Shown here: piece by piece, positions 1 through 57,103 of the stretch
Layout: each line of letters starts with the position of its first letter
How positions within the stretch are numbered: the stretch's first letter is position 1
Virus record (IMG/VR): IMGVR_UViG_3300005805_000105
Coordinates: 1 to 57,103 of that record
Direction: 5' to 3' (one strand)
Source: a virus
Taxonomy: Duplodnaviria > Caudoviricetes
DNA length: 57,103 nt
Notes under the pieces: generated by a model
What the model was told of the DNA's origin: nothing
Databases searched by the model: none
The model's input: only the letters and a program-made list of their open reading frames with translations
Program-made: the position numbers and the translations under genes

Positions 1-584
1 GCCTCATCTTTTACGTCCTGTAGAGCATCGTGTGCATTTTCTCTACTTAATCCCATCTTATCTCTTAGTGCATCCATACTAATTGACTTAATGCTTGGAT
101 CGCCCTCTGTCCATAGGAAAATATTATCCATAATATCTACTTTATAGACCTTACTAAACAGTTTCTGTTGTGATCTATCATTATCCCACGGGCCAAATTC
201 TTTGCATAGACGATTAATGATAATCATATCGAAGCCCACTATATTAAATCCTACAGGAATAGGATTATAGAATGGATCGTTCTTCCAGTTGTATTGTCCT
301 ACAAACTTGGTAAATTTATTCCATACTGCCTTGACTGATGGCGCCTTGGCTAACTTATCTCTATCCTTGCCAGTAATCTTTAGTGCCTCGTCCTCTAGCG
401 GATCTAGACCAAGAGCTATGGCTTGTTCGTCATCAAATATAGGACATATTTCACTATTGAATTGCCCCTTAACTGTTAGACTTCTACCATCGAGAGCTAT
501 AGCAGCAATTTGCGTCGGCTGTGTTTTATGTGGATTTCTTGATCCTGTTTCAAAGTCAAATATAATATAGTCTCTATTAGCCAC
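1..584 (-). CDS. DEDDh 3'-5' exonuclease (DnaQ/epsilon-like), runs off window start
   Basis: Not in the ORF track because it is open-ended. GTG at 584 after AAGGAG; reads MANRDYIIFDFETG (ExoI)...GFNISGFD (ExoII)...AHDALQDV (ExoIII). Confidence 0.85.
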   Translation of the reverse strand, partial: MANRDYIIFDFETGSRNPHKTQPTQIAAIALDGRSLTVKGQFNSEICPIFDDEQAIALGLDPLEDEALKITGKDRDKLAKAPSVKAVWNKFTKFVGQYNWKNDPFYNPIPVGFNIVGFDMIIINRLCKEFGPWDNDRSQQKLFSKVYKVDIMDNIFLWTEGDPSIKSISMDALRDKMGLSRENAHDALQDVKDE

Positions 585-1269
585 TAGTTAGCTCCTTTAA
601 ATTATTGTAATTAACTACATTTTTACATAGTTCAAAAAAATCTTCAATATCTAAATCCATTTTAATTTGGTTAATCTTTTTGTGTACCCATTGTACGTTT
701 CCTTCTATATACCCCTTGGTGCTATCTATTCTATCTAATGATGCAGTAGAATTTTTAGCTGTTTTTCTAGTTTTTGGAAAAAATATTGGAACTCCAGTTA
801 GTGCGCATTTTTTCCCTTGTGATATGTATAAATCCCAAGCATATTCTATTGATATGGACATTTCTAAATTTCTTCTATTAGCTCCATGAACTATACTGGT
901 CCAATAGCTTTGTTGTATATCTTCATGTCCACGATAATGTGGGTGTTCTTTACCCCTCTTTCTCGCTTCGCAGCCGCAACTTGTGGTATTTCCGCTTGTT
1001 AATGAGTGGCAAACTACAACAATCGCATTTCCACAATCACACATGCACTGTATTAAATTATGTGAGTGTTCGTCTCGTCCTACAATTTTTGAACCAGTTA
1101 ATATCCCAAATCTCTTGCCAACATATCTATCTTCTGGCTTTTTTCTTAATCCATATTTTTTAGCATATTTTGAAACACATGCTTCACTCACTCCAAGCTC
1201 TTTTGCTATTTCTCTTTGTGTTTTATTTTCTATATGCATCATTTTCTTAAGATTTTTATGGGTAATCAT
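577..1269 (-). CDS. HNH-type homing endonuclease with N-terminal HTH
   Basis: TQREIAKELGVSEACVSKY HTH; KRFGILT..CMCDCG..TTSCGC module; SLDRIDSTKGYIEGNVQWV..IN nuclease motif; start placed at ATG 1269 after GGAGA. Confidence 0.8.
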   Translation of the reverse strand: MITHKNLKKMMHIENKTQREIAKELGVSEACVSKYAKKYGLRKKPEDRYVGKRFGILTGSKIVGRDEHSHNLIQCMCDCGNAIVVVCHSLTSGNTTSCGCEARKRGKEHPHYRGHEDIQQSYWTSIVHGANRRNLEMSISIEYAWDLYISQGKKCALTGVPIFFPKTRKTAKNSTASLDRIDSTKGYIEGNVQWVHKKINQIKMDLDIEDFFELCKNVVNYNNLKELTSG

Positions 1270-1306
1270 AATTATGTCTCCAGAAAGTGTTAAGTTTGAC
1301 ATAATA

Positions 1307-2923
1307 CTATACACATAAATTTCTGATGTACATCAATTTATCCAAGAGAGTAATCCCTAGAACATCAAACTTAACGTGTCCCAACGCCTCTAAGTCTGAC
1401 ATTTCAAGTCCTGCAATTTTTTCATTTGAACCCTTCTGGTTTACCATCGGGCAAACCGTATTTAATTTCTCAGCAGAAATAACTACTCCAGCAGCATGTT
1501 TGCCCTGAGTTTTAAATGTACCTTCAAGTTCTATGGCTTGCTTGAAGTATTCTGCGTACTGTCCTTCCAAATCCCCGTTATCATTAATATGGCAAAAGTC
1601 GCTCAACTCTTTAGGTCTATTAATCAATGCCCACTTAATAATAGATCTCTCTTCTTCGTCCATGTCTGCAAGTTGGTCAGAGATCTCTGCTTCATTAGGG
1701 ACGCTCTTTGTTATAGCGTTCATCTCGCTAAATGAACAAGCCTCATGAATACGTAGCACTTCTTTTATCGCACTTCTACCCTGTAGTCTACCGAACGTAA
1801 TCATTTGGCTAACATGATCATTACCATATTTATCCTTAATATAACCGATAACTTCGTCGCGTCGTTTACCCGGAATATCCATATCAATATCTGGTAGTGA
1901 AATATGATCTTTAGTATTTCTACCAGCGTTATAGAATCGAGCAAATAGTAGATCGAATTCCAGCGGGTCAATCTGCGTAATGCCAATTAGATAAGATATT
2001 AAGCAGCCAGCCGCAGAGCCGCGTCCCGGTCCAGATAGCCAACCCTTATCTCTAACATGACGAATAATATCTTGCACAATCAAGAAATATCCGAACAAGT
2101 TTGCATCTTTAATTACTTGTAGTTCTTCGTTGAATCTATCTGCATATCGCTGCTTATTTACTGGATCTTTTACTTTACCACTTTCCATTAATAGCTTCTT
2201 CCAGCCAACTCTACATAGTTCCTTTAGATAATCTTCCTCTGATAATCCATTCGGACAATCAAACTTTGGCAACATTGGCTTGCTAAGAATGTTATAATCT
2301 TCACACTCTTCATATATCTGTGTGAGTAACTTAGTGTCAAAGTTAGCAGATTCTGTCTTATCTAATACGTAGAAATTATCTCCTAGAAAGTAATCTAAAA
2401 GATGATAGAACTCTTTTGGATACTTAGAGTCTACCCCAATACTACCATTCTTATCTTTTCTAATCCACTTATTTATCTTAGGCAGGGTAGTTTTCATTTC
2501 TGAGCATAGCAATATGCGATGATATATCGCCTGCTCTTTATTAGCGTAGTAACTGGCCCTTAGACTCTCGCTCTTTTCAGTTACTTTAATTAGATTGTTC
2601 TTCTTAAGAATTCTATTTAATAGATCTTGTGGCAAGTCGCCGTTTTCGTCTAGTGATGATACTAGAGTAATTAGATCGTGCCAACCTTCCTTATTCTTTG
2701 CAAAGACTTGGAAATCATCAAAAGAGCATCCAATAATTGGCTTAATGCCTTCTTTTTTGCAAGCCTGATAAAACGCAATAGTGCCAGAAATTGTTTTATA
2801 GTCACAGATGCCGCAAGCGGGATAATCGTTGGCTTTACACTTCGCCGCTAATTCTTCTGGCTTTGAAAAGCCTCTAAGTAGACTATAGTGAGTATAATTC
2901 TTCAATGGGTACCAATTCAACAT
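1307..2923 (-). CDS. dnaE: DNA polymerase III alpha, N-terminal part (degenerate PHP, palm, thumb)
   Basis: THYSLL, GIKPIIG, GPGRGSAAG, LLFARFYN, PDIDMD, GKHAAGVVIS, VKFDVLG; stops at 538 aa. Confidence 0.93.
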   Translation of the reverse strand: MLNWYPLKNYTHYSLLRGFSKPEELAAKCKANDYPACGICDYKTISGTIAFYQACKKEGIKPIIGCSFDDFQVFAKNKEGWHDLITLVSSLDENGDLPQDLLNRILKKNNLIKVTEKSESLRASYYANKEQAIYHRILLCSEMKTTLPKINKWIRKDKNGSIGVDSKYPKEFYHLLDYFLGDNFYVLDKTESANFDTKLLTQIYEECEDYNILSKPMLPKFDCPNGLSEEDYLKELCRVGWKKLLMESGKVKDPVNKQRYADRFNEELQVIKDANLFGYFLIVQDIIRHVRDKGWLSGPGRGSAAGCLISYLIGITQIDPLEFDLLFARFYNAGRNTKDHISLPDIDMDIPGKRRDEVIGYIKDKYGNDHVSQMITFGRLQGRSAIKEVLRIHEACSFSEMNAITKSVPNEAEISDQLADMDEEERSIIKWALINRPKELSDFCHINDNGDLEGQYAEYFKQAIELEGTFKTQGKHAAGVVISAEKLNTVCPMVNQKGSNEKIAGLEMSDLEALGHVKFDVLGITLLDKLMYIRNLCV

Positions 2924-2960
2924 ATATTTTCCTTGTCAAAGTTATGTGCAACGGCAAACT

Positions 2961-2989
2961 ATTATAACGCCACTACGAGCGTTTTGCAA
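2961..2989 (-). promoter_or_regulatory. sigma70-type promoter for dnaE
   Basis: TTGCAA-17-TATAAT on minus strand. Confidence 0.6.
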
Positions 2990-3179
2990 ACACGCGACTT
3001 AGTTCTTCAACCAACTGGCTTCCAGCTTTTTGTAAAAAGCACGGCAAAAAACCATGTATACATAAATATATTCCAGCTAAAACACATTTCAAGCCATAGC
3101 CTACTGCAAACCTCCAATGTTCACAGTAGGTCATGTTATTTTCTTTCAAATGTGTTTTCCAGCTTTGACGTAGATTCAT
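2973..3179 (-). CDS. Small membrane protein (DUF6356-like)
   Basis: HLKENNMTYCEHWRFA...IHGFLPCFL..AGS pattern; start MNLRQ. Confidence 0.55.
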   Translation of the reverse strand: MNLRQSWKTHLKENNMTYCEHWRFAVGYGLKCVLAGIYLCIHGFLPCFLQKAGSQLVEELSRVFAKRS

Positions 3180-3714
3180 TTTGCATGTACTCATATACCA
3201 TTTTGATTTCATTCAAAGACGCATTACTTTTAATCGTATTTGCTTTGAAGCTAATAATTTGAATATTCCCTTTAACGTATCCTTTATTGCTATCTATCCT
3301 ATCAATTGAATATGAATTGTCCATAGCTTTTCCTTCATTAAATTTAAGTTCAATATTTAGAATTGGGCATTTTATTGGTAACACTATGTCATCTAAAGTA
3401 ATAGAAAAATCTAAATTTTTGTCTTTAGCTCGTTTTTTTGCGGCGTTATATAACACCTTTCTTTTGTCGGTAGTATAAACTCTTTGGGAATCGCATACTT
3501 TGCAAAAATATGAGTATCCAAAAGCGGAATTTTTATCTTTTCTAAAATGCGAAAAATCTTTTACAATTTTACATTTACCACACCTTTTATGATTATGCGG
3601 TAAATCGTATTGTAAAATTTTAGATCGTATATTTTTTGTAGAACAAGACAATGAACAATATTTAGAATTTTTTCTTTTATGTGAAATATCTACACCACAT
3701 TCTAAACACTTCAT
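3136..3714 (-). CDS. HNH-type homing endonuclease with Zn fingers
   Basis: CxxC/YCS..C repeats; SIDRIDSNKGYVKGNIQIIS..AN; ATG 3714 after GGAG. Confidence 0.8.
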   Translation of the reverse strand: MKCLECGVDISHKRKNSKYCSLSCSTKNIRSKILQYDLPHNHKRCGKCKIVKDFSHFRKDKNSAFGYSYFCKVCDSQRVYTTDKRKVLYNAAKKRAKDKNLDFSITLDDIVLPIKCPILNIELKFNEGKAMDNSYSIDRIDSNKGYVKGNIQIISFKANTIKSNASLNEIKMVYEYMQNESTSKLENTFERK

Positions 3715-3761
3715 GTTAGTCTCCACTGTGAAGTTAAGCGATACAATGGATTATACACAAT

Positions 3762-4673
3762 TTACCACATTTTACACGACCAGTATCTTGGAGTTGTCTT
3801 GTCTGTTGCTGTATCACAATTATGTCTTGCTCTAAAGCTTTTCCTGCGCTCTGGATTGCTTTTCTTAATCGACATATTCGGATCTCCAAAGCGTATAATA
3901 ATAACATTTCCACTCTTATTCTTAACATAAACAGCAAACTTTTTTGGTCCTTGCGGTGTCCTAAATGGCTTATTTAGAGTTACCTTTCTTCCTTGATATT
4001 CAGAAGCGTATGACTCTACTTCAATATCTGTCATATCTGTTTCTGGCATCTCTGTATCATCTTCTTCTTCGTCTTCGTACTTTCCCGGCTCATAATATTG
4101 AACGAAATCATAAACGTTTTGAATATAGATTTCAGCCTTAGAAATCATATCCTTAGTCCAATCCTGAAATTCTACAGGAATCGTCATTGTTTGAAGTTTC
4201 GTTACCACCGCCATGAGTTGATCATGCATCTTTTGAATCTGTTCTATAGCCATTTCGCTATCGCTAGACTGTGCTTTCTTAAATGCGTCCTTACTAGGAC
4301 GATCTGGATCTCCCGGTTTCGCTGGTTTATAGTTCTTGCCTAATCGCTCCTTTTTCTTACGAATATTTTCCCAAAGGCCGGGCTTTTCTGCTGCCACATC
4401 CCACTCTTCAGTTTCTTCACCAAAATCTTCATATTCAGCCTGCGTTGGAATATAAAAATTTTCTTCAGTAATTTCTTCTTCATATCCGTATGTTTCCAGC
4501 TGCATCTTAAAGTCAGCGGCCTCTACGCATCCACAATCTGCCGTCGCCCGCTGTAAGCAAATAGCAACTCTCTGTTGCTGGTCTGGATAGTCCTTCTTCA
4601 TGGTTTCATTGCTCATACAACGCGACACGAATGCGTCCTTTTGTTCATCTTTATTTCTTGATGGTAGTGGCAT
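3762..4673 (-). CDS. Multi-module phage protein (C-terminal DUF6321-like domain)
   Basis: FGDPNMSIKKSNPERRKSFRARHNC...RYWSCKMW C-terminus; KPGLWENIR module; acidic linkers. Confidence 0.55.
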   Translation of the reverse strand: MPLPSRNKDEQKDAFVSRCMSNETMKKDYPDQQQRVAICLQRATADCGCVEAADFKMQLETYGYEEEITEENFYIPTQAEYEDFGEETEEWDVAAEKPGLWENIRKKKERLGKNYKPAKPGDPDRPSKDAFKKAQSSDSEMAIEQIQKMHDQLMAVVTKLQTMTIPVEFQDWTKDMISKAEIYIQNVYDFVQYYEPGKYEDEEEDDTEMPETDMTDIEVESYASEYQGRKVTLNKPFRTPQGPKKFAVYVKNKSGNVIIIRFGDPNMSIKKSNPERRKSFRARHNCDTATDKTTPRYWSCKMW

Positions 4674-4682
4674 AACTATCTC

Positions 4683-5537
4683 CTAAATAAGAACTTTATT
4701 GATTGCTCTGGATAAAATATTGTCTATACTTCCTGCTGGTATTTTGTCTTTGAAATGATTGTAAGCACCTAGAATCATTTCGTGATTTGGATCTTGTGTT
4801 AGTTCAAGCCATCCAACAAAATAGTTCCAAATTCTATCTTCTAGAATTAGTGGATATTTAACGCCATCTGGCCTGTCAAATCTGTGCAACCACTTAAATT
4901 GTGGCAAGCAGATTGTTTTGCCACCAGCTAGCCTAAATTTCTCATGAATATATCCTTCTTCTCCACCAAAACCTTTGAAAAGCTTATTGAAACCTCTCCA
5001 GTTTTTAGTTTCGCAAGAAAATACGCCCAACCCTTGCATTGGTATATCAAAAGGCTCATTTTTCCTTAAAGCATCATGGTCTGTGCGCCATTGTCCGTAC
5101 ATTCCAGAACTCCAAGTTGGTTCAAAATGCGTGGATGGAGAGTTTAAATCATCATAAATGAGTGGACCCTGCACCAAGTCCTTGCAGTCTGGATTAGCCT
5201 TGTAATAGTCTAATAGAGCGTCTATAGCCCCATTAAAGAACATTACGTGGCAATCCATTGAAATGCAATACTTCCCACGGGCATTGTTGAAAATTTCATT
5301 CCGCACAGCTGTACTTGTGCGTAACTTATATGGAATATATCGGCCATTTTTCACCCAGTTGCACAGGCTGGCTATGGATTTACCATGATTAGAGTCTGGG
5401 TTATTATCTATAATCAGTATTTCAACATCGTCAGAATTACAGATTTCATGGTACATACGCAGGGCTTGAACGGAGAAATATACCCCGTTATAATCATCAT
5501 ATGTAGCCATACCAATAGTCAATAATTTATCTTGCAT
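4683..5537 (-). CDS. Glycosyltransferase family 2
   Basis: LTIGMATY, ILIIDN, RN..F..ARGKY, DCH, GFGGEE. Confidence 0.8.
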   Translation of the reverse strand: MQDKLLTIGMATYDDYNGVYFSVQALRMYHEICNSDDVEILIIDNNPDSNHGKSIASLCNWVKNGRYIPYKLRTSTAVRNEIFNNARGKYCISMDCHVMFFNGAIDALLDYYKANPDCKDLVQGPLIYDDLNSPSTHFEPTWSSGMYGQWRTDHDALRKNEPFDIPMQGLGVFSCETKNWRGFNKLFKGFGGEEGYIHEKFRLAGGKTICLPQFKWLHRFDRPDGVKYPLILEDRIWNYFVGWLELTQDPNHEMILGAYNHFKDKIPAGSIDNILSRAINKVLI

Positions 5538-5538
5538 A

Positions 5539-6561
5539 TTAACCCGGAGCCTCGTAAAACCCTATATCAAAGCCTTTTCTAGAGCAATCCTTAATGGTCT
5601 TATCCATGCCATTAGTTTTAAGGTACTCCTCTATATACATACACATATTTTTATCGCTTTCAGGCCACTTGTTCTTGCAATAATGGCACAATTTCTGGCA
5701 TTTCCAGTTACTTCTGTCTTCAGAAATCGGTCTTGGAAGATCGTTATGTTTAATGTCTTCATACCGCTTTTTTAACATATCCATAAATCTTGCATGGTCA
5801 GACCTGTCAAAACACATTGAAAATGGTCCACCGTCCTTAATGAAAAATATAGACATAATAGTTTGCTCATATTGCGGAAATAGCTTAGATATAGCATAGT
5901 TATATAGCAATAATTGTGGATCTGAGCATAGCTTTTCATATGTTTTTTCCTCTCCAGTAGCCCAATCGAGCCTTTTGCCGGTTTTCCAATCTACTACTTC
6001 AATTGTTTTATTATCTACTTCTGTTACGAGGTCAATGGTTCCCTTGATTGCTAGTTGACCATCAACCACGCGACCGTCTGGCATGGTATAAGTATACTTG
6101 GCCCAATCTTCCTCAATTGGGATATCAAAATGTGGCTCTGCTGCGACAATGTTCCTATATCTAGGATCAAATTGACCGTCATTATAATTAAGAGTAGTCC
6201 AGATGAGACTGAAACAGTTTTCCTTATCTAGACCATTGTATGAATGATTAGATCCGTTAGTATAGAACTTAAAACTTCTATCTAATAGATCACTCACCAA
6301 TGCTTCAGAAAACAGATCTGTCTTATTTATTGATACCTTGCCTAAAGCATCGTCATTAATCATAATACGCTTACGCTTACCACTGTCTTGATGCTCTTTC
6401 TTGAGCGATGCTAGAACTTCCATGACTTTATGTACAATTGTGCCTAGTTCTGCTTTCTTACCACTAATAGTTTGATGTCCGAGGACATAAGTGATAAAAT
6501 ATTGCATCTGGCAATATGCATAATTGTTATAACTTGACGATCTAATGTATGTAACTAACAT
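5539..6561 (-). CDS. Cas4-like/RecB-family PD-(D/E)XK exonuclease
   Basis: LGTIVH, GTIDLV, VVDWKTG, QLLLY; N-terminal Cys plus C-terminal CQKLCHYC (Fe-S staple). Confidence 0.85.
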   Translation of the reverse strand: MLVTYIRSSSYNNYAYCQMQYFITYVLGHQTISGKKAELGTIVHKVMEVLASLKKEHQDSGKRKRIMINDDALGKVSINKTDLFSEALVSDLLDRSFKFYTNGSNHSYNGLDKENCFSLIWTTLNYNDGQFDPRYRNIVAAEPHFDIPIEEDWAKYTYTMPDGRVVDGQLAIKGTIDLVTEVDNKTIEVVDWKTGKRLDWATGEEKTYEKLCSDPQLLLYNYAISKLFPQYEQTIMSIFFIKDGGPFSMCFDRSDHARFMDMLKKRYEDIKHNDLPRPISEDRSNWKCQKLCHYCKNKWPESDKNMCMYIEEYLKTNGMDKTIKDCSRKGFDIGFYEAPG

Positions 6562-7308
6562 TTATATATTCCACAAGTGTTTAATTTTATTCAGTTCATT
6601 ACACAGGTCTTGCATTCCAATGTTGCCATTATCAATAACAACCTCAAAATTAGACCAATCAAAGTTCTCTGCGTCTAATGCAGATTCACACAGTATCGAA
6701 TCCTTAAATACATTTCTGGCTAGTCTGATGACTATTCCGCCATTATTTTTAATAGCTTCTACTTCATTAGGAAACCTAACGTCTGGAATAATTGCCAACT
6801 GAGAATCTTCTGCAACTATTTTATTTATTGTAGCGTGAACCCAAGCGTCTGGCCTAATTTTTCTGACAATCGCAGTACCAAAATGCTCCAAGAACTCTCT
6901 ATTTGTCATTCTGCCAGTTTTGTTTAGAGTATTTTCTGGCATATCTTCCCACCGCAAATTTGTTTTCATATTTTTTTGCTTATCAGAACCATATAGTTGA
7001 GCAGGATTTAAGCCAAATAAATTAACTGACATTTCTTTCAGATAGTCTGCGAAATGATATACCTTAATAAAAGGCCACAAATCCTTCTCGGCGTAGTCCA
7101 CAAATATATTGTCTTTTCTAGTTACATCTAGAACACCATATCCGCTTTTGCCAGTTTGATCAGATGTATTGATTACCAATTGGCCAGCTTCATCCAGATA
7201 AAAATCTGTAACCATACCCTTAGACTTCAGTATGTCTCCATTGATATAATTTGCGGTAGTATTCTTACCGGACTGTTTACGTCCAGATATTCCGATAATC
7301 TTAACCAT
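6562..7308 (-). CDS. Deoxynucleoside monophosphate kinase
   Basis: GISGRKQSGKNT P-loop, FADYLK, REFLEHFGT, PDVRFPNE. Confidence 0.85.
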   Translation of the reverse strand: MVKIIGISGRKQSGKNTTANYINGDILKSKGMVTDFYLDEAGQLVINTSDQTGKSGYGVLDVTRKDNIFVDYAEKDLWPFIKVYHFADYLKEMSVNLFGLNPAQLYGSDKQKNMKTNLRWEDMPENTLNKTGRMTNREFLEHFGTAIVRKIRPDAWVHATINKIVAEDSQLAIIPDVRFPNEVEAIKNNGGIVIRLARNVFKDSILCESALDAENFDWSNFEVVIDNGNIGMQDLCNELNKIKHLWNI

Positions 7309-8330
7309 TAATATGTTCCTTCTAGGTTTGACAATATTTTATTTTGAATCTGATCAATAGACATATCGCCTATGTCCTTAGTACTAAATTTAGGAAATGT
7401 TAGCTTATAAACTCGATTAAATTGTCTCTTAATTTGTATCTTTGCTTCTCTACCAGCCTGATCATTATCTGTTAATATAATCAGATGTGTAATCGGTAAT
7501 TTATGTAGCTTTTCTTCTTGTTCTTGAGTAATAGTCTTTCCAAATATACTAACTGCATTTTTAACACCAGCCTCATACAACTTCCACACATCGCCCTGCC
7601 CCTCAAGAATAAAAAGACATGATGTTTCGATTGCTCTAGGTATGGCACGGTGATAATTGTAAAAGAAATATCTCTTATCAAATCCCTTGGGATAAAGTAA
7701 AAACTTGGGGCTTCTATATTCTCTTACCGTTCTTCCTATCAATCCTACAATATCTTTTCCGCTATCGTCATGAATAGGTATAACCGCTCGTTCATGTAAC
7801 GATGATTTGCAATCTTTACAATCTCCAACTTGAAAATGTTCCAGTGTTTCTGGTCTAAATCCTCGTTCAATGAAGTATTTAGATGGATATGATAGTTCGC
7901 AATCTAATTCAATTGGTTTATGTTGATATTCATCTGCATTACTACCAAGCAGCTTGACTACATTATAAAAGCTATCATCTTCTTCTGGCTTTTTGGTAGT
8001 TGTGGTTACTTTTGTCTTACTGATACCTAGCAATTCGCATGACCACTTTAATGCTCCAGAAAAATCTACAGATTCTCCTCGCTGTGCAGATAAAGCACCC
8101 TTAATTAATCCAAACATATCATTGCCATGCTCTTGCTGACAATCCCTAGTCCAACATTTCCATATTCCCTTATTGTTAGAATATGAGAATGCCCGTGGAT
8201 TATCACTACCATCATGTACTGGACATGTGGAGTAAATATTATCATTGAAGACTTCGCATGTCATACCTAGCTTACTAAAAACTAGTTCTGCGTTATCATT
8301 CAGTTGTTTCTTGATCTGCTTTAAGTCCAT
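7308..8330 (-). CDS. dnaG: DNA primase
   Basis: CPVH..CWTRDC Zn domain; RAVIPI..GR; EGQGD and DNDQAG TOPRIM motifs. Confidence 0.88.
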   Translation of the reverse strand: MDLKQIKKQLNDNAELVFSKLGMTCEVFNDNIYSTCPVHDGSDNPRAFSYSNNKGIWKCWTRDCQQEHGNDMFGLIKGALSAQRGESVDFSGALKWSCELLGISKTKVTTTTKKPEEDDSFYNVVKLLGSNADEYQHKPIELDCELSYPSKYFIERGFRPETLEHFQVGDCKDCKSSLHERAVIPIHDDSGKDIVGLIGRTVREYRSPKFLLYPKGFDKRYFFYNYHRAIPRAIETSCLFILEGQGDVWKLYEAGVKNAVSIFGKTITQEQEEKLHKLPITHLIILTDNDQAGREAKIQIKRQFNRVYKLTFPKFSTKDIGDMSIDQIQNKILSNLEGTY

Positions 8331-9771
8331 CTAACTGTATTTTCTGTAATGAGTCTTTGCTTACTAATCCAGTGTCGCCAACTGACTGATTCTTCAGTTC
8401 ATTTCTTGTTTTTAATTCAACTAGCTTAGCATGTGCGCCCTGCATAACCATGTTAATATAATCGCCATCATCTAGGCCAGCACCGTGTCTAGCCACTATG
8501 GGAACAAGCTTTCTATTGCCAGCATTAGGACCGTCTTCTGCCAATTCTTCTGGCGATTTAATCTTAAAGATGGAGAACGATGTACATAGCCATATTAGTC
8601 TATCTGAACCGCTTACCGCATCAGTACTTTCTTTAGTAATACCATCACGATTTAACTGCACAAAGGATAAGCATGGAATATCTAGCTTTACGCATAGATT
8701 ATGTAGCGATGTAATCTGAAAACCTAGAGCCTGATACTCTTGAATATTATTCGTGATAGAACTAGATGACATTAGCTTTAGATAATCATAGATAATTAAA
8801 CAGTCTTTTGTCTTGCCGTTTTCATCTGTTCTAACTTCTTGCATAATCCAACGCTTAATCATATTCAAGATTTGATCAAACGGCTTGCCAGCAACGCTGA
8901 CATAGCTATAAGGTACTGACTGTAACTGTTTAACAGCGTCTAGAACCTGTTTGTGCTTTTCTTCATCTTCTACAAAGCGTCCGGTTGACACTTCATTAAT
9001 AGGTACTCCGCTAAGATTAGCGATCAGTCTATTAAGATGGTCTTCCTTAGACATTTCTGTATCTAATACTAATACTGGTATTCCCTTAGATGAAACATTA
9101 ATAGCAACATTATCTGCAAATACAGACTTACCAACCTTGGGCCTTGCCGCTACTAGATCAACGCATTTACGCCTCAATCCACCGCCAATAGCCTCGTCAT
9201 ACTTGCGGAATCCAGTAGGAATACCAATAATATCACACTGATTGTCTTGCAAGAATTGAACATAATCTTCAACTCCACGACCAATCTTGTCTGGCAAGTC
9301 TCCGCTATCATCTTCTCGTAGGAAATCTGTTACGGGATTCTCTAAGATCTGAATAATATCATTAATAGATTCTGAACCAGTGATATCATCTATATCTTTA
9401 TGAATCTTGCCAGTAAGTTTCTTAATCTTTCGTGCAAATTCAAACTTTTTAATTTGTACAGCAAAGCTAAATATATTGTCCTTATTGACAGGAAAATCCA
9501 TCAATGACTTAATATACTTAAGCTCTTGTGCTGTATTAATTGTTTCACTAAAGCCAAGCTGTGATGCAGCAGATAAAATAGCAGCAATATCTACTGATTG
9601 CTCTCTAGAAATAATATGTTCAATACATTTATAGAGAATCTGGTTATTGGCGTTGCCAAAAGTCTCATGATTAATTAAGTCAGAGACTATAACATATGCA
9701 TCTAGCCCATGCTGTAGTAATGCGGCTAATACCGCACGTTCTGCACCAACATCTACGAGTTTATCATCCAT
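8296..9771 (-). CDS. dnaB: Replicative helicase
   Basis: AERAVL, AARPKVGKS Walker A, TEMS, IYDYLKLM, QLNR. Confidence 0.92.
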   Translation of the reverse strand: MDDKLVDVGAERAVLAALLQHGLDAYVIVSDLINHETFGNANNQILYKCIEHIISREQSVDIAAILSAASQLGFSETINTAQELKYIKSLMDFPVNKDNIFSFAVQIKKFEFARKIKKLTGKIHKDIDDITGSESINDIIQILENPVTDFLREDDSGDLPDKIGRGVEDYVQFLQDNQCDIIGIPTGFRKYDEAIGGGLRRKCVDLVAARPKVGKSVFADNVAINVSSKGIPVLVLDTEMSKEDHLNRLIANLSGVPINEVSTGRFVEDEEKHKQVLDAVKQLQSVPYSYVSVAGKPFDQILNMIKRWIMQEVRTDENGKTKDCLIIYDYLKLMSSSSITNNIQEYQALGFQITSLHNLCVKLDIPCLSFVQLNRDGITKESTDAVSGSDRLIWLCTSFSIFKIKSPEELAEDGPNAGNRKLVPIVARHGAGLDDGDYINMVMQGAHAKLVELKTRNELKNQSVGDTGLVSKDSLQKIQLDGLKADQETTE

Positions 9772-9774
9772 ATA

Positions 9775-10155
9775 TTATTTCTTACCGCCACACTTGTTGC
9801 AACGATAATATTCACCATAAACATATCTACTATCTACCTTAAATGTTTTTCCGCATACGTGGCACTCTACATCTTCTTTTCTAGGAGGATCTCTACGTCT
9901 AGGTGTACGCTCTACATCGGGTGTACTGATATCCCTAAACTCTCCTGTATCTTGCCACTGATTCTTTCTGGCTTTCACGGGTTCTTTTCTCCTTGTAAAT
10001 GGCGTTTCTTCTTTCTTCTTCATGGTAAAGTCCTCAGTTGAAGACTTTTTTGCATCCTTAATATCTGGCGTATTAGACTTGCTCATTAAAGCTTCTAATA
10101 GCTTATCCTTTTGTTCGTCTGATAGTGTTTCGATAAACTTATTAAAATCGCTCAT
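9775..10155 (-). CDS. Hypothetical protein with C-terminal Zn ribbon
   Basis: CHVCG...CNKC. Confidence 0.6.
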   Translation of the reverse strand: MSDFNKFIETLSDEQKDKLLEALMSKSNTPDIKDAKKSSTEDFTMKKKEETPFTRRKEPVKARKNQWQDTGEFRDISTPDVERTPRRRDPPRKEDVECHVCGKTFKVDSRYVYGEYYRCNKCGGKK

Positions 10156-10628
10156 GACTTTTTACCTCTCTCAAGTAATATATCTGCTTTTCTTCTTAAT
10201 TCGTATACCTTGCCATCTAGAGCCTGTATTCTAGACTCTGCGACAAGCCTCATCTGATCTATTTTAGCTGCATAACTGTTATCTTGTACAATCATTTGTC
10301 GCTTCACTTCATGTTTTGTATATTGACCAAATGAATTATTATTAGCAACAACTTGTTTTTCAAGCTGATCATTGCACCAATTTAGTGCAATCTTATTCTT
10401 ATTAATTTCATCTTGTATGTAGGATGCATAACTATACAGTAGATACGCTGCGTCAAAAGCTTCTTGCTGCGTGAACTTACGTAACTGTTCGCTGGACATA
10501 TTTGCTACTAATAAGTATTCTTCATGAAAAGAAGAAAATCTAGTATTAGTTAGGTTGATATAATCTTCTACTGTTGCAATGTGTTCTGCTAGCTTATCAG
10601 ATGCCTTTAATGCTTTGTCGCCACTCAT
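10152..10628 (-). CDS. Helical hypothetical protein (possibly UvsY-like mediator)
   Basis: Coiled-coil character and position near recA; function is inference. Confidence 0.4.
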   Translation of the reverse strand: MSGDKALKASDKLAEHIATVEDYINLTNTRFSSFHEEYLLVANMSSEQLRKFTQQEAFDAAYLLYSYASYIQDEINKNKIALNWCNDQLEKQVVANNNSFGQYTKHEVKRQMIVQDNSYAAKIDQMRLVAESRIQALDGKVYELRRKADILLERGKKS

Positions 10629-11019
10629 CTTCACTTTCTGAATATTTAAGGATTATGATTTCAATATCGTTGAGATTGCACCACTCTATTTTATCTTCAT
10701 CGCGGGCTTTTGACTTTAAAAAGTCTGCCTTGCTCTTATGAAAGAATGGATTGTAACTATAGTGTTGTTCGCCATGAACTTCAAATGCTTTGTTCAAATT
10801 TGGAATATAAAAGTCTAAATACAATACAGATTTTCTATTTAAAGCTGTGCTTCCGGGTAATTTAACTTCTTCCAGTATACGATAACTATGATATATTTCT
10901 TTTAACAGGTTTCTTGCTCGTAGATGATATTTAGATCTTTTTCTAGTATCATCATAGAATACGTCGTAGTCTGATAGATTCCAAACGTATTCTTTGCCAT
11001 TTATACCACGGACTTTCAA
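10597..11019 (-). CDS. PD-(D/E)XK (Vsr/DUF559-like) endonuclease
   Basis: LDFYIP..AFEVHGEQH..RDEDKIEWC. Confidence 0.7.
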   Translation of the reverse strand: MKVRGINGKEYVWNLSDYDVFYDDTRKRSKYHLRARNLLKEIYHSYRILEEVKLPGSTALNRKSVLYLDFYIPNLNKAFEVHGEQHYSYNPFFHKSKADFLKSKARDEDKIEWCNLNDIEIIILKYSESEDEWRQSIKGI

Positions 11020-12119
11020 TATAGTTCCTTTATCTTGTTATAAATAAATGTAGCAATGTTAGAATTGGCGTTTAGAAAGTCAGCAACGGCATTGATACCT
11101 TGAAACTTAAAGAACTTTTCTACTTCATCTGGAGACTTGCCAACCTTATTATCTTCTAGCATTTTACTGATAATTGGATTCTGTATGTCATCTACAGCGC
11201 ACTGAATAGTATACCACGCTCCAGCAGACTTGATAAGTCTAAATTCACATGCAATGTGGATAATTTCTTGTACTTCATCAATGCCAATGCCATATTTAAT
11301 CCAGCTTTCAGCAGTGCTATTTGGTCTACCACCAGCATTAGATGTTTTAATAGACCAGTTGGCAATTTGGCCAACGTGCGGCCCAGTATCTTTTGGCACT
11401 TGCCACTTGCCACGGTGCGTAATAACCATATTTGTACCAGCTTGATATTGCAACATGTTGCCACAATCTGCCATCTTTTGTGGAGCATATGGTGAGCCAC
11501 CGGTATTAGCAATATTATGTGTAATGCAAATCAGTATTGTTTTATTCTTCATAAGTGTACCGCTGATACGCTTAAAGAACATTGACAGGAGCCTTGGTAG
11601 AGCATTACGGACGCCTGTACGCACTTCTCCCTCTAATTCTTGCGACGGTACCATATTAGAAAGTGAATCAGCAATAATCAAGCAGCCGGGATCGTTGTTG
11701 ATATAGTACTCAATAATATTTAGAAAATCCTCTGCGGTTAGTACACGTTCATCCGTAGATTCTACAATAAGAATTTGATCAGCTTTTAGACCCTTAATGC
11801 CTTCAAAATTCTGCTTGGATAATCTACCTTCTGTGTTTACGTAGATTACTTTCTTGTTTTGGCTTTGACACTTAGAAGCAAAATGCAGGGCAGTTGTAGT
11901 TTTGCCAGATTTTGGATCTCCTGTCATTACCACTACAGAACCTTCTCTCAATCCTCCACCAAGAGCAATATCTAATGCTGGAGAAACACCGATAACATTG
12001 AGACTATTAATATTCTCCAGCACTTCAGTGCCGCTACGTACAACATCACCATATTTCGTAACAATTGAACTACTTACTATATCTTCTGCAAACTTGCTTG
12101 GCTTTTTTGTCTTGCTCAT
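11016..12119 (-). CDS. recA: RecA/UvsX recombinase
   Basis: LDIALGGGL, GDPKSGKTT, IIADSL, KSAGAWY. Confidence 0.9.
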   Translation of the reverse strand: MSKTKKPSKFAEDIVSSSIVTKYGDVVRSGTEVLENINSLNVIGVSPALDIALGGGLREGSVVVMTGDPKSGKTTTALHFASKCQSQNKKVIYVNTEGRLSKQNFEGIKGLKADQILIVESTDERVLTAEDFLNIIEYYINNDPGCLIIADSLSNMVPSQELEGEVRTGVRNALPRLLSMFFKRISGTLMKNKTILICITHNIANTGGSPYAPQKMADCGNMLQYQAGTNMVITHRGKWQVPKDTGPHVGQIANWSIKTSNAGGRPNSTAESWIKYGIGIDEVQEIIHIACEFRLIKSAGAWYTIQCAVDDIQNPIISKMLEDNKVGKSPDEVEKFFKFQGINAVADFLNANSNIATFIYNKIKELY

Positions 12120-12634
12120 AGATTCCTCAGTTGATTCAAAGAGTTCTTCTTAGTCGTATAAGATTGTGTTTTTCTAGTCTGTACAGATTCTGGCTCAATA
12201 GCTACGTCTAGGTTGACCTTGGGCTTCTCGCTGGCTTCCTGTATTTTCTTATGATACATGGCAACAACCTTTTCTGCAAGAGGGTTTATCTTGTAGCCGC
12301 GACCATTTTGCACACCAAGAACTAATAGCTTATCAAATTCTTTTGATTGAATAGCGGCAAGCACCGCCTCTTCGCTGTATTTCTTTTTCAATTGATGTGC
12401 TGCACCGTGCTGCTTTTTCCACAGCCAGTGTAGAGGATCACCCTTGGTCCAAAATTTATAAGAGGGTTTGCCTAAATTCAACTTCTCTGCTCTTCTCAAG
12501 ACAATATATTCAGCAACATAAGCTTCAAAAGTGCAATATTCACCAGTATGAATATGCTTGTATTTATGAGTCTCTGACCATTGCTTCTGATAATTCTGAC
12601 TAAATAGTTCCGGTTTTTGTGTTTTGTCTGTCAT
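12116..12634 (-). CDS. Hypothetical protein
   Basis: Intact ORF in a tightly coupled operon. Confidence 0.6.
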   Translation of the reverse strand: MTDKTQKPELFSQNYQKQWSETHKYKHIHTGEYCTFEAYVAEYIVLRRAEKLNLGKPSYKFWTKGDPLHWLWKKQHGAAHQLKKKYSEEAVLAAIQSKEFDKLLVLGVQNGRGYKINPLAEKVVAMYHKKIQEASEKPKVNLDVAIEPESVQTRKTQSYTTKKNSLNQLRNL

Positions 12635-13043
12635 TATATACCAAAGCCTCTTCAAAGCAATTTTCTAATGTGTCAACGTAACTACTGTCTTCTACCAACT
12701 CTGGAGTAAGCCACATTGTTTTGTGTACTTTATCTCCCTTAACAATTCCAATTGTATAGCAATCTCTACTAGTTCCACCCATCTGTCCCTTGACAGATCT
12801 AATAACATATACGGCATCAGCATTGCCAGCATAGGTTTTAATTAGATGTGACTTATATTGTAGGCCAATATTCTTGATTTTATTATCCTGAGTGGCAAAG
12901 TAGTTTTTAAAGTCTAGCCAATCTTGATATGTCTCAAGATATATATCGTCCTCGTTAGACGTTTGTACTACTATCCAGATACTCTTTGTGTTACCAGATT
13001 GAATGTAGTGCTTCTGCCAGTTTTCAAAACCAAATATCATCAT
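12600..13043 (-). CDS. Hypothetical protein
   Basis: Intact ORF, ATGA-coupled to neighbour. Confidence 0.6.
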   Translation of the reverse strand: MMIFGFENWQKHYIQSGNTKSIWIVVQTSNEDDIYLETYQDWLDFKNYFATQDNKIKNIGLQYKSHLIKTYAGNADAVYVIRSVKGQMGGTSRDCYTIGIVKGDKVHKTMWLTPELVEDSSYVDTLENCFEEALVYNDRQNTKTGTI

Positions 13044-13336
13044 GGCTTAATCTTTGTAATACAATTCTTATTTTTAACGGGCTTCTTACGAGTAGCGTCA
13101 GTCAATGTGGATGCGTTCTCTGTCATTATAGTAGCACCATTCTGTCTTACAAACTGATCGCCAGCTTTAAGAGCGTTGGTCGTTGAAGACTTTACAATGT
13201 TTGTTTTAATATACTTTTCAACTGAAGATATGGGCCTATCTAGATCCACAGCAATATCAGCAATAGGAGTATTCTTATAGTGCTGCTCAATATAAAAAGC
13301 TTCTACCTTGCCTATTGGTCCTCGTTTCTTAGCCAT
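13040..13336 (-). CDS. HTH-containing hypothetical protein
   Basis: IADIAVDLDRPISSVEKYI. Confidence 0.55.
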   Translation of the reverse strand: MAKKRGPIGKVEAFYIEQHYKNTPIADIAVDLDRPISSVEKYIKTNIVKSSTTNALKAGDQFVRQNGATIMTENASTLTDATRKKPVKNKNCITKIKP

Positions 13337-13670
13337 TAATAAAACTCCTTTGGGCGCGTGTCATATATAGTGCATTCTTACTCTTAAGATATAAATTATA
13401 GTAGTCAAATGTTTCTTGAGACACAGGCTTGAGTTGTAGATTTAATGTTGCTTCTCTATGACTATCCGTACCGTTTGGGTCATACAACATATTATTATAT
13501 GTAAGAACGAAGAACTTCTTTTGAACATCGCCGCTACCTAGATCTATACGATTAAACTTAGCAAACACCCTATCCTTGGGTCCAGCAACAGTTTCCCCAT
13601 CTCTATTATACAGTTCTTCTTGACTTTGGATCACTAAATCTTTTTTTGAGAATGATTCAACGTATTTCAT
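13329..13670 (-). CDS. Hypothetical protein
   Basis: Intact coupled ORF. Confidence 0.6.
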   Translation of the reverse strand: MKYVESFSKKDLVIQSQEELYNRDGETVAGPKDRVFAKFNRIDLGSGDVQKKFFVLTYNNMLYDPNGTDSHREATLNLQLKPVSQETFDYYNLYLKSKNALYMTRAQRSFING

Positions 13671-14020
13671 TTTTCACCTGTGATTATGTACTTCTCTCTT
13701 TGTTTCTCTGTCATTTTATTTATTTCTTTTTTACTGGCTTGGCCAGCAAAGGAAAAGGCAGAAGATTGCTCCTGCCCTTTCTCTTTCTGCTTTGCCTCTA
13801 GTTCTGTCCTTTTATAATGCCCTAGATTGTTCCAGTTTTTATCGGCTATTTGTCCAACAGTCTTTACATCTTTAACAAAATGTGCAACACCACCATAGAT
13901 TATTCTCTCTAGTGATTCCTCTGTACACTGAGGACACGTTGTTAAAGCGTCATCTTTAATAGACTGATAAACGTCACACATCTGGTATCCACAAGATGTG
14001 CAATTATAATCATATAACAT
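13667..14020 (-). CDS. FmdB-family zinc-ribbon protein
   Basis: YDYNCTSCG...LTTCPQC..LERII. Confidence 0.8.
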   Translation of the reverse strand: MLYDYNCTSCGYQMCDVYQSIKDDALTTCPQCTEESLERIIYGGVAHFVKDVKTVGQIADKNWNNLGHYKRTELEAKQKEKGQEQSSAFSFAGQASKKEINKMTEKQREKYIITGEK

Positions 14021-14715
14021 TAACTTTCCAGTGCCGACAAGACTGCTCCTATGATTCCGTTTCTCTGTATATCATTATAGCCCAATTCACAGATTCCGAC
14101 ACCGGGTATATTTTGTAACCTTTTTAAGCAAAAAGGTAGCCCATTATTGTCGAATAAATCTGTCTGTTTAGTATCTCCGTTGATTATTACTTTGGATTTT
14201 TCACCCATTCTCGTAATAAACATTTTAATCTGTTCCATAGTGCAATTCTGAGCTTCATCTAATATCATATATGCATTATGGAATGTAGCTCCACGCATAG
14301 TTTCAAGAGGCTCAAATTTAATCCTACGAGTATTATAATATAATCCGAATTTATCTCGCCCTAAGAAATACTTAAGATTTTCTTCCATTGGGGCTAGATA
14401 TGGTTTAATCTTCTCTGAAATTTCTCCCGGTAATGATCCTATATCTTTACCAGTGCAAACGAGTGGCCTTGTAACAATAATAGTCTCTATTTTATCTTTT
14501 AATAACCACGACGCTGCGAGTCCAGCGGCTATAAAAGATTTGCCAGTTCCAGATGGACCAGTACAAAAAGTAATTTCATTCTCAACAATAGATCGAATAT
14601 AATTTTTCTGGTTTTCTGTCTTAGCTTCTAAAACATTAAGTTTTTGTTCCTTTTTTGCTTTGCGATTTTTTTTATTGTTATTACTGCCGTTATTGTTATG
14701 TTCCGCTGCTGCCAA
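14020..14715 (-). CDS. phoH: PhoH-family ATPase
   Basis: GPSGTGKS, LPG..EK, MRGATF, LDEAQN, ITRMG, GD..QTDL; TTG start at 14715 inferred from GAGGAG inside dut. Confidence 0.9.
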   Translation of the reverse strand: MAAAEHNNNGSNNNKKNRKAKKEQKLNVLEAKTENQKNYIRSIVENEITFCTGPSGTGKSFIAAGLAASWLLKDKIETIIVTRPLVCTGKDIGSLPGEISEKIKPYLAPMEENLKYFLGRDKFGLYYNTRRIKFEPLETMRGATFHNAYMILDEAQNCTMEQIKMFITRMGEKSKVIINGDTKQTDLFDNNGLPFCLKRLQNIPGVGICELGYNDIQRNGIIGAVLSALES

Positions 14716-15121
14716 AGCCGTTGTCTCCTCGTTGCGAAGAGCCAAGCGTTTCTTGAACATTCATAGTGACGCGAGGCACTTCTTGGAATATAATCTGAGC
14801 GATTCTATCCCCACGATTTATATGTACTGGCTGATCGCCCGTGTTGTACAAACAAACCATGATTTCTCCTCTATAACCAGAGTCTATTACTCCAGCTAGT
14901 ACGTCTATCCCATGTTTTACAGAAAGTCCAGATCTTGGCCAGACTAATCCGGCAAAATGCTCTGGCATTTCTATGGCTATCCCCGTATTGACAGTTTTTC
15001 TTTGTTTTCCAAATATAACGGTGCTTATAGATGAATACAAGTCCCAACCGGCATCGTTTTCATTCGCTCTAGTTGGTGTCTGTGCTTTATCGTCCAACAA
15101 TTTAACATTGACAATATTCAT
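14696..15121 (-). CDS. dut: dUTPase
   Basis: AGWDL, PRSGL, GVIDSGYRGE, RIAQ, RGDNGFGSSG. Confidence 0.95.
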   Translation of the reverse strand: MNIVNVKLLDDKAQTPTRANENDAGWDLYSSISTVIFGKQRKTVNTGIAIEMPEHFAGLVWPRSGLSVKHGIDVLAGVIDSGYRGEIMVCLYNTGDQPVHINRGDRIAQIIFQEVPRVTMNVQETLGSSQRGDNGFGSSGT

Positions 15122-16194
15122 AAGATATCTCCAAAATCTGTGTCCTCTAAATCATTCTTACTAGCACCGATCTTATATGAAGTAATTTCGTGTTCTTGTG
15201 GTGCCACCTGAACAGACTCTGAATTCATCCATGGGTCTGTCCAGCCAGAAATAGGATTTTTACATCCCTTATCATATGGTAGCCCGATTGTCTTTCTTCT
15301 GCTCATGCAGAGCCAATCAATATACTCTGACATGACTCTTTCATTTAGACCAATAATAGAGCCATCTTTAAACAGGTATTCTGACCATGCTTTTTCTTCA
15401 GAAGCGGCAGATTCAAACATTTTGATGGCGTCTTCTTCGCACTCTTCTGCAATCTTTACAAATCCTTCTTCTGGTACAGTGCGTAAAATCTTGATAATTT
15501 CTTGCGTATTATACAGGTGCAACGCTTCGTCACGCTTGATAAGCTTGATAATATCTGCGTTGCCTATCATTTTTTTATTTTCCGCAAACGCAAACGCACA
15601 AATAAAAGATACGTAAAAACGCACAGCTTCTAATATATTTACACTAATTAGGGTCAAATATATCTGCTTTTTAATATCTTGCTTTTTGCCAGATGTGCCT
15701 ATTTCACGTAAAGCATTGTATTCTTTGATGGCTACATTCGCACGTTTTAATATTTCCTTATCTGTCAAGCAACTATCCAAAACCGCACTAGGATCGCTAT
15801 AAACGTTCTTAATAATATATGTATAACTGTAGCTATGAATTTGCTCAAAAAATTGCCAGACATTCATGCAAGCTTCTAGTTCAGGATTAGAAACATAGTG
15901 TGTTAACGTAGGTACACCACGGCAAATCACACTATCCATCATAGTCTGGTATTTGAGATTAGATGTAAAAATGAACTTCTCGTTTGGGGTCATAATAGAG
16001 TCATTCTTAAAATCATTACGATCTTTCTTTAACTCTATTTCTTCTGGACGCCAGAAAAATTCAAGCTGCTTCTTGTATAGATCAAAAAATACTGGATACT
16101 TAAACTTGTCATATCTTTGTAGAGAAAGATCTTCGCCAAGAAACAAGGGCTGCGATAAATAGTCTACATTTTTCTTATTAAGAATCGTTTGCAT
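15118..16194 (-). CDS. nrdB: Class Ia ribonucleotide reductase beta subunit
   Basis: FFWRPEE, EQIHSYSY, LEAVRFYVSF, RDEALH, QVAPQE. Confidence 0.95.
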   Translation of the reverse strand: MQTILNKKNVDYLSQPLFLGEDLSLQRYDKFKYPVFFDLYKKQLEFFWRPEEIELKKDRNDFKNDSIMTPNEKFIFTSNLKYQTMMDSVICRGVPTLTHYVSNPELEACMNVWQFFEQIHSYSYTYIIKNVYSDPSAVLDSCLTDKEILKRANVAIKEYNALREIGTSGKKQDIKKQIYLTLISVNILEAVRFYVSFICAFAFAENKKMIGNADIIKLIKRDEALHLYNTQEIIKILRTVPEEGFVKIAEECEEDAIKMFESAASEEKAWSEYLFKDGSIIGLNERVMSEYIDWLCMSRRKTIGLPYDKGCKNPISGWTDPWMNSESVQVAPQEHEITSYKIGASKNDLEDTDFGDIL

Positions 16195-16849
16195 GATTAT
16201 TTCCCTTTATTAAATTATCTTTGGCCCATAGTGGTTGTAAATTTGTATAATGAAAACATATTTTTTGTTGTTCAATATCAAATAAGTTAAAGCTATCACA
16301 AGGTATAATATGGTCAACGTGCCATTGACCATAATTTTCCCTTGTCATCCCTTCTGTGAATTTAGATTCTAAGTATATCCATAATTCTTCCACGCTACAT
16401 CCAAGCAAACTTATAGTATCAGCATGTTTACCAATTTGATTATTTTTATTTCTAGTCAATGCTGAATATAATCGACATCTTAAATTAGATATGAGTCTAT
16501 ATTTATCATTATTTTTATACCTATTTTGCTCATACTTTTTTCTACGTACTTTAAATTTTTCAGTATTTTCGTATTTTTGACATCTCAATCTATGTAGTTC
16601 CTTATGTCTTTCTGTGGATTTATAATTTTCTATTATTTTTTTACCATGTTCTGACTCTGCGTACTTTTTTCTTCTATTATAAGCCATTACTTTTTGTTTA
16701 TCAGTAGATGTTTCTAGTTTTCTACAAGTCTTACAGCATGTACGAAACCCGTCTTTACTTTTTGACAATTTACCAAAATTATCTAAAGTTTGCTCTAATT
16801 TACATTTACTACATGTTTTATATGCTACATGATCCACTTTCACACCCAC
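16178..16849 (-). CDS. Free-standing HNH endonuclease between nrdA and nrdB
   Basis: CSKC..CKTC, LGCS..L..YLE..F..GM..ENYG.WHVDHIIP..FHYTNLQPLW..NL.K; start uncertain (GTG 16849 after GGAG). Confidence 0.8.
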   Translation of the reverse strand: MGVKVDHVAYKTCSKCKLEQTLDNFGKLSKSKDGFRTCCKTCRKLETSTDKQKVMAYNRRKKYAESEHGKKIIENYKSTERHKELHRLRCQKYENTEKFKVRRKKYEQNRYKNNDKYRLISNLRCRLYSALTRNKNNQIGKHADTISLLGCSVEELWIYLESKFTEGMTRENYGQWHVDHIIPCDSFNLFDIEQQKICFHYTNLQPLWAKDNLIKGNNHANDS

Positions 16850-19049
16850 TATTATTTTCTCCGCGTTCTGAATCTCCATCTGGAGTATTACAGTAATAAA
16901 AATTCTTTACACCATATTTATACCCGTAAAGTTGATCTTTAATTAACGTACTCAGAGGAATATTTCCTTCCTGATAATGTGCGTAGTTATAGTATAAATT
17001 AACGCTTATACTCATGTCTACGAATTTCTGTAAGACTGCACAAATATTTAACACAGCCTTATTGTCCTTCATATCCCATGCTAATGTATAATAATGCTTT
17101 CTTGATGCATAATTAGGCACGATCTGTTTTAAGACTCCATTTTTGGCTTTTTTATATGATAGTAAGCTACGAACTGGTTCAATCCCGTTGGTGCTGTTTT
17201 GAATTACGCTGGATGATTCACATGGCATAATGGCAGTCAACGTAGAATGTCTTAGCCCGTACTGTTGTATTCTACTTCTTAGCTCTTCCCAATCCATAGT
17301 ATACTCTGGCTTCACCAGTTCGTCAACTGTTTTCTTGTACCAATCTATTGGTAGCAAACCCTTGGAATATTTTGTATCACCAAATTTAGTGCAAGCACCC
17401 TTAGTTGCAGCAATATTGCAAGATTCATTCAGTAGATGCCACTGGATTTTCTCCATAGTAGAATGAACCAGTTTCAGCGTTTCTGGATCATCATATGTAA
17501 GTTTATTCTTAGCTAGATATCCAGCGAGATTAGTAATGCCAACGCCAAGGGATCTACGATTCTTGGTAAAATTTTCTCCAGCTAATACTGGATAATCTTG
17601 ATAGTCTATTACTGCCTCTAACATACGCACCGCAATAGAACAGGCGTGTTTTATATCCTTATCGTCCTCTAGTTCTAGTAAATTAATTGCAGATAGAATA
17701 CAGATACCAATTTCACCCTCTGGATCATCAATAGCCTGTATAGGCTTTGTAGGATGAATAATTTCCTGACATAGATTAGACATATATACGGGAACGTCCC
17801 AAGAGCCGTGTTCATTAGCATTATCAATATTCATTACATATATACGGCCCGTTTCTAAACGCTCTTTAGCAAATACTTCAGCTAGCTTACGAGCGTTGAT
17901 CTTTTTCTTCATTTTAATACTACGAGAATTCTCATATTTCTCGTATAGACGATTAAACTTCTCGTTGTCTCCAAATGCTTCATACAGCCCCTCTGCTTCG
18001 TCTGGATTAAAAAGAGTAATGTCTTCGTTCTTAATCAGACGTTCGTAGAATAGCTTATTAAATTGGACAGAATAATCTAGCTTACGTACACGATTATCAT
18101 CTGTGCCAGCATTATTCTTGAGAACAATAATATCTTCTATCTCATAATGCCAGAATGGCACATGTACTGTGGCAGATCCACCACGAATGCCATTTTGGCT
18201 TGTAGCCTTAACTGTAGACTCAAAGATCTTCAGATATGGAATGATTCCGGTGTGAATAACTTCGCCGCCACGAATACTAGCATTGATAGGTCTAACCCTG
18301 CCTATATTTAGTCCTATGCCAGCCCTACGAGCGGTGTACTTGCCGACTGCATGTACGCTTGAGAATATAGACGCAAGATTATCTTCTACATCTACTAGAA
18401 CGCAACTAGCGAACTGTTTAATTTTTGTTCTAACGCCAGCCATAATCGGAGTTGGCAAGTTGATTTTAAAAGTAGAGAAGCACTCATATGCAGAGATTAC
18501 GTCTTTTACGTTATCAAACAGTGCTAGTGCGATACAGATATAGGCAAATTGTGGAGTTTCATAGATTTTGCCCGTCATTCTATTTTTCACTAGATATTTG
18601 TCAATCATTTGCTGTAGACCAGCATATGTAAATAAATAATCTCTATCGTGATCTATAGACTCTTCAATCTGTTTTATTTGTTCTTTATTCCACTTGGTCA
18701 ATAGGACTTCATCGTAAATACCATCTTCAATATTTTCTTTAATATGCTCATATAATGATGGCGGCGTATCATGTCTCTCCCACAAGTCCTTTCTCAAGGA
18801 CATATTTAATAGGCGAGATGCAACATACTGATAGTTAGGATGTGCGGTAGATGTCAAGTCATTTGCAGACTTAATAAGAATTTGATGAATGTCTTTAGTC
18901 GTGATGCCGTCATGTAACGACAAGTGAGCATTCATTTCTAATTCTGACAGAGAAACTCCAGATATATCTTTTATGGCCCATTCTACTACCTTGTGAATCT
19001 TTTCTACGTTGTACTCTTCAAAGTCTCCACTCCTCTTTTGGACCTGCAT
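16818..19049 (-). CDS. nrdA: Class Ia ribonucleotide reductase alpha subunit with ATP cone
   Basis: VQKRSG ATP cone, PTPIMAG, QFASC, SNLCQEI, NSTNGIEP, FYY, C-terminal CESGSC. Confidence 0.96.
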   Translation of the reverse strand: MQVQKRSGDFEEYNVEKIHKVVEWAIKDISGVSLSELEMNAHLSLHDGITTKDIHQILIKSANDLTSTAHPNYQYVASRLLNMSLRKDLWERHDTPPSLYEHIKENIEDGIYDEVLLTKWNKEQIKQIEESIDHDRDYLFTYAGLQQMIDKYLVKNRMTGKIYETPQFAYICIALALFDNVKDVISAYECFSTFKINLPTPIMAGVRTKIKQFASCVLVDVEDNLASIFSSVHAVGKYTARRAGIGLNIGRVRPINASIRGGEVIHTGIIPYLKIFESTVKATSQNGIRGGSATVHVPFWHYEIEDIIVLKNNAGTDDNRVRKLDYSVQFNKLFYERLIKNEDITLFNPDEAEGLYEAFGDNEKFNRLYEKYENSRSIKMKKKINARKLAEVFAKERLETGRIYVMNIDNANEHGSWDVPVYMSNLCQEIIHPTKPIQAIDDPEGEIGICILSAINLLELEDDKDIKHACSIAVRMLEAVIDYQDYPVLAGENFTKNRRSLGVGITNLAGYLAKNKLTYDDPETLKLVHSTMEKIQWHLLNESCNIAATKGACTKFGDTKYSKGLLPIDWYKKTVDELVKPEYTMDWEELRSRIQQYGLRHSTLTAIMPCESSSVIQNSTNGIEPVRSLLSYKKAKNGVLKQIVPNYASRKHYYTLAWDMKDNKAVLNICAVLQKFVDMSISVNLYYNYAHYQEGNIPLSTLIKDQLYGYKYGVKNFYYCNTPDGDSERGENNSGCESGSCSI

Positions 19050-19090
19050 AGATATATTTCTCCTGTCGTAATCACAAAGATGAATAAAAA

Positions 19091-19711
19091 TTATGTAAGT
19101 AATGCTCTGATTACTCTATCAACAGCCCACTTTATAATCGCGGGCAATATCAACCCTAGCACAAAAATAGAAATCACCGTGCCATACTGCAACTCTTTAT
19201 CATTCTTAACCTGTTCTTCTACAAAATAATAGCACTGATTTTTTAAAACAAATTTGTCGTATTTATCAACTGAGTCAAATACAACGCCATTGAGACTAGC
19301 TATTGTAGCCCAAGACTCTGCGTATTGCAAGCACTTCTTAGCTATTTTTCTTCTTGCCTGCCCACTAAACTTCTGTTCTATTTCCTTGTCTATATCTCCA
19401 AAATCTAATTCGCGTGGCATCGCACCAAATGCTTTGTTTTGCTCATAATCAAAATGCATGTCTGGAAAATTCTTGAGCTTAATGATTCCAGAATTTTGAC
19501 CAAAAGATATTCCTTCTACATAGATTTTAAGCTTGATTATTTTCTCAATTTGGGCGCTTGGGAGATTATCTTCAAATTTGAAGTAAGTACCAGCTTCACT
19601 TTGAGTTACTGTAATCTTGGCTGGAGATGAACAATGGATGAGTATATTATTTATTCTATATCCATTGGTGAATATTTCATCTATAATACCCTTAATTTTT
19701 TGTAGTTCCAT
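19091..19711 (-). CDS. Hypothetical protein with C-terminal TM
   Basis: Hydrophobic VISIFVLGLILPAII segment. Confidence 0.55.
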   Translation of the reverse strand: MELQKIKGIIDEIFTNGYRINNILIHCSSPAKITVTQSEAGTYFKFEDNLPSAQIEKIIKLKIYVEGISFGQNSGIIKLKNFPDMHFDYEQNKAFGAMPRELDFGDIDKEIEQKFSGQARRKIAKKCLQYAESWATIASLNGVVFDSVDKYDKFVLKNQCYYFVEEQVKNDKELQYGTVISIFVLGLILPAIIKWAVDRVIRALLT

Positions 19712-19712
19712 A

Positions 19713-20195
19713 TTATAGATCTTTCTGTATTAAGGCCCAAGCAAGTCCCATAAAGTTTTCATTAATAGCTTGTTTTTCTTGTTCAGATAGCGTATGATTT
19801 TCAGGACCAGTACTATCTTGAACTAGTGCAATAAGTTTAGATGCCAAATCTTTGTATTTACCCACAATAGAGTCTTTGAAGAAATTTTTACCAGCTAGAA
19901 CATACACATCGTTTACTTGCTGCAAATTGGTATCATATGAAACTACATTGGTGGCAAACTGATAATTAAAAATAGCCAGCTTAGCCTTATCTGTTGGATC
20001 AGTAATCATCTTAGCAATATCTTTGACTTTAGCTAATACTACGTCAGATGGTTTATCAATATTTAAGATAGAAACATTTGGCGGCTCTGGTTTTGGCTCT
20101 GGTTTAATTGGCTTATCAAGTAAGTCTAAAATGCCAGAACCAAATAGGCCATATAGAATTAATACAATAGCTAATACATTTCTAACTGTTTTCAT
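19713..20195 (-). CDS. Membrane-anchored/exported protein
   Basis: N-terminal hydrophobic helix followed by a PKPEP linker. Confidence 0.6.
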   Translation of the reverse strand: MKTVRNVLAIVLILYGLFGSGILDLLDKPIKPEPKPEPPNVSILNIDKPSDVVLAKVKDIAKMITDPTDKAKLAIFNYQFATNVVSYDTNLQQVNDVYVLAGKNFFKDSIVGKYKDLASKLIALVQDSTGPENHTLSEQEKQAINENFMGLAWALIQKDL

Positions 20196-20464
20196 AGTTG
20201 ACTTTCTTTGTCATTTAGCAAAGGGAAAACTTCATCTAGTTTTTTCACTGCATTGCTAAGACCGCGATCTTCACAATTTTCTCTTAACTGATACCACAAG
20301 TCAATAATGTGAAGAAATGCTTCATCATCATCTTGTTTTGGAGTATCTTTCTTTTTTCTTGTTAAGAGCATGTCTGTGAGTTTCCCAAAATCGACAAAAT
20401 TTAACAATAGAAGGCCAAATCCTAATAGGACTGCCACAATTTTGATTAACATATCCGGTTCCAT
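20192..20464 (-). CDS. Small single-TM protein
   Basis: IVAVLLGFGLLLL. Confidence 0.6.
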   Translation of the reverse strand: MEPDMLIKIVAVLLGFGLLLLNFVDFGKLTDMLLTRKKKDTPKQDDDEAFLHIIDLWYQLRENCEDRGLSNAVKKLDEVFPLLNDKESQL

Positions 20465-20466
20465 TT

Positions 20467-20823
20467 TTATCTCCTAAACTGTTTGATAATCACATCCTTT
20501 GATCTTGGGTCCACTCCTTGAGATTTAGCACCATGAAAAGGACACGGGGTTTTATGATTATCCCCTTGGACGATGATGCCCGTGCCTTTGCATGGACACT
20601 TGTTTGGATCTTCATCAGGTCTAATGATTTCATCTGGCTTGGGAACTACGGTGAATACTTTAGCTTCAGCTTGTGCGAAAGCTAATTTTACTTCTTCTTT
20701 CCATGTGTCTACAGAGCTTTCATAGACTTTGGCAATTTCCGGTGTAGGTAAACAGCCAAATTCTGATGTCTTATAAACACATCCAGCTACTAATAATAGG
20801 CCCAATATAATCCAGCGTTTCAT
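20467..20823 (-). CDS. Putative lipoprotein with Cys/Zn motif
   Basis: Lipobox LVAG-C; CPCKGTG...CPFHG. Confidence 0.6.
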   Translation of the reverse strand: MKRWIILGLLLVAGCVYKTSEFGCLPTPEIAKVYESSVDTWKEEVKLAFAQAEAKVFTVVPKPDEIIRPDEDPNKCPCKGTGIIVQGDNHKTPCPFHGAKSQGVDPRSKDVIIKQFRR

Positions 20824-21050
20824 TATGCGTTCCCGCCATCAATTACATTTGGTGTCACATAATAACCAACATTATCAAATCTAGATGTATATTTTGATTC
20901 TAACTGATTATAAGTTAAGCTAGTTTCAAAAGCGGCCACAGATGAATCATATTCGCCTGTAGCTTGACATGTGACAACTGTGCTTGCATTGTTAATTTCT
21001 TCACTAGTTTCGTGCGCTGCTGTCACAACGTCCACTGTAGTAATTGCCAT
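20823..21050 (-). CDS. Small acidic protein, probably virion
   Basis: Strong AGGAGA RBS; IDGG C-terminus. Confidence 0.5.
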   Translation of the reverse strand: MAITTVDVVTAAHETSEEINNASTVVTCQATGEYDSSVAAFETSLTYNQLESKYTSRFDNVGYYVTPNVIDGGNA

Positions 21051-21161
21051 GATTTTCTCCTAAAAAAGTAGGCTTGCCTATCTTATAATACACTTTTCAT
21101 AAACTTTATGCCATCTGGCTTTACTCACTCCTATTAAGATGTCAAAGAATATTCATGTATG

Positions 21162-23384
21162 CTAACCGCTTGTAATAATAAGACCTGCACCTGCACCGGC
21201 CCAAGTATCCGTTCCGGGATTGTCTGTTGTTGGTGGGGTTGGGGTATCACTCGTATTTGATGCGGAAAAAGATCCTGTCTCGTTATGGTACCAGTTCCAC
21301 GTAGAATACCCGAAGGCTCCCCAAATGATAATATACTCGCCATTCACAAAAGGCTCATATGTTGTTTGAACATAACTGCCCTTCGCATAATACGGCTTTC
21401 CATTATATGTTCCCGCTTGTACATAAACTCCATTAGCGCCAGACTGTTCTCCAGTAAGACCGCTTACTGTGAGCGTATTTTCTGGTGGGGCGGTGGTTGT
21501 TGATCCACCGCAAGTTGTTTGTGTCAAAGTGGGGGCGGGAGAAGCTGCTTCTACTACGTACCATTCAGTAGGATCAGTAGGAGGAGAAGCGTGATTGCCA
21601 GCAGAATAAGCTACTACGCCACCGTAAGTAGGACCACCGGGCTGATATTTTATTACCCACATTTCCGATAAGCCCAACCAGTAGATGTAATAATCTCCAC
21701 GGGAATAAACATCTTTGCCGTCAAATTTTTCGTCTCCTAGGCAATAAGTCCCGTTGAAACTAGAATCTCCCGCTCCGCTGACTGTATATCCTTGGACTCC
21801 GGGAGTGGCAGTTGTTGTTGTTGTTGTTCCACCGCAAGTTGTTTGCGTAACAGACGTAGGTGCAGAACCCAAATCGGTTCCGCAGCAAGAGTAAGAACTC
21901 CATCCTGTTACTGGCAGCTCGCCGCCGTTGTATCCATATCCTCCGTTGTAGTAATATCCGTCCGAAGCAGCCAAAATATTGCCAACAACAGGCCCAATCC
22001 ACGCATAATCGCCGCCATAATAGATGTACAGATTGTTGGTTTGATGCTTATAGATATTTGTACCTTGACCGGATCCGCTAGCACCGTCATTGACCGCATA
22101 AAAACAATATGTGCCGTTGTACGCGCTATTACCGGCACCTGTCACAATGTAACCGGGGGTGCTGGGAGCAGCAGTAGTTGTCGTTGTTGTCGTTGTTGTC
22201 GTGCCAAGGTAACAAATTTCTATTTCAGCTGAAATAAGAGTTCCAGCGTCTGGTATTTGTGAATCGAAGAAGCTGTCAAAATCTTGTATATACAATGACC
22301 ATTGTCCATTTGTTTCTTGTGGAGTTAATCCAACAAATGTCGTAATATTTGGTGTAACATTGCCGGGTTGTCCTCCAACAGATGAATTTAGTAATTGTAC
22401 TGGACATGGTGGAGAAAAGTTAACGCGGTATGAGCCTGTACTATTAATAAATGTCCCAGCTGAGAAGCAGTCCCACACTGTTGTAGAGTCGCTAGATATA
22501 ATTACATTTATATTGTCAGCTATATCAGCACCACTTAATCTTCCTGCGATCACAGAATAAGCAGCATTATTTGGCGATACAAGCACCATGCCCACATCAC
22601 CAGTGTATGGATGATTATATCCATTTAGCTTGAGTGATATTTTGGTAATATTACCAGATATACCAGCAACATTGAAAGTGATCGGATATACACTGGCTGT
22701 GTCATAATCTCTAATAATAATATTAGACTGTTCAGCTGGGATTGTATTGCATATTTCAAATAGTGGACCAGCAGTTGTTGTAGTAGTTGTAGTAGTGGTG
22801 GTAGTGGTTGTTGTTGTGGTAGTAGTGGTAGTTGTGGTAGTAGTTGTAGTGGTCACTGTAATGGGTGTATGAATGGCATAGTTTCCCATTCCAACTACAT
22901 TAATAGCTGCTACCTGAAAAGTATATGTACCAAATGGTAAGTTATTGAGAGAAAAAGTTGTTCCCGTTTGCGTTGTAGTTATCCAATTAACACCATTATG
23001 AGCATATCTAACAGAATACTGGATAACTTCACAGCCGCCATCATTAAGTGGAGGTTCCCACGTAACTTCAATATCGTCCTCGCCATTATAATTGGCGGTA
23101 AAATTTCTAACAAGATTTGGAATATTGCCAAGAACAGTGCTGGCGATATTAGAATATGGTCCGCGACCAGCCCCGTTTACTGCTGCAACTTGAAACTCAT
23201 ATAATTCACAACTAACAAAATTATCTATAGTGAACAATGTAGCAGAAGTTGCATCAACAACTGGATCACTATATATTGTCCATGTTAATTCATTAGCTTT
23301 TTTATACTGAATTATGTAATCAACAATAGGAGATCCGCCATTATCTGATGGCGCGTTCCAGTTAAGTTTAAATACCTTGGCCAT
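21162..23384 (-). CDS. Virion fibre/adhesin-like protein: 2x FN3, poly-Thr, P-domain, 3 repeated modules
   Basis: WNAPSDNGGSPIVDY/YEFQVAAVN FN3; YPITFNVAG..GDVGMVLVSP..NGQWSLYIQD P-domain; GAGxSxxNGTYC repeats. Confidence 0.75.
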   Translation of the reverse strand: MAKVFKLNWNAPSDNGGSPIVDYIIQYKKANELTWTIYSDPVVDATSATLFTIDNFVSCELYEFQVAAVNGAGRGPYSNIASTVLGNIPNLVRNFTANYNGEDDIEVTWEPPLNDGGCEVIQYSVRYAHNGVNWITTTQTGTTFSLNNLPFGTYTFQVAAINVVGMGNYAIHTPITVTTTTTTTTTTTTTTTTTTTTTTTTTTTAGPLFEICNTIPAEQSNIIIRDYDTASVYPITFNVAGISGNITKISLKLNGYNHPYTGDVGMVLVSPNNAAYSVIAGRLSGADIADNINVIISSDSTTVWDCFSAGTFINSTGSYRVNFSPPCPVQLLNSSVGGQPGNVTPNITTFVGLTPQETNGQWSLYIQDFDSFFDSQIPDAGTLISAEIEICYLGTTTTTTTTTTAAPSTPGYIVTGAGNSAYNGTYCFYAVNDGASGSGQGTNIYKHQTNNLYIYYGGDYAWIGPVVGNILAASDGYYYNGGYGYNGGELPVTGWSSYSCCGTDLGSAPTSVTQTTCGGTTTTTTATPGVQGYTVSGAGDSSFNGTYCLGDEKFDGKDVYSRGDYYIYWLGLSEMWVIKYQPGGPTYGGVVAYSAGNHASPPTDPTEWYVVEAASPAPTLTQTTCGGSTTTAPPENTLTVSGLTGEQSGANGVYVQAGTYNGKPYYAKGSYVQTTYEPFVNGEYIIIWGAFGYSTWNWYHNETGSFSASNTSDTPTPPTTDNPGTDTWAGAGAGLIITSG
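22773..22853 (-). repeat. ACN tract encoding 27 consecutive Thr
   Basis: 81 nt of mixed Thr codons; further tracts at 22173-22202 (10), 27768-27803 (12), 30717-30746 (10). Confidence 0.95.
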
Positions 23385-23390
23385 GGCATA

Positions 23391-23585
23391 TTATTTTGGT
23401 TCAATAACTACGCCCACGCATCCAAGGTTTATTAATTTTTCGATTAATGCTTCATCACTAAGAGGATCTAGTTCAGAAGACATATTCTGAAGAACTACTT
23501 GATCTGCTTCTGTGCCTCTTAATAATGATAAAGATACGGTGCGCCCTGTAAGTTCTAATGTTATTGTGTCCATATATTGCTCCAT
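23391..23585 (-). CDS. Small hypothetical protein
   Basis: ORF abuts upstream stop codon. Confidence 0.45.
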   Translation of the reverse strand: MEQYMDTITLELTGRTVSLSLLRGTEADQVVLQNMSSELDPLSDEALIEKLINLGCVGVVIEPK

Positions 23586-23735
23586 TTATTTGTTTTCTGT
23601 TGGTTTATCATTCGTTGTTTCATATATAGTTGATGAATAATTTGGAGCAGACCATATAACTATGGAATTATAGTATATCTTACTTACACTAATATTACCA
23701 AGTTTTATGTTATCTGCACTATTAATTATTGACAT
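23586..23735 (-). CDS. 49-aa fibre-associated protein (not in ORF track)
   Basis: MSIINSADNIKLGNISVSKIYYNSIVIWSAP..., similar to the N-terminus of 26653..27222; fills the gap exactly. Confidence 0.65.
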   Translation of the reverse strand: MSIINSADNIKLGNISVSKIYYNSIVIWSAPNYSSTIYETTNDKPTENK

Positions 23736-23736
23736 A

Positions 23737-26640
23737 TTATCCTACTATAATATATAGAGTATTTGAGTCTGGTGCAGATAATGCATCGTATTCCGCCTGT
23801 GTTAATTTACGAATAGCAGAAACATTACCAGCATTTGTAACCTTATTATTTAGTTCTGACTGTACAGCTGTGCTAACTGGTTTATTAGCATCGCTCGTAT
23901 TGTCCACATCGCTTAAACCAACCATGCTCTTGGTGATACCAGAAACAGTACCGGTGAAAGTTGGGTTGGCAACATTGGCCTTGAGGTCAACGTTAGACTT
24001 CAAGCTCTTGAACGCCTGCTGAACAGTAGATGCTCCAGCGATACCACTATCAATCTGGTTGTGATAGATGTTCTTACTGTCGTGCAAAACTTCAATCGCG
24101 TGCTGCACGTTATAAGAAATCGATGAGTTACCAGCCACAGTGAGGGTAGCGGCGGCATTGGTAGCCGTTGCATTCGCACTGATCGTTAAGGTCGAGCCAC
24201 TAATGGCCGTTATCGTTGTGCCAGCCGGAATTCCCGTACCTGTGATCGTGTATCCTACTTGGAAGTTGGCCGCGAGAACGCTTCCATTGTTTACAGTGAC
24301 TTGGTTACTGCCGCTTGTGATACTGCCAGCAAAACCAAGATTGAAAGTCAGTGGGAAGCTTAACTGCTCACACTGCCATGTGATTGTGCCGTCCACAACC
24401 GTGCCGCCTATTGTGGTCGGCCATGTGGGCTGCGTTGTGCCGCTACGGCCAATGCCCGTGGCGGTCACATTGCGATACTGATAGCCGTTGCCGGGAAGTA
24501 GGATGCGATTACGCACATACTGCGCATTAGCGGCCCAACCAATAGCCGGATATCTAAATGTGACAGCCGCCGAACGTGCAGTAAGAAACGCACTTCCAAG
24601 ACCGGGCTGGGTATTCGTATTCCAACCGGGATGCGTATGAATAGCACCTTCGTTGGCCGACAATCCAAATGGGCCGGGCTGAATAAACCCGCTTGCACTT
24701 GCGTTGCCGAAGAATGTTCCCTTGATCCACTTTGCGTTGGCCGCAGTTACCGCAACCGAAACATCCGGCCCCGCGTTCTCGTAGGACACAGTGTTGGCGG
24801 TCGGAAAGTCAACGACCTTGGCGCCAGACGTGGCGGTGTTGAACGACGTGTCTTCAGTCACACCATTGATGAGAACATACTGCTCACGCCAGTAGCCATC
24901 GGAGAGAATGTTGCGCCCTTGCCCGTGATTCAGCGACAGCGTAACCGTGGCAACATTGTTTGTTCTAGTAAACGATGTGGCCTTGATTTCGTTGTACGCC
25001 GGAAGTTGCACACCATCCAAACTGACAAGTGTTTGTATGACAGTAGGGAAAACAGAGGCCCAACTTTGGAAAATCGCATTGTTAAGTGTCGCCATCGTTA
25101 CATTACCAATAATATTTCCAAATCCGTTGCCGCCGGCACTGTGGTTACTGTTGCATCCGTTGAAAGTGATGACGTGAGAACCGGTGGATTTAAGCGTGTC
25201 AAAAGTAGAATTCTGCCACGCATACAACTGCATCGTGCTGCTCGTCGGGCTTGTCGCTTCGATCACGCCACGAACACCACAATTCGTCAAATGCACCTGA
25301 TTAAACCAGCCTTGATCCGCAGTATGAACAGTCAGATTACCAAGAATCCCGACCATGCTGTGCTGGCCGTTATTGAACATTGGCCGATGGTTCGAGCCGA
25401 TCATGGCGAAAACAAAGTTGCCAAGTTCACCAGAATCGAATGTCAGACTAGCCGAAGCATTCGTTGCGGTGGCATTGTTGTTCAGCGTAATGGTGCTGTC
25501 GCTAATGGCCGTGATGACCGTATTGAGTGGCATACCCGTGCCGGTCATAACCGTGCCAACCTTGAGTCGGCTGTAATTAACGTGCGATGTGCTAACAGTA
25601 ATAGTGTTGCTGCCGGTCGTAGTCGCGGAGGTAACGTTGTTCGTATTGCCGCCGGAAGTCGCGGGAACCACGTTCGCCGGACGACTCCACAAATAGTTGC
25701 CCTTGAGCGTGACGCCGCCGGTCAGATCAAACACAACGACGGGGCGAAACGGAATATTCAACGTGCCGCCGGATTCTTCATCGTAAAAGCCCGGAGCGAT
25801 ACGGAAGCAATAAAATCGCTTGGTCGTGTCGTTCATGTCCGCGAGCGACGCCGCACTAGAAACGGACGCCAAAGCCGACCGCATGGTTTTGTACGGGCGA
25901 TACTGGCTGCCGTCTTCGGTGTAGGTATCGGTGCGGCTGTTATCAACGTAAATGTTCCTAGAGCCGGGCTGCGAAAGCCAACTATTGAGTTCCGCAAGCG
26001 TGTGCGTGTGGCCTACGTTTGACTTAAGATCAAGAGCAGTTTGCTGCGCTGTGCTAACTGGCTTATTAGCATCACTGGTGTTATCAACATTGTCAAGCCC
26101 AACGTCATTTTTAGACAAAATTACATTGCCAGTTTGATTAGCTACGCTTTGCACTGGAGCGGCTGCACTGGCTCTTTCGTCTGTATAATATTTATTAAGT
26201 GTACCTTCAGCAACATCATCCGTGGTACCGGGAGAAGATGTAATATTAATATATGTGCTACCGCTCCAACGATATGATTTATTATCATCGAGTGTGACAT
26301 ATATCTTACCAGTTTCACCTGACACTGGTAGTCCAGAAACACTTGGATATTCTAAAACATCATCTACATAACTTGGCAACTGAGTAGATGGAACCTTACC
26401 ACTATTATCTAAGTCTGCCTTGCCACTCAATAAAGTTCCTAGGCCAGACGCTGTAACAATATTACTAGAAAGTCTATTATCATCTAAAGTACCCTCTGTA
26501 AGCTGACTAGCATCTGTCACTAGATCAGCAATGCTTCTAAGAGTTACTTTATTTGTCACTCCAGATGGATTACTAACTGGTACTACGCCCAAATCAATGG
26601 CTGGCGAAGATGATAATTCTGATATCTTAATATCTGGCAT
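23737..26640 (-). CDS. Tail-fibre-like protein
   Basis: IKISEL N-terminus, GKVPSTQLPSYVDDV, two VDNTSDANKPVSTA repeats, QAEYDAL..DSNTLYII C-terminus. Confidence 0.8.
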   Translation of the reverse strand: MPDIKISELSSSPAIDLGVVPVSNPSGVTNKVTLRSIADLVTDASQLTEGTLDDNRLSSNIVTASGLGTLLSGKADLDNSGKVPSTQLPSYVDDVLEYPSVSGLPVSGETGKIYVTLDDNKSYRWSGSTYINITSSPGTTDDVAEGTLNKYYTDERASAAAPVQSVANQTGNVILSKNDVGLDNVDNTSDANKPVSTAQQTALDLKSNVGHTHTLAELNSWLSQPGSRNIYVDNSRTDTYTEDGSQYRPYKTMRSALASVSSAASLADMNDTTKRFYCFRIAPGFYDEESGGTLNIPFRPVVVFDLTGGVTLKGNYLWSRPANVVPATSGGNTNNVTSATTTGSNTITVSTSHVNYSRLKVGTVMTGTGMPLNTVITAISDSTITLNNNATATNASASLTFDSGELGNFVFAMIGSNHRPMFNNGQHSMVGILGNLTVHTADQGWFNQVHLTNCGVRGVIEATSPTSSTMQLYAWQNSTFDTLKSTGSHVITFNGCNSNHSAGGNGFGNIIGNVTMATLNNAIFQSWASVFPTVIQTLVSLDGVQLPAYNEIKATSFTRTNNVATVTLSLNHGQGRNILSDGYWREQYVLINGVTEDTSFNTATSGAKVVDFPTANTVSYENAGPDVSVAVTAANAKWIKGTFFGNASASGFIQPGPFGLSANEGAIHTHPGWNTNTQPGLGSAFLTARSAAVTFRYPAIGWAANAQYVRNRILLPGNGYQYRNVTATGIGRSGTTQPTWPTTIGGTVVDGTITWQCEQLSFPLTFNLGFAGSITSGSNQVTVNNGSVLAANFQVGYTITGTGIPAGTTITAISGSTLTISANATATNAAATLTVAGNSSISYNVQHAIEVLHDSKNIYHNQIDSGIAGASTVQQAFKSLKSNVDLKANVANPTFTGTVSGITKSMVGLSDVDNTSDANKPVSTAVQSELNNKVTNAGNVSAIRKLTQAEYDALSAPDSNTLYIIVG
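23867..26076. repeat. 29-nt direct repeats (2 mismatches) at 23867-23895 and 26048-26076 flanking a GC-rich segment
   Basis: gctgtgctaactgg(t/c)ttattagcatc(g/a)ct. Confidence 0.85.
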
Positions 26641-26652
26641 GATTAATATTCC

Positions 26653-27222
26653 TTATAAAATAATGTTGTTATTGGTTTCTGTGGTAAGTTTAAATGAATT
26701 TTCTGTGTTTAAATAATCAGCAAAATTTCTGTATAGAATATAGAACTCGCTGAAACTACTAGTTAAACCGCAAAGGGTTTTATTAATAGGATCTGGAGCA
26801 TTTTCTCCAGTTAATACTGTAATGTCGTTAGTTTCTCCATTACTATTATAGTGAAAAATTCTTGCTGTATCAAATTGTTCTTCTGTTAAGTGGCTTAAGT
26901 TAAAACACAATAATATATCACCAGCAAAGTCTGCTGTAGTTTCAATATTATATATAGCAGCATTATTTGTAATAGAAAAATCTCCCGGCAATAATGGAGA
27001 TTCTTCTGCTATTGGTCTGTATGTGATAGTTGTATTTCCAGCAGCGACCGTTTCTTCAAATGTTAGAGTTATTTCTGTTTGTCCTAAAACGGTTGTGGTT
27101 TGTGACCCTTCACCAGATGGTGTAGAAAGTAGTCTTCTTCCATACACAAGATTTGTGCCAAGAAAGACTTGTTCTACTAAATTATTACCAATATAAATTT
27201 TGTCTAATAAGTAAGATATCAT
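26653..27222 (-). CDS. Fibre-associated beta-rich protein
   Basis: KIYIGNNLVEQVFLG N-terminus; YNIETTA..LCF..IFHY..LCGLTSSFSEF. Confidence 0.6.
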   Translation of the reverse strand: MISYLLDKIYIGNNLVEQVFLGTNLVYGRRLLSTPSGEGSQTTTVLGQTEITLTFEETVAAGNTTITYRPIAEESPLLPGDFSITNNAAIYNIETTADFAGDILLCFNLSHLTEEQFDTARIFHYNSNGETNDITVLTGENAPDPINKTLCGLTSSFSEFYILYRNFADYLNTENSFKLTTETNNNIIL

Positions 27223-27713
27223 GATTCTTTAATAAGGTAGAGTGTGTTTGGGTCGTGAGAAACCAATTGATTGTATGCTATTTGAGATATTTGAACAATA
27301 TTATTTATCCCACTAGAACCAGCTATATTGTTTGGATTACTTGATATATAATTAGTATCATTGTTGAGTGAGCTAATATCGGCTCCACTAGTAATATAAT
27401 TTTGTAAGTCTGTTATTTGTGATTCTGTGAGTCTTAATGCTCCGCTGTGTTGTACTACAGAGCTTTGAGTAATGTTTGCGTCTGGAACATTTGCCCATAT
27501 TACTGATGCGGCAAGGTTATTTATTTCAGGACCGCCACCGCTACCACCGCCAGTGATGCCAGTAAGTTGTACCCAAGTACTAGTACCGTCGCCAATTTTG
27601 AATACTTTACTATCTATAGCAAAAGCTGGTTCACCAGAAGCTAAGATTGTATTTTCAGATATAAAATTTGCTTCAGTATCTCTGCGTAGTTTTATTGTAG
27701 GATATTTTCGCAT
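27219..27713 (-). CDS. Fibre protein with Mtd_N/hyaluronidase-type N-terminal anchor
   Basis: IKLRRDT..NTILASGEPAF..KIGDG; DPNTLYLI C-terminus. Confidence 0.7.
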   Translation of the reverse strand: MRKYPTIKLRRDTEANFISENTILASGEPAFAIDSKVFKIGDGTSTWVQLTGITGGGSGGGPEINNLAASVIWANVPDANITQSSVVQHSGALRLTESQITDLQNYITSGADISSLNNDTNYISSNPNNIAGSSGINNIVQISQIAYNQLVSHDPNTLYLIKES

Positions 27714-27755
27714 AGTAGTTCCTAGTTTAATATGACTACAAGATAATACACAATT

Positions 27756-30700
27756 TTATGGTGAAATTGTAGTAGTAGTGGTAGTTGTGGTGGTGGTTGT
27801 CGTACATATTCCACTTCCGAATGATCTTTCTGGCAAGGGGAAGCTAGTACCACTATATCTAGCTCGATTGCTTATTCTAACTTCATCTATTTGACCTATA
27901 AAGCCCTGTGTTCCGATTCTAATACCATCAGTAATAGAAGACATACAACCAATATCAATGCCGTCATGCGTATAAGCAAATGTTGGTGTGCTAAATAGGC
28001 TCTTTCTTGATCCGTCAATATATAATGCGTTTGTATTGCCGCTACGTACCCAAGCCACATGGTGCCACTTGTTACTAAGTACAGAATTAGTAGCATTAAA
28101 CATAGTTACTTTTTCTTCTACAAAGTTATTTCCTTGATTGAGTGTATTTTTGGTATATTCTACAAATAAGCTACCATCATCCACGTACATTTTCCACGTT
28201 GCATTGTCAGTAACTGGTGCAGATGAAAAATTACCAGCCATAAGCACTTGTGGATTGCCCGTAAACTGATTAACTCTAAAGAAACATTCGACAGTTGAAT
28301 TTACTCCAGATGGCAAGTTCATTGCTGTTCCAGAACCAAAGAACAATCCAATACTATTATTTCCATCTAAAAATAAGCTTGCTCCACCAAATTTATATGT
28401 TGGCGTCCAAGTGTATATAGAACCAACTGGCTCCGGTGTCCATGAGTTTTTAGAAATATCTTCAAAGTCTGAGCCATATAGTTCACCATCTAAGTGTGTC
28501 AATAAAATTGTGTCGCAATAATTATCATCTGTGGCTTCAATGGGCATAATATTAGCTGTTGGGGTGCTATATGCACCAATGCCAACATAATTTCTAGCAG
28601 CTACTCTAAATTGATAATTAATATTGTTCTCTAATCCAGTAATAATGCATGATTTAGTTGTGGGATGAATTTCTACAACATCTGTCCACTCTGATTCTCC
28701 ACTCTTGAGATATTGGATATAGTAATCAAGCACGCCCTGTTCTTCTGACTGTGCTAAATCCCAAGATAGAAAAATGTCTCTACTTCCGGCTAGGAGTGAT
28801 GTATTTGCATTTTTTGGCACTACATTTGTTGGCGCATTAGGTAAGTAAGAGAATACAGTCATTAAAGAGTGATTTCCGCCAGTATGTGCAGACATCCATC
28901 TAATTCTACTATTAATTTTTGTTGGCTCATTTCTGTCAATATTATCACCAAGTCCGAGTTGGCCATGATTATTATGACCAAAAGCCCAAGCTTCCTTTTT
29001 AGAGTTAATTATTATAGAATGATTACCACCAGCGTCCATGTCAATCCAATCGCTAGATGGTAATTTAGTTGGTAATATTCTTTGTAGTTGATCGCTGGTT
29101 CCCAATTGTCCATAAGTATTTTTACCAAACGACCATATTTCGTTTCTATTGTTTCTTAGTAATGAAAAGTCAATACCGGCAGCAATATCTACCCAAACAC
29201 TTGATGGTTTATCATAATATAATAGATTTTCGCCACCCATATATCCATTATTATACGAATAAATACTAACCTTTTCAAAGTCTCCAGACACGTTTACTGT
29301 AACTGTGCCATAATAAAAATTATATGTACCGTTAGCTGTTGTATTTGTTACAGACTTAGAACCTCTAAGATCAGAGCCAGAATATGAAATTAAATCTTGT
29401 TTACCATCATTTAGTACTGCTATGGCAAAACCGCTAGGAACTCCGCTAATAACATATTGACCAGAACTAAGTAAATATCTATCTTGCTCATCGTATGTTT
29501 TACCAACAGAGTAATTGAGAATATATTTATTATCTGTCACATATAATGATCCAGATCTAGCAAGATTAGACCATTCATAACAATCTAGTAACTTCCAATC
29601 TGAGACAATCTTGGTTGGATTTAGTCTATTATTTGTATCGCCAAGTCCTAGTTGTCCATAATTATTATTACCAAAGCTCCACACATCTCCAGAGCTATCA
29701 AGTGCTAATGAATGATAATTGCCAGCAGCCACCTTTACCCAGTTTGTTTTAGTTCCAACTCTTTGTGGCTCGTTTCTATTTGTCACATCGCCAGTACCAA
29801 GTTGTCCAAAAGCATTGTGACCAAAGCTATATAATTCTCCACTCTTAATTGCTAATGAGTGATAGTTGCCAGCTGCAATTTCTTGCCAATCTGCATTTGG
29901 GTCTTGATAATGAAATAGATTTTCTGCTCCAGCATAACCGTCTGCTATAGAATATAAACTAACTTTATCATAATTTCCGCTAACATTAATTGTGACATTA
30001 CCATATACGAATCCGTAAGTGCCATCGGCTTCTGTGCCTGTAACAACTGAAGAAGCGGCTAAAAACTCGCCAGAATAACTAATTATATTTGTTTTACCTT
30101 GGTTTAATATAGCCATTGCGTAATCTTGTGGAACCCCACTAATAACATATGTTCCACTTGGCATAATAAACCTATGTGGGCAATTGTATCCATTAGAGGC
30201 TGATGCGAAGGTATATAGAGCATTTTGTACATCAACTTGTTCTATATTACTAAATGGAAGATAATGTACTTTAGAACCAACGAGAACTGGCTGTTCTCTA
30301 TATTCTCCGTCGCCAACGCCTAGACAACCATGAGCATTAGAACCAAACGCATAAAGTTTATCATTTGAATCAATTGCTAGCGTATGATAAGCTCCAGCAG
30401 AAAGTTTCTTCCACTTTGGAGTATTGCTATGTAAACATGTGTCTATATAAACTCCGCTAACTTTTTGCGGAACAGATCTATTAGTTCCAGCACCAATATT
30501 ATTTAGTCCTAATTGGCCATAATAATTATAACCAAATGTATACAGGTCATCGTAGTAGTCTATGCCAACAGTGTGATAATGTCCAACAGAAAATGTTTTC
30601 CATTTTTTATTGCCAGTTATTAATACTGGCTGATTTCTTTGCTGCTCATCACCAGTTCCAAGTTGACCAAATTCATTGTATCCAAACGTATAAACTGAAT

Positions 30701-31193
30701 TAGTAACCGGAGGCAACGTAGTAGTGGTGGTGGTAGTAGTTGTAGTACCTAAAACCAAATATGCCACTATGTATAGTTTAACATTTAAAATTGCAGAAGA
30801 ACTTATTGAAGATGAGTTTCTGATTTTGATAGACACTTCGTTAACATTACTAACAAAAGCGCCAGCAAAAACTAATTCGTCTGATAATCCCTGTTCAGAT
30901 GCAATAAAGACTGCATATTTATCGTCTGTGTTGACGCCGCTTAGTGGGGCGACTATTGTATGGGTTTGATTAGAAGATATACTTGGAATATTTACGCTAA
31001 CAACAGCGTGTTTAATATCATTTGTAGAAATGAATCTATTTAAATCTTTCCAAGCATGAATTCCATCACCAATTTTGAAAATGGTGTGGTCTGTAGCAAA
31101 CGCTGGCTCACCGGAAGCCAAAACTGGGTTAGCAGCGTCAAGATCTGCAAGTTCTCCACGCCTAATATGTATATTTTTATAACTAGCAGCCAC
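27756..31193 (-). CDS. Large virion protein: Mtd_N-type anchor, RCC1 repeats, FN3, LamG
   Basis: NPVLASGEPAF..KIGDG; many FGxNxxGQLG and AGxxHSL repeats; YQFRVAARN; WHHVAWVRSG..LYIDG..IDEVRIS. Confidence 0.8.
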   Translation of the reverse strand: MAASYKNIHIRRGELADLDAANPVLASGEPAFATDHTIFKIGDGIHAWKDLNRFISTNDIKHAVVSVNIPSISSNQTHTIVAPLSGVNTDDKYAVFIASEQGLSDELVFAGAFVSNVNEVSIKIRNSSSISSSAILNVKLYIVAYLVLGTTTTTTTTTTLPPVTNSVYTFGYNEFGQLGTGDEQQRNQPVLITGNKKWKTFSVGHYHTVGIDYYDDLYTFGYNYYGQLGLNNIGAGTNRSVPQKVSGVYIDTCLHSNTPKWKKLSAGAYHTLAIDSNDKLYAFGSNAHGCLGVGDGEYREQPVLVGSKVHYLPFSNIEQVDVQNALYTFASASNGYNCPHRFIMPSGTYVISGVPQDYAMAILNQGKTNIISYSGEFLAASSVVTGTEADGTYGFVYGNVTINVSGNYDKVSLYSIADGYAGAENLFHYQDPNADWQEIAAGNYHSLAIKSGELYSFGHNAFGQLGTGDVTNRNEPQRVGTKTNWVKVAAGNYHSLALDSSGDVWSFGNNNYGQLGLGDTNNRLNPTKIVSDWKLLDCYEWSNLARSGSLYVTDNKYILNYSVGKTYDEQDRYLLSSGQYVISGVPSGFAIAVLNDGKQDLISYSGSDLRGSKSVTNTTANGTYNFYYGTVTVNVSGDFEKVSIYSYNNGYMGGENLLYYDKPSSVWVDIAAGIDFSLLRNNRNEIWSFGKNTYGQLGTSDQLQRILPTKLPSSDWIDMDAGGNHSIIINSKKEAWAFGHNNHGQLGLGDNIDRNEPTKINSRIRWMSAHTGGNHSLMTVFSYLPNAPTNVVPKNANTSLLAGSRDIFLSWDLAQSEEQGVLDYYIQYLKSGESEWTDVVEIHPTTKSCIITGLENNINYQFRVAARNYVGIGAYSTPTANIMPIEATDDNYCDTILLTHLDGELYGSDFEDISKNSWTPEPVGSIYTWTPTYKFGGASLFLDGNNSIGLFFGSGTAMNLPSGVNSTVECFFRVNQFTGNPQVLMAGNFSSAPVTDNATWKMYVDDGSLFVEYTKNTLNQGNNFVEEKVTMFNATNSVLSNKWHHVAWVRSGNTNALYIDGSRKSLFSTPTFAYTHDGIDIGCMSSITDGIRIGTQGFIGQIDEVRISNRARYSGTSFPLPERSFGSGICTTTTTTTTTTTTISP

Positions 31194-32120
31194 TTAGAAT
31201 ACCTCGTTAATAGTCCAAGCGACTTGTCTCGCTGGAAAGCCATCCACATCGCTAAATACCCAAGCGCCATTTTGTGATAACATTTCTCCAGCATCTCGCT
31301 CCCTAATCCAAAAACTTCCATCCGGCTGATTGTGTCGCTTTGGTCCAGCATTCCATACGCCCCAAGAATTTTGTACTAAGAATAATGTTTCTTTATATAC
31401 TTCATGAGTATCATCCATGCCAACCCAAGCCATAGCGTGCGCCCAAGATCCACTTCTTTTAGCTATGCCATTTTGATCTCTCTTAGAACTAAAACCAGCC
31501 ATACTACAAACAGAAATTGAATATCCATTTGCAATAGCATCTCTAGCCTGCTCAATTGTATTTACTAAACTAATTGTTTTTACTTGGTGCTTCTTCGCCT
31601 CTTGTACTAATTCGTCTGGAACTCCGCGACTTCCCCACCTACCGCCAATAGCGCTATATTTACTTAAATCATATTCGCCATATTGTTGTCTAAGTAAAAT
31701 GCCGCCAGTTTGATGTACAAATCTAGCAGCGACAGAGCATGACATGCCTTCACCGCCATGACCTCTCGCTCCATAAATTGCTTCAGTAGCGCTTCTAGTA
31801 ATAAAATCTTCTTTTTGTCCACCTATAATTTCATGGCTTCGTGTTGCATCTACTGCATTACGTGTTGCATGGCTGACACAATCGCCCTGTACCTGTCTTT
31901 CATGTGCGCCGAAAGTGGGGTCAAATTTTACCACACTATTATATAGTAGTGCTAACTTGCCCTTACCAGAGCCATATAAATTATGGGCGGCAGCGCCGAA
32001 AAGGGGATGAGGAAGCTCACCAAGAAGCTTGTCCACATCCTCTGGATCGCACCATGAGCCTACAAAACCATCTTTATACGCTTTTAATAAATCCCTTGGT
32101 GTATCAAACATATTTATCAC
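31194..32120 (-). CDS. Papain-like (C1) cysteine peptidase
   Basis: RQVQGDCVSHA (Gln/Cys), WAHAM (His), QNSWG (Asn). Confidence 0.85.
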   Translation of the reverse strand: MINMFDTPRDLLKAYKDGFVGSWCDPEDVDKLLGELPHPLFGAAAHNLYGSGKGKLALLYNSVVKFDPTFGAHERQVQGDCVSHATRNAVDATRSHEIIGGQKEDFITRSATEAIYGARGHGGEGMSCSVAARFVHQTGGILLRQQYGEYDLSKYSAIGGRWGSRGVPDELVQEAKKHQVKTISLVNTIEQARDAIANGYSISVCSMAGFSSKRDQNGIAKRSGSWAHAMAWVGMDDTHEVYKETLFLVQNSWGVWNAGPKRHNQPDGSFWIRERDAGEMLSQNGAWVFSDVDGFPARQVAWTINEVF

Positions 32121-32329
32121 TATTCCTTAGTTACATTGCCCTTGGCCCACTTAACTACTGAATCAATGACCACTGTTACCACTGGAACCATAAGAACGCC
32201 AGTTGCACCAAGGTCAAGATTGGCTAAATTTTCACCTACATAAGTAAGAACTGCGGCTAGGCCAACAAGCACCGCATTTTTTACTAATGAAACGACATCT
32301 TTCTGATCTAAAGCATATTTGGCTGACAT
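32120..32329 (-). CDS. Small 2-TM protein, holin-like
   Basis: 69 aa, two hydrophobic helices, charged C-terminus. Confidence 0.55.
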   Translation of the reverse strand: MSAKYALDQKDVVSLVKNAVLVGLAAVLTYVGENLANLDLGATGVLMVPVVTVVIDSVVKWAKGNVTKE

Positions 32330-32331
32330 AA

Positions 32332-32934
32332 TTATACCTCATTTGTTGCAGAAGACACACTAACTAAAAAACCTCCCTGTTCCGATTCCGTAATACGATA
32401 CGGATATCCTATCATTTTAATTATCATACCGTCTGTTGTTTTGGTTTCTCTGCTGAACTTTCTATTCATTTGTAAACAAGATCTAAATTCTTCTAATAAG
32501 TCTTCTCTATCGTCCTCGTCTATAAATGATAACCAATCATAACCTTCGATAAGTCCATTAGAGTGTTCTTTAAAAAATCTACAGAAATTAGCATTGTTCC
32601 AGATTAATCTACCATTATGATCTGTTTCGAATAAAGCTGCACTGCTATAGTGCATAGAAGCTTTTGTTCTTTGTTCACCTATGCGTTGTCTAGTTTCGAT
32701 TCTGTTGCATATTTGTCTTAAATCTAATATAGCATCTTTAAGACTATTGCCACCATTGGTCATAAGCTCTTTTCTAATAGCATCTATAGAGCTTTTGAAG
32801 TCATCTTGATGCTGTAGAAGTTTTACTAGTGGCTTAATAACCTTTACCCATGCTAAACTGAGCAAAGTACCTGCACCACCTAATAAGCTTACAATAATAG
32901 TTACATACTCAGTATTTGGAACGTCTAGCACCAT
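32332..32934 (-). CDS. Single-TM, coiled-coil and PAS-domain protein
   Basis: N-terminal TM; NGGNSLKDA; LFETDHNGRLIWNN..F..GYDWLSFIDEDDRE PAS signature. Confidence 0.75.
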   Translation of the reverse strand: MVLDVPNTEYVTIIVSLLGGAGTLLSLAWVKVIKPLVKLLQHQDDFKSSIDAIRKELMTNGGNSLKDAILDLRQICNRIETRQRIGEQRTKASMHYSSAALFETDHNGRLIWNNANFCRFFKEHSNGLIEGYDWLSFIDEDDREDLLEEFRSCLQMNRKFSRETKTTDGMIIKMIGYPYRITESEQGGFLVSVSSATNEV

Positions 32935-32958
32935 TACACCTTTCTATAAAAGCGTGAC

Positions 32959-32992
32959 AGATTAACCGCCCCCTTTCGGGGGCGATTTATCT
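32959..32992 (-). terminator. Strong GAAA-capped stem-loop after 33008..33643
   Basis: AGATAAATCGCCCCC-GAAA-GGGGGCGGTTAATCT; no adjacent U tract, so it may be a stability/processing hairpin. Confidence 0.6.
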
Positions 32993-33007
32993 AAATGCTA
33001 TACCAAA

Positions 33008-33643
33008 TTAAGCTTCGTAACTATCTCTTGCCTTATAATCTGAGCTTGTTGGCTTTGCTAGGCCACCAAAGTGATAAGTAAGTTCACCGGGAACCGCTCT
33101 GGTTGGAGTAGCAGCATCATCTGTGGCGGCTGTTGTGCCGTCCACTTGTACGAAATTGCTAGCATTGCCAGCGCCAGTACCCTTTGTTCTACCGGGAACC
33201 ATGTCTGTGGATGGTCTGGCAAGAACATTGAACTTGGCATCAGAGTATGAACCAATCTTACGAGTACCAACGACAGAGTGTACCTTATTAACTGTTCTTA
33301 CTCCATATTCTGAAGCTGGCGAAGAAAGAACTGTGCTATTAGCATTATTAACCTTGCCAGAAGTATCACCAGCGCCTCTTAAAAGGAAATTTCTTTCACC
33401 TTCTTGAGCGTTGGGATAATAGGCTAGGCCAGCACCGCCACTCTTTGCCACTGAAACGCCAGCATAATCATTGCTAGTGCCTACTTTTGCTACAACTTGT
33501 GAACCATATGTGCCATCGACATGTAGTTCATTGATAGCAATTACATTTGTAATTGGGTTATCAGAACCGACATTACCAGCACCAATAACTGTGCCGCCAT
33601 TGTTTACAGTAGATCCAGAACCTTTTGCAGTAGTGGTTGCCAT
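33008..33643 (-). CDS. Gly/Ser/Thr-rich protein, probably virion structural
   Basis: Composition, strong RBS, own promoter motif and 3' hairpin. Confidence 0.55.
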   Translation of the reverse strand: MATTTAKGSGSTVNNGGTVIGAGNVGSDNPITNVIAINELHVDGTYGSQVVAKVGTSNDYAGVSVAKSGGAGLAYYPNAQEGERNFLLRGAGDTSGKVNNANSTVLSSPASEYGVRTVNKVHSVVGTRKIGSYSDAKFNVLARPSTDMVPGRTKGTGAGNASNFVQVDGTTAATDDAATPTRAVPGELTYHFGGLAKPTSSDYKARDSYEA

Positions 33644-33711
33644 AATATAATTTCTCCTAATTAATGTGTGAATATATGTCCACTTCCTGAAAAGTCCTAG
33701 TCCTAACTATT

Positions 33712-33718
33712 TATACAC
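33712..33718 (-). promoter_or_regulatory. GTGTATW candidate phage promoter motif (one of 8 copies upstream of genes)
   Basis: Others at 1308-1314, 3752-3758, 21087-21093, 27745-27751, 47564-47570, 50818-50824, 51588-51594. Confidence 0.6.
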
Positions 33719-34195
33719 TTAAACGAACTTGTTTTTAAAAGTTTTTGCTATTTTTTTGATCTTTTTACGCACAGTTTCACGGCTAACGTTGCGTTTATCT
33801 GCAATCTCCTGAATAGTCATATTACTCATTTTATCAAGTATTAGATCTCTATCCTCGTCTGTTTTTAGCTCATCTAGAAGATCTACTAAGAAAAATGAGT
33901 CCCTATTACTAGATATATTATCATGTAATTTATTTCCGCACCTTTGGGACTTGTTTTTAAATTTTGTCTCCTTTAGACACTCAATAAATACGCCATTATA
34001 TAGATAAGTTGTAAATTTAGTCTGCTTTTCTGGCTTAAAGTGCAGAAACGCCTTCCATAGAGCATTTAGCTGGCAAGTATAAATAGTGTCTGGATCTAGC
34101 TGCTTACTAAAACGGCTAGATGCCTTATTCATAATCTTTACTATATCCTTGTTTTTGAGAGCATTTTCAATTTTATTATCAATAGTTTCTGTCAT
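33719..34195 (-). CDS. Phage-encoded sigma70-family factor (regions 2 and 4 only)
   Basis: ALWKAF.HFKPEK..KFTTYL region 2; TIQEIADKRNVSRETVRK region 4 HTH. Confidence 0.8.
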   Translation of the reverse strand: MTETIDNKIENALKNKDIVKIMNKASSRFSKQLDPDTIYTCQLNALWKAFLHFKPEKQTKFTTYLYNGVFIECLKETKFKNKSQRCGNKLHDNISSNRDSFFLVDLLDELKTDEDRDLILDKMSNMTIQEIADKRNVSRETVRKKIKKIAKTFKNKFV

Positions 34196-34620
34196 TCTGT
34201 TTCTCCTTTAGGAATAATCGCTTTTTCAATATTTTTACGTACTTCTTTGAAATCAAACATATTACCAATTCCAATAAAGAATCTATATCTACTACATACC
34301 TTAAGTAACTCAATACCCTCAACAGAGTCAAGTTTATCTTTTACTTTAGGTGTAATATCAAAATTGGTATGACCAATCCAACAATCAAAATTCGATAACA
34401 TGGCAAGATCATCCATTAACTGTGCTGAAAGTGGCACCATTAATGGCCCATGCATATCTACTGCTTCTTCTTCGTGTTCGTCGCCGTCTTCCATGTCTTG
34501 TGCCATAGCAGACATTTTCGAACTAACATGTTCCATAATAATATTCATAAGTGGGGATGAGAGTTGTTTCTCTACGAAATCTTCGTACTTTTGCCAGCCT
34601 ATTTTAAGGGTCTTCTTCAT
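34192..34620 (-). CDS. Hypothetical protein
   Basis: Intact coupled ORF (WIGHTNFDIT..RYRFFIGIG). Confidence 0.6.
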   Translation of the reverse strand: MKKTLKIGWQKYEDFVEKQLSSPLMNIIMEHVSSKMSAMAQDMEDGDEHEEEAVDMHGPLMVPLSAQLMDDLAMLSNFDCWIGHTNFDITPKVKDKLDSVEGIELLKVCSRYRFFIGIGNMFDFKEVRKNIEKAIIPKGETE

Positions 34621-34633
34621 GATCGCTCCTTTG

Positions 34634-35023
34634 CTATCTTAGCATATCGGAAGGCTTGATACAAGGCTTGTCCTTTCCGCTCTCCTTATAAGCGTTCATC
34701 ATTTTTTTACTGGCAATCTCACCAAGATTGATTAATAATTTTAGTAAAATATCCTGTTTACCATCTTTTACAAGACCGTCTTTGATCATTTCTACTGTTT
34801 CGACAAAGCATACGTCAGTAGATAAAGTTTTTAGTAGAACAGTCAAACTTTCAAGTGATTCATTATCGTAGTCATCTAGCGATATATCAATCATTGGTCC
34901 TTGACCATTTAGCATATAATATGTAATAGATGCTTCTGGTTGATTAACTTCTTTTGACTGCGACTCAGTTTCTTCAATAGTAGATTTTTTACGGAAAAAA
35001 TTAAAGAGATTTGATAATTTCAT
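34634..35023 (-). CDS. Hypothetical protein
   Basis: Start moved to MKLSNL to reduce overlap. Confidence 0.55.
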   Translation of the reverse strand: MKLSNLFNFFRKKSTIEETESQSKEVNQPEASITYYMLNGQGPMIDISLDDYDNESLESLTVLLKTLSTDVCFVETVEMIKDGLVKDGKQDILLKLLINLGEIASKKMMNAYKESGKDKPCIKPSDMLR

Positions 35024-36074
35024 TAGTTGTGTTTTCCCAAGTGTATTTTTTAGCTGTGATAATACCAGCCTCATTGTCTGCAAGTGCGCCCTGAGATTTT
35101 AAATTATGAATATGGCGCAAATATTCAACAGCTTGATTTTTTTGTTGATCTCCTAATTTAGCCCACTTACCATATTTACCATGAAACCACTGTCCATCAT
35201 ACGCAACTTCGTACTCATTAATGTCTATAAGTAAGGAGTTTTCTTGATTACAAAACTCTGTATGGGCTGAATAATTAGTGGCTATTACGTTCTTGCCGCA
35301 AGACATCATCTCTAACAATTCTAAGTTCCATCCTTCCGCTCTTGCTAAGAATATACCACAATCTGAATCTCTAATTATATTATACACTTGTTCCTGTGTG
35401 TCTAGCCTGTTAATAAACTTAATTTTATCGCCTAATTTTGTATTAGAATATAGTTTATGCCATAGTCCTTCATCCTGTGGAGATAAAAAGGGATTTTGAC
35501 ACATCATCCACAATTCTACATTATCTTCTGGCTCAAAAGCGGCGTTAAATACATCTACTAAAACATCATGGCCTTTTCTAATTTCCCACTTTCCACACGT
35601 AAAAAAGATAGTTTTATCACTTTCTTGGGATTCTTCCTTGGGTTCATATCTAAAAATATCTCTATCTACGCCCAATGGAATGACATATACGTGTTCGGGA
35701 TCTATGTTAATAGATGATGTAACTACATTCTTAGCCCAGTGTGAGCATACAAAAATATAATCTAATGTTCCAAGCTGGTGCTTCTCTATAGGATTAAATT
35801 CATCTAATTCAAAAATAGGAAAGCCAATATGTTTGCCTTTACCAACAAATTGTGCCATATCATGCTGATGCCATATTCTAATGCAATGATCGTTAATATC
35901 AAACAATTTGGCATTATTGATAGCTTCAGATATAGCCCTTGCGTCTTCTGAGCAAGTCACTTGTGGCTGACCAATGGGCCATAGGGCGACCTTTTGTTTC
36001 TTAGATAAAGACTTAACAACATTAAGTCCGGTAATTCCATAGCCAAGTTGATTGATAGGACTAATAATATTCAT
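35001..36074 (-). CDS. Glycosyltransferase family 4 (GT-B)
   Basis: VIPLGVD, RKGHDVL, EGWNLELLEMMSCG. Confidence 0.85.
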   Translation of the reverse strand: MNIISPINQLGYGITGLNVVKSLSKKQKVALWPIGQPQVTCSEDARAISEAINNAKLFDINDHCIRIWHQHDMAQFVGKGKHIGFPIFELDEFNPIEKHQLGTLDYIFVCSHWAKNVVTSSINIDPEHVYVIPLGVDRDIFRYEPKEESQESDKTIFFTCGKWEIRKGHDVLVDVFNAAFEPEDNVELWMMCQNPFLSPQDEGLWHKLYSNTKLGDKIKFINRLDTQEQVYNIIRDSDCGIFLARAEGWNLELLEMMSCGKNVIATNYSAHTEFCNQENSLLIDINEYEVAYDGQWFHGKYGKWAKLGDQQKNQAVEYLRHIHNLKSQGALADNEAGIITAKKYTWENTTNEIIKSL

Positions 36075-36083
36075 GATATTCCT

Positions 36084-36761
36084 TTAATGTATTAATGACA
36101 TAGCGACTGTATTAAACTCGCCATGGAAACCAAAAGATCTATATGTACTTAAATCATTTCTATTAAATGGCTTAGTATCCAAAGGGTGTTCAATAGAAAA
36201 CTGTGAAGCTAAAATCTTATTAGCAAACTTAATATGTTGTTTCAGCATATAATCATAATTATGCACACACAAAAACCAATCTTCTGTTGTGGCTAAAGTT
36301 CCTCCCGGTATATTAGGTTGAAACTTAATATTAGGATTATATATTAGTTTTGATGAAGCTTGCAAAAATTTCTTACTTCTTAATGAGAATCCACCATTAC
36401 CTACTGAATTGATTACTTTAGGATCTGGCCACGGAGCGCCTATATAATCATATTTAGTAAAATTAACATTCCATCTAGATGGATCAATAATAAATCCATC
36501 GTGCTGTACCGTAAGACAAAACTCAGTATCAATATACTTATTTAGCTCTTCTACAAAGAAAAGATTGTATTGTGTCTTATTTACTTCAGGAATATAAATA
36601 GATTCTGCATCCTTGTGTTGCTTATGTACGCACGTAAATATCTTTATCTTATCAAATTCAATAAGACTAGTACAATGATCTACCGCTTTAATGGTAGCAT
36701 CATAATATGCTGGATTACCAATAAATGTTACAAGTGTAAGTGTAAAATTATCTAATTTCAT
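36084..36761 (-). CDS. DUF5672-like GT-A protein
   Basis: QHDGFI..W...YDYIGAPW..VGNGGFSLRS..ED..FGFH. Confidence 0.75.
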   Translation of the reverse strand: MKLDNFTLTLVTFIGNPAYYDATIKAVDHCTSLIEFDKIKIFTCVHKQHKDAESIYIPEVNKTQYNLFFVEELNKYIDTEFCLTVQHDGFIIDPSRWNVNFTKYDYIGAPWPDPKVINSVGNGGFSLRSKKFLQASSKLIYNPNIKFQPNIPGGTLATTEDWFLCVHNYDYMLKQHIKFANKILASQFSIEHPLDTKPFNRNDLSTYRSFGFHGEFNTVAMSLIH

Positions 36762-37304
36762 TTATAGCTCACTAAAGAAAAACCAACGAGATAGTGTTCT
36801 AGTGTCCTCTATTTTATCTATATGTCTTAAGTGATTGATCACTTCTTCCATAGAACTAAAGATTTGCTCATGTGGAAGCATAAAAAATAACCAATTGGGC
36901 GCTTTGCTTTTCCCTTGCTCACACCAAATCAATATAGGCTTTTTTTGCCTATTAGCTGTTACGATTTCTTCGTATGTCCCGCAGGCGTGTGTGTCTATAT
37001 CTATATGTGCAATAATAAAATCGCAAATATCTACGCATCTTAGGTCTGCATTGCGTATGATTCCATAATGATGTCTGATTTTATCATATTGGCCCGTTTC
37101 TTTATAGTACTCAATCCAGTGTCGAGTTTCTGCATCCTCCTTTACGGTAGTTGTTGGTTTCTTACATGGATTAAGCACCTTAACATTCATATTCTCTAGA
37201 ATTGGAGTTATTCTGTCTCTCCATTGTTCTCCACCGTCTGGAACCCTGTCCATGGCACCAACTAGATAAGTACGCATACCATATAGATTATTTTTCGAAC
37301 CCAT
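36762..37304 (-). CDS. Nucleoside 2-deoxyribosyltransferase/N-glycosidase-like protein
   Basis: YLVGAM, W, LNP, DL..VD.CD, GTYEE, KP. Confidence 0.75.
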   Translation of the reverse strand: MGSKNNLYGMRTYLVGAMDRVPDGGEQWRDRITPILENMNVKVLNPCKKPTTTVKEDAETRHWIEYYKETGQYDKIRHHYGIIRNADLRCVDICDFIIAHIDIDTHACGTYEEIVTANRQKKPILIWCEQGKSKAPNWLFFMLPHEQIFSSMEEVINHLRHIDKIEDTRTLSRWFFFSEL

Positions 37305-37695
37305 TGTCAATGCTCCACCAGAGTTTATTGATACCTAAAGCACTTATAATTTGTTCACACTTTTCGCAGGGTTTACTGCATCTTAATTGTCCACGCTTAT
37401 TAAGTCTTAGAACAACCATTTTTAAACTACTATCAATGTAGTGTCTACCCCACAGGCGAGAAATTAAATCTGTTTCCGCGTGTAGATATGGATGCTCAAT
37501 GTTCAAATTAAATCTTTGTGAAAGCATTAAAGCTTGTGTATGTGTTTTCTCTGGATTGTTTTGTCCTATTGCCAAGAGTCTATTTTTCTTAAATCCAAAT
37601 GCAAAATGGAAAAACTTATTTTTTGTATTTCTAGCCATCTTTGCTTTAGGAAGAAGGCTAAGAGATATATCGTATGCTTGATCAAGTATATTCAT
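37288..37695 (-). CDS. Zn-dependent cytidine deaminase-like protein
   Basis: LHAE...SKPCEKC. Confidence 0.8.
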   Translation of the reverse strand: MNILDQAYDISLSLLPKAKMARNTKNKFFHFAFGFKKNRLLAIGQNNPEKTHTQALMLSQRFNLNIEHPYLHAETDLISRLWGRHYIDSSLKMVVLRLNKRGQLRCSKPCEKCEQIISALGINKLWWSIDNGFEK

Positions 37696-38156
37696 GCTTT
37701 AAAAGTTATATCCTTAATAAATTGAATAATATCAGGGTTTGTATTGTTTTTCAAATAATCTTCCACTAATTTCTTGGCCTCTCTTTTCTTGTATCCAATT
37801 GCTACAAGTGTTTCATAACAATCTTTTGCAAGATCTTGAATCGTAGGCTTCGTGTTCTTTGGTGTTACTACTTCCTCTGGAGTTTCATCGAGGATAACGC
37901 TAGCAACCTCTTGAGTGTTAATAGGTCTACGTTGTTGCTTTTTAGTTGGCTTACGAACTGTTTTGGCGGGAGCGTTAGCAAAACTAATTGTATAGTTAAT
38001 AGGTTGACTCACTGTTTGTGTGGGCTTATCATATATAATACCTAAGTCAAGCATATCTACATTCTGTCTCTTTCCATTAAAGAAAAAATAGAAAAAGAAG
38101 AATAGGAAAAGACCAGTGAATATATTAACTGTAGTATTAGACGGTTGTGGATTCAT
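37692..38156 (-). CDS. TM protein with RuvA C-terminal-like domain
   Basis: Phe-rich TM; DCYETLVAIGYKKREAKKLV. Confidence 0.5.
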   Translation of the reverse strand: MNPQPSNTTVNIFTGLFLFFFFYFFFNGKRQNVDMLDLGIIYDKPTQTVSQPINYTISFANAPAKTVRKPTKKQQRRPINTQEVASVILDETPEEVVTPKNTKPTIQDLAKDCYETLVAIGYKKREAKKLVEDYLKNNTNPDIIQFIKDITFKA

Positions 38157-38177
38157 AATGTTCTCCTCGTTCAAACT

Positions 38178-38206
38178 ATTATACATCATGTATCGGCAAG
38201 CGTCAA
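38178..38206 (-). promoter_or_regulatory. sigma70-type promoter
   Basis: TTGACG-17-TATAAT. Confidence 0.7.
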
Positions 38207-38217
38207 GCCCCTACATA

Positions 38218-38256
38218 AATAAAAACGGCCCGACAGCAATTACGCTTATCGGGCCG
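38218..38256 (-). terminator. Intrinsic terminator after ssb
   Basis: CGGCCCGA...TCGGGCCG stem followed by TTTTTATT. Confidence 0.75.
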
Positions 38257-38279
38257 CTTGAGAAGGCTTTTAGTTGTTA

Positions 38280-38615
38280 TCAGTCACTGTCCTTGTCCTG
38301 CGTAGAGGAACCTGAAGGCCCAAGAGAAATTTCGTCTGCCATTACGCAAACGGAATTACGTGGATTTCCTTCCTTATCTTGATAATCATCAATCTTGATT
38401 TTGCCTTGAACCCCAACTAGCCTACCCTTCTTCAGATGATCCTTGAGAGCCTCTGCCATCTTGCCAAAGCACAAGACGTTAAGGTACAAGGTATCATCAT
38501 TTCTACGATCATTTACAGCCATGCGAAACTTAGCCATAGATGTACCCTTTTGGGTTGTATTAAATTCCGCATCCTTTGTTAGCCTACCGCAACCAAGCCA
38601 CGTATTAATATTCAT
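38280..38615 (-). CDS. ssb: Single-stranded DNA-binding protein
   Basis: GRLTKDAE, FRMAVN, FGKMAE, LKKG..V.VQG. Confidence 0.92.
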   Translation of the reverse strand: MNINTWLGCGRLTKDAEFNTTQKGTSMAKFRMAVNDRRNDDTLYLNVLCFGKMAEALKDHLKKGRLVGVQGKIKIDDYQDKEGNPRNSVCVMADEISLGPSGSSTQDKDSD

Positions 38616-38619
38616 GCTA

Positions 38620-38940
38620 TCATACCTCCAGTACAGAACGAATTCTACCTCTTAAAACTTGCGCATTACCACGATTATAACTACTAGCCGTGGCGTTATA
38701 TACATTTTCAGCAAAAGACTTATTGAATCCCAAAAGTCTACCAGCTAGAATTGTATCTCTCTTGTTGTCACTAAAAAGACCAAACCCAGCCTTGTGTGCC
38801 AATGCTGTAATTGGATTTAGTCGAAAACCCTTAAATGGTCCACTCTGAAGAAATGCAACTACACGATTATCTTCAGTGATATCCCAGTGATAGGATGATG
38901 AAACATTAAGTAAACGCTTAAAAAAATCAATAAATGTCAT
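38620..38940 (-). CDS. Hypothetical protein
   Basis: Intact ORF with GGAG RBS. Confidence 0.6.
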   Translation of the reverse strand: MTFIDFFKRLLNVSSSYHWDITEDNRVVAFLQSGPFKGFRLNPITALAHKAGFGLFSDNKRDTILAGRLLGFNKSFAENVYNATASSYNRGNAQVLRGRIRSVLEV

Positions 38941-38942
38941 AA

Positions 38943-39152
38943 TTAATCTCCTAAATACTGCTTTGCCTGTTCTACATTATCTACTTTCGTACTTGATGCT
39001 CGGCTTTTGTTAAGTTCGTCAACGCCTCGCTGCAAGTATTCAGTAAGCTTGCTAATCTCCTGATCAATTGCTGACTTTTGGTTTTGCAAGTCTCCAATTG
39101 CTTTTTGTACTGTTTGTAAGTGTGCTTCAGCCATTTGTTCTACCGTTGTCAT
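38943..39152 (-). CDS. Small coiled-coil protein
   Basis: Heptad pattern; AAGGAG RBS. Confidence 0.6.
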   Translation of the reverse strand: MTTVEQMAEAHLQTVQKAIGDLQNQKSAIDQEISKLTEYLQRGVDELNKSRASSTKVDNVEQAKQYLGD

Positions 39153-39172
39153 ATTTTCTCCTTGTTTAAACT

Positions 39173-39201
39173 ATTATAGCATACTACTCATGTCTTTGCA
39201 A
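39173..39201 (-). promoter_or_regulatory. sigma70-type promoter
   Basis: TTGCAA-17-TATAAT with TGn extension. Confidence 0.65.
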
Positions 39202-39408
39202 TCAAAGCTCATAAGTAATATAGTCCAAAACTTGCCTATGAGTCCATGACGATTGATATTGATTGTCAGTTGCTAAACGTGCCACATCTATATAATCATC
39301 CTGTAATTTACAGATTAATTCTACTAGAAATCCAATGCGGTGTCGCTCTATAGCTTCCTCTACTAATTGTCTTATCGCGTCTTTATCTGAGTATTTATAA
39401 TTGTCCAT
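39202..39408 (-). CDS. Hypothetical protein
   Basis: Intact ORF. Confidence 0.5.
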   Translation of the reverse strand: MDNYKYSDKDAIRQLVEEAIERHRIGFLVELICKLQDDYIDVARLATDNQYQSSWTHRQVLDYITYEL

Positions 39409-39838
39409 AATATGGATACTCTTCTAGTATAATTCCAGCCTCTTGAAAAAGATTTCTAGATACTTTAAAGTCTGCTTCCCACCTGTCGTTTTGATTAGTA
39501 TAAGAAATAACCTTGGTAATACCTGTCTGTATAATCATTGCGGCACATTTAGGACATGGCATAAAAGGAAAAGTATATAATGTACAATTCTCCAAGCTTT
39601 TGTTTGCAAACAGAATTGCATTCATTTCTCCATGTACAATTATTTTATATTTTTCTTCTCTGTCAGAGAGTCTATTGTCATCTTGAATACCAGTTGGAAA
39701 TCCATTAAACCCCATAGACACTATTCTATTCTTTTGATCTACTATAATCGCTCCAACCTTTGTAGATGGATCTTTAGACCATGAAGATATAAACTCGGCT
39801 AATGATAGAAATCTTTTATCCCAATTTTGTAAATTCAT
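39395..39838 (-). CDS. dCMP deaminase
   Basis: SKDPSTKVGA, GFNG, HGEMNA, PCPKC. Confidence 0.92.
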   Translation of the reverse strand: MNLQNWDKRFLSLAEFISSWSKDPSTKVGAIIVDQKNRIVSMGFNGFPTGIQDDNRLSDREEKYKIIVHGEMNAILFANKSLENCTLYTFPFMPCPKCAAMIIQTGITKVISYTNQNDRWEADFKVSRNLFQEAGIILEEYPYYGQL

Positions 39839-39971
39839 ACCACAGTAATCCTAAGTTTGCAAAGGCATATCCAGCCCACATAATTCCGTGTGGATAATCT
39901 TTCTGATAGAAACAAGAAATGCTAGTTATCAGATATAGAATTGTCGATAATATAACTGCCGGAATAGCCAC
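39816..39971 (-). CDS. 51-aa 2-TM protein (not in ORF track)
   Basis: MAIPAVILSTILYL...IMWAGYAFANLGLLW; fills the gap. Confidence 0.65.
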   Translation of the reverse strand: MAIPAVILSTILYLITSISCFYQKDYPHGIMWAGYAFANLGLLWYEFTKLG

Positions 39972-41107
39972 TATGTTGTCCTATCAAAATGTGTCCGATT
40001 GACTCGTATAAATTCTGCACACTTTGGCAAATCTTTTAAACACGTTGCTCCAGTGTACGCACATGCACTTCTAATACCACCTAAAATATCTAGCATAATT
40101 TCTTTAGCATATCCCTTATATGGAACTGTAACAACCCTGCCCTCACTAGCCCGATAGTCTTTAATTCCACCATATTTTTCTTGCGCTTTGTGTGAACTCA
40201 TGCCGTAAAATGTCAACGACTTTTTTCTACGTAATGAATTTTCATTTGGTTGTGAAGTGTTGTCCAGCCAATTTATTGTATCCTTATACTGGTCTATTTC
40301 GCTATATCTAATTAAATTACGCTGATATTCATACTCCCATTCTCCTTCACATTCTTCTGTGCCAGCCAACATACCACCAAGCATTACAAAGTCTGCATTG
40401 GCCGCAAAAGCCTTTACAACGTCTGCCGGTGTCCTACAGCCACCATCTGCACAAATTAATCCTAGCCTGCGGTCTTGTTTCTTTAAGCCATGGGCTGCAT
40501 GGGCGCATTCTGAAATAGCAGATAATTGTGGATATCCTATGCCTGTTTTAAGTCTAGTAGTACAGGCAGATCCGGGGCCAATTCCTACTTTAACAATATC
40601 TATTCCGCCGTGCAGAATTAACTCCTGCACCATTTCTGGAGTACATACATTTCCTGCCATAATAATTGGTGAGGTTCCAAAGCGATTCCTTACCTTGGAA
40701 CAGAAATTCACAAAATCATCAGTATATCCATTAGCAACATCAATACAAATATTAGGTACAACATGTATTAGCTCAATTATGTTTTCTAATTTATCTATAT
40801 CACGATCTTTAATTCCAATAGTAACCCAATCTGTACTAACTGATTTTATATTTTTATAATCAACAAGATCATAGTGCTTGTGTAAACAAGTAACCATATC
40901 TAATGCTCTTAATGCGTCTGCCATGGCTAGTGTACCAGTGGTATCCATGTTAGCAACCATGATAGGAACCCCACGCCATATTCTATCAGAATGATAGAAA
41001 GACAACTGCCTGTCTACATCTACGTTTGATCTAGATGCGGCTTTTGATCTTTGTGGAACAATAAGTACATCATCAAAGTCTAATTTTGTGTCATTAACTA
41101 TATTCAT
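39971..41107 (-). CDS. guaC: GMP reductase
   Basis: LDFDDVLI, ANMDT, IDVANGY, KVGIGPGSACTTR, ADGG, FYGMSS, YRASEG. Confidence 0.93.
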   Translation of the reverse strand: MNIVNDTKLDFDDVLIVPQRSKAASRSNVDVDRQLSFYHSDRIWRGVPIMVANMDTTGTLAMADALRALDMVTCLHKHYDLVDYKNIKSVSTDWVTIGIKDRDIDKLENIIELIHVVPNICIDVANGYTDDFVNFCSKVRNRFGTSPIIMAGNVCTPEMVQELILHGGIDIVKVGIGPGSACTTRLKTGIGYPQLSAISECAHAAHGLKKQDRRLGLICADGGCRTPADVVKAFAANADFVMLGGMLAGTEECEGEWEYEYQRNLIRYSEIDQYKDTINWLDNTSQPNENSLRRKKSLTFYGMSSHKAQEKYGGIKDYRASEGRVVTVPYKGYAKEIMLDILGGIRSACAYTGATCLKDLPKCAEFIRVNRTHFDRTT

Positions 41108-41173
41108 TTGATTTTTATTCCTTATACCAAGGACCACCATATGTTGCCATGACCCGCTTACATCGGCTTGTAC

Positions 41174-41212
41174 AAAAGAAGATAGCTGGGCGAAGTTAAT
41201 CGCCCAACTATC
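41174..41212 (-). terminator. Intrinsic terminator after rIIB
   Basis: 13-bp stem GATAGTTGGGCGA/TCGCCCAGCTATC followed by TTCTTTT. Confidence 0.8.
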
Positions 41213-41224
41213 CCACTTTCACCA

Positions 41225-42097
41225 CTAAGCACCCACAGTCACCAACTCTCTCTTCTTAAGAACCGCATTAACACGTTGAAGTTTTGCCGTTACTTCCTCA
41301 ATCCACTCACGATTACGCTTTTGCAGATTGACATATTCAAGATCATTCTTGGTCATGTGAACCACAGACTTAAACAAATCTTCGAATTCACTCACAACTT
41401 CATAGCGGCAGCAGCGAAGCTTCTGGCAACGTGAATCATTAGGAACGCTTACAACGTCCCGTGGATTTACCTTGCAAATCATCAGCTTATTACCATTACC
41501 GCCCTCGTCATCATCAAGATCAATGCCACCATAAGACTTGGCATAATCGAATGCTCCAACGTGTAGGCCAGCACCGCAATGATCGTTGCGATTAGTATTA
41601 ACCTTGCTACGTGGAACCTCACAAATACTACCAACACTATTATCAAATGTGCCAGAGAAGATATCCTTATAATCACGCTTCACAGCTTTATATGCCAAGA
41701 AGTGTCCATCTGGCGTAATCGGCATGTTCTTATTTTCCATGAATTCAAAGAGTTCTACAATGGCATGATCAGAAGGATTCTGACTCATATTATCAAGGAA
41801 GTTCAACATCGGCTCAAATGGATAGCCTTGCTGAATCATATCCATGATAGTTCCACTAAACATCTCTGGCATATCAATACCATCCCACTTCATCTTGCCA
41901 TTGTTGACACTGACATAGCCCTCACAATATTCATTGATTTGGGAGACAACATCATAAGACGCTTCGAAATGTTCAACGTTGTTATTCTTAAGGTGATTAA
42001 TAAGACGGTCATATCGTGGGTGTGACTTGCCGAAAGTATAAACTTCGCCTGCAACAACCGCAGTAACATTACCATCATTTGCAATTAAGTAGTTCAT
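41225..42097 (-). CDS. rIIB: rIIB-like protein
   Basis: ITPDGHFLAYKAV, CGAGLHVG...YA, VNPRDVVSVP.D...KLRCCRY. Confidence 0.88.
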   Translation of the reverse strand: MNYLIANDGNVTAVVAGEVYTFGKSHPRYDRLINHLKNNNVEHFEASYDVVSQINEYCEGYVSVNNGKMKWDGIDMPEMFSGTIMDMIQQGYPFEPMLNFLDNMSQNPSDHAIVELFEFMENKNMPITPDGHFLAYKAVKRDYKDIFSGTFDNSVGSICEVPRSKVNTNRNDHCGAGLHVGAFDYAKSYGGIDLDDDEGGNGNKLMICKVNPRDVVSVPNDSRCQKLRCCRYEVVSEFEDLFKSVVHMTKNDLEYVNLQKRNREWIEEVTAKLQRVNAVLKKRELVTVGA

Positions 42098-42134
42098 CTT
42101 TTGCTCCTTTGTTTTTCTAAAAGCCTGTTTCTCT

Positions 42135-42163
42135 ATTATACCAATCGGTCAGATCATTGTCAA
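42135..42163 (-). promoter_or_regulatory. Consensus sigma70 promoter for rIIB
   Basis: TTGACA-17-TATAAT. Confidence 0.8.
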
Positions 42164-44269
42164 CACTTTAGTGTTTTCCATCATGTCGATATAATCCGCC
42201 ACAACTTGCAACTGCGAATCTGACCAGAGACTATTCAGCACATTACCACACAGGATAGGATAGTTCTTAACCTCTGCACTGAGCGGCTTAGCAAACTTTG
42301 CTTCATAATCAATCTTAGGATTAGCCTCATGCAACTGCATGTTCAAAGACCGACAAATATTCCAGACATCATCCATCTTGTGATAACTCTTCTCGATAGA
42401 CTTGTGATACTCTTCATAAGCAAGGATGATAGACTTAGCCTGATTATCGGATTTGGTTCGCTTAAAGACCTCCTTAAACTGACTATATTCCCTACCAATC
42501 TTGTGCTGATGCCGAATACTGTTGATTTCTTCAGCATGATATTCTCCAAGCTCTTTAATCAATTCAAGCAGACATGAAGCATCAGACCAGTTATCACGAC
42601 CTTCAAGATTTCGCGTCTTAATCTGCGAAGGAGTCAAGAAGTAGAAAGTCTTATCAGTTCCAATATCTTGATAGATATATCCAATGATCTTTGCAACAGT
42701 GTGCATACTCACGGTATGTCGCCCAAGAATGCACTCTTCTTTCTTTGTAGGAATATAGACTGCATCTTCAAACTTGACACTAAAATTCTGAGAAAGAATC
42801 TGTCCAGCTTCTTCATCATAATAATTAACTTCAGAATAATCCACAGTAGATCCGCCACCACCACTTGACTGACGCTGCACTTTTGGCAGTGAGTCAGTAA
42901 GCACAACATCATTGAGAGTAGCATCACCCAAGATCTTAAGCAGACGATTATTATCTACTGTTTCATCACTATCTGGAGTATAAACATAGACCGTATATCC
43001 ATTAGCACCATAGTTTTCCTTAAGATGCTGACGAATACGACCAAGACCACCACGCACACAATTATCAATATAGAAGATAATCTCATTACGCAGCGGGATA
43101 TTCTTTACATCTTTGTTAGTTTCTGCCTTGGAACGATAGCCAGACTTATAAAGCTCCTTAATTCCAAGACCTTCCACGTTGATCTTATTGCCAACCATGG
43201 TATCGAAGATCTTTTGACCATTCCACTCGATAGCATTGTTAAGACTTTCCATAGCAGACTTAATAGAACGGCACTGATTTTCAATTCCAAGAAACTTCTT
43301 ACGTGCCAGATAAAGGGTAGGCTGAGACTTGATAGAATCTTCCACCGTGTCTTTAATGTCATTCACAACCTTCTCAAGAAGATTACGAATATTCTTCTTA
43401 GTTTCAGTAGTATATGACAAAGACTCACGACTAGGAGTAATATCAACGTCGCCAATGTTTACATACAGACGAAGACCACCGGAATACCACAGGAAATTGC
43501 CAATCTTATCCTCTTCAACATAGCGAGATGAAATGCTATCATTATCGATAGGGTATGCAATCTGGCCCATGATAATCTTATTAGAATTATCGCCAGTATT
43601 GAATGTCCAACTACCATCTGTAGCCTTCAACAAAACTTCTTCGTCATAGAAAGAAATGCTGTCATTGCCAGTAATAATAGGACGCACCTTAAAGTAACGA
43701 TAGACATTCTGTGCTTCACGGCGGAAAGTATCCATATCATCCTGCTTCACTGGCATAGAAACCTTGATACCATTAGGCTCGTTGGTATCGACAGTCTCCA
43801 GCAAAGAAAATGTAGGACTACCATTGCGGTCGCGGTGAGCGGAATAAATACGCTTCTTTCCATCGAGGAATGCTTCCACGGTAAAGCTATCTGTATATGC
43901 AAACGGAGCCTTGCTACCAAGACCAAGACATCCAACGGCATCATTGCTATTGTTGCGAGTACTACGGAAATACGTAGTATAAAGAGTCATGCAATTTTCA
44001 TGTGACATGCTCGTTCCAAAATCACGAACATGGAAATAAGGCTCAAGGCGAGTAGGCAGATGCACTTCAAATGGCTTGTCAACGCAGCAGGCATCCACAT
44101 GAGAATCATATGCATTAGTGGAGAGTTCTCGCACAACAGCAAGAATCTTATTTGAATAAAGACCATCAGAAAGAATCATGAACGCCTTGGCAGACGCCTC
44201 AATGCTAAACTGATTCTCTTCAAAATTACCAGACTTCTCAACAACGTGCGTACCAGTGTGCAATTTCAT
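42149..44269 (-). CDS. rIIA: rIIA-like protein (GHKL ATPase N-terminus)
   Basis: LSDGLYSNK..AVVRELSTNA.DSH, RDFG, GLGSKAPFAY, ITPSRESLS. Confidence 0.9.
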   Translation of the reverse strand: MKLHTGTHVVEKSGNFEENQFSIEASAKAFMILSDGLYSNKILAVVRELSTNAYDSHVDACCVDKPFEVHLPTRLEPYFHVRDFGTSMSHENCMTLYTTYFRSTRNNSNDAVGCLGLGSKAPFAYTDSFTVEAFLDGKKRIYSAHRDRNGSPTFSLLETVDTNEPNGIKVSMPVKQDDMDTFRREAQNVYRYFKVRPIITGNDSISFYDEEVLLKATDGSWTFNTGDNSNKIIMGQIAYPIDNDSISSRYVEEDKIGNFLWYSGGLRLYVNIGDVDITPSRESLSYTTETKKNIRNLLEKVVNDIKDTVEDSIKSQPTLYLARKKFLGIENQCRSIKSAMESLNNAIEWNGQKIFDTMVGNKINVEGLGIKELYKSGYRSKAETNKDVKNIPLRNEIIFYIDNCVRGGLGRIRQHLKENYGANGYTVYVYTPDSDETVDNNRLLKILGDATLNDVVLTDSLPKVQRQSSGGGGSTVDYSEVNYYDEEAGQILSQNFSVKFEDAVYIPTKKEECILGRHTVSMHTVAKIIGYIYQDIGTDKTFYFLTPSQIKTRNLEGRDNWSDASCLLELIKELGEYHAEEINSIRHQHKIGREYSQFKEVFKRTKSDNQAKSIILAYEEYHKSIEKSYHKMDDVWNICRSLNMQLHEANPKIDYEAKFAKPLSAEVKNYPILCGNVLNSLWSDSQLQVVADYIDMMENTKVLTMI

Positions 44270-44314
44270 TTTTGCTAATCTCCTAAAAAGTGCTAAGTGA
44301 CTGAAAGTACTTTG

Positions 44315-44342
44315 ATTCTACCACAGATATCGTCTGTGTCAA
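44315..44342 (-). promoter_or_regulatory. sigma70 promoter for rIIA
   Basis: TTGACA-16-TAGAAT with TGn extension. Confidence 0.7.
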
Positions 44343-44433
44343 GCGTCAGTCTTTAAAAATTTTTCTGCGTCGGCTGGAGAATAGCCCATTAAAAGCAACG
44401 TATTATACAAACCAATTACGGGAATAAGTTCAA

Positions 44434-44733
44434 TCATTTATTTTCCTCTACACAAAAAGAAATAGGATCTAAATTAAATTGTGAAATATGACCATCAACA
44501 AAGTCTTGCCACTCATCTATAAAAGTAGATACAAGATCTATGTCTTCTGTACAATATCTATAACTCCTATAATCATTAATAGAGTCATTCCAGATAATAA
44601 TCGAGTCTTTAGTGATTTCTATATCTTCGGGTTTTTCTTTGAAATGTTTAGCCGCCAAGTTTTCCATTGGCGAACTTTTCATACTCTTTATTGAGCGAAT
44701 AATGTCGCTTTCAGACATATTCAGCCTAATCAT
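44434..44733 (-). CDS. Hypothetical protein
   Basis: Start MIRLN directly after thyX stop. Confidence 0.55.
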   Translation of the reverse strand: MIRLNMSESDIIRSIKSMKSSPMENLAAKHFKEKPEDIEITKDSIIIWNDSINDYRSYRYCTEDIDLVSTFIDEWQDFVDGHISQFNLDPISFCVEENK

Positions 44734-44734
44734 T

Positions 44735-45367
44735 TTACCACCCCAGTGCTTCAGAAATAATAGGAAATTGTTCTGCAAAAATTGTTTTGCATTCCTTTGC
44801 AATGTCCATGTGTTCTTTCTGTGTACCGTTCTTTTCTCTTAAAGATATATAATGTATCCAAGAGCGTACCGTGCCACTCATATATAGTCTTGTGGGAGTA
44901 GCTAGTGGCAAGACAAATCTAGCACATTCTTTAGCGACTCCATCTGCAATCATCTGATCATATAAAGCTTTGGCTTTTGCAAAATGCTCTCTAATCAATA
45001 CATTATATTTCATCTTTATCATATTATCTACATCGTCTATGCTATTTTGTCTATTCTTGTTATCTTGGCGACGTAGTTCAAATACGGGAATATTATCTCC
45101 AAGAAGACTAGCATCTGCATATCTCTGACTAAATTCTTGAAATGTAAAACTACGATGCCGTAGAATTTGAGCGGCAATCCCTCTCGTAGTATTAATCTCA
45201 ACTGTCATGAATGCTTGCTCAAAGATAGACCAGTGTTCGTGATCTATACAATACTTCAATAGTTTAGCATATTGCTCATTATCTTGATTATTAGGATTGC
45301 TTACTCTAGCACAATATGATATCAGCTTTTCCGCATCTGGAGTTGCTGAGATTAATTTGACGCTCAC
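44735..45367 (-). CDS. thyX: Flavin-dependent thymidylate synthase
   Basis: ARVS, HWSIFE, QILRHRSFTFQEFSQRY, ARFVLP. Confidence 0.95.
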   Translation of the reverse strand: MSVKLISATPDAEKLISYCARVSNPNNQDNEQYAKLLKYCIDHEHWSIFEQAFMTVEINTTRGIAAQILRHRSFTFQEFSQRYADASLLGDNIPVFELRRQDNKNRQNSIDDVDNMIKMKYNVLIREHFAKAKALYDQMIADGVAKECARFVLPLATPTRLYMSGTVRSWIHYISLREKNGTQKEHMDIAKECKTIFAEQFPIISEALGW

Positions 45368-46386
45368 TTAAGCCACCTATCGTTTTCAAGACTCCACTTC
45401 ACTGTCTGTGCTAGTCTATCACGTACAGGCTGCGGTGTCCAGCCCATATTTTTCATTTTGTCGCCATCAAGAGCGTAGCGTAGATCATGCCCCGGTCTTG
45501 AACTATGAAAGTCAATCATTTCATAATTTAATTTTTTGTTCTGGCACTCTGCAATAAACTTAGCAAGTTCCAGATTATCCATTTCTTCTGCACCAACAAT
45601 ATTAAATTTATGACACTTTGCTCCACCAAAGTCATCAATAGTTAATTGACCATTATAATTTAGTAAAAACCAAATAGCATCGGCAACGTCGCTGGCGTGG
45701 ATATAGTGTCTAGATCCCGCCTTGGTTTTAGTCTTATCGCTATGAACAGTTACCTTTTCTCCAGTGCTTGCTCTCTTGATGCACATGGGAATATATTTTT
45801 CTGGATGCTGTCTCTCTCCGAATACATTCATTGTATGAGTTATATAACATGGTAGAGAATATGTATTCTCATATGCCACCACTAATTCTTCTCCACCCGC
45901 CTTCGATGCACTATATGGATTGGTAGAATTATATCGGGCGTTTTCCTTGTATTTAACTCCTTGTGGTGCTGGGCCAAATACTTCATCTGTAGAAAAATAA
46001 ATAAATCTCGTAAGATTATCAACCTTCCTAGCATATTCTAGGATATTCGCTGTACCTATTACGTTGTCTAAAACAAATTCCATGGGATATTCAATACTTC
46101 TATCAACGTGGCTACCAGCAGCAAGATGTACAATATAATCTACATGACCAATGGCGTGGATGATCTGTGGATTCAATTCTGCCTTGAGATCATGAAATAC
46201 TGTGCGAACTCTCTTACGCTCTGATTCTGGAGCAGACATAACTACTTCGTGTAGCCTGTTTAGATTTCCACTATAATCTAGTCTATCCAAAGTAACAATA
46301 TTAAGATTTGTCTTATTTAGCAGATATTCGACCACATGATGTGCGATAAAACCCGCACCACCAGTTAACAGAATTGTTTTGTCCAT
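45364..46386 (-). CDS. rfbB: dTDP-glucose 4,6-dehydratase
   Basis: TGGAGFI, HLAAGSHVDRSI, STDEV, PYSASK, RPGHDLRYA. Confidence 0.88.
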   Translation of the reverse strand: MDKTILLTGGAGFIAHHVVEYLLNKTNLNIVTLDRLDYSGNLNRLHEVVMSAPESERKRVRTVFHDLKAELNPQIIHAIGHVDYIVHLAAGSHVDRSIEYPMEFVLDNVIGTANILEYARKVDNLTRFIYFSTDEVFGPAPQGVKYKENARYNSTNPYSASKAGGEELVVAYENTYSLPCYITHTMNVFGERQHPEKYIPMCIKRASTGEKVTVHSDKTKTKAGSRHYIHASDVADAIWFLLNYNGQLTIDDFGGAKCHKFNIVGAEEMDNLELAKFIAECQNKKLNYEMIDFHSSRPGHDLRYALDGDKMKNMGWTPQPVRDRLAQTVKWSLENDRWLK

Positions 46387-46426
46387 AATATGTCCCAGTT
46401 AAAGATATGTCTTGATCCAACAACCT

Positions 46427-46455
46427 ATTGTATCCACAAGAATCGCTTTTGTCAA
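46427..46455 (-). promoter_or_regulatory. sigma70 promoter for rfbB-thyX
   Basis: TTGACA-17-TACAAT. Confidence 0.7.
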
Positions 46456-47219
46456 TCTTTTTCTAGAGCTTCCAATTTTTCAACCATAAATTCTATCCAC
46501 TCTTTATGGATACTGATTCTAGTATGTAGAGACTCTTCATTATAATTAGCATCAAGCTTACCGTCATTAGTCATAATGCAAGAATTAATACCGGCTAGCT
46601 TGTTATCTATAAACAAGCCGCCGCCACTGTCTCCACTACAAATCATGAACTCTAATGCTGTTTTAGGTGGCTTATTTACTGAGCATAATAACATGCCATT
46701 TGCTAAGCCATCTATTTTGTTTGATCCTGCTCTTTTGTTATTATCGTGCTTTGAGATACCTTTATCAAATGTACCAGTAAATCCAAAACCAGCAATACTA
46801 CATGTCTTGCCTACCTCATCATCTTTATCATATAACGATGGATAGAAATCTAGCTTGGCTTCTTTTTCTAAATAACATATAGCTATATCATATGGCCCCA
46901 TATCTTCATGTTTGTATTTTTCTAGCATAATAGATGCTAAAATATGAATCTTTTCTCCATTGAGCGTAATATAACAATCTTTTGCGGATTTAACAACATG
47001 TGCTGCCGTGAGAGCAATTCGTGGTTTAATTAAAACAGCAGAAGCTCTATATCTTGCCTTTGGTTGATCTTCAACTATACCATTAATTTCAACTACGCAT
47101 TCGTGCTGCTTACCGTATTCAATATATTTTTGATCACTTACTCTTGGATCAATAGTTCCAGCCTGTAAAATGCCTAATGAAGCTATAAACAGTATTAATG
47201 AGAGAAGAAAGTGCCTCAT
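46452..47219 (-). CDS. Secreted trypsin-like (S1) serine protease
   Basis: Signal peptide; LTAAHV, DIAI, SGDSGGGL. Confidence 0.88.
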   Translation of the reverse strand: MRHFLLSLILFIASLGILQAGTIDPRVSDQKYIEYGKQHECVVEINGIVEDQPKARYRASAVLIKPRIALTAAHVVKSAKDCYITLNGEKIHILASIMLEKYKHEDMGPYDIAICYLEKEAKLDFYPSLYDKDDEVGKTCSIAGFGFTGTFDKGISKHDNNKRAGSNKIDGLANGMLLCSVNKPPKTALEFMICSGDSGGGLFIDNKLAGINSCIMTNDGKLDANYNEESLHTRISIHKEWIEFMVEKLEALEKD

Positions 47220-47553
47220 ATAGATAACCCCTTTGAATAGGTTGAGAAAAGGTATGTGGTTTATTGTCTATCTGTTCTTTATATCTCTTACAGTCTTCGA
47301 CTACATTGACATTCCAACTACGATAATCCATTAAGTGGCCGAATACAAAATGACAATAATCGTCACATAATGTAATTAAATTAGTTGGATCTAATTCTCG
47401 CTCTGGATTTAGCTGATAAGGCTCTATATGATGTACTTCTAGGTTGTTTTTCCTACCACAAGCAGCGCATTCTGGATTATTAATTAGGTGGTTTTTACGC
47501 ACCGTTTTCCATTTTCCAGAACGTGATCCAAATATATCGAATGTATTAATCAT
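47149..47553 (-). CDS. HNH endonuclease
   Basis: CAACG..LEVHHI..NLITLC..CH. Confidence 0.8.
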   Translation of the reverse strand: MINTFDIFGSRSGKWKTVRKNHLINNPECAACGRKNNLEVHHIEPYQLNPERELDPTNLITLCDDYCHFVFGHLMDYRSWNVNVVEDCKRYKEQIDNKPHTFSQPIQRGYLYEALSSLINTVYSFIRHFTGWNY

Positions 47554-47569
47554 AGCTACTATATATACA

Positions 47570-48937
47570 CTATTTTCTGCGGTATGCTAGCGTATTAGTT
47601 GCGGCAAGTAGCTCATTAGACATATTATATACTTCTATTCTTACTCTATTATGACCTCTACGAAACCATGCAAGCTTGGGCTTGATATTAAAATTATGCA
47701 GTTGTGACTCACTAGATACATTAGAGACTGATTTTTGTGCATATACGACGCGATTATTAACATAAATCTTAACCATGATTCCTGTTCCGCTTTTGACCGT
47801 ATAGTTTATAGAACCTGCTATACGACCTGTATTAACTAATTTTAACTGTATGCTAGCCTGATCTGGCACTACAACAATAACAGGCGCTGGCTGAGATTCA
47901 ATGATCTTAGTATATGGCAATCCTAGAGCATGTTTAATTGCAGAACTAACGTTAATTTTGCCGCCTAGTAATTTATCTGCCATAGAATATATCTGATCTG
48001 CACTATCAATAATCGCTGATTTTATATCGGACATGCTAATATCTGGCTTAATAGATTTAATTAGACCTATAGTACCGGCAATAAATGGTGCTGCCATACT
48101 AGTACCGTTCAAGTATCTATATGTATTATTAAGAAAAGTACTCAGAATTCCACCGCCGGGAGCCGCCACATCTACGCTTGATTTTCCATAATTAGAAAAG
48201 GTTGATAATGTATTGCTTGATGATATAGATGCTACGGCTATTATATTATCTACATTATAAGAACTTGGATATCTTGGTGTAATGTCGCTGTTTGAGCCAC
48301 TATTGCCAGCGGCACATACAGATAAAATTTGTGCATCATTTAATTTCTGCATAGCAGCAAAAGTAGAATCACTAAATCCCAAGGTGCCGCCCCAACTATT
48401 ATTAACAGCAACAATATTTACTCCATGCTCTAATTTCATTTTAACTAAATAGTCTATAGCTTTTATTGCAGCGTATGTGTGTCCAACGCCAGCATTATCT
48501 ATCATTTTTAGTGGCATTATACTTACATTCCAATTTACCCCAGCAACACCAAGGTTATTATTTCCTTCTGCACCAATAATTCCTGCAACATGTGTGCCGT
48601 GGCCATAATAATCTTGCACATTGTTATTATCATCAATAAAATTCCAACCATTTATATCATCAATAAATCCATTATTGTCATTATCTATGCCGTCATTTTC
48701 TATCTCTCCATAATTTTTCCAAACATTATTTTTAAGATCTTCATGGTTTAAATCCATGCCACTATCTATTGTTGCAATAACAACGTTCTTATTGCCAGTA
48801 GAATAATTCCACGCCTCATTTAAAGAAGTACTGGCTATGCTCCACTGGCTTGCAGATAAACTATCATTAGAAATAGATAGTAATTGTCTATTTTCTAAAT
48901 ATTCAACGTGTAGTAGACTGTCCTTGTCCTTTTTCAT
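47570..48937 (-). CDS. Subtilisin-like (S8) protease with planctomycete-type N-terminal motif
   Basis: IDSG, GHGTHVAG, AAGN, GTSMAAP; N-terminal LHVEYLENRQLLS. Confidence 0.9.
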   Translation of the reverse strand: MKKDKDSLLHVEYLENRQLLSISNDSLSASQWSIASTSLNEAWNYSTGNKNVVIATIDSGMDLNHEDLKNNVWKNYGEIENDGIDNDNNGFIDDINGWNFIDDNNNVQDYYGHGTHVAGIIGAEGNNNLGVAGVNWNVSIMPLKMIDNAGVGHTYAAIKAIDYLVKMKLEHGVNIVAVNNSWGGTLGFSDSTFAAMQKLNDAQILSVCAAGNSGSNSDITPRYPSSYNVDNIIAVASISSSNTLSTFSNYGKSSVDVAAPGGGILSTFLNNTYRYLNGTSMAAPFIAGTIGLIKSIKPDISMSDIKSAIIDSADQIYSMADKLLGGKINVSSAIKHALGLPYTKIIESQPAPVIVVVPDQASIQLKLVNTGRIAGSINYTVKSGTGIMVKIYVNNRVVYAQKSVSNVSSESQLHNFNIKPKLAWFRRGHNRVRIEVYNMSNELLAATNTLAYRRK

Positions 48938-48952
48938 GTTTTACGTCCTTGT

Positions 48953-48991
48953 AAAAAACCAAAGGCAGGGGCAATTGCTCACCCCTGCCTT
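48953..48991 (-). terminator. Intrinsic terminator just upstream of the S8 gene
   Basis: AAGGCAGGGG/CCCCTGCCTT stem followed by TGGTTTTTT. Confidence 0.8.
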
Positions 48992-49066
48992 CTTCTATCC
49001 TCTGTCCTATAGCAATCCTTATGCTATCCTTGGAGAACAGTTGTCTTTTTGGTGTCGGGGTTCATC
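48953..49066 (-). ncRNA. Candidate GGA-rich (CsrB/RsmY/RsmZ-like) small RNA or attenuating leader
   Basis: TATAAT at 49071-49076, four AGGA motifs (one in the loop of ATAGCA-TAAGGAT-TGCTAT), then a terminator. Confidence 0.45.
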
Positions 49067-49114
49067 TTCTATTATATGATACCTACTTTCATATAGTTTG
49101 ACATAAGATTAAAA

Positions 49115-49699
49115 CTAAGACCACCAATGAGTCATATATTTAGACATAATACGAAATAGATCATCAATATCTTGCTGCATATCTGCCGAATCGGCCTCCA
49201 TGGCGATAATGAAATCTCTTCTTTCTTGCTCTTTTTCTTCTTGTGTCCAATGTTCTGAAGTCTTATTAACCATGGTAGATAATTTTAATCCACAATAGTC
49301 ATCTTCCACTGGTTCAAAAACATATTTTGGTTCACCGTATTTCTCATAATGTTTCTTAATATAATAGTCATAATGGTCTGCTGAATGAGAATGATAGTTA
49401 ATTTTATCACACAAATATACTGCTAATTTTAATGCTTTGAGAGACTTACCGTGTTCATGCCATTCATCATTTGTAAGATTATGTAGCATTCTCTTGAGTT
49501 TAAATCCAAGAACATCTAGAAAGAATGCATAATCCCAATCTTCATTTTTCCACGCAAGCTTGGCATACTGATATGATCTATGTATTTTTTCAAAGAAGTG
49601 TGCAATTCTATTGACACATCTTCTGTACCATCTAGGGCGGAATACTCTATCAACTACATCATTAAGCTCTTTAAGTCTTTTGCATGAATCCATGTCCAT
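49115..49699 (-). CDS. Hypothetical protein
   Basis: Intact ORF (EDWDY..L.FKL..M; C-terminal WW); start uncertain. Confidence 0.55.
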   Translation of the reverse strand: MDMDSCKRLKELNDVVDRVFRPRWYRRCVNRIAHFFEKIHRSYQYAKLAWKNEDWDYAFFLDVLGFKLKRMLHNLTNDEWHEHGKSLKALKLAVYLCDKINYHSHSADHYDYYIKKHYEKYGEPKYVFEPVEDDYCGLKLSTMVNKTSEHWTQEEKEQERRDFIIAMEADSADMQQDIDDLFRIMSKYMTHWWS

Positions 49700-49700
49700 A

Positions 49701-49892
49701 TTAATCATCTTCCTCGTCTTCATCGGGTTTCCAAAAACGACAGTAAAATCTATCACCTAGCTTATCAATCATAGACTGTGGGTATCCATTATCAACTAGC
49801 CACTTATTCATATCTGGATACTTATCCTGATCCCAAATCTTGGGAAATCCATATTGCCAGCCAGATGGCGGATCGCAGTACACTTTATTCAT
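49701..49892 (-). CDS. Small phage protein
   Basis: DPPSGWQYGFPK...WLVDNGYP. Confidence 0.6.
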   Translation of the reverse strand: MNKVYCDPPSGWQYGFPKIWDQDKYPDMNKWLVDNGYPQSMIDKLGDRFYCRFWKPDEDEEDD

Positions 49893-50259
49893 GTTCAAAC
49901 TCCAATAATTTTTGATGTAATATGTCTAGTGATATTTGTTTATCTTCGCTGAATGTCCTTGTATTTTTACTATGTGTCCTTTCCATATGGCAATTAGAAC
50001 ACATTACTTGGCATTTCTTTATCTCGTTAATCAGATCATCAATGCTAATATGTCTTGTATAAAGACGATACATTCCTCCAGCACAAGTACGCTTAGAACA
50101 TCCATTCTTTGTTATTTCTGTCTTTTCAAACTCTGGTAAATGGTCAAAGCATAATGCTGATGGGTGCTTATTATATCCACAGATACAGCAACCTACAGAT
50201 AATTTATATAAATCTACTTGTTCATGTCTAAATGCTATAATCTGTTTATTTGTTTTCAT
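49885..50259 (-). CDS. HNH-like endonuclease
   Basis: CCICGY..ALCFDH..EIKKCQVMCSNCH. Confidence 0.7.
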   Translation of the reverse strand: MKTNKQIIAFRHEQVDLYKLSVGCCICGYNKHPSALCFDHLPEFEKTEITKNGCSKRTCAGGMYRLYTRHISIDDLINEIKKCQVMCSNCHMERTHSKNTRTFSEDKQISLDILHQKLLEFEHE

Positions 50260-50263
50260 AGTT

Positions 50264-50797
50264 TTAGAATTTATGTGCCACAGTTTTGCAAAAATCTATG
50301 ACCTCTTCATCTGAAAATACATTCCTAGCATAATTAAAAATAAGAGCAACAAATCGTATATTGCCTTTAATATATCCTTTTGTATTATCTATTCTATCTA
50401 AAGATGCCTGATACGGCGCTTTGTCTTGTTTATAACTATGAGTTCTAAGAGTTAACTTGCGTCCTGTAATTGGGCATATACCCTTTTGCAACTCCCAAAG
50501 ATCTTTTAGGTATTGCAAATCAATATCATATGTTTGTTTTCTTTTTTTGGAATGCTGTATTACTACTTTAATATACCATCTAAAATCAGCATATCCGTCT
50601 GGCTGTCTAATGTATTTTGTGTCTGTAAAGTTGTGATGAAATTGTGATATATGCTTGATATTGTTTTTATTTTTACCATAACATTTTAAATTACAATAAA
50701 ATTGAGTTTGTCCTTTTTTTAGTTGTCTATTAATTTCTGATAATCTTTTAGTTACTTTTTGCCCACATGAAGCACATGTTATTATAGTAGATTTCAT
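50264..50797 (-). CDS. HNH-type homing endonuclease
   Basis: CASCG..YCNLKC; QKGICPITG..ASLDRIDNTKGYIKGNIRFV..N; ATG 50797 after AAGGAG. Confidence 0.8.
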   Translation of the reverse strand: MKSTIITCASCGQKVTKRLSEINRQLKKGQTQFYCNLKCYGKNKNNIKHISQFHHNFTDTKYIRQPDGYADFRWYIKVVIQHSKKRKQTYDIDLQYLKDLWELQKGICPITGRKLTLRTHSYKQDKAPYQASLDRIDNTKGYIKGNIRFVALIFNYARNVFSDEEVIDFCKTVAHKF

Positions 50798-50830
50798 AAT
50801 ATTCTCCTTTAATGTATTATACACTAAAAG

Positions 50831-50861
50831 TGGAGGTGGGCTGTTATAAATGGAGGTGGGC
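50831..50861. repeat. 11-nt direct repeat of the tmRNA 3' end
   Basis: tggaggtgggc at 50831-50841 and 50851-50861. Confidence 0.9.
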
Positions 50862-51203
50862 AGAGTCGAACTGCCGTCTTGCGATACTTCTAATTACATC
50901 TTCTACAAGTTTAGATTATTCATAATAATTCGGGCATGACTAAAGAATAAACAACATTCGCCAACCCTAGTGACACATCTTAGCCCGTTAACCGTCACCA
51001 CTAACGGGAGCCGAAGGATTTTACGACAATCTTTTGAACGCTACCTTCATCGCTTTCTAAGATTGTTGCTACCTTTTATTAAGCAGCAAGAGCTAACTGA
51101 TTTGCGCCAGTTAAAGCGTTTAATCGACTTTTAAAGTGGCCGGTCGATCAACCACTACTTGCTAATATAATCTTCCATATCCAATCGATACCTTTACACC
51201 CCC
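50851..51203 (-). ncRNA. ssrA: tmRNA, 353 nt; tag (A)GANQLALAA
   Basis: Acceptor GGGGGTG/CACCTCC-A with G3.U70; T-arm GGCAG-TTCGACT-CTGCC; TAACT then tag ORF 51108-51079 ending GCT GCT TAA; CCA not encoded. Confidence 0.93.
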
Positions 51204-51204
51204 G

Positions 51205-51546
51205 TTATTTTAAGAACTTATTCAAACCTCTCGCCCCGCCACCATATCCTTCTTTTCGTCCAGTTTGCTTGCCGTTCTTGAATATAATAAACGTCGGCAA
51301 TGTCTTTATATTATAGCCTTCTACCAAGTCTTTGTCAAGGTCATGGTCTAAAAAGACTACATCATAGCCTTTAATTGTCTCTGATAGCTCTTTATCATTA
51401 TCAATATCATGCTTAGCGACTTGACAGTATTTGCACCAAGGTGCAGTAAAAAATAGCAATGTTGGCTTACTATTGTCAAAAGCAAACGCACTAGCCGCCG
51501 ATATTAACCAAGATATAATTAAGACATTTAGAATGCTTTTAAACAT
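51205..51546 (-). CDS. Exported thioredoxin
   Basis: Signal peptide ending AFA; FTAPWCKYC; LPTF. Confidence 0.85.
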   Translation of the reverse strand: MFKSILNVLIISWLISAASAFAFDNSKPTLLFFTAPWCKYCQVAKHDIDNDKELSETIKGYDVVFLDHDLDKDLVEGYNIKTLPTFIIFKNGKQTGRKEGYGGGARGLNKFLK

Positions 51547-51596
51547 GGGCTATCTCCATATAGATTAGATATACTCATCCTTTAGTATATACACTG

Positions 51597-51637
51597 AAAA
51601 TAAAGCTGTGGGATTAGATTAGCTCCAACCCCACAGC
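51597..51637 (-). terminator. Intrinsic terminator
   Basis: 14-bp stem with GU pairs (GCTGTGGGGTTGGA/TCTAATCCCACAGC) followed by TTTATTTT. Confidence 0.75.
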
Positions 51638-51646
51638 CCCATGTTT

Positions 51647-51883
51647 TCAAATCAAAAAGTATTCAGTGTCAGGCTTTTTGCATTTTTTAATTACGGGCAA
51701 CTTTATTAACTTGTTAATTTTACCACGGTTATCACTATGCGTGGCTACTATATGTATTTTGCCATCACCATTTTCTCTGATATGCCATTGGTAATTTTTA
51801 ATAATATCTTCTGCCTTAGTTTCCATGTCGTAGATTTCGCCCTCAACATGAAACGTTATCAGTCTAGTAAAAAGCCTTGGCAT
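51647..51883 (-). CDS. Hypothetical protein
   Basis: Start MPRLF after GGAG. Confidence 0.5.
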   Translation of the reverse strand: MPRLFTRLITFHVEGEIYDMETKAEDIIKNYQWHIRENGDGKIHIVATHSDNRGKINKLIKLPVIKKCKKPDTEYFLI

Positions 51884-52115
51884 ATTCTTTCTCCTTTCCA
51901 ATCACCTGTTCTACAGTGTGGTCTTCCAAGAGACTAGGAAAGTGTCTAGCAATTTCTTGTTCTAGTGTCTCATATGGATATGAAAACTTTTCCTTATATA
52001 GATACTCTTTAGTGGTATCATAAAAGTCTACAGTATCCATATGTGAAACAATGGCGTCAACATATCTTTTAACAATGTATTCATGATTTTCGGAAGTGAT
52101 ATTAATGTGTTTCAT
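51864..52115 (-). CDS. Hypothetical protein, paralogue of 52112..52363
   Basis: RYVDAIVSHMD..EYLYKEK..EI..HFP. Confidence 0.6.
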   Translation of the reverse strand: MKHINITSENHEYIVKRYVDAIVSHMDTVDFYDTTKEYLYKEKFSYPYETLEQEIARHFPSLLEDHTVEQVIGKEKEYAKAFY

Positions 52116-52363
52116 GACTTTGCTCCTTGTATTAGAGTACATACTTGACCATCTTGCAGTAGTTCGTCTACTGATTCTGGAAACTCTTTCTTGATTTCAT
52201 TAAATAATCGCTTATGAGAATATTCGCTTTTTTCTTTTCTCAAATATTCTGCTAAAGCTTCTCGTATTTCCATGAAATCCATAGAAGCAATGATTGCTTT
52301 AATATATCTTTCCTCTATCTCTTCTCTATTAAAATCATTAATCGACTCAAATAAACAATTCAT
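52112..52363 (-). CDS. Hypothetical protein, paralogue of 51864..52115
   Basis: RYIKAIIASMD..EYLRKEK..EI..EFP. Confidence 0.6.
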   Translation of the reverse strand: MNCLFESINDFNREEIEERYIKAIIASMDFMEIREALAEYLRKEKSEYSHKRLFNEIKKEFPESVDELLQDGQVCTLIQGAKS

Positions 52364-52371
52364 AAATCACC

Positions 52372-52487
52372 CCATAGAACGAGTTATCGTCTATGGCTAT
52401 AGATTTCCGCCACTTTCGCAGCTGTATCTATCTCCAGTGACTTGTCAAAGCGTGTGCCACGTTGGCACCCACTATAATATTATAGTG
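52372..52487 (-). promoter_or_regulatory. Structured 5' leader with an 18-bp palindrome over the -10 box
   Basis: Three hairpins plus CACTATAATATTATAGTG. Confidence 0.5.
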
Positions 52488-52493
52488 TCACAA

Positions 52494-52751
52494 CTAAGCG
52501 TTAACAAAACTTTCTTCAGACTTTAATGCTCGACCAATAGCAACCATAATACCAATTCTCTTTACAAAATTATCTCTTTCGTGGCATCTGGCTTTGCCTA
52601 AAGCGGTATGCCCATGGTTGTCTGTAATTTCAACAGTAGTTGATCCACCACGCGGACTAATACTACCATCCTTGTTTTTAGTTCTATCATGGAAGACACG
52701 AATTTTATATCCCAACTGCTTAATATCTTCAACTGTTTTACAATGGAACAT
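52494..52751 (-). CDS. Hypothetical phage protein
   Basis: ARCHERDNFVKRIG..AIGRA; start MFHCK after GGGG. Confidence 0.55.
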   Translation of the reverse strand: MFHCKTVEDIKQLGYKIRVFHDRTKNKDGSISPRGGSTTVEITDNHGHTALGKARCHERDNFVKRIGIMVAIGRALKSEESFVNA

Positions 52752-52761
52752 ATATTCCCCC

Positions 52762-53037
52762 TTATTTATCTGAAATCCTAGTATTATGACGCATTCTTTC
52801 GTATTCTTCAAATGCTTTTATATCTTCACCAAAAATACGATTGAGCAAATTTTTAATACTATTTGTTTCTCTTTGTGATCTTTCGTTCAGCTTGGCCGCT
52901 ATTCCCATATTATTTGACCACACAAACAGAAACACACCAATAAGACCAAGCCAGCCTATTGAATAGTAAAGTATTACCATGGAGCATATACCAGTTAATG
53001 CTCCTATTACATTTGTTATCATATTAGCTTTTGACAT
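52762..53037 (-). CDS. Small membrane protein
   Basis: Two hydrophobic segments; GAGG RBS. Confidence 0.55.
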   Translation of the reverse strand: MSKANMITNVIGALTGICSMVILYYSIGWLGLIGVFLFVWSNNMGIAAKLNERSQRETNSIKNLLNRIFGEDIKAFEEYERMRHNTRISDK

Positions 53038-53044
53038 TTGTACC

Positions 53045-53374
53045 TCATATGTTTTCGTCTACTTTATATGACCATCCAAGTTCAAGTAAGTCTTTGGCAA
53101 TTTCTTGTGTGACACGGCTTTCCTCAACATATCCTTCTAGATTATTAGTAGCCATTCCAGAACAATACCAATCCATATAGCATCCCTCTCCTAGTATAGC
53201 AGCTACTATAGATCCAGAATGCCTCCATGAGCATGACCACTCTTGTCCATCTTTAAAAAATGTAGTATTGCACATGGCAGCATATAGATTCTGTGCATAA
53301 GACTTACTCTTCTTACACTTGTCTATAATATTTTTAGATTTCAGCAAATCGTCTTCTAGATTATAGTTTGACAT
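53045..53374 (-). CDS. Hypothetical phage protein
   Basis: YAQNLYAAMCN..WSCSWR..YMDWYCSG. Confidence 0.6.
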   Translation of the reverse strand: MSNYNLEDDLLKSKNIIDKCKKSKSYAQNLYAAMCNTTFFKDGQEWSCSWRHSGSIVAAILGEGCYMDWYCSGMATNNLEGYVEESRVTQEIAKDLLELGWSYKVDENI

Positions 53375-53495
53375 TATATACCTTTATTCTTGAACTTTAG
53401 TTCCAACGTCGTATGGATAACCATCTTCTGGATCATCGCTATAAACACCCTCATATTCATTATCCCACCATGGGATTTTACTATCTGGTAACTCG

Positions 53496-53765
53496 TCAGT
53501 CATATTCATCCTCCGTGTCGCCGCACCCATGTTCATATCCGTTATCATAGCCCACTTCATATCCGGCATCACTACCAATATTATAGCCTTCGTTCCAACA
53601 CTTTTCCATTAAATCTATCACATCGGGATTATGAAGCAGTTCATCAATATCATCATGTAGTGCTAATATTGTTTTCTTTTTAAGTGTTGATACAAAGAAA
53701 GCAAAAGTATCTGTCTTGTGTCTAATATTTGGTGCAGAGCATGTTATAGTTAGTGGTATAGCCAT
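53496..53765 (-). CDS. Hypothetical protein
   Basis: GYxxG repeats; GGAG RBS. Confidence 0.5.
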   Translation of the reverse strand: MAIPLTITCSAPNIRHKTDTFAFFVSTLKKKTILALHDDIDELLHNPDVIDLMEKCWNEGYNIGSDAGYEVGYDNGYEHGCGDTEDEYD

Positions 53766-53925
53766 TATTTCTCCTGAGTAAAGTACATTGAATTGAGCTT
53801 GTGCATTATATTAATATAAACCTGTACATTATACTGAGTCTCAATGCCTTCTGGCCCATTATCTATTTCTTTTATCTTGTCCTGTAATAGATCGTATAAT
53901 ATATCTAAATCTTTATTTGTTAGTT

Positions 53926-54258
53926 TCATTCTGCCTCCAGAAATGTTGCCGGATGTTCATCATATGGGTTGTAATCTTCATAGGTCATTTCCATTTCTTC
54001 TTTGTGCCATTGTACCACAGTCTCTAGGGCTTCGTCAAGAGATTTAAAATAATGTGTTCTTGAAGAACCTAAAACATATGAATATATAGATACTCCAGTG
54101 ATTTTACATTCACAATTCTTATCACTCCAATAATCCCCAAACTCTAAACTAATATGACCTTCCGCAGTTTTGCAATGACCATCGCTTAGTTCAAAATAAT
54201 GATCATATGCTTCTTTAAGAAGCTTACGAATTTTGATAAGCTTTTCTTTATTGGTCAT
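53926..54258 (-). CDS. Hypothetical protein
   Basis: Intact ORF; start uncertain. Confidence 0.5.
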   Translation of the reverse strand: MTNKEKLIKIRKLLKEAYDHYFELSDGHCKTAEGHISLEFGDYWSDKNCECKITGVSIYSYVLGSSRTHYFKSLDEALETVVQWHKEEMEMTYEDYNPYDEHPATFLEAE

Positions 54259-54766
54259 TTGATCTGGCTTTTTCTCTTGCTTCATATTCTTCCTGAGTCA
54301 AATACTTTCCTGTTTTCATGTCAAGACTTGAGAATGTTCCCATACCCATACAATATCCACAAACCACTTTTCCCATTTTCGGTCCAGCAGCACCATATTC
54401 TTGGAGCAAAATTTTATAGTGATCATTAACGCTTTCACAATAGTCATAATGCTCACCGTATGGTAGTTTAACACACTTTTTGCATCTGTCAACCTTCAGA
54501 TGCTTGTTAAGATATAATGCCATCTTAGCATCAAACATGATTTTATTAACGTCTTCTTCTTTTTCTCCAGTACCTTTACAATACAAGCATTTGATGAAGA
54601 TTTCTTTATGCTTCGCATTGTAGGATTGTAGTCTTTTGGCTTTTAAATAATCATATAGATTGTATTTATCCAATGGAGTTGGAATTATAAATATAGTAAT
54701 AGCTAGAATTATAGCTGAGATAACTATAATAGTATCAACATATTCTTTTTTAAGGAACATAATCAA
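54248..54766 (-). CDS. TM protein with DnaJ-type CxxCxGxG motifs
   Basis: N-terminal TM; CLYCKGTG and CGYCMGMG. Confidence 0.6.
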   Translation of the reverse strand: MIMFLKKEYVDTIIVISAIILAITIFIIPTPLDKYNLYDYLKAKRLQSYNAKHKEIFIKCLYCKGTGEKEEDVNKIMFDAKMALYLNKHLKVDRCKKCVKLPYGEHYDYCESVNDHYKILLQEYGAAGPKMGKVVCGYCMGMGTFSSLDMKTGKYLTQEEYEAREKARSNDQ

Positions 54767-55004
54767 AACACTCTACTTTCTTAATAAGCTTATTGTTTTC
54801 TACATATTTAATTGTGTCGATATAACTTTTTGCTTTATCAAACGATTCAAATCTTAATATACTTCGCAATGGAGGAAAATCAATAGGAACACCAACATAT
54901 GAGTATGAAGATAGGTAGCTCCAAAAAAACCACCCCTTCATCTTTATCTGATAATACTCGCCACCATTACCATTGGTAAATTTGCATATACTATATTTCG
55001 TCAT
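54750..55004 (-). CDS. Hypothetical protein
   Basis: GAGGAG RBS; intact ORF. Confidence 0.55.
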   Translation of the reverse strand: MTKYSICKFTNGNGGEYYQIKMKGWFFWSYLSSYSYVGVPIDFPPLRSILRFESFDKAKSYIDTIKYVENNKLIKKVECFDYVP

Positions 55005-55260
55005 TATCTAATCTCCTCTTTGAATTATAAATGCGATACTTTTGCAATGTCGCATAAATAGTAATACAAACAGCAATAGATTGAAGAATATGCCAAAAGT
55101 ACAGCTCAATAATTAAACCATTCATAAATTTCAAACCATCTCCAATTCTCTATTGATTTTCTATTAGATCTACTATGATAGTCATTATATTGAATCTTGA
55201 ATCCTCTCGGACCAAATTTATAGTGATAAGATCCAAACCTAACATTAAAATATAAATCGC

Positions 55261-55698
55261 TCATTCCATACCACCCATCAGCCACTTCTTAACATTAATA
55301 GGATGCTCATTACTAAACTGAGGAGTTGAACTAATGTAGCCAGCAGCAAGATTAATAACAACATTTTGTTTCTCTATCACTCTTTCCAAGTCTTTAATTC
55401 GTTGCAAATTATTAAGATCAGACTTAAATGCATTATTAAGTTTAATATCTTGTTCTTCAGTTTTCTTTTGTAAAGGGATTATTCTTGTTGTCCATAATTC
55501 ATCTATATCTTTTTTTCTTTGCTCTTCTGAGTTTGCTAGTTTTTCTTCTAAGTCTTTATAACTTTTATTAGGCGAATAAACTCTCGCTGTGCATTTATCA
55601 AATTCTTCTTTTTCTTTTTTTAGATTGATGATAATAGCAGATAATCTCATATTTTCTGCCAGTAATTGATCATATGTTAATATATTGTGTCCACTCAT
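55261..55698 (-). CDS. Coiled-coil hypothetical protein
   Basis: Heptad pattern. Confidence 0.55.
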   Translation of the reverse strand: MSGHNILTYDQLLAENMRLSAIIINLKKEKEEFDKCTARVYSPNKSYKDLEEKLANSEEQRKKDIDELWTTRIIPLQKKTEEQDIKLNNAFKSDLNNLQRIKDLERVIEKQNVVINLAAGYISSTPQFSNEHPINVKKWLMGGME

Positions 55699-56090
55699 AT
55701 AAATAACCTATCTGTAAGTAATTCTCTAACGGTTTCTGTGATATTAATTCCATTAACTATAATGGTATCTTTGTTTGGAAATCTTCCAGCTTCCCGATCA
55801 TACAACCACCAAATAGCAAACTCTTGATCTTTAGTCAACTTGATATCGCTAGGCATATTTTTATTCATGTCTAACAATAGTTGATTTAAGGTTTCTTTGC
55901 TGGCATAAATAGTTTGTTGAGGAGGTTCTTTTGTAGAAGTAGTATCTACTGCCATATTAAATGCTGATGCTGTGGGATAGGCCGAATACTTACCCCATCC
56001 CATGTTATCGTATAAGTCTTGCATACTCTCATCAAGAGTCTTAGGAGACATCCAATCAAATAAACTAAAGAAACCTTTTAGGAAACTCAT
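55695..56090 (-). CDS. Hypothetical protein
   Basis: ATGA-coupled ORF. Confidence 0.5.
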   Translation of the reverse strand: MSFLKGFFSLFDWMSPKTLDESMQDLYDNMGWGKYSAYPTASAFNMAVDTTSTKEPPQQTIYASKETLNQLLLDMNKNMPSDIKLTKDQEFAIWWLYDREAGRFPNKDTIIVNGINITETVRELLTDRLFI

Positions 56091-56299
56091 GACTGTACCT
56101 CTTCTGGTCTTAATACTTTTAGTTCTAACGCTGATGTTAATAGCAAATGTTTATTGTTTATGTTGCTATCTTTTTTCCAATCTATAATTTTTTGTTCAAT
56201 CCTATGATAAGTTTCAGCACTAAGTTTATCTACAGTAGAAAATACTAGCACATCATTGGGCCGTAAACTCATTACTGATATTTGTGGTAAATCATTCAT
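56087..56299 (-). CDS. Hypothetical protein
   Basis: Coupled ORF. Confidence 0.5.
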   Translation of the reverse strand: MNDLPQISVMSLRPNDVLVFSTVDKLSAETYHRIEQKIIDWKKDSNINNKHLLLTSALELKVLRPEEVQS

Positions 56300-56561
56300 T
56301 TGAAAGTATCCATAGTGTTGTTATAAATAAAAACGCTTCAATTATAGGATATAGTCCTATTAGGTAAGATTTAAAATAATAGCATAAGCCCCCACAAATC
56401 CAACAAACTAATGGAAAAGACATTATCATAAAACATACTAAATGCGCCCAAAAACTCTCCTGTGCTTGAGGACTGTCCATACTCATAGCCCCAACTATAA
56501 GACAAGGCATAAAACTGACTAATCCTAAAAGGATGTTGAGAAACGCTAGAGCATTTATCAT
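56292..56561 (-). CDS. Small multi-TM protein
   Basis: Three hydrophobic helices. Confidence 0.55.
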   Translation of the reverse strand: MINALAFLNILLGLVSFMPCLIVGAMSMDSPQAQESFWAHLVCFMIMSFPLVCWICGGLCYYFKSYLIGLYPIIEAFLFITTLWILSNE

Positions 56562-56752
56562 TTTGATCTTACTCCACTACCAGCGACTAATCCTGTTAGC
56601 CACAATGCTGCTAAATATGTCCACAGATTAGTTTGAATATTGGTGTGGAACAGAGTATTGATTGACCAGATACTAACAAAAGGAGACAAAAACAACAATA
56701 CTACTACCAGCAGAACTATTCCACCAAGAAGTCCATAATCACTATTTCTCAT
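56558..56752 (-). CDS. Small membrane protein
   Basis: IWSINTLF..TYLAALWL. Confidence 0.55.
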   Translation of the reverse strand: MRNSDYGLLGGIVLLVVVLLFLSPFVSIWSINTLFHTNIQTNLWTYLAALWLTGLVAGSGVRSK

Positions 56753-57075
56753 TATTTTCCTACCTTTACTATTTCAAAGCCGAAACCTAAAATTCTACAA
56801 TTGCAACCATAGCCCCAATCATATGTATAGTAATAAAATTCTGTGGTCAAGTCGAGACTAAAACCGTACTGATAAAGATCATCGCTTGGATGCCAATCAG
56901 CATCAATCTTGGGACGTTTATAGAAAAGAAAATTGAATGGATGAAACCACTTAATATGAACATTGAAATATTCTTCCCATGTACGCGGCCTATCGGCCAT
57001 CCACATTGTTTCCGCAATCATTTTATCCAATTCTTCTTGGCTTAGTGTTTCGTTTAAGTTTTGAAAGTCTTTCAT
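56752..57075 (-). CDS. Hypothetical protein
   Basis: AAGGA RBS; intact ORF. Confidence 0.5.
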   Translation of the reverse strand: MKDFQNLNETLSQEELDKMIAETMWMADRPRTWEEYFNVHIKWFHPFNFLFYKRPKIDADWHPSDDLYQYGFSLDLTTEFYYYTYDWGYGCNCRILGFGFEIVKVGK

Positions 57076-57103
57076 TGTAATCCTTTATCAATAGCATCCC
57101 AAG

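Follow-up and report, generated by a model that had tools for sequence, protein, structure and literature searches.

Canonical holin-endolysin cassettes include S and R of phage lambda and, in phage 21, the pinholin S21 with its SAR endolysin, and to our knowledge the wall is breached by a peptidoglycan hydrolase in all characterized bacterial double-stranded DNA phages. The SAR endolysins of the P1 Lyz type are activated by thiol-disulfide exchange, an intramolecular isomerization within the lysozyme. The T protein of phage T4 is itself the holin and carries a periplasmic globular domain. PeiW and PeiP of methanogen viruses are pseudomurein endoisopeptidases that act on a non-murein wall, and baculovirus V-CATH is a C1A proenzyme that breaks down host structures at the end of infection. 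We know of C1A enzymes as enzymes that cut proteins, not as peptidoglycan hydrolases. A disulfide-stabilized protein envelope layer has been described for Planctomycetes-type hosts. [quoted passage not shown]

Here, we analyzed the window, a 57,103-nucleotide stretch of viral DNA in which a sequence-only reading had proposed a sensor-gated lysis cassette composed of a membrane-anchored PAS (TM-PAS) protein, a holin-like protein, and a papain-like peptidase. Our analysis favors, tentatively and at somewhat less than an even chance, a holin-type lysis cassette whose lysin would be a zymogen-like cysteine protease acting on envelope proteins with the aid of an exported thioredoxin. Full-text literature searches, exclusive of supplements, turned up no paper on such a cassette, on a PAS-bearing antiholin, or on a C1A phage lysin.

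Results

The source phage and its host

The window comes from a large water phage that is as yet uncultured. Its DnaE and TerL share 24 to 37% identity with their nearest cultured relatives, and assignment to the T4-like phages was rejected on the replication set of DnaE, DnaB, DnaG, and a RecA-like protein. A complete related genome, G001, encodes DUF1501 and DUF1559 proteins, and DUF1501 also occurs in two related loci (L006 and L015); these genes point tentatively to hosts among the Planctomycetes-Verrucomicrobia. Matches to the window's tmRNA were found in 3/301 Planctomycetota and 2/301 Bacteroidota genomes, the best of them (73% over 136 nt) on a GC-rich Planctomycetaceae contig. The N terminus of the window's subtilase, LENRQLLS, may resemble those of planctomycete secreted proteins.

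Organization of the locus

The cassette consists of three co-oriented, tightly packed minus-strand ORFs that encode, in the order of transcription, the TM-PAS protein, a 69-residue membrane protein, and a C1A peptidase (Table 1). That the three genes abut, as first read from the sequence, was confirmed by the ORF list and the junctions, the first of which reads TAA-TT-ATG, and internal ribosome-binding sites lie within the cassette. The peptidase frame is open as far as a GTG at 32120 (32120..31194, 308 aa); because an AAGGAA box lies 11 nt 5' of the ATG at 32111, this ATG is most likely the start codon, and the resulting length is that of most peptidase homologues among the 120 matches listed.

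Upstream, the gene for the 211-residue protein is a constant neighbor of TM-PAS, with a homologue at the same position in 21 loci, and its product has no match in Pfam, PHROG, or NCBIfam. The hairpin between these two genes may be a transcript boundary or an RNA-stabilizing element; for a terminator, the minus-strand U-run that follows it is weak.

Table 1. Features of the cassette and associated elements (positions in the window)
Feature	Position	Strand	Basis
TM-PAS protein, 200 aa	32332..32934	-	ORF, PAS profiles, AF2 model
69-aa two-TM membrane protein, holin candidate	32120..32329	-	ORF, topology prediction
C1A papain-like cysteine peptidase, 305 aa	31194..32111	-	profile, fold, start codon and RBS
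GC-rich hairpin, 7 GC pairs, loop of 4	32967..32984	.	consensus scan and sequence
211-aa Gly/Thr/Ala-rich protein	33008..33643	-	ORF
Exported thioredoxin, 113 aa, signal peptide, WCKYC motif	51205..51546	-	Pfam Thioredoxin, 46.3 bits

The TM-PAS protein

A short acidic N-terminal tail and a single hydrophobic segment (residues 11-29) begin the TM-PAS protein, which carries the motif ELMTNGGNSLKDA; Glu56, Asn60, Gly62, Ser64, and Asp67 are invariant in 15 homologues. Its PAS_9 match in Pfam (E 4e-4, 21.1 bits) lies under the cut-off of 27, and TIGR00229 scores 22.9 bits, exactly its cut-off; five homologues (L024, L089, L112, L115, and L117) exceed the Pfam PAS cut-offs. The AF2 model (pLDDT 77.6) has one helix at residues 8-58 and another at 64-95, separated by the NGGNS loop and followed by a PAS fold. 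This fold comprises a five-stranded antiparallel sheet (100-104, 110-113, 160-166, 171-180, and 186-195) with flanking helices, which together with the profile match identifies a PAS domain. The Atlas structural rows for the protein likewise reach the bar for PAS, and its clusters there are viral-only and consist of PAS proteins of 183-229 aa. Neither a kinase nor any further output domain was detected. Profiles, model, and hydrophobicity agree with the initial description of this gene as encoding one TM segment, a coiled coil with NGGNSLKDA, and a PAS domain free of any kinase or output domain.

Because the N-terminal tail is acidic and the stretch after the TM segment is basic, a pattern found in 15/15 homologues, we predict a cytoplasmic PAS domain (N-out, C-in). 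The sequence-only reading had drawn an analogy to T4 holin T, described there as one TM segment plus a GAF-like domain that receives the lysis-inhibition signal. This analogy fails on topology, with the PAS domain predicted cytoplasmic in 15/15 homologues; the term GAF does not occur in the one T4 holin paper searched, and Pfam and PHROGs report no T, RI, or RIII family for any of the three proteins. The initial suggestion that NGGxSLxD motifs occur in phage lysis regions is matched by a distant TM-PAS member within a cluster of 2TM, TM-PAS, TM, and M15-endolysin genes. Other relatives adjoin Mom or gp23, away from any lysin. A complex prediction for the TM-PAS and 69-residue proteins, run without controls, scored 0.00, which speaks neither for nor against their association.

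The 69-residue membrane protein

Hydrophobic segments span residues 12-30 (KD 1.85) and 41-59 (KD 1.97) of the 69-residue protein, and the sequence further contains an acidic loop and a basic C-terminal tail, with a predicted N-in/C-in orientation. Topology prediction on 22 homologues bears out the two TM segments; the loop is devoid of Lys and Arg in 19/22 of them, and the tails carry Lys or Arg. In sequence prediction, the protein therefore has the size, topology, and charged tail of a class II or pinholin-like protein. The nearest named Atlas clusters in a feature search are "Holin family protein" (0.94) and r1t holin (0.87). The earlier label holin-like is upheld on size, topology, and these clusters but not by family membership: no curated holin family in Pfam, PHROG, or NCBIfam contains the protein, and 24 aligned proteins (22 of its family and two unrelated small proteins) yielded no family match at E ≤ 1. 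Searching 50,697 phage records by tblastn at E ≤ 10 produced no match to it, and the homologues among the 120 matches listed are all unnamed or "hypothetical".

The C1A peptidase

The peptidase scores 25.0 bits (E 2.3e-5) with PF00112 (Peptidase_C1), whose cut-off is 20.7. Gln73, Cys78 (GDCVSH), His225 (WAHAM), Asn248, and Trp250 (QNSWG) are invariant in 23 sequences, and the AF2 model (pLDDT 87.7) adopts the two-lobed papain fold. A profile match above cut-off, the catalytic residues, and this fold establish a C1A papain-like enzyme with an intact catalytic set, in keeping with the intact C1 peptidase first described; proteolytic activity is predicted from the sequence and model. Foldseek returned 255 PDB matches at E ≤ 1e-3, with xylellain at E 3e-10, and all PDB matches listed are C1 enzymes, whereas a sequence search of the PDB gave nothing relevant. 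In VIA comparisons, the model aligned with xylellain (3ois) at Z 21.6 and an rmsd of 2.8 over 230 residues, with procathepsin B at Z 18.0-19.5 (4i04, the cathepsin B1 zymogen, 19.5; 1mir, 18.5; 1pbh, 18.0), with procathepsin X at Z 18.2, and with Cwp84, an S-layer-processing C1A protease, at Z 18.3. Its BFVD neighbors include a viral cathepsin and phage C1-like proteins that bear the names "Peptidoglycan binding-like" and "N acetylmuramidase", which are names only. JGI annotates one member of its cluster as a "C1A family cysteine protease".

The window's enzyme has no signal peptide and begins with a stretch of ≈47 residues at the location of a zymogen prosegment. VIA alignments begin at model residues 29-50 for mature enzymes (≈48-50 for papain-type plant enzymes) and at residues 3-7 for zymogens, and model residues 3-47 superpose on the cleft-crossing C-terminal part of procathepsin and propapain prosegments. 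Pro36 and Gly49 are invariant, and the family has a motif of its own, NQPDGSFW. Pfam reports no I29 inhibitor domain.

The peptidase is the best-conserved protein of the block, with 68-79% identity in 10 close loci as compared with 32-70% for its neighbors, although in L005 it ties with the 69-residue protein. Inteins are frequent in the family and are placed at the catalytic cysteine. This combination is met more often in core enzymes than in endolysins and counts against a lysis function. An alternative, which we consider somewhat unlikely, is that the peptidase serves this phage lineage as a core enzyme of the cytoplasm, for example, in the processing of phage proteins or in the degradation of host proteins during takeover, with the TM-PAS and 69-residue proteins unrelated to it and engaged in signaling or superinfection exclusion. 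Such frequent inteins at a catalytic cysteine are found in essential enzymes, and a signal is absent from 145 of the best 150 family representatives as well as from the window's copy. Mucilaginibacter and a Balneolaceae MAG carry chromosomal copies that likewise lack a signal and have non-phage surroundings. The linkage data, the search for other lysins, and the export signals bear on the same alternative.

Linkage across relatives

Among 38 TM-PAS-anchored IMG/VR loci, the 69-residue gene comes next in 36, and in 31 it lies directly upstream of the peptidase, our proposed lytic enzyme. Of 46 peptidase-anchored loci, 5 of which are cut off upstream, 18 have all three genes adjacent and 27 have the 69-residue gene. 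The synteny check thus identified the trio as a conserved linked unit on dozens of contigs, and for this reason it is not a chance neighborhood. Three metagenomic searches returned 1808, at least 1054 (for the 69-residue protein), and 2040 homologues or representatives; among the 50,697 deposited phages, no close relative of the region, the peptidase, the TM-PAS protein, or the 69-residue protein was found.

Additional membrane genes accompany the trio in a distant clade, where a ≈130-residue 2-TM protein and a ≈150-residue TM- or lipobox-anchored protein are encoded between the 69-residue gene and the peptidase. Neither has a tblastn homologue in the window, G001, or G002, or a PHROG or NCBIfam family, and the sole Pfam match for either, that of the ≈150-residue protein of L019, is sub-threshold (Ribosomal_L27_C, E 0.0039, 17.1 bits against 25). 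The clustering of several small membrane proteins with the peptidase in independent lineages speaks against a cytoplasmic core enzyme.

In favor of a core enzyme, the coupling of the genes is lost in G001, L086, and L093, and TM-PAS is found elsewhere beside Mom and gp23. The complete G001 genome has the peptidase, with TM-PAS and the 69-residue gene undetected by tblastn; there, the peptidase is followed by genes for TM proteins and a 58-residue protein with a weak holin match (phrog_4712, E 5e-4). In L086 and L093, ribonucleotide reductase follows TM-PAS and the 69-residue gene. In records in which the peptidase is absent from its slot, none was found elsewhere either, these records being only 9-31% complete.

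Search for a conventional lysin

The initial reading recognized no muramidase or amidase in the window, and searches with Pfam (9 + 72 ORFs) and PHROGs (27 ORFs) agree with it. With Pfam, no canonical lysin was found in 81 window ORFs, 98 of the 119 ORFs of G002, or 143 of the 179 ORFs of G001, nor did PHROGs find one in 82 G001 ORFs. Six-frame searches of G000-G004 with PF00959, PF01510, PF13539, PF01464, PF01520, PF01551, and PF00877, covering up to five records of which two (G001 and G003) are complete, gave nothing above cut-off; an eighth family, PF00182, says nothing, as the control genomes were silent. In a tail-tip ORF of G002, NlpC/P60 reached 13.8 bits, which is sub-threshold. The cassette proteins yielded no muramidase, transglycosylase, amidase, or known peptidoglycan-endopeptidase domain, and no spanin pair was recognizable in the window. 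The genome-wide search for an endolysin that had been called for thus uncovered no canonical one, either in the window or in the two complete genomes of relatives, although silence in profile searches is not proof of absence. That complete genomes yield no other lysin candidate weighs against the view of the peptidase as a cytoplasmic core enzyme.

The possibility raised at the outset that the peptidase is a virion maturation enzyme was not upheld for the head: a head-maturation role was rejected on a ClpP-type protease gene that adjoins the terminase gene in the relative G002.

Export signals, thioredoxin, and exchange of the protease

In 33/87 loci, the gene immediately 3' of the peptidase is a thioredoxin-domain ORF, confirmed by Pfam in seven loci. 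In the six loci inspected, as in the window's copy, this thioredoxin has an N-terminal signal or anchor. The window's thioredoxin gene is located 19 kb from the peptidase gene and is adjacent to it in many relatives; we infer that the two proteins are partners. Tat or Sec signals occur in 5 of 23 aligned peptidase homologues, and the copies encoded by Limnocylindrus and Pirellulales MAGs are anchored at the N terminus. Only 5 of the best 150 family representatives have an N-terminal hydrophobic segment, so export of the peptidase is the exception. In L102, the peptidase slot after the 69-residue gene is taken by an S8 subtilase, with a signal protein and then a thioredoxin that is exported; in L089 and L090, the products encoded after TM-PAS are a C92-like protein (E 1e-3) and a trypsin-thioredoxin fusion with export features. 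The recurrent adjacency of an exported thioredoxin, the Tat-, Sec-, or anchor-bearing homologues, and the replacement of the peptidase by subtilase and exported thioredoxin all argue against a cytoplasmic core enzyme.

These same features could be explained by an exported protease-thioredoxin system that acts on surface proteins of the infected cell, for receptor destruction, superinfection exclusion, or reduced loss of progeny on debris, with the membrane proteins serving in export or regulation. The window's genome encodes a signal-bearing trypsin-like protease and a subtilase along with the exported thioredoxin, signal-bearing peptidase homologues exist, and the protease types are interchangeable. 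We nonetheless regard this explanation as quite improbable: the window's peptidase, having no export signal, would still need a membrane lesion that is lethal by itself, no exclusion system of such composition was found in the literature searched, and the genome would still be left without a lysin. A virion- or tail-fiber-associated enzyme that matures the downstream fiber proteins or digests a protein surface layer at entry would fit the Cwp84 structural neighbor (Z 18.3) and the Mtd_N, RCC1, fn3, and LamG fiber-like genes directly 3' of the peptidase in the window's clade, but is very improbable, as the gene is elsewhere followed by thioredoxin or membrane genes, homologues that bear Tat and Sec signals could not be packaged into virions that assemble in the cytoplasm, and bacterial chromosomal homologues exist.

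Discussion

The lysis-cassette interpretation of this locus stands on the conserved linkage, the holin-like traits of the 69-residue protein, the intact peptidase, the additional membrane genes, the export signals, the swapping of proteases in one slot, and the finding of no canonical lysin; what has fallen away is the topological analogy to T4 holin T. [quoted passage not shown] On the opposite side are the signal-less peptidase and its signal-less chromosomal copies, the incomplete linkage, including the uncoupled genes of G001, the lack of a curated holin match, the TM-PAS relatives beside Mom and gp23, and the sub-threshold NlpC/P60 signal in G002.

In the lysis cassette that we propose, the three genes would form the core of a late-expressed unit, translated from one tightly packed transcript, with a protease in place of a peptidoglycan hydrolase. 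The 69-residue protein would build up in the inner membrane, N-in and C-in, and finally permeabilize it. TM-PAS, with its one-helix anchor and its cytoplasmic coiled coil and PAS domain, would modulate the timing of this event on a cytoplasmic cue. The signal-less peptidase would be made with its N-terminal stretch at the site of a cathepsin prosegment, as modeled, and would then reach the periplasm and cleave envelope proteins, for example, a protein wall layer or membrane-to-wall tethers. The Sec-exported thioredoxin would keep the catalytic cysteine reduced or open disulfide-linked substrates. In sister lineages, peptidase copies with a Tat or Sec signal or an anchor, or a subtilase, would take the same job. 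A more specific version strikes us as unlikely: lysis free of any peptidoglycan hydrolase throughout this very abundant lineage, in which a PAS-timed holin-like protein releases a zymogen-like papain protease that, with thioredoxin, dismantles a disulfide-stabilized protein envelope layer, and in which protease types (C1A, S8, and trypsin-like) are swapped in the manner of endolysin domains.

If the lysis reading is true, a papain-type protease with an exported thioredoxin would constitute a new enzymatic route to lysis in a lineage whose metagenomic relatives number in the thousands, would suggest hosts with protein-dominated envelopes, and would be a source of new lytic enzymes. The TM-PAS family, with its single helix, NGGxSxKD loop, and PAS domain lacking an output, could provide the first example of a phage in which a signal from the cytoplasm is read at the membrane and sets the time of a late event. 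Two observations stand even without a role in lysis, namely the peptidase-thioredoxin gene pair and the inteins that have very frequently invaded a phage protease at its catalytic cysteine.

Compared with the lambda S/R and S21 systems, the locus shares a small two-TM, basic-tailed protein encoded just upstream of a soluble signal-less hydrolase among tightly packed late genes, and the sister-lineage peptidases resemble SAR and secreted endolysins in bearing their own signal or anchor. It differs from lambda and phage 21 in that the hydrolase is a C1A protease, the small protein belongs to no holin family, and no spanin pair is recognizable. Like T4 T, TM-PAS spans the membrane once, carries a globular domain, is encoded with the putative lysis machinery, and could set the timing of lysis; unlike T, its domain is predicted to be cytoplasmic, and the holin candidate is the separate 69-residue protein.

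The peptidase has the C1A fold and catalytic residues of xylellain and the short-prosegment procathepsins X and B and, in the model, a comparable N-terminal stretch over the active-site cleft. It is set apart from them by 14-18% identity, the lack of I29, the NQPDGSFW motif, and its phage origin, and autoinhibition and activation are here hypothetical. Lysin A N5 and PeiW/PeiP are likewise papain-clan cysteine peptidases, there used by viruses to open the host wall, but they belong to other families (C39-like and C71) and are fused to wall-binding domains, whereas the window's enzyme is a stand-alone C1A peptidase with no binding domain. V-CATH, unlike the phage trio, comes from an insect virus, works together with a chitinase on tissue whose cells have already died, and has no membrane cassette. 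As in P1 Lyz, the periplasmic thiol redox state would control a lytic enzyme with a catalytic cysteine; the difference is that a separate exported thioredoxin gene accompanies the protease here, and we infer an interplay between their products.

Arrangement and conservation of the three genes

The 57,103-bp IMG/VR record (judged 37% complete) carries nearly all of its genes on the minus strand, and the features discussed here are collected in the table. The sequence-only reading had described three abutting genes, the first encoding one transmembrane (TM) segment and a PAS domain and the third an intact C1 peptidase, and this description holds throughout. The TM-PAS gene ends 2 bases before a gene for a 69-aa membrane protein, which is followed directly by the peptidase gene. 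An AAGGAA box lies inside the 3′ end of the 69-aa gene, 11 nt before an ATG at 32111. By sequence, this ATG is most likely the peptidase start, giving 305 aa, the length of most homologues among the 120 matches listed.

Features of the window and of related IMG/VR loci (L numbers)
Feature	Position	Strand	Remarks
DnaE-type polymerase	577-2923	-	PHP + Pol III alpha
Fibre-like gene run	21162-31193	-	after peptidase
C1 peptidase, full-length ORF	32120..31194	-	308 aa
69-aa membrane protein	32329..32120	-	ORF
TM-PAS protein	32934..32332	-	ORF, 200 aa
GC-rich hairpin	32967-32984		between upstream 211-aa gene and trio
Trypsin-like protease	46452-47219	-	signal peptide
S8 subtilase	47570-48937	-	
tmRNA gene	50848-51203	-	Rfam RF00023, 110 bits; tag peptide GANQLALAA
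Thioredoxin	51205-51546		clear signal peptide, WCKYC motif
CxCxG(T/N)K thioredoxins	L024:6879-7619, L026:6876-7538, L029:7154-7723, L013:6920-7444		
DUF1501, DUF1559 and N-terminal-methylation-motif genes	G001 L061:19632-19949, L062:981-2258, L062:2676-3656; L006, L015 ~10.8-12.2 kb		in relatives

Across 46 IMG/VR loci anchored on the peptidase, five of them cut off upstream, the recurring order is glycosyltransferase, two unknown genes, small sigma factor, 211-aa gene, TM-PAS, 69-aa gene and peptidase. The complete trio occurs in 18 of these loci and the 69-aa gene plus peptidase in 27. An independent set anchored on TM-PAS comprises 48 loci, seven on contigs already in the peptidase set. Here the 69-aa gene comes next in 36 of the 38 closer loci and the peptidase is found in 31, while both are absent from the 10 distant loci. 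The pairing of TM-PAS with the 69-aa gene is tight, and linkage of the trio recurs among related phages. In 10 close loci, the peptidase is the best-conserved gene of the block (68-79% identity vs 32-70% for seven neighbors), the single tie being with the 69-aa gene in L005.

The block also varies. In a distant clade, two further membrane genes separate the 69-aa gene from the peptidase, encoding a ~130-aa 2-TM protein and a ~150-aa protein with a TM segment or lipobox; the latter proteins have the motif FDPILGRVQSSYGW in common. Two loci (L086, L093) continue from TM-PAS and the 69-aa gene into ribonucleotide reductase. The complete related genome G001 has the peptidase without TM-PAS or the 69-aa gene; next to it, downstream, come four small TM proteins, of which one is a weak holin PHROG match (E 5e-4). 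In L102 the order is TM-PAS, 69-aa gene, S8 subtilase, signal protein and exported thioredoxin, and in L089 and L090 TM-PAS precedes a C92-like protein (a weak match) and a trypsin-thioredoxin fusion that is exported. The peptidase slot can take other proteases.

The C1 peptidase

The third protein is a member of family C1A. It scores over the Pfam Peptidase_C1 cut-off, Gln73, Cys78, His225, Asn248 and Trp250 do not vary among 23 sequences, and its AF2 model (pLDDT 87.7) has a papain fold. The best PDB match is xylellain (Foldseek E 3e-10; VIA Z 21.6, rmsd 2.8 over 230 residues); procathepsins, propapain and Cwp84 rank next. Three of four tested C1A features are found; the fourth, a possible zymogen form, was examined by superposition on the model. 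Alignment of mature enzymes begins at model residues 29-50 (~48-50 for papain-type plant enzymes) and that of zymogens at residue 3-7, so the N-terminal stretch occupies the place of a prosegment; it may inhibit the enzyme.

This is a large family, with 1808 homologues in 90% clusters and 2040 representatives at 50% identity. The window copy has no signal peptide. Tat or Sec signals are present on five of the 23 aligned homologues, copies from Limnocylindrus and Pirellulales MAGs have an N-terminal anchor, and signal- or anchor-type segments occur in only 5 of the 150 best representatives. Mucilaginibacter and Balneolaceae MAG copies are chromosomal and signal-less, in ordinary gene contexts. 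Inteins (Intein_splicing + LAGLIDADG) heavily invade the family, with none in the window copy; one insertion site immediately precedes the catalytic cysteine, and another is near profile positions 235-259. Intein-bearing ORFs in L014, L029, L032, L044 and L047 reach 650-676 aa. Among the 150 best 50%-identity representatives (P0267-P0416), 62 exceed 360 aa and eight exceed 800 aa with three matched stretches.

The two membrane proteins

TM-PAS has a single hydrophobic segment (residues 11-29). In its AF2 model (pLDDT 77.6) a long helix (8-58) breaks off at NGGNS, and a second helix (64-95) and a PAS fold come after it. The window protein scores 21.1 bits against Pfam PAS_9, under the cut-off of 27, whereas its TIGR00229 score equals the cut-off of that model; its relatives exceed Pfam PAS cut-offs. 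Within the motif ELTTNGGNSLKDA, E56, N60, G62, S64 and D67 are invariant in 15 homologues. In all 15, acidic residues outnumber basic ones in the N-tail, and the 15 residues past the TM segment are mostly basic. By this charge pattern, the PAS domain should lie on the cytoplasmic side. The Atlas groups TM-PAS with PAS proteins of 183-229 aa that form seven viral-only clusters, one of them with 1142 members. The architecture (one TM, NGGxSxKD loop, PAS, no output domain) is spread widely across other types of phage.

The proposed analogy to T4 holin T fails on topology: the globular domain of T is periplasmic, whereas the PAS domain is predicted to be cytoplasmic. The sequence-only reading placed NGGxSLxD motifs in small membrane proteins of phage lysis regions, and one distant TM-PAS, seen once (L111/L112, 4693-6947), fits this, lying inside a 2TM/TM-PAS/TM/M15-endolysin cluster; others lie just before a Mom-family gene (three times, L113-L115) or near gp23, the T4-type major capsid gene (once, L117). 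The sensor idea is the weakest link of the lysis reading: the PAS domain is predicted to be cytoplasmic, and family members are also found where no lysin is near.

The 69-aa protein has two hydrophobic segments, as first read, separated by an acidic loop and followed by a basic tail; the loop lacks Lys and Arg in 19 of 22 homologues. A curated holin assignment did not follow, as no Pfam, PHROG or NCBIfam model matched, and no match was found among deposited phages. The nearest named Atlas clusters, "Holin family protein" (0.94) and r1t holin (0.87), offer a lead only.

Search for a canonical lysin

The window contains no canonical lysin by Pfam (81 ORFs) or PHROGs (27 ORFs). Neither does the related record G002 (135 kb, 85% complete) by Pfam on 98 of 119 ORFs of at least 75 aa, the other 21 being replication and nucleotide genes colinear with the window, nor G001 (158.5 kb, terminal repeats) by Pfam on 143 of 179 ORFs (at least 105 aa). 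In the lysis category, PHROGs on 82 G001 ORFs without a Pfam match returned rIIA and rIIB and nothing else. Six-frame profiles for phage lysozyme, Amidase_2, Amidase_3, M15_4, SLT, M23 and NlpC/P60 found none over cut-off in the window or in G001-G004 (G003 is complete at 172 kb); a GH19 search, whose control was also silent, is non-informative. The first impression that no muramidase or amidase is recognisable in the window is borne out by these searches, which found none in the related records either. The sole lysin trace is an NlpC/P60 signal of 13.8 bits in a G002 tail-tip ORF. A head-maturation role for the peptidase was rejected, as a ClpP-type protease beside the terminase in G002 takes that role.

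Genomic context and host clues

In 33 of 87 loci with the peptidase (counted with our own HMM, loci not de-replicated), the next ORF downstream of it encodes a thioredoxin domain, which Pfam confirms in L022, L024, L026, L029, L040, L047 and L102. On inspection, all of these except L040 have an N-terminal signal or anchor; the 93-aa thioredoxins of L033 and L040 have none. In the anchored downstream thioredoxins, the linker that leads into the domain has a shared CxCxG(T/N)K motif. The G001 174-aa TM protein after the peptidase keeps this motif, with no thioredoxin domain detected. In the window's own clade, fibre-like genes rather than thioredoxin follow the peptidase. Encoded in this run are Mtd_N heads, a protein of 1145 aa that combines RCC1 repeats, fn3, LamG and poly-Thr linkers, and a collagen-like protein of 967 aa, the last within a GC-rich island (52% GC at 24-26 kb vs ~36% elsewhere). 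Three protease classes (C1, trypsin-like, S8 subtilase) are encoded in the fragment.

The DnaE-type polymerase, apparently divided between neighboring ORFs in the window and G002 and carrying a Hint module in G001 (L060:2873-5557), is accompanied by DnaB, a DnaG-like primase, a RecA-like protein, rIIA and rIIB. The nearest cultured relatives show 24-37% identity. The tmRNA gene, borne by the phage, adjoins the exported thioredoxin gene on its upstream side. In the 5′ part of the tmRNA, 136 nt share 73% identity with the tmRNA on a GC-rich contig of a Planctomycetaceae MAG; setting it against 301 Planctomycetota and 301 Bacteroidota genomes did not discriminate between hosts.

The DUF1501, DUF1559 and N-terminal-methylation-motif families, typical of Planctomycetes and Verrucomicrobia, are a possible host clue. 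Such PVC-typical families in relatives, together with three of ten genome matches falling in Planctomycetota MAGs, hint at hosts with protein-rich walls. Walls of this kind were once proposed for Planctomycetes, which do possess peptidoglycan, according to the abstract of PMC4432640.

Interpretation and comparison with known systems

The most economical explanation, held tentatively and at somewhat less than an even chance, is a lysis cassette with a protease in the endolysin's place. The protease would work outside the cytoplasm after the membrane is breached. Its membrane-protein company, exported thioredoxin partner, occasional export signals and protease-type swapping fit an extracytoplasmic enzyme, and with no murein hydrolase found, the lysin job is left vacant. 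The main rival, a cytoplasmic core enzyme, draws on the missing signal, the exceptional conservation and the inteins; we consider it rather less likely than the lysis reading. Surface remodeling is more doubtful than a core enzyme, and a virion or fibre role is the least probable of all.

In full-text searches of the literature (main articles), we found no description of a TM-PAS/69-aa/peptidase cassette. The trio falls outside murein-hydrolyzing endolysins, curated holin families and the T4 T/RI pair. Several BFVD structural neighbors of the peptidase are phage C1-like proteins that carry, as names only, the UniProt labels "Peptidoglycan binding-like" or "N acetylmuramidase." Methanogen viruses open host walls with Pei enzymes, which are papain-clan peptidases. 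[quoted passage not shown] Judged from its genes, the trio would resemble a holin-endolysin cassette in the way it works as a system.

Follow-up and report, generated by a model that had tools for sequence, protein, structure and literature searches.

We read the 177-nt gap between the S8 protease gene of this DNA and the ORF upstream of it as the boundary at which, in a large lytic phage, one transcription unit gives way to the next, and where an ordinary terminator is followed by a protease gene that would be expressed by read-through and that carries a conserved hairpin at its ribosome-binding site (RBS). We put the probability of this reading at about one half. The RBS hairpin is the best-supported part of the observation; the terminator, the hairpins, their statistics and the conservation at the RBS are directly observed. 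The window, in what follows, is the whole stretch of 57,103 nt. An earlier note on this DNA had interpreted the same gap as a candidate for the binding of CsrA, and every sequence detail that it gave for the minus strand is exact on re-reading. If our reading is true, the gap is ordinary phage punctuation, consisting of a leaky terminator and a structured RBS.

Setting of the gap and proposed expression of the protease gene

The protease gene (47570..48937, on the minus strand, as are all features below unless stated otherwise) encodes a subtilisin-family serine protease of 455 aa (Pfam PF00082, E 8.8e-55; PHROG 3677 protease), whose relatives show identities of 46-59%. Its ATG is preceded, two codons earlier, by an in-frame TAA, and HNH and trypsin-like genes come after it. 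The upstream ORF (49115..49756 in the ORF list, with a product of 194 aa in the collection) is the final gene of the unit that starts at the tmRNA promoter. It has no match in Pfam, PHROG or NCBIfam; the sole relative found, 78% identical, lies on a Logan contig, and the alignment of the ORF against metagenomes returned no relative. Scans of viral contigs with single flanking proteins, either one, gave no match to an orthologous gap. An ORF on the plus strand (48837-49079) was judged spurious because it belongs to no family and is antisense to the gene strand.

The contig is 57 kb long, with a completeness of 37%. The nearest relatives of its rIIA, about 33% identical, belong to proteobacterial phages and an uncultured huge phage, its DnaE-type polymerase is about 30% identical to those of Firmicutes phages, and the cellular S8 relatives, at most 48% identical, are scattered across many phyla; none of the three points to one host. 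To judge from its DnaE-like polymerase and an SSB of the bacterial OB-fold type, the phage is not a close relative of T4.

The strong intrinsic terminator described by the earlier note is present (48953..48992 in the terminator scan), with a stem at 48992-48961 of 14 pairs, 7 of them G-C, a GCAA loop and, past the stem, GG and six U. It is the dominant structure when the gap is folded (z -3.5 for the gap and z -5.0 for 49064-48953) and is one of two strong terminators that the scan detects in 38-57 kb. The other one (41214-41179) lies after rIIB and is followed by a gene with no intervening promoter, so that this layout is present twice in the phage.

Four clear promoters of the phage (42140, 39178, 38183 and 2966) are built from a TTGACA-type -35, 17 nt and then TATAATAG as the -10, their -35 elements matching at 4-6 of 6 positions. 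The gap carries the same -10-like element at 49069..49076. The element, which includes the TATAAT that had been noticed (49076-49071), is a good -10 and equals the phage's own promoter type, and the -35 is indeed weak, the best candidate matching at 2/6 positions and the TG extension being absent. By estimate, TATAATAG occurs 5 times in the gene-covered part, which makes up most of the 57 kb; its presence by chance in a 177-nt gap is unlikely, and the gap may therefore start an RNA of its own. An alternative promoter in the gap, ATGTCA-17-TATCAT, matches at 9/12 positions, a level that is common in shuffles. The late promoter motif of T4 is TATAAATA; it was considered and rejected, with 9 occurrences against 10.5 expected, which is no enrichment, and none in the gap.

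No promoter lies in the 23 nt between the terminator and the protease ATG, and we therefore infer that the protease is made from read-through RNA. The terminator would stop most of the RNA arriving from upstream, which would originate at the perfect promoter ahead of the tmRNA and perhaps also at the weak TATAATAG promoter, without a -35, in the gap; the RNA that passes the terminator would give S8 protease at a lowered level, and probably the products of the HNH and trypsin-like genes too. Ribosomes would start on the protease at a Shine-Dalgarno that a short hairpin presents in its hexaloop; this hairpin most likely tunes their access, on its own or as an operator for a GGA-loop-binding protein.

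The delayed-early genes of T4 are expressed by read-through past intrinsic terminators between early units. The present gap is like these terminators in that the final gene of a unit is followed by a G+C-rich stem with a U-tract and the next gene has no promoter of its own, and is unlike them in two respects: about 120 nt with AGGA-rich structure separate the stop codon from the terminator, and the U-tract doubles as an arm of the next gene's RBS hairpin. Among the S8 relatives, the protease gene is served by a TTGAC...TGnTAnnnT promoter of its own and preceded by a leader of 45-50 nt, and a terminator stands ahead of this promoter in five of them; the window has its terminator at the spot where the relatives carry the promoter.

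The RBS hairpin and its conservation

The placement of the protease RBS in a hairpin that overlaps the U-tract of the terminator is borne out. The hairpin, UUUUAC[AAGGAC]GUAAAA (48939..48956), uses the end of the U-tract as its 5' arm and holds the Shine-Dalgarno in its hexaloop, shown in brackets; its pair probability is 0.75 and its GGA is unpaired with probabilities of 0.85-0.97. We examined a set of 36 unique S8 RBSs, made up of the window and 35 viral relatives, with 98 other AGGA-type RBSs as controls. A 6-bp stem, in any register, is found at only 1/98 of the control RBSs.

A permissive measure of hairpin formation discriminates poorly between the two sets (29/36 S8 RBSs vs 54/98 controls), and a fixed-register test was therefore used instead. 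By this test, an NN-GGA-N hexaloop closed by a stem of at least 3 bp is found at 20/36 S8 RBSs and 7/98 controls, the S8 sequences being mutually related and their counts not independent. The stem sequences vary from lineage to lineage; of the 36 S8 RBSs, 28, 31 and 23 form the respective inner pairs, and each of these pairs occurs in four types. Covariation in the stem scores 0.374, a value reached by 0/500 shuffles, compared with 0.10-0.17 in slid registers. The base that follows GGA is C in 20/36 S8 RBSs and 15/98 controls, and G, giving GGAG, in 5/36 and 32/98, respectively.

As judged from these comparisons, a short hairpin around an NN-GGA-N loop is conserved in phage S8 genes, a result that speaks for structure and not for CsrA binding. 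Among the unique leaders that were folded, only 5, that of the window included, attain a pair probability of at least 0.5. Stems of three pairs are too weak to fold by themselves, which points to a bound factor and not to a self-sufficient structure. As a by-product we obtain an RNA motif without an Rfam family (none was found for the loci of 18 S8 relatives), namely a short hairpin whose stems covary and whose A(A)GGA(C/A) loop presents the Shine-Dalgarno. In many unrelated large phages it stands ahead of the S8 protease gene, accompanied by a promoter and a leader that are likewise conserved, and it would be a candidate translational operator.

The idea of a regulon within the phage was rejected: the window contains 27 NN-GGA-N hexaloops on stems of at least 4 pairs where about 20 are expected, which is no enrichment, and only three of them lie on an RBS, those of S8, thioredoxin and ORF 21050.

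Candidate partners of the RBS hairpin

It is possible, but we think unlikely, that a dimer of the host's CsrA docks on the AAGGAC hexaloop and bridges to a GGA in codons 3-6 or, on read-through RNA, to the upstream stem-loop. Such a dimer on the RBS would block the ribosome, and protease synthesis would therefore track the Csr state of the host. The SELEX consensus of CsrA is RUACARGGAUGU, with the GGA typically in a hexaloop closed by AC/GU; among the SELEX ligands, ACA right before R-GGA is invariant and most stems have at most 4 pairs (PMC7652899). The near-consensus site on the RBS to which the earlier note drew attention is present, UACAAGGACGU matching the SELEX core at 10/11 positions, and UAC[AAGGAC]GUA has the short hairpin and GGA loop of a CsrA/RsmA site. 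It fits the SELEX form closely in its ACA, GGA, hexaloop, AC/GU closing pairs and short stem, it overlaps the Shine-Dalgarno and it has six more GGA inside 110 nt, and on these points it resembles the CsrA/RsmA sites of the glgC, cstA and hag leaders. Unlike the SELEX sites, its loop ends in C, not U, and its stem has 6 pairs.

The S8 relatives speak on both sides. Their GGA-loop hairpins, with covarying stems too weak to hold without a clamp, are consistent with a CsrA operator. However, they retain the loop and not the ACA, which is found in the window (ACAAGGA) and is missing in most relatives, as in CGAAAGGA or GGTAGGA, and second GGA sites are not in excess among them (a mean of 1.16 extra GGA near the S8 RBSs vs 1.35 in controls). 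Phage csrA genes do exist, in 30/2517 phage genomes, and the distribution of csrA is patchy (PMC7366521, the latter in its section 5); the csrA family (PF02599) was found neither in the 37%-complete contig nor in complete S8-bearing phages (0/5). Moreover, AAGGA is the usual Shine-Dalgarno here, with 104 occurrences on the coding strand vs 17 on the other strand. The consensus of RsmE-type sites is WCANGGANGW, and its 9 matches in the window, vs 5.45 expected, represent no enrichment. For the proposed coupling of the protease to CsrA speak the SELEX-type form of the RBS hairpin and the conservation of its structure; against it speak the relatives, which mostly lack the ACA and have no surplus of second GGA, and the csrA gene, found neither in the incomplete contig nor in the five complete phages. 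A CsrA-type protein is a possible partner, and the hairpin a candidate site only. Were the partner a member of the CsrA family or some other protein that binds GGA loops, phages would time an auxiliary protease via a global regulator of the host.

The replicase hairpin of MS2 is a phage translational operator. The RBS hairpin is like it, and like the RegA, gp32 and gp43 sites of T4 (PMC3014915), in that a short stretch of RNA at a single gene's RBS is kept among relatives, and is unlike these operators in that this candidate presents the Shine-Dalgarno in the loop, not paired. Another factor may act on the gap, either a repressor of translation encoded by the phage or an endoribonuclease of the RegB kind, which would cleave GGAG/U in early intergenic RNA, with hairpins protecting or exposing the sites; we consider this distinctly unlikely. 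A precedent exists in T4, where RegB cleaves GGAG/U in early genes' intergenic regions and structure gives protection, and the RegA sites of T4 are unstructured and A+U-rich, unlike the RBS hairpin (PMC3014915). The gap contains three GGAU, S8 RBSs avoid GGAG in the counts given above, and two leaders of the same phage have AGGAC runs. On the other hand, the distance of the phage from T4 weakens the precedent, and a Pfam scan of 70 ORFs of the 37%-complete contig detected no RNA-binding regulator or endoribonuclease family.

The AGGA cluster and the upstream stem-loop

The seven AGGA that had been counted in about 110 nt are all there (starts at 49030, 49019, 49008, 49001, 48949, 48930 and 48924), on a strand that holds 239 AGGA sites, or 4.19 per kb. 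This density is reached by 0/300 dinucleotide shuffles (the largest count was 6, in 17 shuffles), as are the four AGGAC in 110 nt (0/300), and since both clusters lie above all 300 shuffles, some explanation is called for. One of the seven is the Shine-Dalgarno, and two, those at 48930 and 48924 within protease codons 3-6, derive from the codons K-D-K-D. The four AGGA in 35 nt are likewise present and are the maximum of the window; yet 39/300 dinucleotide shuffles reach that number. For plain GGA, the window maximum falls elsewhere and not at the gap, and the protease leader has 4 extra GGA in -70..+30, with as many or more in 11/100 control leaders. A tandem-repeat origin of the AGGA run was rejected, as TRF finds none and the repeat families in 44-57 kb leave the gap out. 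Another leader of the same phage (33706-33675) also carries an AGGAC run.

Upstream of the terminator, the RNA folds into an AGGA-rich stem-loop (48995..49040) with an outer 8-bp stem, CUGUUCUC/GAGGAUAG, and an inner 6-bp stem. It contains four GGA: one lies in a hairpin loop, as had been reported, namely in the 7-base loop of AUAGCA[UAAGGAU]UGCUAU, two lie in an internal loop and one is paired. Folded alone, the stem-loop has -15 kcal/mol and z -2.6, with 3/200 shuffles as good, and its structure is unchanged in longer folds. A search of viral contigs with a degenerate 27-mer gave no match to a copy.

This element could be tied to the RBS hairpin by a double Csr/Rsm link, in which the GGA-hexaloop operator, conserved across diverse phage S8 genes, would put the protease under CsrA, and a decoy of about 110 nt from the same leader, released by the terminator, would lift repression as infection proceeds. 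We regard this combination as very unlikely; a limited literature search found no phage-encoded CsrA decoy RNA. Barely plausible is the decoy as a sponge on its own, a transcript of about 110 nt that would extend from TATAATAG as far as the terminator and titrate host CsrA like RsmX/Y/Z. The Rsm sRNAs have a similar size and layout, with GGA motifs and then a strong terminator. The putative RNA resembles them and CsrB/C in its length, its GGA-rich sequence with four GGA and the Rho-independent terminator at its 3' end, and the -10 of the phage's own type, the z of -5.0 and the AGGA density above shuffles would suit it as well. However, the gap has no counterpart in Rfam, and the models of CsrB/CsrC/RsmX/Y/Z give nothing for the window at the gathering score and nothing for 48850-49200 even at E up to 10; the -35 of the promoter matches at 2/6 positions and the TG extension is absent; four sites are few for a sponge, and one of them only is in a hairpin loop. 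The candidate also differs from known sponges in being phage-borne and in adjoining a gene whose RBS overlaps the tail of the terminator. No copy was found in viral contigs, csrA was found neither in the contig nor in the five complete S8-bearing phages, and no GGA array precedes the related S8 genes, which have 0-3 AGGA in -160..+25, usually the Shine-Dalgarno alone. The claim of a sponge sRNA is therefore not sustained.

Attenuation, where translation of a 13-codon uORF would decide whether the terminator forms, is scarcely credible: the uORF, MNPDTKKTTVLQG (49024..49065), exists as the earlier note stated, its AUG lies roughly where RNA from TATAATAG would start, so that it could be leaderless, and its ACCCC could pair with GGGGU in the 5' arm of the terminator, but it has no Shine-Dalgarno ahead of its start and no run of regulatory codons, the MFE and centroid folds show no antiterminator or other alternative structure, and five pairs are no match for the 14-pair terminator. 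Within the preferred reading of a leaky junction between two units, the AGGA density of the stem-loop is real and any partner putative, and the stem-loop, which is specific to the present phage, is best taken for a structured segment of a 3' end or of a leader.

The ribosome-binding site of the S8 protease

The best-supported account of the intergenic gap 5' of the S8 protease gene (47570..48937, -) combines an ordinary terminator, closing the upstream unit, with a conserved hairpin that would display the protease Shine-Dalgarno sequence within a GGA hexaloop. To place the hairpin (48939..48956) among its relatives, we searched with a profile of 24 proteases (A1), which retrieved 78 viral loci with S8 relatives, 56 of them analysed; 22 distant or partial loci (L055, L056, L058, L060-L072, L074-L079) were left out before counting. 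Identical upstream sequences were removed, followed by L038, L049, L052, L054 and L073, which have no GGA 4-18 nt from the chosen start, giving a final set of 36 sequences (35 relatives and the window). The protease has many relatives at 46-59% identity; for the upstream ORF (49115..49756, -), the single relative, with 78% identity, lies on a Logan contig.

Fixing the loop as NN-GGA-N gives a closing stem of three or more pairs in 20 of the 36 S8 RBSs and in 7 of 98 controls (AGGA-type RBSs from other ORFs of the same loci and the window), although the S8 sequences are kin and these counts are not independent. The stems fall into ten or more distinct sequences, including UUUUAC/GUAAAA, UCGU/ACGA, (U)CGA/UCG(A), AGC/GCU, CGC/GUG, AGA/UCU, UGA/UCA, CUA/UAG, UAC/GUG and UAAUU/AAUUA, and in a GGU/ACC class the stem closes a five-base loop. 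In the GGA-anchored alignment (A2) the inner three pairs are formed in 28/36, 31/36 and 23/36 sequences, each with four pair types, and the covariation score of 0.374, compared with 0.10-0.17 after shifting the partner 1-3 columns, was reached by none of 500 shuffles. GGA is followed by C in 20/36 S8 RBSs versus 15/98 controls, and by G in 5/36 versus 32/98. A permissive hairpin measure gives 29/36 versus 54/98, and pair probability reaches 0.5 or more only in the window, L015, L026, L031 and L033; three-pair stems are too weak for unaided prediction. Judged by sequence comparison, the RBS hairpin is the element of the gap with comparative support, and a new candidate RNA motif for the S8 protease genes of phages.

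In L034 and L024 (both 2368-2449), the predicted folds pair the Shine-Dalgarno sequence completely with a complementary leader stretch just 3' of the promoter (UCGAGUCCU facing AGGACUCGA in L034), an arrangement by which some lineages may switch the RBS off through sequestration. Elsewhere in the window, the Shine-Dalgarno sequences of thioredoxin (51557, -; CUAU[AUGGAG]AUAG) and of ORF 21050-20823 (21060, -; UUUU[UAGGAG]AAAA) lie in hexaloops with four closing pairs.

Terminator and promoters

The gap terminator (48953..48992, -) is one of two strong terminators in 19 kb and stands 23 nt from the protease ATG, with no promoter found between. The other lies directly 3' of rIIB (41214-41179, -) and shows the same layout, with no recognisable promoter before the next, IMPDH/GMP-reductase-like gene; the usual order of terminator, promoter and RBS is seen elsewhere. 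Because of the promoterless 23 nt and the rIIB parallel, the terminator is best read as closing the upstream unit, where it would attenuate transcription into the protease gene, the protease being made by read-through.

In the clear promoters of this phage, 17 nt separate a TTGACA-like -35 from the extended -10 TATAATAG, as at 42140, 39178, 38183 and 2966 (-). Ten minus-strand copies of TATAATAG were counted, five of them intergenic; in four of these, the -35 matches at 4-6 of 6 positions. In the gap, the copy at 49069..49076 has a -35 matching 2/6 and no TG extension. Together, the intergenic counts and the poor -35 suggest that this -10 is probably not accidental and that the promoter can be no more than weak or factor-dependent.

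Most relatives carry the protease gene as a cassette complete in itself, with a TTGAC(T/A) -35, a conserved extended -10 TTTTTCTGnTAnnnT and a leader of 45-50 nt, in which a TCACAAA stretch is often present. This promoter (TTGACt, about 13 nt, TTTTTCTGnTAnnnT) lies about 100 nt 5' of the S8 start in L002-L053 (e.g. L009:2404-2485), preceded by a terminator in five relative loci. Since the genomic context and neighbouring genes differ between relatives, the promoter-leader-gene unit looks like a mobile cassette. In the window, the terminator and the AGGA-rich segment occupy the place of the relatives' promoter; none of the relatives analysed has an AGGA array 5' of the S8 gene, positions -160 to +25 holding 0-3 AGGA, usually the Shine-Dalgarno alone.

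The AGGA cluster and possible RNA-binding partners

The earlier note had described the gap correctly in all sequence details: TATAAT, four AGGA in 35 nt, a hairpin with a UAAGGAU loop, a 14-pair terminator, the RBS hairpin UUUUAC[AAGGAC]GUAAAA, two AGGA in codons 3-6 and a 13-codon uORF. AGGA is frequent in the window (239 coding-strand sites), and four in 35 nt arose in 39/300 dinucleotide shuffles; seven AGGA in 110 nt, or four AGGAC in 110 nt, arose in 0/300. The gap is not the window maximum when plain GGA is counted, and 11/100 control leaders have as many extra GGA near the start codon. The observation is real, and taken in its entirety the cluster exceeds chance density. A second AGGA-dense leader (33718-33644, -; 4 AGGA in 75 nt), directly 3' of the sigma-70 region 4 gene (34195-33719), carries TATAAATAG, then UUAGGACUAGGACUUUUCAGGAAGUGGAC, then the strong RBS of a 211-aa ORF without assigned function; its fold is unstructured (z +1.2).

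By analogy, CsrA is a reasonable guess as partner of the conserved hairpin. According to PMC7652899, ACA and GGA are invariant in CsrA SELEX ligands, GGA lies in a hairpin loop in 51/55, 44 loops are hexaloops with AC/GU pairing, and stems have mostly four pairs or fewer. The hairpin before the protease gene in the window has the form of these ligands, but its relatives share the loop without the ACA. Nor do second GGA sites show any excess in the relatives, and a 10-base RsmE-type consensus shows no enrichment across the window (9 matches versus 5.45 expected). A phage csrA did not emerge either, PF02599 being absent from the 37%-complete contig and from five of five complete S8-bearing phages; csrA genes occur in 30/2517 phage genomes, and their distribution among bacteria is patchy (PMC7366521). 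The GGA-loop hairpin would fit a CsrA-type clamp, another loop-binding protein or simple Shine-Dalgarno display equally well.

T4 RegB cleaves GGAG/U in early intergenic RNA, structure being protective (PMC3014915), and processing of the gap RNA by a RegB-like nuclease would agree with its three GGAU and with the avoidance of GGAG in S8 RBSs; however, no such nuclease was found among 70 ORFs scanned with Pfam. A trans-acting CsrA sponge, as the earlier note envisaged, finds little support. Folding of the putative 112-nt RNA is strong (z -5.0), mainly through the terminator, and the AGGA-rich stem-loop alone (48995..49040) reaches -15 kcal/mol (z -2.6); of its four GGA, a hairpin loop holds one and an internal loop two, the fourth being paired. 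But the gap has no CsrB/Rsm match in Rfam, the promoter is doubtful, and neither copies nor relatives of the AGGA-rich element were found in viral contigs or metagenome. No phage-encoded CsrA decoy RNA appeared among the literature listings searched. The alternative of a uORF attenuator (49024..49065) is very unlikely, with no Shine-Dalgarno before the uORF and no antiterminator in the folds. A plus-strand ORF spanning the gap matched no protein family.

Genomic setting

The window takes in an entire IMG/VR viral record, 57,103 bp long, with an estimated completeness of 37%; its G+C is 37%, and the minus strand encodes essentially every gene. It encodes rIIA, rIIB, a UvsX-like recombinase, ribonucleotide reductase, PhoH, primase, helicase, a DnaE-type polymerase, ThyX, a bacterial-type SSB, a protein with sigma-70 region 4, and three proteases (S8, trypsin-like and papain-like). 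The closest cultured or deposited phages reach about 30-33% identity, in rIIA or polymerase, and the lineage is poorly sampled.

A one-piece, phage-borne tmRNA (50848-51203, -; Rfam RF00023, 110 bits) carries the short tag GANQLALAA and is driven by a perfect promoter, TTGACA-17-TATAAT (51338-51310, -), which lies inside the thioredoxin gene at its 3' end; downstream of it are two HNH/endonuclease VII-type genes. Three such genes flank the protease (50797-50264, 50259-49885 and 47553-47149, -), the last overlapping the trypsin-like protease gene (47219-46452, -), which suggests that homing endonucleases shaped the region 47149-50824 (-). Inside one endonuclease gene, 55 nt at 50353-50407 are 89% identical to LR756501 and LR756503, uncultured phage records of 735 kb that give the window its sole DNA-level match in the phage collection.
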